A DNA stretch of 54,391 nucleotides, counting the filler, from Sphacelaria rigidula (taxonomy: Eukaryota), in assembly GCA_964200075.2 (NCBI GenBank). It is 3 parts of 3 records of this genome, joined end to end, with 100 filler letters (N's around TTAATTAATTAA, not from the genome) between each part and the next. Parts side by side here need not be neighbours in the genome. Positions count along the whole stretch, not along the records: positions 18,167 to 36,229 come from CAXNAA020000926.1; 2 more parts are not named here. One strand, given 5' to 3'. The notes below the pieces were generated by a model, which did not search any database, was not told the origin of the DNA, and was given only the letters and a program-made list of their open reading frames with translations. The translations under genes were made by a program, and so were the position numbers. Below, piece by piece: positions 1-54,391 of this stretch (position 1 is its first letter; each line of letters starts with the position of its first letter).

Positions 1-11
1 CCCCCCCTCCC

Positions 12-78
12 CCCGGCGTCTTGAAAGGGAGGCGGGGGCAAAGACCAACCGACCAAGGCAACCAAGAAATGAGTCCCC
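12..78 (-). repeat. 68-bp G-tract-associated repeat, degraded or low-quality inverted copy
   Basis: cgtcttgaaagggaggcg...gaccaaggcaaccaagaaatgagt between C-runs resembles the reverse complement of the unit. Confidence 0.65.
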
Positions 79-350
79 CCCCCCCCCCCTCCCTCCGGCG
101 GTCGTATTCTTTTTTTTCACAGAAAGAAACACTCAATAAATAGGCATGTTGGGGCGACTTGGGTGAGGTAGCGCTCATGATTGTTGGCCCTATCTGCCAC
201 TAGAAGATGCGACGCACATTGGACGCAAATTGACGGTGTAGATATATGCGTTTAGCTTGATTGAGCGAGCATTGCAGAGTATTGTGGTATTCGTCTGGTC
301 TTGTTCTTGTCGTGAAAGTGTGATGTGGAATGTATCGCAGAAACCCATAA

Positions 351-715
351 AACAGCCGATCGTCTATGTTGAGGATTGAGATTTTCATTGAGGATGAGAA
401 AGAACCCGGAGGATTAAATCTTCGTATCGACACTAAATCTTCGAAATATGGGTCAATTCTTTTACCTACTAGTAGCTAATTATAACTGCTACATGTCCCT
501 AACATTTGGATGTCAACAACCGAAATATTGATATTCCAAATGAAGAAACAATTTCGGGGAATTCAGGTGATCCGATCGGATCGCCGAAATTCCCTGAAAT
601 TGGGCTTTCCCGTAGGACCAAAACATTTCGGTCATTGAAANNNNNNNNNNATTTAATCCTCCGGGTTCTCATCCTCAATGAAAATCTCCATCCTCAATAT
701 AGATGATCCGCTGTT
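351..715. mobile_element. Foldback MITE family A, copy 1 (gap inside)
   Basis: ~65-bp terminal inverted repeats (aacagccgatcgtctatgttgagg...acccggaggattaaat / atttaatcctccgggt...gatgatccgctgtt); 10-N gap at 641-650. Confidence 0.8.
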
Positions 716-1246
716 ATAAATATAACTTGGCCTTACTTGGCTCCACAGGGATGCGAAAAATTGAAGCTCCCTCAACAACAAGAATTCATTTTTTTCAACA
801 TTTTTTAGTTCATTTCTGTATTTTTTATTTCGTATTTTTTTCATGTATGGGATTTGGTAACCCCTTCCCCCCGCCCCCCCCCCCCAAAAAAAAGCTCAAG
901 GATTCAATAAAGGGGTATAGGGTCTCGGATTGTTTTTTTGGGCATTCTTGGATGACATTCAAATCCCATTCAAAGCGGTCAGCAATTCGAAAACCATTCA
1001 TCTGTAATTTGCAGCAGCATACTCTCCTTGAGTCGAGGAGGACGAAAATAAGCCAAGGCTAGCAGCACGCGGGGATAAGAGCGCACAGTGATTCACGTCG
1101 GGACCCACATGCATGCATGCACTTGAATTGCAAGCCATGGTATACTTTGTATTTTATGGTCGCGGATCACCGTTTGTTTGCTTGCTATTTTTTATTCCGG
1201 ATGTCGTGCTATGAAACGACAAACAACCTGGCATATATCCGCAATA

Positions 1247-1696
1247 AACACAGGATCTTACAAATTGGGGATGGATCTTTTATTGGGGATGGGAAACCCG
1301 GAAATTAAAATCTTCGTATCTCCACCAAATCTTTGAAATGTGGTTCCCTTTATTCACCTGCTGAAGCTATTGGACAACTGATACACGCCATACAAACTTG
1401 GATTTCGATCACCGAAATGTTGGGTTCTAGGTGTAAAAACAATTTCGAGGAATTCCGGGTGTCCGAAGGGACTCCAAAATGGTTCCGAAATTGTTTTTTC
1501 ACCCAGGACCCCAACATTTCGGTGATCGAAATCCAAATTTCTGTGGCGTGTAGCAGTTGTCAATAGCTATCAGTAGGTGAAGAAATGGAACCATATTTCA
1601 AAGATTAGGTGCCCATACGAAGATTTGAATTCTCCGGGTTTCCCATCCCCAATAAAGATCCATCCCCGATATCCCCGATTCGTAAGATCCCGCGTT
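1247..1696. mobile_element. Foldback MITE family A, copy 2 (almost fully palindromic)
   Basis: The left ~200 bp is the diverged reverse complement of the right ~200 bp (e.g. ggatttcgatcaccgaaatgttggg / cccaacatttcggtgatcgaaatcc); related to copy 1. Confidence 0.85.
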
Positions 1697-2261
1697 AATA
1701 TCACTTCGAGGTGTACTGACCACGAGCACTGTACTGTACTGTCTGCTGTACCTGAACTGATGTCAGGTAGGTGCAGACCTCAATTGTGCTGTCATTTTGT
1801 TCGCAATCATGTAAGCATCTTTGTTATAAACCCACTACACAAAAAATGGTATGAACATAGCCCGTAACGTCAAACTTTAAATGAATTAGATAAACTGGAG
1901 TCCTGATCACCAGTTCGAGTTAAACTCCAGCTCCATTTTAACTGCCAGTACAAATTGGTTCAGTTCATAGCCCCATCATATGCTGTTTACGGACTCATCA
2001 CATCGAAGGGGAAGCATTGGGACTATAATGTAATTAACGGGGAAACAAAGAAAAGAGCGCACCAAAGAGAGGATATATTAACAAAAAGTGTTCCATTGAC
2101 ATGTTGTCCTTCCTTCGGCACAAACAAGCATCGCGTTCATCTTGCTGAATTGCGGGAACTGGTGAATCAAAGTATCCAAATGTGTGTATGAAAATATTGG
2201 TGAGTGAGTTGAAGACTTGCACCTCACCGACGACCTCACACGTTGGCTGAAGGTAGAAAGC

Positions 2262-5200
2262 ATGGGGGAACAAGACCTTCTCCACGGAGTTCTAGCACAG
2301 AAAGTGGAAATCGAGGATGTGAAGGCATGGCTGGACAATTTTGAGGTACAATCGCGCGTGAACAGCCTAAGAATCACAGCTTCCTGCACTGGTGTATGTG
2401 GGGTATGCCGTACTGCGCCACCGCCTCGGCCTGCATCTTTTTAGGCAACGGAGGCCGAGGCTAATGTAATCGAGGGATATCGTACGAATACGCTTACATA
2501 CCTCGTGTGTACTATCTCTCATTGGCAGGACCATGCCGCTGATGGACATTCAGATTTCAAGCAGTATGACCGTTTGAGTTTCGTCGTGGTGTTGCTCAAC
2601 TTCTTGCGCGAGGATGCGGCTGCACTTCTCAGACCTGGAGACCGATGGCAGACGGCTGACCATTCTTGTCAGGCAGGTACTCGTCAGGATGGAGCAACAG
2701 GTGGGAGACGGTTGTTGATATATTTTTTAATAGCAATGTATCCCACTAGCTGTTTCGCGAAGGTCTTTGAAGACTGCGCAACTGCTGAATCTGGTGCTGG
2801 AGATACTTGATTGCAGTAACGGTTGCGCTCGCGGTGGTGCCTGTTGACCCGCTTCCTGCGCGAATCGCGATGGCTACACGCGTTATTTCGGGTCACAGGC
2901 GCAACCCATTACTCTTTCGTTGATTACCGGAGCAACAACGTATTTTTCTACAGGACACACGCCCAAGGTGGAAGGATGCATACCGTCTGACCAGCCAAGT
3001 CTGCCCACAGCGACCAAGCTAGACATGTCAGAATATCCGCCCTTGACTATGGGGAATGTCACGCGCGGCAGCAACCGGGTGAGCAGACTTGTGTAAATGG
3101 TAAAGAAATGACTATCCAGTACTGTTGCGCAGTGATGAATGTCTTCAATGTGTCAATCTAGACAGCAGCGAGAGTGTACCGTTGTTCGAGTACAGATCGT
3201 ATGGAGAAGCTGGTCTTCCTCGCGGGGTATTTCATGTATCGTAAATTACAGTGCTCTTGGTTTCACCAACCATATGTCAAAACTGAAATTCGTGCGATTG
3301 TGCATGCACCATTTATAGAATCCTTGGCGTTTCTTTCATGTGGTTATGGAGTAGCCATCCATCAAGTTCCGCACACTCTTGAATCATGTCAGACGGATGC
3401 ATTCGTCGACAGGGGGTACAATCGACATGCTCGTCGACACAAGCGATCACCAGGAGAACAGAAACCGTCTCTCTGTTTTTGTGTGCATCCCACCCAGGGC
3501 GGCAAGCAGAAACGGCGTATTCGACCAACAACTGTGAGCGACGCAGACAAGCCGTCGGAGGTGAGTTAATAAGTCGCGCAGTAGAGCGTTCACCACGTCG
3601 AAAGTGACATTTGTGGTCATTTGTTTCGTTCTAAACGGTTTTCGTGTTAGTTCTTACACTCCAACTCTGCAAGTCGATCCTTCAAAAGGGAGTGTGGATT
3701 GTTTTCGGGGCCCTTTGCCCTGACAATATCACATGTGGGTTGCTTCCCTGCTTCAACCTCAGGGGGATATAACCGATGTTGCTGCTAGCCCCGCTCCTCC
3801 CCAGAGCAGGATGGACGATGCGGCGGCGGGTCGCTCATCCGTCGGCCCTTCAGATTCGATACAACATAATTGTTTCAAGTCGTCCTCGGACGTGGTCGAC
3901 ACGTCGCTGACGATGTCCCCTGAGGGCCACCAAGCGCAGGCGACTGGGCGGGTGCTACTCGAGCAATGTCGCGAAGAACGCCGTGCTATCGCGAAACTCG
4001 TGGGATACGCGGGCACAGCTGACGAGGGTGAGCTTGAGGGCGGCATTCAATTCGGCAGGCCGCTCGATTCGTGCACCTGAGTATCTCAGGTAGTGCAGCA
4101 CTCCTCCGGCGTGCCAAGGTGTCGTCTTTCGACCTATTTGATGACTGCGCTTGGTTCCGCTCTGACATGGTGTATATTCTGACGCATTCTGCCCTTTCTG
4201 TATTAATTTCCCTTCCTCATCATGTGGCTGTCTGTACGTTCTGAAGAACACTGTGAAGAAGGTGATGCGATGTATCTCAGGGCAGCTACATCAGGCTCCC
4301 TACCGTTGGTCACTAGACGCTGTGCGCGCACACGTACTCCAGAGGGGGATCCCGGTACTGCTGATGACGTATCTATTCATGACCATAGCAAGAGCCTTCG
4401 TTTCAATTTGTTGGATGCGAGTGTGCCCGAAGTGGTGTCAACAGGAGTGGACGAGCTAGACCCCACATCTAGCCGACAACCCACGGCCGGTGTCGCGCGT
4501 GGTCTACAATTCCAGATCAATGACTCTAATGCTGGCAATGCTACCAGGTCGAGTTTCCAGCTCACGCTTTCGCAGGCGACTGCGGCGGTGTGTACCCCAA
4601 CAAAAACCGGCCCAACCACCGGCGCACCGCCATCTGACAAGTTGTGCGCTCCAAGCGATTGCCTGCCAGAGGTGCCTCAGGGTATGGCACCAGTTGTACC
4701 ATCCACGCCAGCAACAGGGAAGGTGAGGCCTCAAGTTGATTGCGCAATGGCTCAGTGTCGCTTGCTCTCTGGCGACATGGTTGGTTAGCAACCGGTGAAT
4801 AATGGGGGCACGCGCGAATGCTAATTTTTGTTTTTTGTTTTTGGTTCAACTGACTGTTGCGGACTGTGTTCGCAGAAAGATCACTGGATGGAGCAGCCGG
4901 TGCTTGCAAGCTTGGCGTCCCTCTACGTCCATACCCTGCTCCAAAGGCTTGTGCCCAACTTGGCGACTGAAATGCACCTCACGGTCCGCTTACTTCACGT
5001 ACACCCGAGCGCAACTCGCGAGAGTGGCATAAAAAGCCTGCAGCCGGAATACCTTCATGGACACCCGCCACTAGCCAGTGAGCATGCGCACTCTTCCGAC
5101 GTGGAGGATAGTGTAAGCGGAGTGTCTGCTGGCGGTTTGGTGGAAGGGAAGCGTGTCTTCAAAACTGGCTTGGATTGCAGGGCATTTGCGGCTAGGGTTA

Positions 5201-8200
5201 TAATGGGGTTGGATTCATTGCTGCCGCACGTGGGCACGGACACCCTCGACCTTTTGATGAGCAGTACGACTCTTTCCTCGGAGGTGCGACCGAGTGTCGA
5301 GAACCTGCCTGCTGCTTCGCTGAGGCCTCTTCAAATTCTTCTCCTCGTGTAGAATTCGTACCCGTTCGATTGTCACGACTACACACCACAGCTAGTTGCA
5401 CAGGGTTCCACAACGCCGGGCAACTCTCACATCCTCCGTCCCATCCATCTCCTGTCCCGATTCATTTGATGTGTTGATGCCGCCGACAGCCTGAAAATCT
5501 CATGGAGGACCTGCGTCGGGTTCTGTGCCAAGCAAGAGGCGATAGTCACATAACCGTGGGGGATTCAGGGCGGATACTTGGACAGCATCACGCTGATGAT
5601 ACAGCTATTGTTCAGAACGTTGGGGCGCCATACGCTGCGCTCCAATGGAGAAAGGAGGACTCGTTGAAGCACTGCAGGTGTGCGACGCATGTACTATCAC
5701 TGCTGAACCGTCATGAGTCATTTTTAGTGCCCCCTGCAGCACAAATATCACGGGCGTACGCTCATGTGGTGTGCGTATCCATGGTGAAACGAGAGCTGTT
5801 GATGGGTGCACAGCGGATCATCGATACCCCCGCGAATGTCGCGAAGAGAGAAGGAGAGCGGTGCGTGAGGCGGTGGTTGACTCACGACACGAAAAGTATC
5901 GATCCTGTGGGATCGACAGAAATTCAGCTTTATCAGAGGAGGGTCACCCCCCAGTGTGGAAAAAATCACACAAAATGAAAGGAGGAGCGGTGTATCAAGT
6001 GGTGAAAAAAATTGCAATTTGTGGGCGAATGACAGCATTAACTCGCTTCAAAAGGGGGTTGGGCAACAGCGTGCTATTTGTTGATGTGGCGTCAGTATAC
6101 TTGTTGTTTATTCAGTGTTGCGTAGACTTTATACGTTCCTGAAGCAGGATGGAAAGTGACCACGGGTATGACGAGGCGAACTTCGCTCAAAAGCACTCGT
6201 GGTTCCGACTATCGTACTTTGATATTTTGCAATACCCATTCTTCAGTGTGCAACCTTGCTTCTTCCTGGCCGTTGTACCTTCAAACAAACAATTCGGCAC
6301 CTCTGGAACGCGCTCCTCAACCAACACCATGTATGTTACCGACAAGCCGCTCTGTCCGAAAATGTAGGGGTCGTTAACCCAAATGTTCATATAGCAGTTT
6401 TCACCTAAAATAGGGAACTTTTGTAATTTTGTCGTAGTCGTCGATTTATAATACTTTTTTCGCGTGCCACTGCTCATCCCAGTGGACATTTTATCTTCAA
6501 GTTCGGGGATCGGGAGATACTAGGCATCCGCTCCACATTCCAAAGCAAGAACCATATCTCCGCTTCATATTGAGCGACTTACGGGCTGAATTGACAGGGT
6601 TGTCATTGACCGCTTTTGATCCAAAACGCATTTCTTTTCGGCTTCAGCGCAATGTATAAGTGAAAACAAAAATTCAGGGCCTGTAAAATTATACACTCAA
6701 GCTATCAGAAAATGTTCACCCCCCCTCTGTGCTATGCAGAGCTCGGTAGGGTAGTTTTCGTTTGTGGGTACCCTTCTGAATTTTCTCGTGTAGTATTCTT
6801 AGCACTCGAAAGTCCTAGCGTCGATAGATTTTGGGGGAAGAAGAAGGCCGTGCTCAGGACACAATCCTCAAGCGGTGTTACTGGGGGTGATACGGAGTAA
6901 GTGCCTCGTTCATCGGGTTTGTTATCGACCGTCGCTGGTCCAAAAAAGCACATTTTTCGGCTTTCGCGCAAAGATTGGGGTAAAAATTAGAAACCCAAGT
7001 ATTTTTGATTTGTTCACTCAAACAATCGGGATCGCTTCAATCGGGCAAAAAGACCCAAGGGTCAGAACCTCGGGGTGGGTAATCGCAGTACCCTCGGAAA
7101 CCGGTCAGCCCGTAAGTTGCTCAGTATTGAGTACAGCTATGGTTTTGTTCGAAATGTGGAGCGGACGCCTAATATCTTCCGATCCCCAAAGTTTGAGATC
7201 AAACTTTCAGTAGGATAAGCAGTGGCACGCGAAAATGCCATTAAAGCATGCCGACTACGAAAAAACTACGAAAGTACCCTACTTCGGCTGAAATCTACTG
7301 TATCTCGACCTCAACTGGAACAAAATTGGTGCGGATTTCTGCTCGATGTACGTGATGAATTCACGCGACTGGAACGCAAATGAACGGCGCTGTTCGGTAA
7401 CTCACTGTAAGAGCTTACACTTTTCGACCCGGTCAAGGGCAAATGGAGCTCGCCTCGTGATGAATACGTTGGTCGTACGTCCAGTCGAGGTTGCGGAAGC
7501 CGTGTTTCTGGCGATGGATTGTCAAGTTCCATCCTGATCCAAAACGCAAAAAACAAGAGACTGAAATGATACGCGCACTAGGTAAACGGAAGAAATCAAC
7601 GAAAAAAGGTAAATATTTAGCGTAAAAATACCCGTTCTCAGAGAAAACCCAGGGTTTCCCCGCGACGATGCCCGTATGGTTGCCCCGTGGATATGGAACG
7701 CGTCCCCTGGGTATAGTATCTGCATATGGCATCAAACTTTGATACCGAATACCAACAGTTGGTGTGAATCGTGAAAACGGTTATCATGTTTCCAGATATC
7801 CCAGCTGTCCCTATGTTTTCGGATAAAGTGGTACACATCCCAAATATAACGCGTATTCATCGAAAGATCGTACTTGAAGTTTCCGCGGTGCATACTCTTC
7901 TGCATGCCAGTTACGCAAACCCCGTGGCAGGTTTAGCGGTTTGTGCTGTGTCAAGGACTGTTTGAGTCCAGTGTTGTGCCAAAAACTGTTGTACTTGAGT
8001 GTAATGAGGGGAAACGGTTTGTGTGTTGGAGGCTCTGATATTTGATTTTGACAGCGCCCTCAATCAGGCAAGACCCGCCGAAATGTTGTTCGGTGTCATT
8101 TCATGTCCGTGTTGCCCTGGTCGTCACTTGTAAACTTGGTCATCCAGAACGGGCGCCGACCGCGCTTTGTTCCAGAATCAACAGGAAACCGTGGACCGGT

Positions 8201-11200
8201 TTGGATCCCTGCTGCGGAACTATCAAGGATCGAAGAAAGGACTTCAGCAATACCCAGAGCGCGCCTTGCAAGATCTCAGGTCAGATATTCTACAGGCATC
8301 TCTATTCAAAGGTGATGAGATCTCGACGCGAACTCGTGCGATTCTTTCCTTTCATGTAATGGTATACGCATCTTTCCCGCCCCCCCTCCCCCTCTTTGTA
8401 GCTTGTTTGTGAATCTTTGACGAATAAATGCTTGTAATTCTCACCTTTTCGCCGGCTAGGGGTGAAGACATTCGTGCACATTTCTTCTCGTGTCAATGGC
8501 GTGTGTTGGGTTGTCAAGCAAATGGTTTTCGTAAAAGACTTTCCCGTGCGTTTTTGTGAACTTTGCTCGCTGGATAGCCACCCATGTTTTGGTGCACCAC
8601 CAATGTTACGCCGTTGTACCACCGCCCTGACTTCGAGCGACTTATATCTGCCGCGTTGATCAGGGCCGATATTCGAAATCGGGACCTTCTGCCCATGAAA
8701 CTTACAGAGTTATCTCGTGGTGTCGACATTGTCAGATAGTCGAAGAATAATGAGTAATCCGACACTTGTGAGAATTTGGTCCTCCTGTGCGATGGTTGGT
8801 ATACACAGTTGAACCCAACACAGTTTATTGAATCGCCTTGCATTACCTCGGAGGTTCGCAGTACACAGCCGGCATTCATGTGCATGTTCGCGCGAACGCT
8901 TGCGGACTTTTGGTGTTGAGCAGAACCGCGGCATCTACACTGCTTGACGCTCTCGCTCCTGGGAACTTCGGGTGGCTTGCTCAATATCTACTTGCACAAT
9001 TAGTCGGCTGGGGCCTTGCTCCTCCGCAGGAGACGGACACCGAAGTAATGGCGTTAGTGGCACCTGCTGGGAACAAGGGTCTTGCGACACTGCAGAAACT
9101 GCATAATCGCATCAGCGCACCCATCTCGGGCGAGGCAAGCCTTCAATGACGTTTCCAGTGTCGACGTTTTGTTTTCATCCTGTCGGTCAAGATATATTAT
9201 GTCGATTCGTGAGACTTCCAGTGCTGCTGGAGTTTGTGATCGACATTCTGCAACGTCTGGAAGTACACAAATTTACTGGGCGAACAAACTCCTGCGCAGA
9301 ACTATAATTTCGTTCAATAAGCATAATCGTTTTGTATGACTGTCCGCATGAGCAGAAATCAAGGTACAAGCTCAACCGATTTTACAATCCGTCCCATCCG
9401 AATCTGTGCACCCACCAGCTCTCTTGCGCTTATTGTTGTGGGTACTCTGCTGTTGCATGTTATCCTCCTGATGAAAAACCTTGGCCTAAGACTACCAGAT
9501 TACGAGATGGCATGATCTGTTCCGGCGCGAGGACTGTTCAATGCGTCAGGACTTGTCGTGCGTATTTTGTCGACAAAGTCGGCGCAAAGAGTTTCAGTCG
9601 CGGCGGTGACACACATGTGTTTGTACCCTCACTGTAGTCCCCCGTAAATTCACCTGTGAAGCGTTTCGTTGAACATAGGGGTGCCGTTGTAGCATCGCAG
9701 CGCACACGCGTACTTGGTGCTGATACAAACCTTCCACCCATGCGCAGCTTTTCTTTTTTTTTCACCACGCTGTGATCGGCGTTCGATAACGTGTTAAGTC
9801 TCGAGCCTGTCGGATAATGTTCTCGGTTTTGGGTTGACAACACCCTTTTATCTCGCCTGTCAGGATGGACGAGTTTCCAAGAGCAGCCAGAAGCTTCGCC
9901 AACCTGTTGCACACGCTGATGGCCTGAAGAAGAGCTCACACCCCAAAGGGCGTATCGACGGGTCGCGTTCAGGCCAACCGCAGCCAAGGCCACGCAAGTC
10001 CGGACCTGGGCCGCGGCAGAGTAAAAGCCAGCCAGTCGTCGCTGGCGTCCGCATACCTACGGCTCCGCTGCAACTCCGTTGGTTCCCAGGCAACCAGGTG
10101 ACGGTGTATCGAAAGCGTGGTGCATCATTAGCGTTTCACTGTCGATATTGCGTGGACGCCGCTTGCCTAGCAGCAGTGTTCACCGTGCATTCATTGTAAA
10201 GAACAATGTAACAATATGTGTTTACGCGGTAGTGTTCCATCCTCACTATTAACGTGACCTACAATTGCGCCTCGCGTTGCCGCCGCTACCTGTGCATTCG
10301 GAATATGGAAACGCCACAGGAATTCTTCTATCATGTCGTGATGGCGCTGGACAGCCATGTACTCAACAGGCACCTCAAGACGGCACTGATCGCAGAAATT
10401 GCCGAGCTTCACCACACACAATCGAGGCGGGACAGAGGCCTCAATGAAGCACGACAGCTTGATGATGCTGACCATGTTTCTGGTGGTCATCGGGGAAGCG
10501 GCGATGGGGTTGGCGGTTTCACCGACATAATGGTCAAGCTCAAGGTATACAATCGAGTTTGCCACATGACGAGCGTTCTCTCCAGGGGTGTTTACTGACG
10601 ATTTCCCTGTTTCATAATACCGGCTGTATTCTGCAGCAAACGCATCCGGTTCGAATCGAGTTGCCTCTCTAGTTCGAGGGGCCCATGCACGCACGAGTCC
10701 CCACTCTTACACCAATGCGCATCCTCTACCCTCCGCCATCTGGTCCCTCCGCTGATTCAGTTTGTCCGCCGCGACGAGTATGGACTTAGATTCGTGATCG
10801 GCTGCATTTTCTTAGTGTCCGCGTGATCGGTTACAGTTTGAGACCAGTATCCTCTTGCTGAAAATTGCAGTGTGTAAGAGCATGCTTTTATTGTGTGCTG
10901 TATCTTTCGAACTTCCACGTAGTGGCTGCATCCAATCCACCCCGCGATGAGACCGTTGTGTTCCTTTAAATGCAGGTTCTTGCCAAATTCCTCGGGCTTT
11001 TGACGTTTTCGCCGAACTGGGGCGTTCCCGCCAACTCGTCGGCGACTCCCCGAAGTAATGTCGTCCCGCTACCGGCAATACAGGTGTGTTCGACTGTTTT
11101 TTTGTCATCTGACATGTCGGTGTAAAATGTGGGTACCCACTTGGCTTATAAATATCTGTTTGCGATGATGCGAATATATTGCATGTTTGACGAGCTGTAG

Positions 11201-14200
11201 ACTGATCAATGCCAGAGGACGCAATCAACCCGTGATCCCTTGATTTGCCGCGAGCGTACGTCAAAAGTTTGATATGTTACACAAGCCTGGCCGAGCAATG
11301 AGAGCAATGGTATATTGATGGAGATTCTTGGTTCGCTTAGCATGACTTTTGACTCATGTAGGAGACGTGCTTACTTCAACGTGGGTTCACAGAAACCGCG
11401 TGCGTTATCCGCATTCTGAGCTGTTTAACAGGAATACGCTGCAGATCTCCCGCTCCCCTTGCTGCAGTACCTGAGACATGCGTGGTCAACGGAGGGCCTG
11501 GTGGGAGTTGTGCCCTGGGTGGCGGACTTTTTGCGGATGATGAAGTGGGACGTCGTGTCCATGCAGGTGAATGGCATCGCATCCTTTCGGTGAACGCATG
11601 TCTGCCCCGCAAGGCGTAATATCCGCACGATGTTGCGTTGAAATATTGTATTCTTCTGAAACGAGAATTCCCCCCAATGTGTCGGGGTGATGGAATTGGA
11701 AATCCTTTCGTTTTATGTGCTCTCGTCTGCTCTAGGCTGATACCTATCGCAGCGTTTTAGTCACATTGGCGCAACTTCATGCTCGACCTCGCATGAGACC
11801 GGGACATCCAAGATTCACGCAAGGTCTCCTAGCCGTAAGCTGTGAGGTGAGTTTCGATAGGTGATCACATTGATAGGATGTCTAGGAGCATTCTGACGTC
11901 TCACCAGGTGTCTCTTCCACGCGGGAACGGGCTACGTGCTGAGGTTTTCATACGCCGTCGCTGATATTGACGTAAATTATTAAAAAAAAATCACTGTCAA
12001 ATAACATCTGCTGCCTGGTACGGTATGTTGCGTTACAAAAAATTACAGTCGTGTCACCGGGCTTGGCTGCATGCCGGCAACTCAACGTGGTGGCACGAAT
12101 GGAATAGCACATATAAAGATTGATAGATGTGGTGCAACTGCAATGCTGCGTCCACAAGCTTACAGGTCCCCAATGATTGAATTCTCGACTATTGGTGGGA
12201 TGTTGGGTATACTGAGCTAACATCGTGTAGAATGCCCGAGCACACCGTTGCCACCTAGATAAAATGATCGACGTGGCGCCGGGTGCCGCTGTTGTATCTC
12301 ATTGGTCACAGATTGAGACGCTATTCCAAGAGTTGGGTCATGATCTTGGTGCGCACGATTACCTCACATCATCTTCCAAACGAAGCGCTTCTGCGGGCGC
12401 CTTCAATACCCAAGAAGCTTTCGGCTCGGCACGCCATGCCCAGAGTGATACTTCGTACAGCTTACTGCAGACCTGTGACACCAGTGGATCTCAGCAGCAA
12501 GGTCTATTCGCCGAGGGAGGTCCACAACCCACCATGGGATCGTTGGACTCGGATGTCGTTCTGAGCCGCCGATTGATACAGAATTGCTATCCATTCTTGG
12601 AAGACGTGCTCACATTGATCGGTAACTTGGACCGAACCTGGAGACTGGGTTTAGCGCATAGCGGCGAATCCACCCCATTCGGGGCAACCCGATCTCCACG
12701 TCTGGTGGCAGGAGTTAGTCCACGCAGCAAGCGAATTATTAAGCCACATCCGTTGCGGCCGTTACCTACTATGCCGAGTGTCCCCGAGAATCGTGATCGC
12801 CCGGGCATAATGAGCACACAGGTGGAGAAACAGCATCGCGGCCCTCAGACGGACAGCGCACGCGTACGGCTAGTGGAGTCGTTCTTCCATTCCCAGCCAA
12901 GTGAGCTTCAGACTACTGCGGACTTCGTGGTTCGACGTGCTGTACACAATTCGTGTGAGGATACGTTGGCTACGCTGGTCCGGCCTGCCGTAGCCGCCAT
13001 CATCAGTCAGCTTGAGCTTGCCTCTAGAGACATCGACGAGCCTGGCCGTTCATCTGCTGTACACCATGCAATTAGGATGTACCCGTTGTCAAGAGACGGC
13101 CCTGATGGTAGTAGCTTGCCCGGGCAGCAGGAGCGCCAGCCAATGACCCGCCTTGAACATCGTGCCGCTTGGACAACAGCAGCACTGCAGCAATCGGTGG
13201 GATGTAAAGCAAAAGCGATGGCTGGGAAGCGGGCCCATGTTCTCGCTAGAGAAAGCACCTCGTCGTTAGCACCGCAGTCGCTCCCGCTCAGGTGAATCGA
13301 TGCGTCGTCTCGTAGTAGTGTTCGTCGGCGGGGCGCGTAGTTTCGACTGCCCGATTCACCCCCGTTAAGCTGCAAACTCCCATTTCAAAGCTATTGCTTG
13401 TCCATTTGCGCCAAGAGGGGTACTATGTTCACGCTAATGTCCACCAAATATTTGTAGCCAAAAACCGTCGGGTATTCTTCTGGGGGCAATATGTCCATCT
13501 CCGTGGTCATAATTTCGTTATCATCAAATTCCGCAACAGGGTTCGCGAAACAGCGGCGGCCATTGCTGGGCATCATGCGAAGTTCGCGGCGGAGAAAAAG
13601 ATCAGGGAATTGACAGCAACAGCGGTGCGTCAAGGACACAAGTTCCTCACCACTTGTATGTTTTGAATGGGTATTCGGACGCTGTTTGCAACCGTCGCCT
13701 GTCGGGGACAAAACTCTTCATGCCTTGTATGGTTCTGGTAGGAAGATCTTCGCACGTTTGCTCTGCCGAGAAAAAGTGTCTCCGCCCTGGAACGAACATG
13801 AGCTGACTTCGCTTTTTGCTGTCTTTCCTAGACGAGAGGCCGATGGCGCACGTCATATAGCGTGCATCAGGTTGACAATATGCATTTATATTCTGTCACT
13901 TGTGTCTGTGGCGCTGGGAGATTCAAATACTATGGGATTACATGTACTAGAGGCGACTCTAGTGGCCACTCGGGAAGCCTGAATTAGCTATTGCTGACAA
14001 GGTGCCATACCTGAAGAATCGAAAAACCTGTTCGTGGTTGTGCGGGACTCCAGTCGCTGGGTCAATGCCGTTTCACGTATCAAGCGTACAAACCTATGGT
14101 TCAGCCTTTGGTCTACTTGCTCTTCTCTCTTTTGGAAGCCGATAATCTGAGCACATACAAAAGTGTCGTGGAATATTTTCCCATGATGCGGCTCATCTGC

Positions 14201-15424
14201 ACCACTTCGCTTCACGTGGTGAGGTCAGCGTGGGTGCTCCCGAATTGACTTGCGTCCTACATCGTTGCGGCTTTCGCTGTGCCACAGGCGTCCGAGGCTG
14301 CAGCCGCTTACCACGCCCGAGTAGAAGAAGAGCTCAAAGAGAAGGTGCTTTTTCGGCAACAGCTTGACAGCTCGGGGAACCTTCCGGTAGCAGACGAGCG
14401 CAAACAATCTGCGACCCTTCTAGGCAGCACTATGCATTTTCGTGGGGATAAAGTTACAGGTGCCTCTTCCTCTGCGCCGATACTGACCGCATTGGTGTTG
14501 GAACTTGTGGATGTGGGCCAAAGTATCGGAGCGGATGTTGGCAGGAAACACGAGCTAATGCAGGATGCTCAAAGAGTGATGGCCATCAACGGTGAGGACG
14601 TTCAAGCTGTTGCAGACGTTGTGCGAGAGACCTTGCATGTGGCGCACAGCGCCGCACATCGTCAGCAATGTGGTATCGGCGAGAATACTCTCGGCTTCCC
14701 CGCTCACGTGCTGCAAACAGGTCAGCAAATAGATTTGGATGGCGTCATTAATGACACGGTGGGGTCAGACGGAAGCAAAATCGCAACTTTCCTGATCTTG
14801 CTGGCCGAGGTGTGGGCATCGTTGTACTCCCTTTCCCATAGTTGCCAACGCTCTGTCGTGTACTGTCTACAAGGGGGTGGTGCTGCTAAGGCGACAGTCG
14901 CTGGCGTTTATGAGGATCTCGTAGTCCTTGCATCCCTGGCGGTGAAAGCTGTCACGAGTGAGAGCGGGCATTTCCAAGGCATGGCAGGACAACCAGACGA
15001 AGTTACTACGACATATGTGGATTCCGTCGTTTCGAACATGCCCTCGACCATCCCTGCCACTCGTGAATGCCCCCCGTGGTTGCCGGCTCTTGAGCTGATG
15101 TTATGGGGTGCTATCTCTGCCGTGGAGGCGGAGAATACCCTGTTATCGCTTCTTAACGAAGCTAGTAGCGAACAGGCGGAACATTCACGGGCAACACAAT
15201 CTGGTATTCAACAGCCCTTGTTTGGCGCTTTAAATGTGGTCATCACTGCTCTTGTCGAAGGCTACCACAGCCGTGCGGTTCAGGAGATACCGCGTGTATC
15301 GGTAGCCAACGCGTTGGACTGCGCCGTAGATTCACTGGCAACATTCCCTGCAGGTTTATCCGCACGTGGTCGCTATCATCCCATGAATTTGTCGCGAGTT
15401 GCTGCCCGGTTGGCGGTTGTATAA
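2262..15424 (+). CDS. CDAN1: Codanin-1 (CDAN1/Discs lost)-like protein, multi-exon gene
   Basis: Phase-compatible exons: 2262-2345, 2529-~2676/2701, 2954-3078, 3498-3560, 3763-4027, ~4247-4722, 4876-5283, 5490-5677, [small phase 2->0 exon not found], 8176-8279, 8924-9134, 9864-10097, 10320-10544, 10976-11083, 11432-11566, 11736-11846, 12312-13291, 13540-13624, 14288-15424. Peptides match codanin-1 motifs recalled from the animal protein in the correct order: FVVVLLNFLRE, KRRIRPTTVS, LYVHTLLQRLVPNLATEMHL, FPGNQ|EFFYHVVMALDSHVLNRHL, VLAKFLGLLTF, VVPWVADFL, and the Codanin-1_C-like LVESFFHSQPSELQTTADFVVRR. Confidence 0.88.
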
Positions 15425-16921
15425 AGCTGCGGAGGCAGTCGGGACGAAACGACTATGTCCCTCCTACTTCTGATGACACACATCCTTGGGGGGGTCCGTC
15501 CTCGTGTGTGGTGGTTTGTCATGCCTCGCGCGTGTTATATATAGCAGTGTACAACACAGTAGCCGATGCAAGCAAAGGGGGGCATGAGGGGGAGACTTGA
15601 GTGCAGGTATGATGTTACAGACCTTTAAACACTATATCATTGACGGCAGTCGTGGGCAAGACGGAGCACTGTTGTTCTCGATTAATCGGCTGCCTTCGCC
15701 GGCGTCGGGTCAGGTTCGGGAGTGGATCAGCTGACCTCCATGAGGACCCCCACATGAAATTGGCGTTTCAGTTGGTACGTCGGGTTAATCAAATCCAGTC
15801 TATGATTGAGCAATGCCGCGGTGGGGGTGCACTTCTTGCGCAAAATCTTTTCTGGTTCAGGGGCTCCTGACGATTCTAGATGCACAAAAATATGGGTCAG
15901 GGCATCCCCGTTTGCAAATTTCGTCGAGCTATCCCTAGCAACATTGTAATCATCATCCTGATGTACTCTCACATATTTCATGTGTCGTGTTTTGGATAAG
16001 ATAAAAGGGCTGCCAATAATTCTAGCCTCATAAAATATTTGTGCACCTTTACCGTAGCATCACTCGATTTTGAATGCGTTGACGACATTGTCCTCATGTT
16101 TTCGACGACAGAAATCAGTTACTACTTCCTCGTTCCAATTATCAGTATGAAAAATGGCGTTGTCTTGGGCCTTTTCTCGTGTCACATTGATTTCTTTGAC
16201 AGAATTTTTTCGACAGAAAACTTCAGATTGTACATTGTGTTGCACCGAACACAGTACAGAAGTCCAACAGTGTGTAATTCAACAGTGCACTGCAGGTCCC
16301 CAACGCAAAGCAGCAGAGGGAGTGTCGCAGCAGGTGGCTGCTTGTGACGAAATTTTAGCACTCTTCATTGCCCGCCCGCGACGAGATGAGCATACAAATT
16401 GGTGTTGTCTTGGGCCTTATTATTCAATTTTGAGACTTACCTACCGGCAGGGTGCGTTGTGATCGTGTGGGCTATGCGTATGATATCTCATCGATGTCTT
16501 GGGCATCAAAGTCCGTTTTCCACGCTTCTGTATGTAAAATGATCAAGCTCTAGTAACAGCTGCAGCAGCAGCATGACTAGTTGTAGCACAGACAAGACCA
16601 AATTTTATGGCAGCCCATCCCGAATCTGGCGGGACCCGAGTCTGTGCGGAATGGGAGGGGGGCAGATTCGTGAAACTCAGATTCGAGTGTACCCCTGCAC
16701 GGCTTCACAGATTTGTTGAAATCGCTCTTTGCACAAACGGTAATTTTCTGGGCGGGTGTCGTATCACGGTGAAGCCGAAGAAGAGGCCGGCAGGGAATCA
16801 TCTGCCTTCAAGAGCAGCGCCTTACCGTGGTACGCTAGGGTATAATGCAGTGCAGTACACCGCACAAACACCAAACGATCACAGCTTTTTAGTACCCGCC
16901 GACGGCTGGCGGGCAGGCATA

Positions 16922-17814
16922 TGCAACAGATTCATTGGTCATTGTCCAGTCGACTAGTCTCCATGTTTCATACCTTATCATGCTTGGTATCCATCTGTCT
17001 AGCTTGACGTCTGTACAACGTTTTGGGACTAGCATCTCACCAAGCACAGCAGCAATCAGCCTGTTCGCCAATAATACAAGAGCATCTACGCCATTCTTGG
17101 ACTTCGACATCAGAGGCGTTGCTGCTCTTCGTCTAAAGTAAGCTTGATTCGCCTGCAGCTGGTGTTGTCTCGAGCATTCGACATACTGCAGGTGGAGTGC
17201 AGATAACTACATGAACATTACTTGAATCATCTTGCACGCACAGTCACCATCGAGCTTGGTCGGATCCTGGTGCTTGCGTGTCTTTGACGCATGACTGCAA
17301 GGGTTCCTACAGATTGGCACCCTTCACCTCTAGACGTTCACCCTGTGATTCGTGACATGGTGTCCAATCCGAGAATCGAACCCGGGTTTCCACAGTGTCA
17401 TGAATCACGGGGTGAACGTCTAGAGGTGAAGGGTGCCAGTCTATGGGCACCCTCGCAGTCGTGCTTCGAAGACACGCAAGCACCAGGATCCGACCAAGCT
17501 CGATGGTGACTTTGCGTGCAAGATGATTCAAGTGGTGTTCATGTAGTTGCTTGCACTCCACCTGCAGTATGTCGAATGCTCGAGACAACACCAGCTGCAG
17601 GCGAATCAAGCTTACTCTGGACGAAGAGCAGCAACACCTCTGATGTCGAAGTCTAAGAATGGCGTAGATGCTCTTGTATTATCGGCGAACAGGCTGATTG
17701 CTGCTGTACTTGGTGAGATGCTAGTCCCAAAACGTTGTAAAGACATCAGGGTAGACAGACAGATACCAAGCATGATGAAGTATGAAACATAGAGTGACCG
17801 ATGAATATGTAACA
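16922..17814. ncRNA. Long foldback / candidate hairpin-RNA or miRNA precursor locus
   Basis: 16959-17357 is the reverse complement of 17396-17794 (about 92% identity, no indels, manual alignment), with a ~38-nt loop. An outer stem 16922-16941/17795-17814 lies beyond a 17-nt bulge. The inverted repeat is directly visible; RNA function is inferred. Confidence 0.55.
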
Positions 17815-17940
17815 CTCTCCCAGCTTTTCTATAAGGCTGAACAAATTTTATTGAACGGCTGGAATGGCCAGAACAAAAACAAAGCCTGTGCATCATACGC
17901 CTGAAGGTAAAACGAGAAAAACCTGCAAAAACTTGGCACA

Positions 17941-18009
17941 TGTTACAGATTTATTGGTCATTTTCCAGTCGACTAGGTTCCATGTGTCATACTTTGTCAT
18001 GCTTGGTAC
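17941..18009 (+). repeat. Third, partial diverged copy of the foldback outer end
   Basis: tgttacagatttattggtcattttccagtcgactaggttccatgtgtcatactttgtcatgcttggtac resembles 16922-16990. Confidence 0.85.
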
Positions 18010-18066
18010 CTGATGGGCCATACTACATTGTGTGGTTGGATTGAGCTGATAGCCCCCATGTGTCAC

Positions 18067-18166
18067 NNNNNNNNNNNNNNNNNNNNNNNNNNNNNNNNNN
18101 NNNNNNNNNNTTAATTAATTAANNNNNNNNNNNNNNNNNNNNNNNNNNNNNNNNNNNNNNNNNNNN
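18067..18166. other. Assembly gap with artificial TTAATTAATTAA spacer
   Basis: N-run + ttaattaattaa + N-run, 100 nt in total. Confidence 0.97.
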
Positions 18167-18169
18167 GGG

Positions 18170-18237
18170 GCGTACTCATTTGTTGCTTGCCTTAGTCGTT
18201 TGACCATTGACCACGCATCCCTTTCGAGACGGAGCAC
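18170..18237 (+). repeat. 68-bp G-tract-associated dispersed repeat, copy
   Basis: GCGTACTCATTTGTTGCTTGCCTTAGTCGTTTGACCATTGACCACGCATCCCTTTCGAGACGGAGCAC. Confidence 0.9.
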
Positions 18238-19574
18238 ATGGGGTATGGGGGGGGAACGAACCCCGAACTTGCTCGTCACCGTAGATCGAATAGATATCAC
18301 CCGCCCCGCCGTGAAGACGGCAACCAAGGCGTACTCTGGACCAGGGACATTCAAACACAGGGAGAACTCAACTTATTATGTGTTGAGCAGGGCACATTCT
18401 GGTAGCGATGCTGGAAAAAAGTACGTGCAGCTTCAAATAAGTTGCATTGTTCTTGTCCTAGTTCCGACCCTTTCCCTTCTCTTCCATGGGGAGAATGCGT
18501 AGTCTCTAGTGATCAACCATAGTCTTTGGGTGATCAACCATCTCTTCCGCGGTACAACCCCTTAGATTTTGGTATCACGAATTGGATTATGACTAACGCT
18601 CCCACACCGCATCGACTCGCGCGAAATAACTGCTCTCTTCCTACTCGAGTCTTCACGTCATTACTCGTGGAGATCAGATGTTCGTCAGAGAAAAACAAAA
18701 GCATCTACCGGGAGATGAAATCTCGCTCTTCCGCCTTACTTAGTTTCAGTTGCAGCGTCCAACCTGGACCACCGGAGCGCGTACCGTACATGCGAGTTGC
18801 GGTATGCCTGCTCGGGGATCAACAATTTTCTTCCATGGTTTATTCCTGACGGAGACAAACTGAACCTCAAGAATGTGGGAGGGGGCGAGCGAGAACGATC
18901 CGACTTTTGCTTTCATCAACGCATCAGCTCAAACAATCTTCAGACCCGTATACTGTCGATAGACGCGTCACAGTCTCTTCACACAACGTCTCCCCCCAGA
19001 AATTCCTGGCCGTTTCCACAGCATCAGCAGGAAAGTGGAAGGCTGATTACGTCCTCTTGATTCCACTTTGTTGTGAATTTCCGCCTACCGCGTGCCTTAG
19101 GAGCACATGCACCAAATGATACATTTTACCCAGGTGTTGCAGTCGTTGCGAGCCTTTCCTAAATTGTGGTGATAGAAAACGCGGAACAAAGGACCACCAC
19201 CCAACACAGCGACTTTTGCGTGTGATTTGCGATGACTTCTGCCCGTGTTTTGTGAAAGTGTCCGCGATTTCAAAAACGCTTTTGCTGCTGCCGGCGAAAC
19301 ACACGCCCCTGCGATTCGAACGCCATGCTCTTCAAATTGATTTTGCCAGGGCGTGCTACTTCGGCGACATTTTTATCGCAACAAGGACTCGTGAAACTGT
19401 GTATACACTGCACAAATCAAATGGTGGAACATGACATGCTGGATATAACATCGGCAGAATGAGATGAACAGGTGAAACAGCGAAAAAAACAAAAGTAGAG
19501 TCGCGCTGCATTCAAGGGGGGACAAAACAAACATGCAAGCGTGCAAAGCATCTATTATGAAAGATTTACCGTAC

Positions 19575-20084
19575 CTTCAGGCTCTCGAACGGGATTATGC
19601 TCTCAAACGGCGCATGCCTCATCCCGCACAAGTTCGACCACGGCCTAAAAGCAGCGCCGGCTTTGCCCATTTCCTCCGACACCGTGAGTCGATCCACAAA
19701 CTCGCCGAACGGTAACAACGTCCCACCCTCACCGCTCGCGTCGAAAATACTGCCAGGTGCACCCCACGCGCCCGTATTTGTGTCTGTAGCGGCGGCGATG
19801 TCGTTGTCCTTGTCCTTGTTGTTATCATAGTCCTTGTTTTCTTTGTTGTTGGTGCTGCTGCTGCTTAAAGGTTGGCCTTCCCGTGCACGCTTGAGGTCGA
19901 GGTAAGCCGATAGCAGTCGAGTCACGGGGTCGCGCACAACCGCAACCTTCACCCACCCGGATCCATTTTCCGCGTAGATGCGCTCGAGGAGTTCGCGGTT
20001 GGACGTGTCGAGGAGGGCTAGGCCCGATTCGTGGGGGTCAAAGAGCTTTGCCCTGTCGTCGTGAACCGCCCAGTCGTCCAACCC
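19575..20084 (-). CDS. Exon encoding the carbohydrate sulfotransferase (Sulfotransfer_2) 3'-PB region
   Basis: [22 protein letters not shown]...[20 protein letters not shown]...PFGEFV...FRPWSNLCG...[11 protein letters not shown]; lies within ORF 19566..20156; donor gtacgg. Confidence 0.88.
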
Positions 20085-23000
20085 CTTTTTGTTTTCAACG
20101 ATATATGAATGGATGGGGAATTCAAGTACTCGCAGATTAATTTTCCGTGTTAGCACGCTTGTAACTCCGCAGTGAGAAGAAAGTCCAAAAGATGTCCGGT
20201 ACAGCTAATTGCCAGCGCTCGAATGTACCATCATATCAAGCCCTACAAAATGGTCATTGGAAACTAAGGAACGCGTCTTCTGAAGTCCAGAATGTTTGTC
20301 CGTCGACCAGAGCGCATGAACTTCTCCGCAGCCGATATAGGAGAGTATACGGCTGACTTGCCCAGTCGAATGGACTGAGATACACAACAGGGAGGTTGCC
20401 ACCATGCGGTGGTGAGTTGCCCGCCTGGCATGACTGCACTGTGCCGGGGCCTTGTTTGTGATTGGATAAATTGAGTCAACTGCTGCGGATGTACAACAGT
20501 CTAGTCACTGATACATTTGGTCCCTCATCGAAGGGATCTTGGGATTGTTCTGTACACGGGCGTCAAGCAAAAGCTATTGCATGGTTGATTGATACAGTGA
20601 TCACGCCCATTATTGTAATTTGCTCTTCATGTTTCTCTACATCTGGCCTGCTTGGAACTGGGCTTGACATCGAAGCCATACTTTGCCGTGCGCCGAGCCG
20701 ACATTGACGTACCACCTATAGCCCGCGGGTCTGCGCAATACTAGTTGACGGACACTCTCAACCGAAATCGCACTACATTGATCCTTAATACACCCACCAA
20801 GTGTAAATACTTCAAAGTAGAGTAAAGCGAACCTCACGGTATGGGCGTCAGGGGTGCTACCTGACCGTGTCGTGCACGGAGAAGCAACGTCGAAGCGTCG
20901 CTGCAAGCAGAACGTTTCATTCAAGTGCTCCTGGTAGCAACGTGGCACACACATTCACCCCGGGGGCTCAAGGGTGGAACACAAGTCTACATGGTTGTGC
21001 TCACATGTGGTACCCGCATTTCGTGAAAAGCGTGTCGACGGGCGGCCAGTCGAGATTGAACATTGCAATGTTGTGTTCTGTAGGGTGCGATGTTTAGTAC
21101 ACCGCCTGGGGTTTTGACCGAGTATCACCGGTACCAGACAGGTCTGTGCGTTCTGCAAGCCTCACGTACCGGTAGCCGACAGTTCTGTGAGTTCTGGAAA
21201 CCTCACGTACCGGTACCCGATACAGCGCCTGTGATACCTGTACGAAATTAATACCCCTATCCGGAGCACGGGCATGCCCTCGTAAAAATAGCTGGTTGCA
21301 GGTCAGGGTTTCTGTACAACCTCCATACCGTATTCAACAGGTTCCGTAAGATCGTCAAGACTTCCACACGTCGGACGGCTCATGGGCTGCCTGAATACTC
21401 TTTGAAATTGGTGTAGTGGTCCGGATCATGAGCGAGCTCATCTAGTACTTTTGTTTTCACATCCGCTCACAGTAGCGCTGGACGGCAAGCATGCCAACAG
21501 CGGAAAGATAGCGCTGCGGCTACTCAGACCCCACTGTCACTTAATTTGCGTTCTCCGGCAACGGATGTGAGAATCCTCTCGATTAGTTACTCAAGGTATC
21601 TCATGAGATGTCCGACGTGTAAAGACTTCCATACCGGAATACCATACCTCACCGGAAATACTCGTACCCTTCCGAACATAGCCTTGGGTTTGTCTTTCCC
21701 TTCACCCGTCCTCAGAGGAATCTTAAGGGGGTAACGAAAGACCGAAACCAAACCCCAACCCAACTATGCGCAAAACCCTTATAATGTATCGAAGCATGGT
21801 TTTGGAAACATTTTAAGCTCATGTTCTGTACGGTACGATTTCGTTTTACCCGGGGTATGTTCCCGGGATATTACCCGTACTCGACAGGTTCAATGAGTTC
21901 TGTAAGCTTCCCATATCTAAACACGACAGTTCTGCGAACTCTGTGAGCTTCACATACCGGTATCCGACAGCTTTGTACGATCTGCACGAAATTTTTACCT
22001 TTACCTATGGCGCGAGTATAATCTCCTAGTACAATAGACATACCCGGTTGCCGATAGGGGTTTCTTTACAACCCTCAGACCGTACTCGAAAGGTTCTGCA
22101 ACGTCTGAAATAATTCCACACCGGTCCACCCGACAGCTCTACAAGTTCCGTCGGGCTTCCATACAGGTACCCGACGGTTCTGTGAGTTTTGTGAGAAACC
22201 GCATATCCTACCAAACATGCCCGTACCCTACAGAGCACAGCCTTACAACACCGCCCCTACACATATCCGTACCCTACAGAACACAGCCTTACAACGCCGC
22301 CCCTTCCCGTCAACTTGCGGGCCACAGCGACGGCAGACTGCACGGATCAACGACCTTCAACACGGCGTGCCGTTTTTAGTTCTATGGTCATGACGGCACA
22401 CGGCATAAAGTGCTGAGACGAAATATCTCGAACACGAAGACTTGAACACACCCTCCAAACACATATTACATTTTTTAAATGAATTTCACGCCCCCCCCCC
22501 CCGTTCTCGCGACGAGTCCGTTGTCCTCCGCCGTCATGGGCCGTTGACACATGACCAACCCCCGACCGGGGTGCGGCGGACGGTACCACTGCGATATTCT
22601 CAGGTGCAACGAGGATTTCATCTCTGGGTTACTGGTGTGAACGACAAATCTACGAAGAGAGAGGGAATGGTAACCATCGGGATCTAGAGTAAACAAGAAC
22701 CCTAATTTGGCGCTTTGCCTTGTTCCGTATGGTGTTTCCCCCCCGCATCAAGCCACTCGAACGCTCCAAGCCCCCTCCTTGCAACCGACCCCCAAAAGGG
22801 ATATTTTGCGGAAACGTGCCTGGTTTATCCTTCCACGGCGGGTTTGACTCGGAAATGGGAACTTGGCGGATTCCGCAGCCTCGGGATGACTTTTCCACTA
22901 CCCGAGAGGATCCCGACACACACACTACCGCGTTCTGCAGTGGATGCAGTTTCACCTTGAAGCGGTTCGAGGGGTTTCCGCACTCCTTACATTTTGTATT

Positions 23001-26000
23001 TTTTTTTTTTTTTCTTGTGTACGTCTATTATGAAACCACGGCTGGACTCCTGGGAGGTCAGTTAAAGTGGGACAATCAATGAAAGTGGGACAATCACCAA
23101 CAATCGTCAAGTACGCGGAAACGCATCGAACAAACCGGAGGGTATCTGGATTTCGGCCGAAGGGATTTCTAGCGTGTGACCACGAGTAAACTACGACGTC
23201 GACATGGAATGCAAAGATGCTCCACAACCACCCGACAGGGTAGGCAGAGCAGGTCCTTCCGAGGTTGTCCGAACCCGCCTACAGTGGCGAAAACGCCGAC
23301 AAGGCGCTTTTCCGAGAGGGATATGTTCGGAGGACATAGAGCGGCCTCAACCATAATACAGAAACACACCCAGCTCAGTTCGCGCCACACACTGGCGCGC
23401 AAACACTAAACGCGCGAAAACGTACACACCTGCATGCGCTTCGCGAGCATCCTGAACTGCATCGACCCCGTATTGGGCGGCGTGCAGAACAGCAGTTTCT
23501 TTTCCTCGATGACGATCGTTTCTGATTCATACAGCCATTGTTCCCTGCGTGATTTTGTTGTGGGTTCTCGTTGCTGTTACTGGTGGTGGTGGTGTCAACA
23601 TCATCCACTTTTCAAGGGTGCGAAAGGAAACAAACAAGAGCGGAACAGCTGAATGAAAATTGACGGATCGCGGGAGACTTGTTCCACTGCTCGAGGAGGG
23701 GTGCACGGCACGTTCCGGGTTGTACACACTCGCACTACCGTAAAAACGAGCGACACTAATGGCACCTCAATTTTACTTCTCAGGAGCGATGAATCCATGC
23801 TCCACATAACGCGCGTACTACTGGCCACGCCCTACTCCACTACTTCGGGTTCCCCCCCCCCCGTTTTCTTCTTTTCTTGTTCATGTCCTTCGCTATTCTG
23901 TTTCTCCTCTCTTCCTGCGCCGTGATATAGGAGTCATACTTTCAACATTTTCGATTGGAAGCGATTTTTTCAATTCTTCCGGTCACCACGACTCCTCACG
24001 GTTTCTGTTTGATCCCGAACTTTGGGAATAGGCACAAATCAGTACCCGGCACAAGTTCTGAGGAAAAAACCCGACCACGATCAGTTTTGAACGAAATACG
24101 GGCTCCCCGGGGGTCCTACGAGTTTACAGCCCCCGGTTCTCGCTCTCTGATGCTATTCGCTTGACCTAACCGATCCTGATTGTTATGATGAAAAATGATA
24201 TGCCTTCACCTTCCCTATTCTCGATATTCATTGCGCTCAAGCCTAAAAATCGTGTATTTGGGGCTGTATGCGGTCAATAACACCCCCTCGATAAACGAGC
24301 TTTTACACCATATCGTTCCGAAAACCCGAAACTGGGAAATATGTTTCGAGCACGATCTGCTTGTTTGTCAAAGGCCTACCGACCCTAAACCTCTCGAGTG
24401 AAGGTGACAAGTCGTCTGTGAAACAGTTCCGATCCAATGAAGGCCATATTTACAGTCGTACTACGTTATAGTGAGTTTTGTCTCCGTCCTGAGAGTCACT
24501 GCCCCAATAGTGCGGTTTCCAAATAGTTGAATTTCATCATTCCCAGTCTTTCTTCTTGCATAGCCTCCTCACCCGAAGCCCTGGCCGGGACCTGTCGGTG
24601 GTTTCCCCGAGACGGGTGATACTTTTTAGCCTGGCGTTTTCACTCGGTCCGCTTCCTACTGTCCTTTGCATTCTTCCCCTCCTCACGAGGGGCATTCAAC
24701 GAGTTTTTTAATTCATTCACCTTGCGCAAGTCTATATGCGACGGGCAGCCGAGCAATCCATTATTTGTGGTCCTTCCTTGAAGGTCTGCCTACTATTTTC
24801 GGCTTCTTCAGACACTTTCTACGATACCCCCCCCCCCAACAACAAACAGTTCAAAAATGTCCATACAGCGCCTGATGTTTGGGATCAGGCTGCATGAAGC
24901 GCCTCATATTGGCAACATTGGTGAGAACGAACCCAAGCGTGAGAACTCCCAGCTTCTCGTTGTGCTCGGCTTTTCCCATTTCGATTTACGTAAAGATATT
25001 GCCTCCCAAAACCATGCACGTTTCGGGAGGGGGCTATCGTAGAAAGTGTCTTCAGCGGGTATCCCCTTTCACTTACATCAGGTGACACTATCCGGTCAAC
25101 ACGGCTGGATACTCGACGGGATCGGTATATATGCACTAACGAACCGACCAACCAACCGATCATCGCGGCACTGCAAACGCCCTTCAGCAGTATCTGAGCG
25201 TGGTGTACTCGATACCGGTTCGTATCGCTGTATGTGACTGGATAAGAAGTGCAAAAAACAGTACTACGCAATTTTGAGTCGGAGGTTCGGCCTGATCGGA
25301 GAAACAACAGTTGCCTACAGATTGCCTGGCGATTATACTATGCAATCTCAGACGGTGACTAAATGTTGCTTACCGTACGATACCACGACACGTTTGGCAC
25401 CTTTGCTGCCCGTACAGTCGTTCCCCAGACTCGATACTGAAAGTGTCCATTGGTATACGTGGACTGAAATGGGCTGCGTTTTTGGTCTGGGAGGTTATCT
25501 ATTCCTTCGCAAGCATAATGACTTGACCATTTTCGACTCAAGGGAAACGTATGTACAAACAACGCGCACTTTCAACAGCAGCATGACAAAGGCTCGGACG
25601 ATTGGTTCAACGTATCGCACTCAAATGAAAGGATGTCGTACAAAAAACCTCGAGGAATGCAGACTCGAAAAATGAGTTTCACAGAAATCAGCTCGCCAAT
25701 CACTGTCATCATGATTCTCGGTACCTGATCAGGTCGAACAGTGCACGAAACTGGTTTGGCCAACGGCCACAAAGAGTGCAAGCGACACGCACAAGCTCAA
25801 AATAGGGATCAGAGGACGATCCGTTGATAAGTTCTGTCGGAGTACTTGGTATTTGGTGTTCGGTCAGGTCAGGTCAGGTCAAACAGCAAAAACAAAGGGA
25901 GTTTGGCCGCGGCAAATAAAAAAATAAGTGCTTCATTGCGGAAATCAAAAACAGAAGTAACCAACATGCTGACCTCGATTCCTCGGGAACCGGAAACTTA

Positions 26001-29000
26001 GTAAACGTCCTGGGCGCCAGAACGCTTCCCTTATGGGGCTCAGCGGAACATGACCAGATGTTGCCGTCGCGAATCTGACCCGACGCGTCTCCTCCGACAA
26101 AGATTTTCCACGCCTGTCATCGTTTTTTCACAAACGAACGTTCAAACACGAAAACAACAGTTTTGTATAATCAGTGAATAAAATGTCACGATACGCATCG
26201 GTTGGGTGTTGCTATAGCAAAATAGACAAAAAAAAGGTGGACTAGCGTGACTGTTCCCTCTTTGACTTATCCTCGGTATCCATCACGCTGCACAACTAAC
26301 TCTCCATTACTATATGCGCCGGTTGCTGCTCCTCCGTACCCTCGGTGCACGGTCTGGTTATCGCGTGCGAGCTGGGCACAGCGGATAAACGACTGAACGA
26401 GAAATGCATACGGTGTTCGGGGGCCACGACACGGAAATAGATGTCATGCTCCGGGGTATTGGACCACGCGTGTGCATTGTGGAAAGAGGTCGGCAGTGTG
26501 CGGCCACCGTTGTTTTGCCTCTCCCATAAGATCGGAAAATTACCCTCACTGCTTGGGGGAACCGCCGGAGACAGCTATAATTTCTGCCAGGTTCATTCAA
26601 CCGCCACAGCTCAGATTTAGCTGAGGACGATAAGACGACGAACGCAGCCGTATCTCGGGCTTTTACCATCATCCCCAGGCATGCCGCTATTTCGGTCACT
26701 CACATGTCTGAAATTCGAGCGCCTTTTCACCTTGGCACCTTGCATTGCGGGATATTTCAGTAATGTTTTGGTCCCGGGAATGCCTGCCTAGGTGCCACTA
26801 AAATTGTCGATGGTTCAAACGCAGGAAATGTGGCAAAGTTCCAAGCTCAAGAGCCCTCCTGCCATCCAAAATCGGGCAAATGTGTATACGTAAAGAGGTA
26901 GCTTTGGGGCCTCCAGTGTCCTCATCGTTAGTGTTCTGATCGTTAGTGCTACAGGCAGGGGTTCCTTGAATTCCCTCTGCTAGTGTCGCTTCTTGGCCCG
27001 CGGTGCGCGCAGGGCCACGCGAGCACGCCTTCATTCGGGGAGGGTTAAACGACATAAACCTGCTACTACGTCTGCCTACAAGTCTCTCAGCGTGTTACTG
27101 TGGATGACGCCTACCGCGCAGAACAGGCAGATGGCGTGCATGATGGCAGTGTGCGCTGCTAAACTCAAGAGTTCAATCCAGCCTTACCCCTGAGACATCA
27201 AACGCAGAGATCATAGAGTCCGCCCTCCTTCACGTAGTGGACGACTGGTTACCTTGCCGGACTCACGCAAGCAGTTGACTACATAAACAATCCGCAACGG
27301 GAGCTTGTATTCACACCCGAGACAACGCACTGCAAGATCTTTACTTTGTTCCAGGAACAGTCTACATGGAGGGTGGGGGGCGGCGTACTCCTTTGTTGCT
27401 TGCCTTAGTCGTTTGACCACTGACCACGCATCCCTTTCGAGACGGAGCACCCGAGGGGGGGGGGGGCGTACTCATTTGTTGCTTGCCTTAGTCATTTGAC
27501 CATTGACCACGCATCCCTTTCGAGACGGAGCAAAGGGGGAAGGGGGGGTTATAGATGTTGATATATGCTCACTGCCCTCTGTATCACAGCTCTACGAAGA
27601 TATCGACCACGAAAAATAGTCATTCCCTGGGTGGGATGCAGGCGATGGCACCAATGCTGGATGATACGTTCTGGCGGTGCTGCAGACGGATGGTACGGTG
27701 GCACGTGTCGCTATACAGACTGGTCCCAGCGGGAACAGCTTTTCGTGTTTCCGGGGATTGTTCGCGCGAGATTTGATCCCAGCTCTGAAGATTTTGAGCT
27801 GAAAAACGCGTCGGCAAGTGGACGGTCGTCATCACTGGGGTCTCTCGTTCATTGCCTTTTGATGACGTGGCCCGTTTGACTTCATCACCAGAGCAGAGAT
27901 CCGCCCTCATCTCTGGAGAAAACAACAAAACCAAATACCGACAGCGACGAATACAGCCTAGTCAATGCGCTCTTCTCTTCAAGAGTTGGGGTTTTCACTC
28001 TCAAATCTCGAGAAAAAAAAAAAGCCAAGGTATGTGCATCTTCTGGGCCTTGAAAATCCAGTACTCCGAAGTATATCATCGAAAATGTTCCCCTCAACAT
28101 TTGTTCGGGGCACAGCTTCGGAACAACGGAGGAGTTGAGTGTCGAAATGGGTGTGCTGTCCCCACTCTCCTATCAGTAATGTGTACATCAAATATCAGGA
28201 CTTTCGAGCAAGAACTCAGCAAAATGCTCGATTATGTGTTAGGGAAGAATCGATGCTTTGTGCAGAAGCGGGAAGATTTTTTTCAGACATTTATAGTGGT
28301 TGCAGTATCTAGCAGCCATTTCAGAACACATTGACGTGCAAGATTCCCTGTGTGATGAACCAAGTGAGTCAGTTCAGTGTGGGAGAAGCAGCAAGGTACA
28401 AGGGCAAGGGCATCCACGATGAAGTGACAATAATGGTGTCTGGGTTGAAGTCGAGGTTTATGAGATCCGGCAGGCGGGTGTGGTGCGACCATCAGTTGGT
28501 GACAGCATCGCGAATCGATGTTGTCTGAGATTTTTACAAGCGGCGTCACCAAGTCACCAAATCAGGACGGCATCACCGAATCACGAAATCAGGCCGCCGG
28601 GGCGGGCGGAGAGGGCAAGCACAGGGTTAGGAGGAGAGAGTCGACACGTCCCCAAGTCTACCCTCCTATAAGGATCCCACGTCTACGTTCATGGAGTTGA
28701 TACACGGGGATAGTTCTGCACTCGAAAGCAACTGCACAAAGTCGAACATTTAATCAATCCGTCCGTCCCCAGCTGCCGCCAACACGGGCCGTATTGGGTG
28801 TGTAGCCGGCATGGTGTAAAATCGTAAGAGTGTCGGCACGGTCAATGATGGCGCGGCGCGCTCCGGGGCGGCTGCGTGGTTACGGAAAATCTACTTCCTC
28901 GACCGTGTTTCGTCACTGCCCTTACGGCCTTCCCCAGAGACACTGTTGGTCTCTTTCGATGGGGCCATCTTGTAGCGGAGCTCTTCGTGCCGTAGGCTCG

Positions 29001-32000
29001 CTCTTGTACCTCATGTGCAAACGACTTCCGAGACGTGGAAATTCGGATTTTCTCGTGTAGAAACTGACCAACAACAGCGAGGATCCCAAAATGAGCGCCA
29101 GAATACATACACTCGAAGGCGAGAGTGCTGCGGCGGCCCGGAGACTGGAGCCGCCCAAAACCGTTCCAAATAGCACATGCCAAGTCATACTTCTTTTACC
29201 AGCCATATCTCAGGAAGGGTGGGTCTCGTGGTTAAGCGGCTGCACAATATCATATCAGAACATTTGTGGTTTCTTTTGCTTGTTCTGACAGGCTCACCGA
29301 TAGCAAGAAGTTGTCGGCGACGCTGCGGTAAGGCTGCATGTCCGATATATCCGGTCCCGGCGAAACGCCGTAGATGATCGACGGAGTAATTTTCTGCAAG
29401 GCACGTCGCAATGGCTCAAGATCCTCGTCCGACCTGATGCCCGAAACGCGACAAACAAGAAATGAAGTGCTGCCGCGTTCAGGTTCTTACACTGAGGAAA
29501 AAACATGGGGGAGAGCCAAGAACGTCAACGATCGTGTCACCCATGTGCATAGGAACGCGGGATACCGAGCAGGGCATCGGCAAAACGAACGTGTTACAAT
29601 AATAGTTATGTCGTAATAAAGGTTGGCACAAACGGGACAGGCGACAGAGAGAGAGAAAGAGAAAGCTTAGCGTAGGCTGGATAACCAGTCCTTTTTCGGT
29701 GAATCTACCAAAATGCAACTCAACAGCAATTTTACTCGCTGTGCATGCACACGCCGCAGTGCCCCGGTATAATTGGTAGGTCTCACAACCGATGAGGACG
29801 TCAAGTTGAGGGTTCAAATCTTGGCGAGATATGGTAAGTCTGTTTCACGAGTATCTAGATCCGAAACCGCGGGGACGCGAATCGCGAAGAAAGTATAGGG
29901 AGAGTCCACGCGGTGCGGAAATGCCAATTAAGTTCCCGAATCCGAAACGTCAGGGATGTAACGAGATGGGAAGGTGGGCGGGGGCGTACTCATTTGTTGC
30001 TTGCCTTAGTCATGTGACCATTGACCACGCATCCCTTCCGAGAGGGAGCACCTGGCGTGCACCGGGGGAGAGATGGGTTGATCCCTTCGAGAGTACGACT
30101 CGGCCTCGCTCTGAGAAAGGGGAAGGGTTTACGTGTGACGGGACAGAAACTGCACACTTTCCTTATTCAGATACTATATTCCCAAGGGTGCTTTGAAAAG
30201 GCACGGTTTCCAAGTCCTGCCTTCTACGGTCTTGAATATTGCGCGCCAAAATCGGCATGACTCATTTAATCGGTGCATCGCAATATCGATGAATCACCCA
30301 TTGGGCCAAACAAAGGCATCTGCTGAAATCCTGCTGTTTACCTCACGTTGATGTATTGATCGAATCTTGTATACCCTCTTCTCCTTCAGCGCCGGAAGTG
30401 TCCATTCGTGCAGTCGGCATCATTTCCACTTGAAAAACGAATGAAAATGATGACGATTTCACACACACACACTCTACGTGGTTGATTCGTCCGCATTGCA
30501 TACAACCGCAGTCACAAGATAGACGAAAGACATCCATGTCCGGGAATATATCGATACTTCCCCTGTCCCATAACTCTGTATCGTCATGTTTCTACGGGCC
30601 CTCAACGATGTCCGATTTGATTTTCGATTTTTTGGTTGCATTCGTTGACGTTTTTTAGCTAGAAATACCAATATTTCTACAACGTGGGTGCTTGACCCGT
30701 GCAGCATCGCGGCCGAGAAAAAGTAGGTCGGTCAAAATATGGCCATTTTTCGCTCTTTTTCCGGGTAAAGCATAGGAGACCCGGAATCGCGAAAAATTGT
30801 GAAACTAGGTGCGAAAACCTCAAAACCACCATTGACTTGGATATCTCCGTGACGTTAACCTACTCACGCCCCATCCAACAAATGTTCAGCATGTGATCGC
30901 GAGTGATCGACGTGGACACGTCCAAAATCGGTCAACATCGGGGTATAAGGGGACCAAAGAGGGCCAAAATGGGGTATATTTTGACATGAGTTCAGCGTTA
31001 AAAACGTTTTGCTTCCAAGTCAGCTTCGTCGGCGCGTAATCTCTCCAACTAGCCCAACTGTAGGATGATCGTCCGCGTTGAAACACCCAAACGATTAAAC
31101 GTCCATAACGATACAGACTCATGGGACAGAGGGAGTATACCCTTTTGGGCTGATCGAAATCTGACGAGCATCCCTACTGCTCACATGAATGCAAAACACC
31201 TCTCACCTAGCATCAAGTTCTTGCACTAGCTCCTTGACCGCCTCTTTGGTGCCGAACGTATCCCGGGGAAACACGAAGGAGAACTCATCGTAATGCAAGC
31301 CGTTTCTGCGGAAACAGGGGACGAGAAACGAAGAGGCGGGAAAAATAACAATCGAACGTGGCAAATCATAAAAATGGAAAGAAAAATGAGACGAAATCAC
31401 TGAAGATTACCACAGTTGTTCTTCCATAAGAAGCAATAAAACAGGAACCTATCTCTCGAAATTGGGACTACCCCTTCGGTATCTTTTGTGACCCACAATG
31501 GAGAGGAAGGGGGTGGTGAGAAAGGAGGGAGTACGGTAGGCTACACCAAGCAAGCTTTAGCCGAGTCGGGAACTATGTTCTCGGAGACGCGCCAACGCTG
31601 CGCTGATGCGTCGGTTGATTTCGATGAACATTTTCGCATCCGCACTGACAGCACCACCAAGGTAGACAAACTTCGCCGTCTGCGTGTACCGTTGGCCGGC
31701 CGCCTTGATGTGCAGGGCGACCTCCGTGGAACTGGATACTGATCGCAGACACATGTACTCTACCTTGCTCTCGGAGACCGTCAGGCCGAACTCTCGGTAG
31801 GTCACCACTACCACGGCCGTCATTCGAGCAAGGCCGTCTGAGGTCCTCGGGAGTTATGCCGGCGTCGTCCGCATGAAGCATTGCCCACACCGCACGCCGT
31901 ACCTTTTCCAGTGGTGTCTTTTTCAGGGGCTCACAACCGTCACCGTTTGACATACCATCTAGAAAAACCGAGTCTGAGACGATATATACGATCGCGTCGA

Positions 32001-35000
32001 CCAAGGCTGCGCTGAAGATGTTGAAAAAAGACAGGGACGAAACGCAGCATTCTCTGAGTCCCCGGCAAACGTGGAACCACCCTGACAGTTCGCCACCATC
32101 TAGCTGGACCTGAGCTATGTTCCCGCTGTGAACCATACGGATAATCGTGATTTACCGCGGCGGGACTCCGAACCAAGCGAGCACTTCTCATAGGAGCGTG
32201 TGGTTTACGGAATCGTAGGTTTTCTGCAGATCGATAAAACACATGTTCAGTGGGACATTGCTCGTCCGTCCCAACCCCTGTAGTGGGCGTACTACGAACA
32301 TCATGTCTGTGGTCGATCGTTGGCGCCTATATCCGCACTTGTCTTCCGAGAAGGCATCTGTTTCCTCACGGAAATCACTCAGCCTGTTGGCTACGATTTT
32401 TGAGCAGCACTTCAGCAGCATGTGCTACAAGTGAAATGCCCGTGTGGATACCACACTCGGTCCTATCCTTTAACTTGTGTAGCACTTTGATAGTGGCATC
32501 TCTCCATTCCTGTGGCCAGATATTCAAACCGCAGGGACGATGCCATGGAAGTGGCACAAAATCTCCGACGCCTCCCCGTTCAGCTCAAGCTTCACGATTT
32601 CGGCAGGTAGACTATCCGGGTCCGTTGCTTTGCCGTTCGACATAGCTCTCAGAGCCTCTCCTCTCTTACTTGGGCTTGGCGAATCTCCTCGCCCCTTCCC
32701 TCTCGTTCCAGGCTTGCTCGAACTTCGCCCGGATAGCAGCATCGTCGAACCGCCTCGGTATACGTGGCTTTCCGGTCAGACGGGGTACCACCGTTTTAGT
32801 GGCACCCAGGAGTACGTCGGCGAAGTTCGCAGCCAGTGAACTAACGATATCGCCAGGTATACTCTGTTTGAGCTTGCTGATGATGAGCTGGGTGAATTAC
32901 TTACGTCAGTCGGTGTTAGATATTATTGCCCGCCTGTCGATCGGGATGTGCCCAATTGGGATTCGTCCACGTCTGCTGTGTGCGGAGCGACCAAGCAGCC
33001 ACACTGAGGCGCACATGATATTGTGGGCAGAGCTCGGCAAGGTGGGAAGTGGGAAGGTAGACGGTGAGGTTGCGAGCGAGCCTGTGATGATCTCGCTGCG
33101 TGAAGATGTAGTCAATGCGTTTTTCGTCCGCGGGACGATTCGCAATGCCGTTGAACGTACGCGATGTGCTTCCCTTGGAGGTGGAAAATAACGTGTTGAC
33201 CAGGGCAAGCCTGTCGACGCCTGCAAGTTGCAGTAGAGAGGGGTCTTTGCTGTCGTTGGATCGGGACTCCCGGCCGTGTACCTCAAACATTGTACCTTCC
33301 TCCCCGTCTGTTCGCACCCCAGTCCTAGCGTTAACGTCCATTAACATAAACAGGTGGTGTTTGTTAGAAATTCGCTTCACAATGTTGTCCAACTCAGTCC
33401 AGAACACATCGCTTTCTCCTCTTGACTGATATGTAGTTCAAGGGAATAAGCAACTACGAAGGTAGCAGCATTTGATTCACCCGCGAGGTTGAAAGTCATA
33501 GGCATGAGGCGTTCGCCGATGAGTGCCCAAGTCGACATCGCCTTGTTGATGGGCGACTCCTTGATCACCAAACCGACCCCATGTTGTCCAGCCCTTCCCT
33601 TGCTCCCTTACGCCCCGCAACAGAAGATGCGACATCCGGCCGCAACAAACTCGGTTCGGGTCGATCTCCTCGTCTCCTGTAGTCTGATGACGTCACATCC
33701 GACTGCTTGGCATTTTTTGCGAGACCACCTCAGCATGGCCAGCTCCGTTCTTTCCCGTGAGGGACAGTGTTCGGACGTTATGGGTCGCCACTTTGAGCTC
33801 CTCGATACGTGACATAGCTGTAGCCTTCTCTTTTTTTCACACGTCTTTCTCTTTGTTCTACCCTCCTTTGTGGCTGGTTTGGCCTTCTAATTTCACGGGC
33901 GAGTTTTTTCCCTTCTGTTTCGATTCCTTTTTGGCACGTCTGTCACGATACTCGTCCTGCCTTTCGGTCTCGCGGGGAGGGTGTGGCCTTCCCAGCCCAA
34001 GTCGGCCGCTGTTCCTAGTCCGCCGAATCTGGTACTAACACGTGCCTCATCCCCGTCAACGTGCTTGCCGTGACAGTGTCCTGACGGCGGGCAAAACGCT
34101 GCAGCTGCGGGGTTTCATTTGCTTCCCAGTACAGGGTAAAGCTCCCAAGCTGCAGGACTGAGCCTGGAGTTCAGCAATGTCTGCATGACCCACTGCCTAG
34201 AATGTGTGTTGCATCATCACTGACACGAAACACAGACCAGTCAGTAGGCCGAGTTACTCTAACCTACCCGTCGGTTGTGTCGTCGATGAGGTTAAGTTAC
34301 CCCGACACAACCATCCCTAGTCGGGGGTGGCCATCTGGGGCATGTACATCCGAAATGGATATGATATCACAGAGGGATATCCCGGATAAACATTTACATC
34401 CCAGATGGCGAAGATCGTGGGATACTAGGCAGGGTAACCTTTGAGGGATCACTTATCGTGAAGTACGACGAGAAACCTTGCGCAGTGTGTAACGCTGCAG
34501 GTGCTAAAACCTCCAGCGCGTCATCACCTGGAGCGATTCAGGCTATATGGTAACGGTAGGACGCTGAAGAGAGGCACGTTTCGAAAGCAGACGCTTGCGG
34601 TGACGTACGCCATCTCATCGACAATCCGGCTGGGCGTGACGCTCACAATATATGTGGGAAGGTGCCATTAGACTGGCATCACCAGAATGATCATCAGTGT
34701 TGAGTTTCGCCATCACAGCATTTTTGCCTCGTTTGATACTGAACGCCAGCAGTTGGGCTAAACTGGGTGATCCCACAGAAACAACGTTTTTCAGGACTGG
34801 TCACTGCACATTTTTTGAGGTTCCTCCGCCCCAGATTTCCCACGCCAACTGGAGACAAGACCGAGCGCAAGTGAGTAAAATGGTCTTGCTACTGAGTTCG
34901 ATGTAAGGATGTACGTTGTGCCATCTCGAGTGATCAACGGTTGACACAATCGATCTCGAGAGGAAAACGAGTGAACTGGCTGAGTTGTGGAGTTGTTACC

Positions 35001-36026
35001 TGGAGACCACTCAGGACAACCAACATATTTTGGGGAGGCGAACAGATCCAACGAGTATCTTCGTGGCCATTTGGTCGCCACAGAGCGTTGCTGAATGTGC
35101 TCAGCAGAGCGATTCCAGGCAATTTTTCGTCGGCCAATAATATCAAACATGGACGCTTTCGGCCGATAAGAATAGGGAGGGGGAGAAGGGGGGACACTTC
35201 GAGAGAGCCTGGGGATCGACAATCTTCCATGAGTGTTCGGCAACAACAATTGTCACAACAAACTCTACTTGAAAACGGGGTAGCATAAGAGAGGTATGCG
35301 TAACCCCTGAGAGATACACCACAAATGCTTGAGCAAAATCACCTTAATCGAAGGAACCAAACATACACAGCATATCGGTGGGGGAAGCCAAGAGAATAAA
35401 CGGCATACTTACTCGATGAACGGCAGAGCGTAAGCCTCCTCCTCCGTAAGAACTGGAATGCAGCCGGCAGCAACAGCGTCAAAGATCCGACGACTTGTCG
35501 GGGAATCTCCTCTGGGACAGAAGCAGTACCTACTGCGAGATATGTGTTCCGCGTACACGGTTGCGTTTTCTGACCAACTGAAGGGGTGCTCGTCGAGTTC
35601 GACAATACTTCCTGGAGACAGATCTCTCGTCACCTGGTCATGATCCACCACATGCAAAAACACACCGGGCGACAAGGCGGGTTCGTGTGCTTGCTCATCG
35701 CAGTGATTTTTCAGGGGAAAACATGAATCAGTGCAGGTCTTTCGATGAGCTTCGCAGTATCTCCCTTGCTGCGGAGTACGTACCTGCTGGAACGTTGCTA
35801 CATGGCCACTTCAAATAATTTTCTCCCGGAAATACATCACTCCGTTAGCCATCACCACCAACCACTCACCATAAGGTTGTCCCTCTCTGGCCGCTTTCTC
35901 GACGCGCCGGCGAAAAAAAAAGGGATGCTTCGTTGTTCTGAAGGACGACCACCGATCAGGGCTGGGGTGGTTACAGCGCTGCTGGCCACGTACGGAAGCG
36001 TAACCATGCGCCGCTCGCATCCCCAT
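19575..36026 (-). CDS. Putative GT47 (exostosin) glycosyltransferase-sulfotransferase fusion protein, partial (5' and 3' exons unresolved)
   Basis: Exons read 5'->3' on the minus strand: 36026-35870, 35633-35413, 31305-31207, 29433-29298, 26113-25974, 23544-23430, 20084-19575. All have AG/GT boundaries with compatible phases (0,2,2,0,2,0). GT47 signature: [36 protein letters not shown]...LPF...LHYDEFSFV. Sulfotransfer_2 signatures: [18 protein letters not shown] and [15 protein letters not shown]. Confidence 0.75.
21066..22292. mobile_element. Cluster of non-autonomous TIR elements with internal taccggtacccgacagttctgt subrepeats (possibly hAT-type)
   Basis: Left end tgtgttctgtagggtgcg (~21072). 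Right ends cgtacccttccgaacatagccttg (~21663-21686) and ccgtaccctacagagcacagcctt (22221-22244, duplicated at ~22268-22290). Many degenerate internal repeats. Confidence 0.7.
25974..26113 (-). CDS. Linker exon joining the GT47 and sulfotransferase domains
   Basis: gacag|GCG TGG AAA...GAA TCG AG|gtcagc; 140 nt with no stop; encodes [46 protein letters not shown]; phase 0 in, phase 2 out. Confidence 0.7.
27383..27532 (+). repeat. 68-bp G-tract-associated repeat, two tandem copies separated by a G-run
   Basis: 27383-27450 and 27466-27532, each near-identical to 18170-18237. Confidence 0.9.
29984..30051 (+). repeat. 68-bp G-tract-associated repeat, copy
   Basis: Same unit with about 4 substitutions, preceded by gggaaggtgggcgggg. 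Confidence 0.88.
30557..31135. mobile_element. Stowaway-like (Tc1/mariner) MITE
   Basis: TA|CTTCCCCTGTCCCATAACTCTGTATCGTCATG ... CATAACGATACAGACTCATGGGACAGAGGGAG|TA: ~32-bp TIRs resembling CTCCCTCCGTCCCA, with a TA duplication. Confidence 0.85.
31555..34440 (-). mobile_element. Decayed non-LTR retrotransposon (LINE, APE + RT, RTE-like) inside an intron of the GT47-ST gene
   Basis: Frameshifted fragments in order. [14 protein letters not shown] (~33800), [76 protein letters not shown]. 3'-truncated near 31555; the 5' boundary is approximate. Confidence 0.9.
35413..35633 (-). CDS. Exon encoding the GT47/exostosin core motif
   Basis: [74 protein letters not shown]; acceptor gaccag, donor gtaagt. 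Confidence 0.9.
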
Positions 36027-36229
36027 CTGATGCCACATATCCCATAGCGCACGGTGCGAGCGTTGGCAATGAAACAATAGGTACCTTAGAGCCGGGAGGA
36101 GCGGGGAGGAGGCGGTTCAGGTGCGGAGCAAGAGCGGGGGGGGGGGGGGGGAAACCCCCGGGGGGGAGAACCCGCGGACCCCCGGGGGCGAAGACCTAAG
36201 TCGGGAGAGGGTCGGGGAGGGAAAGAGGG

Positions 36230-36329
36230 NNNNNNNNNNNNNNNNNNNNNNNNNNNNNNNNNNNNNNNNNNNNTTAATTAATTAANNNNNNNNNNNNNNN
36301 NNNNNNNNNNNNNNNNNNNNNNNNNNNNN
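36230..36329. other. Assembly gap with artificial TTAATTAATTAA spacer
   Basis: Same 100-nt construct, flanked by low-quality G-rich sequence. Confidence 0.97.
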
Positions 36330-38689
36330 TATAGAAGGGGGGTGGTGGGTTCGGCGCGCGATTGCGCGGACAAGCGGTAGGGGGGGGGGGGGCGGTCGCA
36401 CTTCTATACTAAAACGTAGTAATTACACCAAAACACAGGGTGGAGTGGGAAAAAAAAGGGAGGAGAGTACATGCTACAACATGGTCATTTCCACGAGGCA
36501 CTAAACCCACGTGGGCCGTGGGAAGACAAAAGGAGCTACCGTCATGAATTCTGCTTATTCCTCTGCTGATGACTTACAGAACACTGTGAACATGTATGTA
36601 GTAGGCAGGGATGAACAAACGGTATATAGGCAGTTGAATTCGGTAGCCGAGAATTACCCAGAACGTGCAAGGGAGTATGCAGCGGCAGCTGCTGCTGCAG
36701 TCGGAGAGGCGTACTACACACTGTACTGTGCTATACTGTATGCATACGCGCCGCAACGCTGATACCCTTCGAAGAGAAATTACCGCATGCAACAAAGAGG
36801 TAAATGGCGGCCCACTCCGCCCAAAAAGGGCGGAGTGGCAAGGTGATGGGGACACTAACATCATCCAAAGCCACAAGTGGCGGGAGGTCCGCTGGTCGCC
36901 GCATCCTGTTGGAAGCTCTCTACCGCGACCCATACTGCTTGCTACATCAGATGTACATTACCTAATGCGCACCCTGCACCTGAGAATAGATTAGATGGAA
37001 CTTTCGGTCTTCGTCGTAACCCTGCGGTTACATACGCGGATTTCAGCAACACGCCACTGTTTCGTGCAGACGCTAGACAAGTCATTCCTCACCAGTCTCA
37101 TTGGTCGTTCTGGAGGCCCGGTCCCAAAAGGGTTAAGAGGTCTTGAAGAAAACCTCTTAAGTAGATAAATCGGAATGTTTACAACAACAAAATTTCACCT
37201 CCACTGTGGAGCCGTTACTTTTGGAACAAAAACATCTTCTCTACCCTCCACAAAGGGTCTCCGCATTCTCGCTGCGCATCTAACCTCCACATTTCAGTTT
37301 TTGGCTCCTAGATATGTTGGTAGACGAGCCGATGACTCTGCGCTTTCAAGAGTGCATCCGAACGTCGAACTGCAAGTCATGACCGAGACAAGTTTTGGCG
37401 AAACGGCGATGTCCTCGTAACTGCTGTGACGGCATTGCTTTGACGGCGAACACGAGAAATCACGTTACTGCTCATGGTATCAGTTATGTGCATCCGGCGT
37501 TTGAGAGGTGAATCGCGCAGGAATCTGGCGTAAACGCAAGTAGCCAAGTCATGTGAAACCGAACCATCATTCAATACGGCAGCCGGCAGCGTTTGTGGAT
37601 GTGGTGTGAACATAGTTTGAAGTGATGAAACTGTCCGGATAGCCAAGCATGTGTGAGCAACTCACTCAGGGATGCATCCAGACTTCCAAGGCCCCCTACT
37701 GTTGTGGGATATTTTGGCAACGGGTTGTAAGCGCTGGCGCAGCATAACTTTCTCGGTATATGTGGGGTAAGCCGTCCCATATGCATTCTTACGCCAAAAC
37801 AAACAAACAAAAATATTTCGGAACACAATCTGACCTGTTTCGCCCCCCTTGCATGCTGCTGCAACGCGCAGGCGAAGATTCAGCGATGCGCGGTTGTTGG
37901 CTGTGCTTCATATGACATGTGGCCGACGTTCCAGCGCATTACAGCGCCCGCACGGTCGTACCTCCCCAACTGAGCACCTCTACCGGCAATATATGCCTGA
38001 TTTTTGTACATTTTGTCATTATCCAGAGAGTGTCCCCATACAGGACGGTGTTTTTTTTGCCAGCGCCGCAGTCGCCTAGCTGCTCATGATGTGGAAGTTA
38101 GTTCATCAGTGTGTCCAGATATGCATCAAAGGTTAGTGCACGAAGTTTATTCGGCGGAGGAGCCGTGTGGCGGATGTATCGCCCATATTCCCCCAAAATC
38201 TGTAACCGCTGTGCTATTTCCTTCGCACTGGCAAAGCGTGCCGCCGATTGGTGCACATGCTGATTGCCTGATTTCCAACTAGCGTGACGACTTTGACGGC
38301 CGATTGTTAACACGCGGGGGAGAACTCCACAACCAAGGGTTCCGTAAAACATACAAATAGCTTTTACCCTTATACAATGACTTTTGTACGCGGCCAAGCA
38401 CAAACAGTCGTGTCTTTCAAGTTTTGCGTAAGACTGCATATGTGTACATATCAAACATATCAAGCATGGAAAACATCGGTGGATACGAGATGCGTACATG
38501 CTTAGTTTTTAGTCTATTCTTTGTGCATGTTCCACCGTTCTGTTACATCTAGGGCACGTCTATCATGTGAATAATGACCACGGCTGGATCATGACTCCTG
38601 AGGCATCAGTTTATGTGCGATAATTGATAAATCGATCAATCAACATTGAAGCCCGAAAGAGACGCGGTGTGCGTGTGTAGGAGGTCATG

Positions 38690-39055
38690 TGTTGGTGTTG
38701 TGTTGCCATCCCATCTATTCTGGACGCCAGTCTACACCTTTCGGTGTATGTCGGCACATCAGTCGGGGTCACACAGGAGGAAGGCCAGCACAGGATTTTT
38801 TTTTCCCTTCTGTTTTAGTAATCCACCTCACTTTTGCGGTGCTCGCCTTAATTTTTTTCGCGAGGGCGGTTCAGCGGTCCCTTCCCCTCGTCGACCGTGA
38901 AGTCGACTTCTGTGTACCGGCGACATGGTCGCTCTCCACTGTTGGGCATGGTGTGAGAATGAATCCCAAATCGTGTGACTGCACCTAGATTCGTACCCAC
39001 AACCCAACCGTCAGAAAGTTACGAGGTTACCAACTGAGCCACCAGGGCGATCGGC
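38690..39055 (-). mobile_element. tRNA-derived SINE copy
   Basis: The reverse complement aligns by eye to 47034-47385 (ccaactgagccaccagggcgatcggc head; gacgccagtctacac body). Confidence 0.8.
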
Positions 39056-39108
39056 TTGTGTGGATGCATACGGTACGATGAGTGTAGAGTCATGACGATT
39101 ATTGAAAG

Positions 39109-39226
39109 AAGAACAGCGCCAAGGCGTCCCACGTGGTCCCCTGCCGTAATGATAGCCTGGCCCAACGCCGCTTGACTTTGCAGAGCGGACGGGGTATGGT
39201 GCTATCGAGGTGGTATGGCCGTTCCT
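39109..39226 (-). pseudogene. 5S rRNA-derived copy (probable pseudogene)
   Basis: Minus strand reads AGGAACGGCCATACCACCTCGATAGCACCATACCCCGTCCGCTCTGCAAAGTCAAGCGGCGTTGGGCCAGGCTATCATTACGGCAGGGGACCACGTGGGACGCCTTGGCGCTGTTCTT (118 nt). 5S ends and box A are recognisable. The loop-E TAGTAC is altered to TATCAT, and there is no clean T4 terminator. Confidence 0.88.
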
Positions 39227-40195
39227 ACTACTTATTCTACATAAAATACTTTTATACTGTCCTTCCCGACACGACAACGCTCACATAACAATACAACGCC
39301 GCCGCGCCCCGGTGGTCAAACGCCTTTTTCGACGTTGGCTTGGGCAGGGCTTGGTAGGTTCGAAGCCCACCAAGACCAGCAGAATTCTTCCCAACCAGCC
39401 CCCCCATACCCATTAGCAATAGGCGCAACAGGCTATACTTTACGCAGTGCATTCTTTCTATTGCAACCGCCAACAACCTCTTGTCCAGGTGTGAGGACCA
39501 CCCCCCCCCGTACCCCACCCATATTTTTTGTTGCCCATTGAACTTTTAAACGCCAACAGATGAACAAATAATCCGACGGTCATATATGAAGTGAGAATGA
39601 TATCCGTCCATAAGACGGACATCCTGGGCGCTCTAGAGGTCTGAACTTCTCTTAGAGCACCCGGGCTGACGCAGTCTGGGAAGTGCAGTGCGGCAGTGCT
39701 TTGCTGCCTTGCGTCATTACGCGACGGATTCAACACTCCAGCTCAATCGCCAACGGCCAAAGGTGACTGCAGTACAATTCTTCCGTCGAAGTAACCTCGG
39801 AGAAATTATGCCGCAGGTTCTCGTCCTTTCTTGCTTTTCTTTTCTCGCAAGTTTGAGGATGGGATAAAAGAGTTGCCGGTCCAATGACGACCCCCTAATC
39901 TTACGTCACGAAGTTCCTTTGAAGCCACCACCTTATAGGCCACCGAGTACCTACGATCTGCACGCGAGAGCGCTTCGAAACCACGTGTGTTTGCAACGAC
40001 AAATACTCAGCAGCAATAATAACGGAGTCGGCTCTCGGCAACAAAGTGCGGAGGATTTTTGCGATGCTCAGACGGATTTCCTGCTGCCCAGTCAAGCGTG
40101 TGATTTCTAAACACGAGTGGCAGGCATTTCAAACTTTACCCGCTGAGTGATATTCCAGTGTCTGTTTCATACTCTCGTGTGTGTGTTTTGCTGAG

Positions 40196-40446
40196 GAGAG
40201 TTCATCGCGATTGGGCTACAATCTACCTGTGGCTGATACCTTTCAACCCTGTTGCTCACCCGAACCCCAACCCAAGGTAAAACGAAAGTTCTCGAGCAAG
40301 GGGCACCGCCGGTTTGGATGAAAATGCGTTCTGCGCATGTTAGCACACGGGACTCAGCCCCACCAACTATTTCATTCTCTTTCTTTACAATCAAATTAAG
40401 TAATATCAATCACGGGTAGATTGTAGCCCAACTCGGGTGAACTCTT
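40196..40446. mobile_element. Small MITE with ~43-bp TIRs
   Basis: gagagttcatcgcgattgggctacaatctacctgtggctgata / tatcaatcacgggtagattgtagcccaactcgggtgaactctt; no clear target-site duplication. Confidence 0.75.
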
Positions 40447-42612
40447 TTGGTTTTATTCGCTAATGTAACTTAACTTTCAACATCGCATACTAGGTGCGGC
40501 GCCGCCACCAACAACCCCCCCACTATGGTACGTCATCCCGCAGCAGATGAAGCGTCGTGGATCCACTCTCTGGAGACGTTTGGGTAGAATACCCACTGCC
40601 CCTACAGGCAGTAAGCAACTTTCAGATCGGAAACCAACAAGGGTACGGCCCCGAGAGTGACGTGAAATCGACAGCGCTACAGCACAACAACGACCGTACA
40701 GCAACACCCGCTACACTTGCCTTGAGTAGCTCGTGTCGCGACAAGCTCATCGTCGCCCCGTCACCCCCCCGGCAGTGCCCCGCGTCCGACGCATAGCAAC
40801 GCCGGGCTACCTCCACCGGCGACCCCGCCGTTGGTCGATGCAACGACGAGGAAGTTCGATGCGGTGCTCGCTGCAAGGAGGCGCTTGTGCCGCGAGCAAC
40901 GAAAGGCGACGTGTGAAGGCCTTTCGCTCCTAAGGTGCCAACTGCAGGGGAGTGGAGGGTTAATGGGTGTAAGTGGGCAGGGATTCGAACAGGGGTTGAA
41001 CCATGAATTTTGACAGATTATTGCAGTTGCCATACTTCTTGCCATCGAGGGGGTGTGTGCTGATGATCTTGCATGCCGTAGTCATACGACCAGCTACCTT
41101 GTATCCCTACGAAGCCGGGATGGAGCACGCCGGGTTTTCGCCGGACCAGGCTCGCAGTCAATCTCCAAGCGCGACGCGCCGTGATGTGTTCGGCGAGTCG
41201 AATGAAGGGTGAGCTGCGTCCTGCTACGATTGTTCGGTCCGAAGCGAACTGATTATCTTGCATACGGATGTCGGCCTCCAATGAGTTGCTTCATTCTCTA
41301 TCGAGGGGGACGGGGCGGGTAGCGTTAATTTTATCTCGTTGGTTGCGACATGTCTAGGGGTATCCACCCGCATGAAAAAGCACTGGTACATGCATATACA
41401 CAGTCTTGTGCATGAAAACATTACTTGTGGAGGCAGTCATCCACGAATTTGGACTGTGGGGGAGACACGTAGTGCCATGTGCTCTCCCGTTGTCGATACA
41501 GGAATCATCATGGGTACGGTTGACCACTACTGTGAAGACTACTATAGCTGCTAGAAAACACAAGAGCAAGCTGCATCTCCTCCCCGAGGAACAGCTCCCT
41601 CTCTCACCCACTGCGGGTAACGAGAAGATCTACCGTGAGAGTGGCGAGCTTGCTTTGATCAGCAAGAAAAGTGAGCGTACTCTGCAGGGAATTGATCGGC
41701 TTTTCCATCCGTTGCCCTGTCGCCCAAGTAGAGGGGGAATCAGGGTACAAAACGGGGATACGTGCCTGTACGGCTCAGGGCGTAGCAGTAACATAATCAG
41801 TGGAGTTGGATTTCGGGTTAGGCTGGATATCAGTGTGGGTTGGTGTGACGGAAAATGCACGAGGAAGTGTATCGCGGGAGTTCGATTCTGTCTCAAACCA
41901 TAAAATACGAGCAAAACATGACCCGACATTTTTCAAACAAAATACACAAGCCAATGCGACGCACCCACACGGACACAAGCGGGCATCGTCGTAGCCAAGG
42001 AGTTGACAGAGGCGGGCGACCGAGATGGGCGTGGGAAAAGAGGTGCCAGGGACCGCTATCTTATGACACGGCGGTGTTTGCGTACGAGTAGGCGGGGTAG
42101 AGCGTGTAGGGTAGTCAGTAGGTGAGTTATTGCCCTTGAAACAGTGTAATTATACGTGCCCGCATGTGAGAAATACCTGCAGCAAAGTAAGACGTCGCAC
42201 GCGTACTTTCGAAATACAGAGCTGTGTTTGGCGCGCTTCGATTTTCTGTCCGAAACACGTCGCTCCAATATTTTGAAATTGATGTGCGTTTTGGGCACAA
42301 AGAAGCGCACGCACGTGCCTGAGGCGCAATGCCGCCACACAATGCTTCTGACAGACGATATCTTCCTGGTGTGGGCACTCCGGCTTCGTTGTGCTATTTG
42401 GGGGCAGGGGGTCATGCCCCTGCGTTGTTTCTTCGATTCCCACACTGGCATGTGTGTGAGTATTGCTGTGGTGAATGGTTGTACTACCGTACAGTACGGT
42501 ACATTGTATTAACAGTAGATCATGGTGCAGGGTTGAGTATGCTTATGCTTGTATAGTATCACAGTACAGAACAGTAGCCACTTCATCTGTCTCGTGGAAT
42601 TGGTAGAACCAC

Positions 42613-42690
42613 GTGTGTGCTGTCGTCCAATCTATTCTCCACCTTTCGGTATATGTGGGCGCAGCAGCGGGAGCCACACAGGAAGCACCG
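42613..42690 (-). repeat. SINE 3' fragment
   Basis: tctattctccacctttcggtatatgtgggcgcagcagcgggagccacacaggaag resembles 38714-38782. Confidence 0.55.
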
Positions 42691-43769
42691 AGTTCATAGG
42701 TACGGGTCGTTATGAAATAATTAAACTGAAATAATCTATTTTTGTTGTTTTCCATGATTCTTGTCGGGATTTTCGCTGGATACGTGCGGTACTCGAACTC
42801 TATCTGCCGCAAAGAGGCTAACAAGATTGCACTGTTCGATTCTTTGTTGTCCGGGCCTGTTCTGGACTCCAATTCCCTCCGCTGGCTGGCTCCAGCCCAG
42901 AACAGCAGAAGGAGGAGAGCTGGAGAAAGAAATGTGCGGTCAGCATCGACGATATTTTGATACAAACCAAGATGGCACCAAGTCAAAGCAAGCGAAGCGT
43001 ACGCCATAGGAAGGAAGCGGCGTTTCCACACGCGGGATCGTACACACAAGAGAGATGCATTATTGCGTTAGCTGTTTGATGTCCCGTGTGTAGAGTGCTT
43101 GGGTGTCTCCGGCGTTGTACCGCAACAACTTTCTGTCGCGATGCCGACTGTATCTGTATCGTACGAAGGTCCGCCAGGGCTGGCCAGCCAGTTGGCACCG
43201 TGCTTGTCATGCATGTCTGTACGGCATCGATCAACGCGAGCCATCCACAACAACAGCACGGCAGCCTACACAAGGGGGCCAGTAGCATTGATGCGTTTGG
43301 AGTCTTTTTCTCGGTTCATGTTCCGTCCAAGAAACATGGAACGCCACAGCAAGACGACGATGGAGCCATCTTAAACCGTGCCCCGTATCCAAGGTCGAGC
43401 AGATGCAGCAGCAGCAGCCTAAGCGCAAATGGAGACTGCAACACCAACCCCGGCCGTCGCAACCATACCGCGGGCACGGCCACACTCAAAGCGGACGTTG
43501 GGTACACTATCCAGTATACCAATAGATAGTGCACCGCTTGTGAGACTGCTATCGTCTTGTACATCATCCTGCCTCCGCACGGTACTGTACTGCGGCTGCG
43601 GGCACCAAAAGATCGGCAAAACCATGTGTGACGGAACCTATGCTAAAATCAAGTTTGTATCATTGAATGTAAATGTACCGTGAAATATGAAGGGAGGGAC
43701 TGGCGAAAAAATCTGCTAACATCACCTGAAATTAGTGTTCGTACTATGAAAATAAACCCGAACCCTATG

Positions 43770-44061
43770 GACCCACCGCCACACAGGAGGAAGGCCAACA
43801 CAACATATATATATATATATATTTTTTTTAGTTCTCCACCATCCTTCTGCGGTCCTTGCCTTTTATTTTCACAGTGAGTGGGGTTCAGCAGTCCCTTTTC
43901 CTCGGCGACCATCAACTCGAATTTTGTTTACCCACGACATAGTCGCTTTCCACTGTTGGACAGCGTGTGAGAAAAAGTCCCAGATCGCTCCGAAATTCGA
44001 ACGTACGACCCAACCGTCAGAAGGTTTGCAGGCTACCAAGTGAGCCAGCGGGGCGACTGGC
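43770..44061 (-). mobile_element. tRNA-derived SINE copy
   Basis: attcgaacgtacgacccaaccgtcagaagg...tgagccagcggggcgactggc head plus the shared cacacaggaggaaggcca body. Confidence 0.78.
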
Positions 44062-45374
44062 CTAACTATCTGCGAGCACAAAAGGACTCAAGTCTCACTT
44101 CGTGCTACCGTATCATCCACGCTCCACAGATTTCATCCTCACAGATAAAAGTGGTCAGTAGACACACAGGCAATCTACAGTACAATTTCATCTGTGGTGC
44201 CATCAGCTGTCGGTGTGTTTTGGCGGAGTAAGATGTCATGGACATGTGTCACACGCCCCTAGGAAGTCTCCGCACTGTGCTGTGCTGTGCTTTCGAAACT
44301 AGTGATTAAATACTTCAACTGGGGAGAAGATCCACCCACGGTCTAGACAACAGTTACTGTACTTGAAATCCGCAACAGTAGCATTTGAACCAAACCCCCG
44401 ATAAAACGCACAACTCATCAACGAGCAAATACCCCCATCAAATCGGCGCCAATCACCCACACTGGGACCTGATAGTTGATGCATACCGTAACACACCTGA
44501 GGTGGGGGTAAGGGCTGGTCGGAACACTTACGCATTTACATGCGTGTTCCTCTGCTCATGTGAGACTGTACGACAGGACTCAGCCCACACGGACCACGAC
44601 GATCTCACGTGCGAAGCGTGTCAAGCAGGACGTAGATAAAGCATGAGCGTAGGACTGTAGCGCAACACAATTTAGTCCACTAACGTAATTGATGAGACAA
44701 CAAGGGCATACTTCTCATCGCATTGCGTTAGACATGCTGGCTGGCTCGTGATGGTCGGTAGTGGCACATGTGTCGGGAAAGGCAATGACGGTGGAGTCAG
44801 CAGAGTCGCGTGCAGTCCAGCTCACGACATGTAGGCGATTACTGCGAGAGCGACAAGAGAGTTACCATTTTTTCTTACTACGAACAACTGTAATATATGT
44901 TTCCTCTCACCTGTGATACACAGGTACACCGTCTCGACAACCTTCATGACTTCGCTCCTTCGACAGCTGATGTCTTCGATCTTTCTTTTATCCACCCTTA
45001 TTCTTTGGGTTGATCGGGTAATCTGCGAAAATAATTAAATTCAAAGACTAGATATTGCATGACAGAATACTCAAGGCATAGTCCATCTTATCACGTTTTC
45101 CCTCCTGAAAACGTAAATACACCAATGTTTTAATGCTCATCATTAAAATAAAAAATACATATGATGTCTCCACGAGCTGTTTTAATCATTCTTGTCTTTA
45201 CTCATTGATGTCTTTACTCCTTTGCCCACCTTTGCAATGATCAACGGGATGGAACAATAGTTCGAAATATATATATCAAAAACATAAATATCGATAAATT
45301 ATGACTTGATCGAGATAGAGAAATCAAATTTCGTGGCGTGGCGAGGCCCTCCCTACAGCAATTCTGTGAGCGAG

Positions 45375-45397
45375 CTTCCCCCTCGTTCCCACCTTTC
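45375..45397 (+). promoter_or_regulatory. Pyrimidine tract just upstream of the RPS3A ATG (possible TOP/TCT-like start region)
   Basis: cttccccctcgttcccacctttc ends 11 nt before the ATG, downstream of an AT-rich region (~45000-45330). Ribosomal protein genes often start in such tracts; the transcription start site is unknown. Confidence 0.3.
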
Positions 45398-45408
45398 GGC
45401 GCGCAAAC

Positions 45409-48400
45409 ATGGCGGTCGGTGAGTGTATGCACGGCTAGCTAGGAGACCCATAGGAGCTTCAGTCGGGCATGGTGTGATAATAGTTGCCTCTGCAACTGTA
45501 ATCAAAGAAAATCGGTTGTGCCACAACTCACCGTGTGGTGGTCGCAACTGCTTCACTTGGCTACCTGTATATATCGGGCGATCGTATTTTTGCGGACGCG
45601 GTGTGACCGGGGTGCATGGGGCATCCCCGTACCGTTGCTCTCTTTTGGGCACGGACCTGGCCGCAGTTGAAGAGAGGCACACTGGAGTCCTCACTATCCC
45701 CGGAAAGTTGATGTTTCTGGCGAGTACAGCGCGCGGAGGTTGCACTTTTTGGTCCTCTGTTGGGGTAGCTATGTTACAGGCGACCGAAACGCAGTGCTGT
45801 CCACGACCGGAGCACTAGGTGCTACTGGAGGGCCGTCTAGTTTGTTTGCGATGAACTTGGCCATGAACGGCTGCGTCTGCGCAAGCTGTCGTGGTATATT
45901 TCACTGCAGCATAAACGCGACAGCATCCAGCCCCCGTTACTTCTGTGGCAAGCCTGTTACGCACCGTTCGCTCTGAAAAACAGACTATCCAAGTAGGTCA
46001 GGGAGAAGTGTTGAAACTGCAGGGCGTGTTCACGGTACTGTAACAACTAACTGTATGAATAAGTCGGCCTGCTCGACCTGTGTTGTCGAGACTCGCCTGC
46101 TTCTTTCTGATGAGGGCTTCTTCACCCATTGCTCTGTTGCTCTGGATGTTACCGTGTGCAGGCAAGACGAATAAGAAGGGAGGCCGGAAGGGGAACAAAA
46201 AAAAGACGTGAGTGAACCATGAACATGAAGAGTGAAGCAATATACTTGAGGACATCGAGTAACTAGTATTGTGGTACAGCAGTTGACAGCGCTGAAACAG
46301 TTCGTGTGCAATTGTACCTGTAAGCGTGGTGCGACTGTGATGCTGCCGTGTAGCGAAAGCTCCCCAAGCACCTTGTGATGCATCGCGGTGAAGGAGCGAC
46401 CAGGACGAACGGTCTCGCCTGCCGTGTGCATATGTCGCCCGATGGCGTTCATGTTGTCGGATTACTCAAACAAGCCTGAAGACTGCGTGCGTGTTGCCCG
46501 CCTTGGTAGAGTAACGTCATGGTCCACAATTTACTACTGTACTGGAGTGAAGAACTGCACGGTCAGGACGAATCGTCATGACCAATTATAAAAAAATCTA
46601 CGATTTCTTGGCCTGATTGCCCAAAAAAGGAGAGGGAAGTTCACCGTTGATCCAAGGGGTATCAACGCAACTTTTGCGCCATTCCACGTGTTTGGGTTGC
46701 TTGTATTTGGGCTACAACGCTGAAAAACAAAACCTAGGGATTGATTCGTATGAGTCTAATCAATTATCTTAAACCAAATAATTTTCAGACGAATCATTAT
46801 TTGTCCGACCTTTGAATAATGAAACATGACGGTGGTGGCGGACGGTACTGTGAGGACCTGACGCGGTCGTGAGTTTCTCGTTCTCTGCCCACAGTATTTC
46901 AGGTCATTTTTCACGTGAACCAGATGGTCATTTCATGCAGCTTTGAGCCCAAGTTCAAACTATGATGCAAACACAACCGATGCCGATATGGCATCCGAAA
47001 GTTGGCCTTCGCTTTACGGCGTGTACTCTGCAAGCCGGTCGCTCCGGTGGCTCAGTTGGTAATCTCAAAACACGCTGACGATTGGGTCGTGGGTTCGAAT
47101 CTCGATGCAATCGCACGATCTGGGATTTTTTTACAGCATGCCTCATGGTGAAAAGCCAGTGCGTGGAACACGAAACCGACTTCACGGTCGATGAGGGAAG
47201 GGGGCCACTGGAGCTTTTTCGCAATACAAAATTGAGGCAAGCACCCCACAAGGAATGTGACGAACGACCAAATAAAGGAGGAACTCTGGTTTTGGCCCCC
47301 CTCTTATTTCACCGCGGCTGAATCGTCCACATATACCGGAAGTATAGACTGGCGTTCAGAGTACATGAAACAACACACACTCACACTCTCTCTTCCTACC
47401 CGAAGGAGCCTCGTGGTGAGAGGCCTCTGTTACTCCGCATCGCTCCGGGTGCCGTCGGCACTTGGCTGATTTACGCATTTTCCTCCTGTGATGCCTCTAA
47501 TATTTGATGATTTGCCTGTTCTGCCTTCGGCCTTCACCCACTGTTGGCTCCACTCACTGCCATTGCTCGCCGCACAGGGTGGACCCCTTCACCCTCAAGG
47601 AGTGGTATGACATCAAGGCGCCGTCTGTCTTTAATGTCCGCAACCCGGGCAAGACCCTCGTGACCCGCACCAAGGGAACGAGTGAGTGCAGAATGACGGA
47701 AGTATATGATATCTCGGGAACCAATTCTTAAGTGGTGTGCTCCATCTTTTCGTGTAGGCTTTTGGCTTGATCCTCCGTTCACAGTTGTGGAGCCCGTCCG
47801 TTAGTCTTCTCGGTTTGGTACTAGCAATCGGGCCATCGTTAATCTTGTGTGTTGCGTTGTGGATATTGCGACTTGCCTCCGGATTGTACTCCGCGAGTAG
47901 GCACATCTATTTGAGGGGAAGAAGGTGGACTTTCCTGATTTCATACCTGGTGGTTCTTGGCTGATGAGAACACGAGACGGTTTCATGGTTTCATCAGTTA
48001 GTTTGTCGATCGCGCCAGGTAACGAGAGGATGTCTTGACCCGCTTGTTATCGTACATCCTCGGGGGTCATGAATGCCGTCGGGATGTTTTCGCACAACTT
48101 GATCCTGAACCAAGACGTGATTCGTAACCCTTGTGCGGGTCCTCGACACATGCGCCTCAGCTTTTGATCCTTCCCCTTTATCTCATTCTTCACTCTTGGA
48201 ACAAGCGTCTTATATTTCGTCGTGAATCTGATGCTTGCACATTTGATGCTGCAGCCAATCCGCACCCCACTGAGCACCTTCAAACGTGTCTATTCGATGC
48301 TGTCCTGCCGTGCCTTGCTCTAAATGTTTTTTGGCGGACGCGTTGTGTTTTTTTCCTGAATCTGTCCCTGCGGTTTCGACGGAGCAGAGATTGCATCGGA

Positions 48401-51400
48401 GGGTCTCAAGGGGCGCGTGTTCGAGTTCTCGTTGGGAGACCTCAACAACGACGAGGATCTGGTGAGGAGTCAACTATATCATGAACGAGCTTCGTAGTGT
48501 ACAAATGAACCCTGAAAACCGCTTCTTCCTCGAAACTGTTCCGCTCGGAAGAAAATGGAGATATGACCAGACGTGGAAACCATGTCGAGCCCATTGAACG
48601 TACTTTACATGGTCTGCTGTACTGGGCCTTGGGTTGGTGAAATTGCCGGTTCTTGTATGATGTGACGAGACAAATACATTGAGAAGTTATCACATCATCG
48701 GGAAACGTTGAAAGGGGCTCGAAAGCTGGAACCCGAACGACCCTTTATTCTACCTCACAGCCCACTGATGGGATAGCCCAGGTATGCACCCCCACCGCGA
48801 AACCTCGAACAGGCTCCAACCAGTGTAACATGCAAGAAGTGCCTCCAGTGATGCACAAGGCAGACGTTTGGAGCTTATTCATTTTGTACCTTTCTTTCAC
48901 CCGAAAATTCGGGGCTCGGTGAGCGGGGGACACCGCACCACACTGTGCAGCGCGGATTGCATTCAGTCTCGTGTGTGAACCTACGAGATCTCCCCCGTCA
49001 TGACGCCCGTGTCGTGCTCACTCATGACTTGCAAGCAATTTGCCCGTGGAAGCCGCACGACCTGGACCCTCGTGCGTTTCGCCCTGGACCGTTTTTTTTC
49101 TCAGGGTGTTGGATCCACACCCAACGGTTGTAGTGCTATTATAGTTTCACCTTCCCTGACATCCGGACGCCCTGCCCCCCCCCTTTTAAATGATTTTCCT
49201 CCAACAGGGATACAGGAAAATCAAGCTTTGTTGTGAGGATGTTCAGGGCACGTCGGTGTTGACGAACTTCCACGGAATGGACCTGACTCGCGACAAGCTG
49301 TGCTCGTTGATTAAGAAGTGGCAGACGTTGATCGAGGCGCAGGTGGACGTGCGCACGACCGACGGATACTATCTCCGTATCGTGAGTCAACGTCTGTACT
49401 TTCGAAGTCATGGGACAATATATATCTATGTGTGTGTGGAACCCACTTTTTTTTTCTCTGGTCTCTCTCCACCTTCGTTGGAGGCTTGAGTGTGCCGTTG
49501 TGTGTTGTCAACTCATATATTATGAACGCCAGTATATGCCTCTGTGTGGGTGATTCAGCCGGGGCATCAGGAAGAGGCAAACATGGAAGTTTTTTCTTGT
49601 CTTGGTCCTCAATCTTCCTCCTGTAATGCTTGTTTTTTTCATCGCGGGAGGGGCTCAGTAGTCCCTTTTCCTCGTGGACTGTAGAGTCGAATTTTCGTGT
49701 ACCCACTACAAAGTCGCTCTCCACTGTTGTATATAGTGAGGGAATGGATAAAGCGACTGGCATGTACACGTGACCTCGAGGGAAAGCGGAAAAGTTCGTG
49801 TATGCACTAAAGAATTCTGAGGTGATGGAGGTTGACTCGTTGCTGCAGGTACACTATTCAGGGTTACCGTGTGTTCATGGAGATGCATCCTATGGCGGAC
49901 ATTCGGATGATACGGTTGCCTGGTCACCTTCCGCAAATTGACTTCAAGTCTCTCCGCATCGTAGGTCGTACCAGATTCCTTGCTCTCCCGGTGTTTTTTC
50001 GCCGATCGTGAACAGACATGGTTCCAAGGATGGAACAAATAGTGACTCATCTGGAAATTACTTGGTTTTAGTATTATAAGTCGGCTCGTGACGAATAAAT
50101 CCCTAGGCTTTATTTCAGCGTTGCAACCCAGTTACATACAGCTCAGACTTGTGGAATGGCGCAAAAATTGCGTGGATACCCCTTGGATCAGCGATCAACT
50201 TCTTTCTCCCTTTCGGGCAATCAGGCCGAAGAAATCGTTAATTTGGTGATTCCGAGTCGTGATGATTCGTCCTAACCGTGCATGGTTCCGCTTTTGGAAA
50301 GTATTTTGACATTTCAGATACAGGCACCGGTGTACCAATCGAAGAACTCGCTCACGTGTTGAATGTGCCACTCGCTTGTTGTTGGTACTCGGAGCAGGCG
50401 TGCATTGGCTTCACCAAGAAGCAGGACAATCAGATTAAGCAGACTTGCTACGCGCAGGCCTCGCAAATCCGGGCAGTCCGCAAGAAGATGTGCGATATCA
50501 TGACGGAGGAGGCCACGAAGTGCGACCTGAAGGAGCTCGTCTTGAAGTTGTAAGCCCATGGTACCTTCAATTTCCTCTGTTGTGGCGAGAAATGAGCTTC
50601 GAAGCGTCCATTTTTGTATATTACCTCGCGGCCTGTTTGAGATTTTCGACGATAAACTCTTGGCCAGGATTGCTCATTGGTCCGACTGTCGCCATCAGGG
50701 TGAAGAGAACGGGGGTTCGATTCCCGATGCGTTGCGTTGTTTCTTCGTGATGAATGATTTTCACCGTGGAAAGCGTGAGAACATGAGTAAACAAAGTAGT
50801 AGACTAGATATTTGACGTGTGTTGCCGTGGTGGGGGAGTGCTTATCCAATCCGCGAGACCAAAATAAAAGGCACGTACCGGGGGAGAGATGAGTTTATCC
50901 CTTGAGATCACGGACTCATACCGAGAAAGGGGAGGGTCCAAAATGTGAGGAAAGATCTACGGGTTGGTTTTCTCCGTCATACATGTTGATGGCTATCGTT
51001 TTTCGCGTGTTGCTCTCCATTACTGGCATGTGGGTTGTTGCGGGCGTGTGTATGTGCCACATTGCTTTTCCCCCAACTCACTGCTTCCACTGCTGTTTTT
51101 TTTGTCGACCCAAACACTGATACTGCAGCATCCCCGAAAACATCTCCGGGGAAATCCTGAAGGCTGTGCAGAGCATCTACCCAATGCAGAACGTCTACAT
51201 CCGCAAGGTCAAGGCGCTGAAGAAGCCCAAATTCGACCGTGAGTATTTGTGTATGACGCATTGAAAATGGTATTTCTTGGTAATATTCCGTTTCACTTGT
51301 TGGCGAGAACTATCAGGGACTGCGTCGATCGAGCAAAGATGCCCAAGAGGCAAAATCTGAGGTTGGGCAGCCGCACATCCGCCAAGAACTGGTCAGTCCG

Positions 51401-51960
51401 AACGTCGTTCTATATTTAGTGCGAAGATGGTCCTTTCTCAAAATGTGAAACGGGTACTTTGTGTCTCCCTATTCCCGAATAATGAAATGTCCACTGGGAT
51501 ATGCGGTGGCACGCCAAAACTGTTGGAAAATGTCGACTATAAGAAGAAATCAAAAGTTCTTCAACTCAGCAGAGAAAACTCGTACACTTGATACAGTGCG
51601 ATACCTCGGGTACTTGGCTAACTGTACCGTAATTTTCCAAACTCGATATTTTGATATTTTGTAGTGGATCTGCAGCGATGTCTGCGAAATATACCAAGTA
51701 TCCCACGGTTCGAGGAGTATTTGACACCCACTAAGCATTAAGTATTCAACCCGTTGACCGCCGAGCTGTACAATTTGTTGGAACGACATGTTTTTACTTA
51801 CGGGATAACAGCATGACTTCGACAACCCACCCCTCGTTCCATTTACACAGTGACCAAGTTGATGGAGATGCACGGCGACAACACCACCGAAGATATTGGC
51901 ATGGAGGTGGAGAGGGACGACGAAGAGGAGGCTGGAGAGGAGGAGGGGGCCGAGGAGTAA
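45409..51960 (+). CDS. RPS3A: 40S ribosomal protein S3a (eS1), 8 exons, 259 aa
   Basis: Exons 45409-45418, 46162-46207, 47578-47681, 48388-48461, 49208-49381, 50398-50549, 51129-51238, 51851-51960. They total 780 nt, all GT-AG and in phase. [66 protein letters not shown]...[30 protein letters not shown]...[30 protein letters not shown]. Confidence 0.97.
47034..47385 (+). mobile_element. tRNA-derived SINE (full-length-like copy) in RPS3A intron 2
   Basis: Head GCCGGTCGCTCCGGTGGCTCAGTTGG (A box)...GGTTCGAATC (B box); body shared with the other copies; (CA)n-like tail. Confidence 0.8.
49490..49735 (-). mobile_element. 5'-truncated SINE copy in RPS3A intron 5
   Basis: Shares cagtagtcccttttcctcg...gtcgctctccactgttg and gaacgccagt...cagccgggg blocks with the other copies; head absent. 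Confidence 0.65.
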
Positions 51961-52279
51961 AATCATGCCACTTTTGGTGCTGACGTCACGTCTTGGATTC
52001 GCCTCAGTCTTACTCTCCCCCCGTTTTTTCTCTCTTCTGCTGACATTTCCTTCAGTTTCTAGCGGTTCTTCACGAAGGAAATTACAGCCGTGACTTCCAT
52101 GCTTCCGTGACTTACACATGTGTCTGCGGTAGCATGTGTGTGACGCGTGGTTCTGGTGGGTCATGTTTCTTCTGCGGAGGGAGTTCCCGTCGGGGGAAGA
52201 GGATTTGAGGGATGGGTTGGGGAAGGTGTTGGGGGACACCTTTTCTGCCCAAACTACTGGATTTGGTTGTCGGCGCGGT

Positions 52280-53450
52280 TATATCAGACATTGACCGCCC
52301 TGATTAATGCAAGCTCACAGAACAGAACATCACTGAGATCTTTGCGCCTGTGTGAAACAAAACACCTGACGTCTCCCGCAATCGCTCATGACAAACCATG
52401 CTGTGGGCTTTGCGTGCCTCAGCCCCCCCACGTGGGGGAATGACCCATCAGACGAGTGTGGTATCAGTCAAACCCGGCCCACGAGCGTGACCAAGCGCAC
52501 ATCTGTGGCCACAGTTGAAGAATCATGGAAGCAGATGAGAACGCATCATCGGTAAACTCTGGCGTGAAAAACTGCCCGGGGTGGTGTGAACAAACTCCAT
52601 CAATTGAAGCCCAAAATGTATTTGTGTGTGAAGACCACATCCGCCTTGTGACGTCTGAAATTTTTCGGAATCTGTACCTCACAAGTTGCTTCCCATGCGT
52701 ATGATGAAAGTTTCATCGGACACACCCTTCGAAAAAGAATTCAAGTTAGCCACGGAAAGGAAATAAAATCTAGTATCCCCTCTCTGGTTCACTCCACTTT
52801 GGAACCGACTGTGGCATCGCTCAGTTTATTCCTACGAGCTGGGCCAGCTCTCGAACGGGTTCAAGCTGGAAAAGCAATATCTCACCGACACAGACGAGTT
52901 GGGCCATGATCGGCATATCGTATCAATCGTTCAAGGGGCAGGTGCCCATCTTCTTGAAATTTTGGTATTTTCTCGTTGATTGAACCCATGTCTAGAAATT
53001 TCTATTCCTGATGGAGATGGCTCCTATACTGAAATCTCCATGAGACCCCCGATCGATGTATTAAGCGGATGACAACGAATTTTGGTGTGGACATTCTGTG
53101 GAGCAAGGAGACACGACAGATATCTCCACCTTCACCTGATTCGTTATCTATCCCGAGATATGGTGCACGTACGTTCCTTTATTGAAATCAATTTATTATG
53201 AGCAGAGGTGTTGAATGCCCTGAATCTGTACCCATGGCTCAGTTTTGAAGAATTGTTCCATGAAATTTCGAGTGGTGAACCGCTAATGCATGGTGATGAG
53301 TTGAAACAGCTTGCTTCCTCTTCAATTCTTGGTTGAGTTTCGAGGAGAAATGTACACCGCTGTTGGGCCTTGTCTCAAAGTTAGCATGGAGGACCACAGG
53401 AGAGTGCCGTATATAAGAAATGGGCCTTCTTTTTTTGTTTTTCCATGAAG
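52280..53450 (-). mobile_element. Probable degraded hAT transposase remnant
   Basis: Frameshifted C-terminal peptides FWAS...LWPQM..., CHERL, VSHRRKDLSDVLFCELALIR resemble the hAT dimerisation domain (FW...P.L...SER.FS...RR..LS...E.L..L). Many stops; the upstream extent is uncertain. Confidence 0.4.
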
Positions 53451-53695
53451 GTTAGAGCGTTATCTTAAAAAAATGGTCCTTCCTGTTCCAAAACGCCCTC
53501 AACCAGTGGGAAAATGACTTGAAGAAAGAACGGACTACTGAGTTTCTTGAATGTGCGCGGAAGACGGCGCACACAAAATTTCAGTACCCAACAACCTAAC
53601 GTGGGCTGGTGAGTGGCCTACAATATACTGTTCCGAATTTCTACTGATCCGATCTCGACGGCGAACGCGTCAGGCGACACTGAAATTTGTGAACA

Positions 53696-53855
53696 TTGCA
53701 TGAAGCATAACGAAAAATCAGGAAGCACATGAAGGTGTTTTTTCGTGAGTTGGAGGCAAGAATCAGTTTTCAAGTTTTAGCCAATCGCCCTTGACTCACG
53801 AAAAACAAACAAAAACCTTCATGTGCTTTCCGATTTTTATTATGCCCTGTGCATT
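53696..53855. repeat. Imperfect inverted repeat (MITE core or transposon subterminal structure)
   Basis: aaaaatcaggaagcacatgaagg...ttttcgtgagt / actcacgaaaaa...ccttcatgtgctttccgattttt. Confidence 0.75.
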
Positions 53856-54248
53856 ATCCATACCGACTTTCAGGGTCTAACTCCAAATATTGCCCGGCGC
53901 ATTCGCCTGCAAACTTTCATGCAGCCTCGAGGCTGACGCAGCTCGTATTCCGAAGAAGAAACATTGGGCAACCCTCAGAGGGTACGAAGTTTGGTATCTA
54001 AGATGAAGTCGATCCCTGTTTATCTCCGTGGGAATGTCTCGCTCCCATATCTTGGGACCGGCTACTACTGGGGGACAATCCCTATGTCAACTCGTTGAAT
54101 TACGCCGATAGCGCGGCAATAACACAGGGGAAAAACGTATCCTGACATCCATTCGCCGGTCACTTGCATATTATAGTCTTCTCTTCATTCCTTTTATCAT
54201 GATTGCACATGTTGTCTCTTCTACTGTGGACGCCGCTCTACACCTTTC

Positions 54249-54391
54249 AACATCCGATCATCTACGTTGAGGATGGAGATTTATGAGGATGAGAACCCGG
54301 AGGATTAAAATCTTCATATCGACACTAAATCTTCGAAATATGGTTCCATTCCTTCACCTACTGGTAGCTAATTATGACTGTTATATGTCCT
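54249..54391. mobile_element. Foldback MITE family A, copy 3 (runs off the window end)
   Basis: High similarity to 351-500 (gaggatgagaacccggaggatt...gacactaaatcttcgaaatatgg...gtagctaattat). Confidence 0.85.

What the first reader, a model, noticed from the sequence alone, without database searches (positions are those of the whole stretch)
19575..36026. GT47 exostosin glycosyltransferase apparently fused to a carbohydrate sulfotransferase: candidate polymerise-and-sulfate enzyme
Seen in the sequence: the GT47 exons end ...[13 protein letters not shown] (phase 0, 29298). An open 140-nt exon at 26113-25974, absent from the ORF track, continues AWKIFVGG...PVPEES and exits in phase 2. That is exactly the phase needed by the sulfotransferase exon at 23544 ([21 protein letters not shown]...). 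NFLLS|AW reads like the usual GT47 C-terminal helix, and I found no convincing GT47 terminal exon or separate signal-anchor exon for the sulfotransferase in between. Established: GT47 includes the GlcA-transferase domain of EXT proteins; Sulfotransfer_2 includes HNK-1ST/CHST10, which sulfates terminal GlcA; brown algae make sulfated fucans/glucuronofucans by a poorly resolved pathway. Inference: one Golgi protein couples chain extension with sulfation or capping. I cannot confirm from sequence alone whether this architecture has been described.
Basis: partly seen in the sequence, partly recalled or inferred. Interest (0 to 1): 0.85.

Follow-up and report, generated by a model that had tools for sequence, protein, structure and literature searches.

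The report
Exostosin glycosyltransferase fused to sulfotransferase-like domain
A brown-alga gene really does join a sugar-adding enzyme to a sulfate-adding-type domain in one expressed protein, but that second domain has lost the residues such enzymes need, so it probably binds rather than sulfates.

Summary
On the minus strand, both predicted junctions (29298->26113 and 25974->23544) are GT..AG introns. Both sit on one spliced transcript contig in each of four runs, and four further junctions of the same gene are also seen. The spliced frame is open for 479 aa and equals a public model labelled Sphacelaria rigidula that carries PF03016 + PF03567.

The same GT47 -> linker -> Sulfotransfer_2 order is modelled in Ectocarpus, Scytosiphon, Laminaria, Undaria and Ascophyllum, with invariant linker residues.

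Two corrections:
- The window is several contigs joined by spacers. The gene is cut at both ends of its 18,063-nt contig, so the anchor, the N-terminal half of GT47 and the C-terminal tail are missing.
- The sulfotransferase-fold domain keeps the 3'-phosphate motif. In 22 of 22 clade members, however, the catalytic PAPS-loop lysine is Asn, and two histidines conserved in Lys-bearing relatives are Phe and Ala.

"Fused gene" is supported. "Polymerise-and-sulfate enzyme" is doubtful. I found no paper describing the architecture.

The parts
18167..36229 (.). The single assembly contig that holds the gene fragment. It is flanked by artificial spacers (44 N, TTAATTAATTAA, 44 N).
   Evidence: The spacers were read and the N runs listed. 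The length of 18,063 nt equals the 'longest_contig' given for P0001.
35870..36085 (-). GT47 exon (…[17 protein letters not shown]…IPFFFAG…PERDNLM). The 3' end is fixed by a joint. The 5' end is uncertain: the frame is open back to 36085, where an AG follows a pyrimidine tract.
   Evidence: tblastn to orthologues, joint 35629|35866 in 3 of 4 runs, GT..AG, sequence upstream.
35413..35633 (-). GT47 exon holding the family's conserved C-terminal nucleotide-sugar motif (…[25 protein letters not shown]…).
   Evidence: PF03016 at E 1.4e-15 on this ORF. Joints on both sides. The motif is invariant in 14 of 14 orthologues and aligns to EXT1.
31207..31305 (-). GT47 exon ([32 protein letters not shown]).
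   Evidence: tblastn. Joints 31305|35413 and 29431|31205 in 4 of 4 runs. GT..AG.
29298..29433 (-). Last GT47-side exon (RSDEDLEPL…[15 protein letters not shown]). It ends in phase 0.
   Evidence: Joint 26112|29297 in 4 of 4 runs.
25974..26113 (-). 140-nt bridging exon (AWKIFVGG…IWSCSAEP…[15 protein letters not shown]). It encodes the inter-domain linker, with W-x-C, R and P positions invariant among orthologues. It ends in phase 2.
   Evidence: Both flanking joints lie on one contig. Invariant columns W410, C412, R425, P431 in P0015 numbering. Weak tblastn hits from two Laminaria models.
23430..23544 (-). First sulfotransferase-fold exon (R)[38 protein letters not shown]. It holds the PAPS-binding strand-loop-helix, with Asn where the family has Lys.
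   Evidence: joints, column counts. The loop lies between strand 51-54 and helix 61-71 in the model of orthologue P0006.
19575..20084 (-). Large sulfotransferase-fold exon. It holds LFD (Phe for His), the 3'-phosphate motif [13 protein letters not shown], a low-complexity insert, AFRP (Ala for His) and …IIPFESLK. It is followed by a GT donor, and the next exon lies beyond the contig end.
   Evidence: PF03567 on this ORF, tblastn, joint 20083|23429 in 4 of 4 runs and a contig that starts exactly at 19575, donor context.

Best explanation
This is a fragment of one expressed brown-algal gene. It corresponds to residues of about 300-930 of an orthologue of about 800-1050 aa. The product is a type-II, Golgi-type protein built as: N-terminal anchor, GT47 (exostosin) glycosyltransferase domain, conserved linker, sulfotransferase-fold domain.

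Shown:
- The in-frame splicing.
- The two Pfam families.
- The sulfotransferase fold of the second domain.
- Conservation of the architecture across brown algae.
- Replacement of the PAPS-loop Lys by Asn, and of two family-conserved His by Phe and Ala, with the 3'-phosphate motif kept.

Inferred:
- The GT47 domain is the working catalyst and adds a sugar to a matrix polysaccharide. Neither donor nor acceptor can be read from the sequence.
- The C-terminal domain no longer transfers sulfate. It acts as a PAP(S)-binding or sulfated-glycan-binding module that ties glycosylation to the sulfation state of the chain or to true sulfotransferases. This would resemble the inactivated second domains of bi-domain exostosins.
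For: Fusion:
- Joints and the shared contig, 6 of 6 GT..AG introns, and an open 479-aa frame identical to P0001.
- PF03016 + PF03567 in P0001, P0015 and P0003.
- 18 of 18 word-search hits are brown-algal or unnamed EukProt models of the same build or pieces of it.

Single anchor:
- Hydrophobic N-termini precede GT47 in P0014, P0020, P0019 and P0015.

GT47 looks intact:
- The CF.P.GD...SRR..DA..AGC.P motif is invariant in 14 of 14 sequences.
- Its Asp aligns with the Glu of EXT1's matching helix. That position is described as conserved Asp/Glu binding the nucleotide sugar (PMC9178029, passages).

Second domain has a sulfotransferase fold:
- The model of P0006 has pLDDT 81.5 and pTM 0.80.
- The 23 best of 48,161 chains are all sulfotransferase-fold proteins: 22 PAPS-dependent sulfotransferases and the PAP-binding retinol dehydratase 1fmj. 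Z runs from 7.9 to 4.4 and includes HS6ST at 7.8 and HS2ST at 7.1.

Loss of catalytic residues:
- Asn in 22 of 22, Phe in 21 of 22 (1 gap), Ala in 20 of 22 (2 gaps).
- The 3'PB R/R/S is kept in 21, 21 and 20 of the 22.
- Lys-type relatives have Lys plus His in 15 of 23 by hmmalign. In the MAFFT set A3, H117 and H214 are invariant in 11 of 11.
- The Lys/Arg is stated to be catalytic (PMC11625862, passages).
- More distant GT47->ST proteins also lack it: P0065 has F, P0073 and P0170 have Y, P0157 has G.
Against: - The sulfotransferase-like core is the most conserved part of the protein. Mean pairwise identity is 0.70 against 0.59 for the GT47 C-half over 15 pairs, and conservation peaks at the nucleotide-binding loop and the 3'PB motif. 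This fits an enzyme as well as a binding module.
- The catalytic base of this subfamily has never been mapped. The review says it lies in non-conserved regions of PF03567, so the two His are candidates only.
- The column assignments rest on hmmalign and MAFFT, not on a structural superposition.
- No activity, ligand or localisation was tested.
- The gene here is incomplete, so its own anchor and tail are unseen.
Confidence: 0.5

Rival explanations
1. This is a true bifunctional enzyme. GT47 adds a sugar and the C-terminal domain sulfates it or a neighbouring residue, using PAPS with a non-canonical active site. Asn and other clade-specific invariant residues would replace Lys and His.
For: - PF03567 scores above its cut-off and the domain has a sulfotransferase fold.
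- The 3'-phosphate motif is intact and the TGS of the loop is kept.
- The putative nucleotide site is the most conserved region (0.70 identity).
- ST->GT47 proteins with Lys and His intact exist: P0084 and P0090, whose lengths nearly fill their 2.7-3.1-kb contigs. This shows that the two activities do get coupled in one chain.
Against: - All 22 clade members lack the Lys/Arg that the review treats as defining and catalytic.
- Both His that are invariant in Lys-type relatives are replaced by non-polar residues.
- The review passages read name only Lys, or Arg in Stf0, at this position. I recall no active PAPS sulfotransferase without it.
Confidence: 0.33
2. The fusion is an artefact. Two neighbouring genes are joined by read-through transcription or by gene-model merging, and the normal products are separate.
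For: - Several public models hold only the sulfotransferase-like part (P0004, P0005, P0006, P0008, P0024, P0025).
- Contigs cannot prove a single full-length molecule, and 12 joints were not listed.
Against: - Those 'ST-only' models start inside the linker or inside GT47 and have no anchor of their own.
- Linker residues are invariant across orders.
- The bridging exon is spliced in frame at both ends on one contig in 4 of 4 runs.
- Related GT47->ST proteins occur on short metagenome contigs that their lengths nearly fill (P0065: 669 aa on 2,454 nt).
Confidence: 0.03
3. The copy in this window is a truncated or decaying paralogue rather than a working gene.
For: - The N-terminal 300 or so and the C-terminal 125 or so residues of orthologues have no convincing match anywhere in the window.
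- The public model is only 455 aa.
Against: - The missing parts are explained by the contig ends at 18167 and 36229.
- A GT donor follows 19575, and a contig ends exactly there.
- The frame is open over all seven exons, the locus is transcribed and spliced, and family-invariant residues are kept.
Confidence: 0.05

Closest known systems
Bi-domain exostosins of animals (EXT1, EXT2, EXTL3: GT47-GT64)
   Same: - Type-II Golgi proteins with an N-terminal GT47 domain followed by a second catalytic-type domain.
- In EXTL3 one of the two domains (there the GT47 domain) is described as inactivated yet retained (PMC9178029, passages).
- The GT47 C-terminal motif aligns with EXT1, EXT2 and a viral exostosin.
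   Different: - The second domain here has a sulfotransferase fold, not GT64.
- The GT47 match to EXT1 is remote (E 1.1e-05 with a profile).
- Nothing indicates glucuronyl transfer.
NDST (heparan sulfate N-deacetylase/N-sulfotransferase)
   Different: - NDST's partner domain is a deacetylase.
- Its sulfotransferase domain is a documented active enzyme with the conserved loop Lys (Figure 1 legend). Here the Lys is Asn.
Lys-bearing Sulfotransfer_2 proteins of algae and protists, including ST->GT47 fusions (P0084, P0090; Gymnodinium smaydae transcript P0137; Ostreobium quekettii P0151 and P0163)
   Same: - They are the nearest sequence relatives of the sulfotransferase-like domain.
- Some also combine PF03567 with PF03016.
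   Different: - In P0084, P0090 and P0137 the domain order is reversed. The two Ostreobium models have a weak GT47-like stretch before the sulfotransferase domain.
- P0084, P0090 and the Ostreobium models keep the Lys, and P0084 and P0090 keep the His. P0137 is not aligned at the Lys column and has Glu at the HF[RK]PQ His position.
- On a quick tree, P0084 and P0090 (the only reversed-order proteins included) sit among stand-alone Lys-type enzymes. They lie across a branch with SH-aLRT 96 from all 15 GT47->ST rows, so these are probably separate fusion events.
Reported gene fusions of the brown-algal fucan pathway (FK-GFPP; ST-alpha/beta-hydrolase in Nemacystus)
   Same: Fusions of consecutive or related steps of sulfated-polysaccharide synthesis in brown algae, supported by mRNA (PMC6418280, abstract and passages).
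   Different: The partners differ, and GT47 and exostosin are not mentioned there (0 occurrences).

Membership tests
GT47 / Exostosin (PF03016) | Profile match above Pfam's gathering score | tested here: met
   P0001 (this locus) scores 74.6 bits against 33.4. The exon 35409-35810 alone scores 57.8 bits. Full-length orthologues score 116-141 bits.
GT47 / Exostosin (PF03016) | Conserved C-terminal nucleotide-sugar motif with the acidic residue of helix C-alpha-4 | tested here: met
   The motif is invariant in 14 of 14 orthologues. Its Asp aligns with the Glu of EXT1's helix. The role of that residue is taken from PMC9178029. Equating it with Glu349 assumes the offset of the PDB chain, which I did not check.
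GT47 / Exostosin (PF03016) | Complete GT-B domain (both Rossmann halves) in this gene | tested here: inconclusive
   Only profile positions of about 149-281 of 293 are on the contig. The N-terminal half is absent from the window because the contig ends. Orthologues have it. The fold of the GT47 part was not modelled.
GT47 / Exostosin (PF03016) | Glycosyl transfer with inversion from a nucleotide sugar | not testable with these tools
   Needs an enzyme assay.
Sulfotransfer_2 (PF03567) / PAPS-dependent carbohydrate sulfotransferases | Profile match above Pfam's gathering score | tested here: met
   P0001 scores 32.7 bits against 22, P0015 33.8 and the exon 19566-20204 27.8. P0014 scores only 19.5, below the cut-off.
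Sulfotransfer_2 (PF03567) / PAPS-dependent carbohydrate sulfotransferases | Sulfotransferase fold (central sheet, strand-loop-helix, strand-turn-helix) | tested here: met
   - The model of orthologue P0006 has pLDDT 81.5. Strand 51-54, a loop and helix 61-71 form the first element. Strand 117-122 and helix 125-148 form the second.
Sulfotransfer_2 (PF03567) / PAPS-dependent carbohydrate sulfotransferases | Catalytic Lys (or Arg) in the PAPS-binding loop | tested here: not met
   Asn in 22 of 22 clade members that cover the site, including this locus (PPNTGS). Lys is present in 23 more distant relatives. The requirement is taken from PMC11625862.
Sulfotransfer_2 (PF03567) / PAPS-dependent carbohydrate sulfotransferases | 3'-phosphate-binding motif (P..R..S on the strand-turn-helix) | tested here: met
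   RDPVTRLLS is present, with R/R/S kept in 21, 21 and 20 of 22. It aligns with the same motif of HS 3-O-sulfotransferase 3A1.
Sulfotransfer_2 (PF03567) / PAPS-dependent carbohydrate sulfotransferases | Catalytic base (His or Glu) | tested here: inconclusive
   The two His invariant in Lys-type relatives (H117 and H214 of A3) are Phe and Ala here. Which residue is the base in this subfamily is not known.

The most novel reading that the evidence does not exclude
Brown algae, and some unnamed marine eukaryotes known only from metagenome contigs, carry a family of Golgi GT47 enzymes whose C-terminal domain is a pseudo-sulfotransferase. It would be a former enzyme turned into a reader of PAPS supply or of the sulfation pattern, gating where the glycosyltransferase extends or branches a sulfated matrix polysaccharide. 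That would mark GT47 as a builder of fucose-containing sulfated polysaccharides, although it is absent from the fucosyltransferase shortlist the 2026 review quotes from Mazeas 2024 (GT10, GT23, GT41, GT74; PMC13380512). It would also be the first sulfotransferase-fold regulatory module described in polysaccharide synthesis. The mirror reading, an active sulfotransferase that works without the loop Lys/Arg, would be equally new mechanistically.
Probability: 0.4. Interest if true: 0.8.

Novelty: new variant of a known kind. Interest (0 to 1): 0.6.

Why it matters
No glycosyltransferase or sulfotransferase of brown-algal sulfated polysaccharides has been characterised biochemically (PMC13380512, passage).

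A conserved physical link between a GT47 domain and a sulfotransferase-fold domain is "guilt by fusion" evidence. It suggests this GT47 clade acts on sulfated polymers, and it gives a concrete protein to express and assay.

The loss of the catalytic Lys and His also warns against counting Pfam PF03567 hits as active sulfotransferases in algal genome surveys.

The reversed ST->GT47 proteins that keep Lys and His (P0084, P0090) offer natural, probably active comparators.

Tried and rejected
- Whole genome: none is held, so the missing exons could not be sought elsewhere.
- tblastn with the N- and C-terminal parts of orthologues at E up to 50 gave only chance-level hits in the window. A weak minus-strand hit at 10003-9872 lies on another contig and was not pursued.
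- Run search: no RNA holder listed. The four runs laid are RNA only by the tool's guess. I treat them as transcript-derived because they hold 12-14% of the words and show spliced joints.
- PDB by sequence: the sulfotransferase-like part gave nothing better than the 3'PB motif (E 0.2-2.3).
- Foldseek against the PDB: no match with E <= 0.001.
- Rfam on the contig: no match.
- Earlier findings of this scan: none.
- ESM Atlas on the C-terminal part: only generic Sulfotransfer_2 clusters at 0.90-0.91 and one unnamed viral cluster. These are leads only.
- Pfam on seven ORFs in the transcribed-looking intron stretch 27.6-29.2 kb: nothing.
- Literature, 9 searches:
  - No paper holding GT47/exostosin and sulfotransferase describes this fusion.
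  - Mazeas 2024 (PMC11468063): passages were read. In supplementary file 3, 'fusion', 'fused', 'modular', 'bimodular', 'chimeric', 'domain', 'merged', 'two genes' and 'split' occur 0 times, and the 30 of 136 GT47 rows seen are plain 'GT47'.
  - Lu 2020 (PMC7291590): 0 occurrences of exostosin or GT47.
  - The 2023 review of brown-algal sulfotransferase clades and Michel 2010 are not in the library and were not seen. They may bear on novelty.

Full report
WHERE THE GENE LIES

The window is not one stretch of chromosome. Blocks of 44 N, TTAATTAATTAA and 44 N at 18067-18166 and 36230-36329 are artificial spacers between contigs. The finding sits on one contig, 18167-36229. Its length of 18,063 nt equals the contig length recorded for protein P0001. 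P0001 is an NCBI 'unnamed protein product' labelled Sphacelaria rigidula. It is 100% identical to the translation of 19575-20060 and carries PF03016 and PF03567.

CHECK OF THE OBSERVATION

On the minus strand:
- The exon ending ...NFLLS stops at 29298 before GT.
- An exon of 140 nt runs 26113-25974 between AG and GT.
- The exon at 23544 follows AG and needs two bases from upstream to read [12 protein letters not shown].

I searched for runs holding 19560-29500. Four runs of one study hold 12-14% of its words, and the tool guesses they are RNA.

I laid their contigs on 18170-36225:
- Joints 26112|29297 and 23543|25973 appear in 4 of 4 runs. Within each run the two joints have equal depth.
- One listed 254-nt contig (X4, record 23) carries 42 nt of the 29298 exon, the whole 140-nt exon and 72 nt of the 23544 exon.
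- Joints 20083|23429, 29431|31205 and 31305|35413 appear in 4 of 4 runs, and 35629|35866 in 3 of 4.
- Several intron bins read 0, and exon contigs have depth about 35-70.

Within the stated ambiguity, 6 of 6 introns are GT..AG on the minus strand. The seven exons give an open 479-aa frame, of which 453 of 453 residues equal P0001 from its Met.

Limits: the contigs are short, 12 joints were not listed, and the runs are RNA only by inference (a low share of words plus spliced joints).

THE GENE IS INCOMPLETE HERE

tblastn with five orthologues maps the exons to residues 303-929 of the 1053-aa Ectocarpus model P0014. The N-terminal 300 or so and the C-terminal 125 or so residues have no credible match in the window.

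Two facts explain this:
- The frame upstream closes at 36086-36088, next to a plausible acceptor only 144 nt from the contig end.
- A GT donor follows 19575, and a contig starts exactly there.

The anchor, the first half of GT47 and the tail must lie on other contigs. No genome is held to look for them.

RELATIVES

Word-based searches found the same build only in models labelled as brown algae, or in unnamed EukProt entries:
- Undaria (P0015, 807 aa)
- Ascophyllum (P0021, 804 aa)
- Ectocarpus spp. (P0014 at 1053 aa, P0009, P0023)
- Scytosiphon (P0020, 1077 aa)
- five Laminaria digitata models
- three consecutively numbered EukProt models (g9922-g9924)

An alignment of 14 shows a hydrophobic N-terminus, GT47, a linker and the sulfotransferase-like part. 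The linker has invariant W410, C412, R425 and P431 (P0015 numbering). The sulfotransferase-like part contains a variable low-complexity insert.

Models annotated with PF03567 alone start inside the linker or inside GT47, so they are partial.

A profile of the linker plus the sulfotransferase-like part was run against 1.84 billion representatives. It found only 285 proteins at E <= 0.001, of which 42 were at E <= 1e-30.

Among 30 longer hits scanned with Pfam:
- PF03016 (E <= 0.001) stands before the sulfotransferase-like part in 5: P0065, P0073, P0157 and, weakly and below Pfam's cut-off, P0151 and P0163. In P0065, PF03567 itself did not reach E <= 0.001, and the sulfotransferase-like part rests on the family profile.
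- It stands after PF03567 in 3: P0084, P0090 and P0137.

Sources:
- P0170, which shares a cluster with P0073, is from Scytosiphon.
- P0151 and P0163 are from the green alga Ostreobium.
- P0137 is a Gymnodinium smaydae transcript.
- The rest are unnamed metagenome or Logan contigs. Three of these proteins nearly fill their contigs: 669 aa on 2,454 nt, 848 aa on 2,737 nt and 966 aa on 3,069 nt.

THE TWIST

I aligned all 70 hits of 280 aa or more to the family profile.

| Position | Brown-algal clade (22 sequences covering the loop) | Lys-bearing relatives |
|---|---|---|
| PAPS-binding loop Lys | Asn (PPNTGS) in 22 of 22, this locus included | Lys in 23 |
| IHNP-type motif His | Phe in 21 of 22 | His in 15 of 23 |
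| HF[RK]PQ motif His | Ala in 20 of 22 | not aligned by hmmalign; invariant in 11 of 11 in A3 |
| 3'-phosphate motif RDPVTRLLS (R/R/S) | kept in 21, 21 and 20 of 22 | R 23, R 23 and S 22 of 23 |

In the separate MAFFT alignment of 11 Lys-type relatives, both His are invariant and Lys is nearly so.

The 3'-phosphate motif aligns with the same motif of HS 3-O-sulfotransferase 3A1.

The more distant GT47->ST proteins also lack the Lys: P0065 has F, P0073 and P0170 have Y, P0157 has G, and the loop of P0173 has no Lys. The reversed ST->GT47 proteins P0084 and P0090 keep both Lys and His.

A quick tree was built on 120 core columns. All 15 GT47->ST rows, plus 4 partial models, fall on one side of a branch with SH-aLRT 96. 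P0084 and P0090 fall among stand-alone Lys-type proteins. Caveats: the search was short, some branches are long, the tree is unrooted, and the trait columns were not removed.

A review of polysaccharide sulfotransferases states that the loop Lys (Arg in one case) stabilises the transition state. It also says this residue, the PB-helix Ser and the sheet define the family, while the catalytic base His/Glu lies in non-conserved regions of PF03567 (PMC11625862, passages).

FOLD

An AlphaFold2 model of the natural partial Ectocarpus model P0006 was built with a 53-row alignment. P0006 covers the linker plus the sulfotransferase-like part.
- It has mean pLDDT 81.5 and pTM 0.80.
- Only the insert (179-208) and 311-320 are of low confidence.
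- The Asn lies in the loop between strand 51-54 and helix 61-71.
- The RDP motif lies at strand 117-122 and helix 125-148.
- Linker residues 11-30 have pLDDT 78-92, so they pack on the domain.

THE GT47 DOMAIN

The motif CF.P.GD...SRR..DA..AGC.P is invariant in 14 of 14 sequences. It aligns with EXT1, EXT2 and a viral exostosin. Its Asp matches the conserved acidic residue of helix C-alpha-4, which binds the nucleotide sugar (PMC9178029, passages). I saw nothing that suggests inactivation. Donor and acceptor cannot be read from the sequence.

CONSERVATION

Among six orthologues (15 pairs), mean pairwise identity by region is:

| Region | Mean identity |
|---|---|
| Sulfotransferase-like N core | 0.70 |
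| GT47 C-half | 0.59 |
| Later sulfotransferase-like core | 0.56 |
| Linker-exon equivalent | 0.29 |
| Low-complexity insert | 0.18 |

The second domain is thus under strong constraint, strongest at the nucleotide site. This fits a ligand-binding module and equally a non-canonical enzyme. It keeps the bifunctional rival alive.

VERDICT

The fusion is real, expressed and conserved. Confidence in the fusion itself is about 0.95.

On how it works, my best reading at 0.5 is this. A GT47 glycosyltransferase carries a C-terminal domain that is a former sulfotransferase. That domain still binds PAP(S) or a sulfated glycan but does not transfer sulfate. A true glycosyltransferase-sulfotransferase with an unusual active site stands at 0.33.

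The architecture is in public gene models, including this locus. None of my nine literature searches, nor the papers read, found it described. Two relevant papers are outside the library.

I rate it a new variant of a known kind (bi-domain Golgi glycan enzymes), with interest 0.6.

Noticed in passing
window 641-650, 18067-18166, 36230-36329: The window is a concatenation. The two 100-nt blocks are 44 N, then TTAATTAATTAA (stops in all six frames), then 44 N. The sequences on either side are separate contigs and need not be neighbours in the genome.
   Followed up: yes
window 18170-18252, 27383-27465, 27466-27548, 29984-30066 (+): An 83-nt dispersed repeat is present in four copies at 87-100% identity, two of them in tandem inside the intron. 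It is followed by G-rich runs. The summed contig depth in all four runs is about 30,000, and many joints and loose ends lead to other loci. It has no Rfam match. It looks like an abundant transcribed short repeat or mobile element.
   Followed up: partly
window about 31573-33437 (-), inside the 4.1-kb intron 31306-35412: Degenerate retroelement remnant on the gene's strand. One ORF (32188-32424) has a sub-threshold RVT_1 match (E 1.4e-05, 25.4 bits against a cut-off of 29.6). Neighbouring ORFs have no Pfam hit.
   Followed up: partly
window 27802-29005 and 24792-25393 (introns of the gene): The summed transcript-contig depth of 24-749 and 3,300-5,000 is higher than over the exons. Contigs here carry mismatches (28336, 28346, 28409, 28648), so they probably come from other copies of repeats. 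Seven ORFs here have no Pfam hit. An internal promoter or alternative exon is not excluded.
   Followed up: partly
proteins P0084, P0090 (metagenome and Logan contigs) and P0137 (Gymnodinium smaydae transcript): These carry the reversed architecture, Sulfotransfer_2 followed by GT47. P0084 and P0090 keep the catalytic Lys and His, and their lengths nearly fill their contigs. They are probably an independent fusion and may be genuinely bifunctional enzymes.
   Followed up: partly
proteins P0067 (1908 aa), P0112, P0132, P0096 (unnamed contigs): Proteins with several tandem Sulfotransfer_2 domains; P0067 has 6 Pfam stretches. Some repeats lack the loop Lys (G or E in the aligned copy).
   Followed up: no
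proteins P0003, P0019, P0022 (EukProt g9922.t1, g9923.t1, g9924.t1): Three consecutively numbered full-length GT47-ST-like models in one unnamed EukProt species, which suggests a tandem gene array. Laminaria digitata has at least five partial models, so the family is multi-copy in some brown algae.
   Followed up: no
window 12231-13295 and 14249-15424 (+), on a different contig: Two long open frames (354 and 391 aa) on the neighbouring contig, likely exons of an unrelated gene. Not analysed.
   Followed up: no
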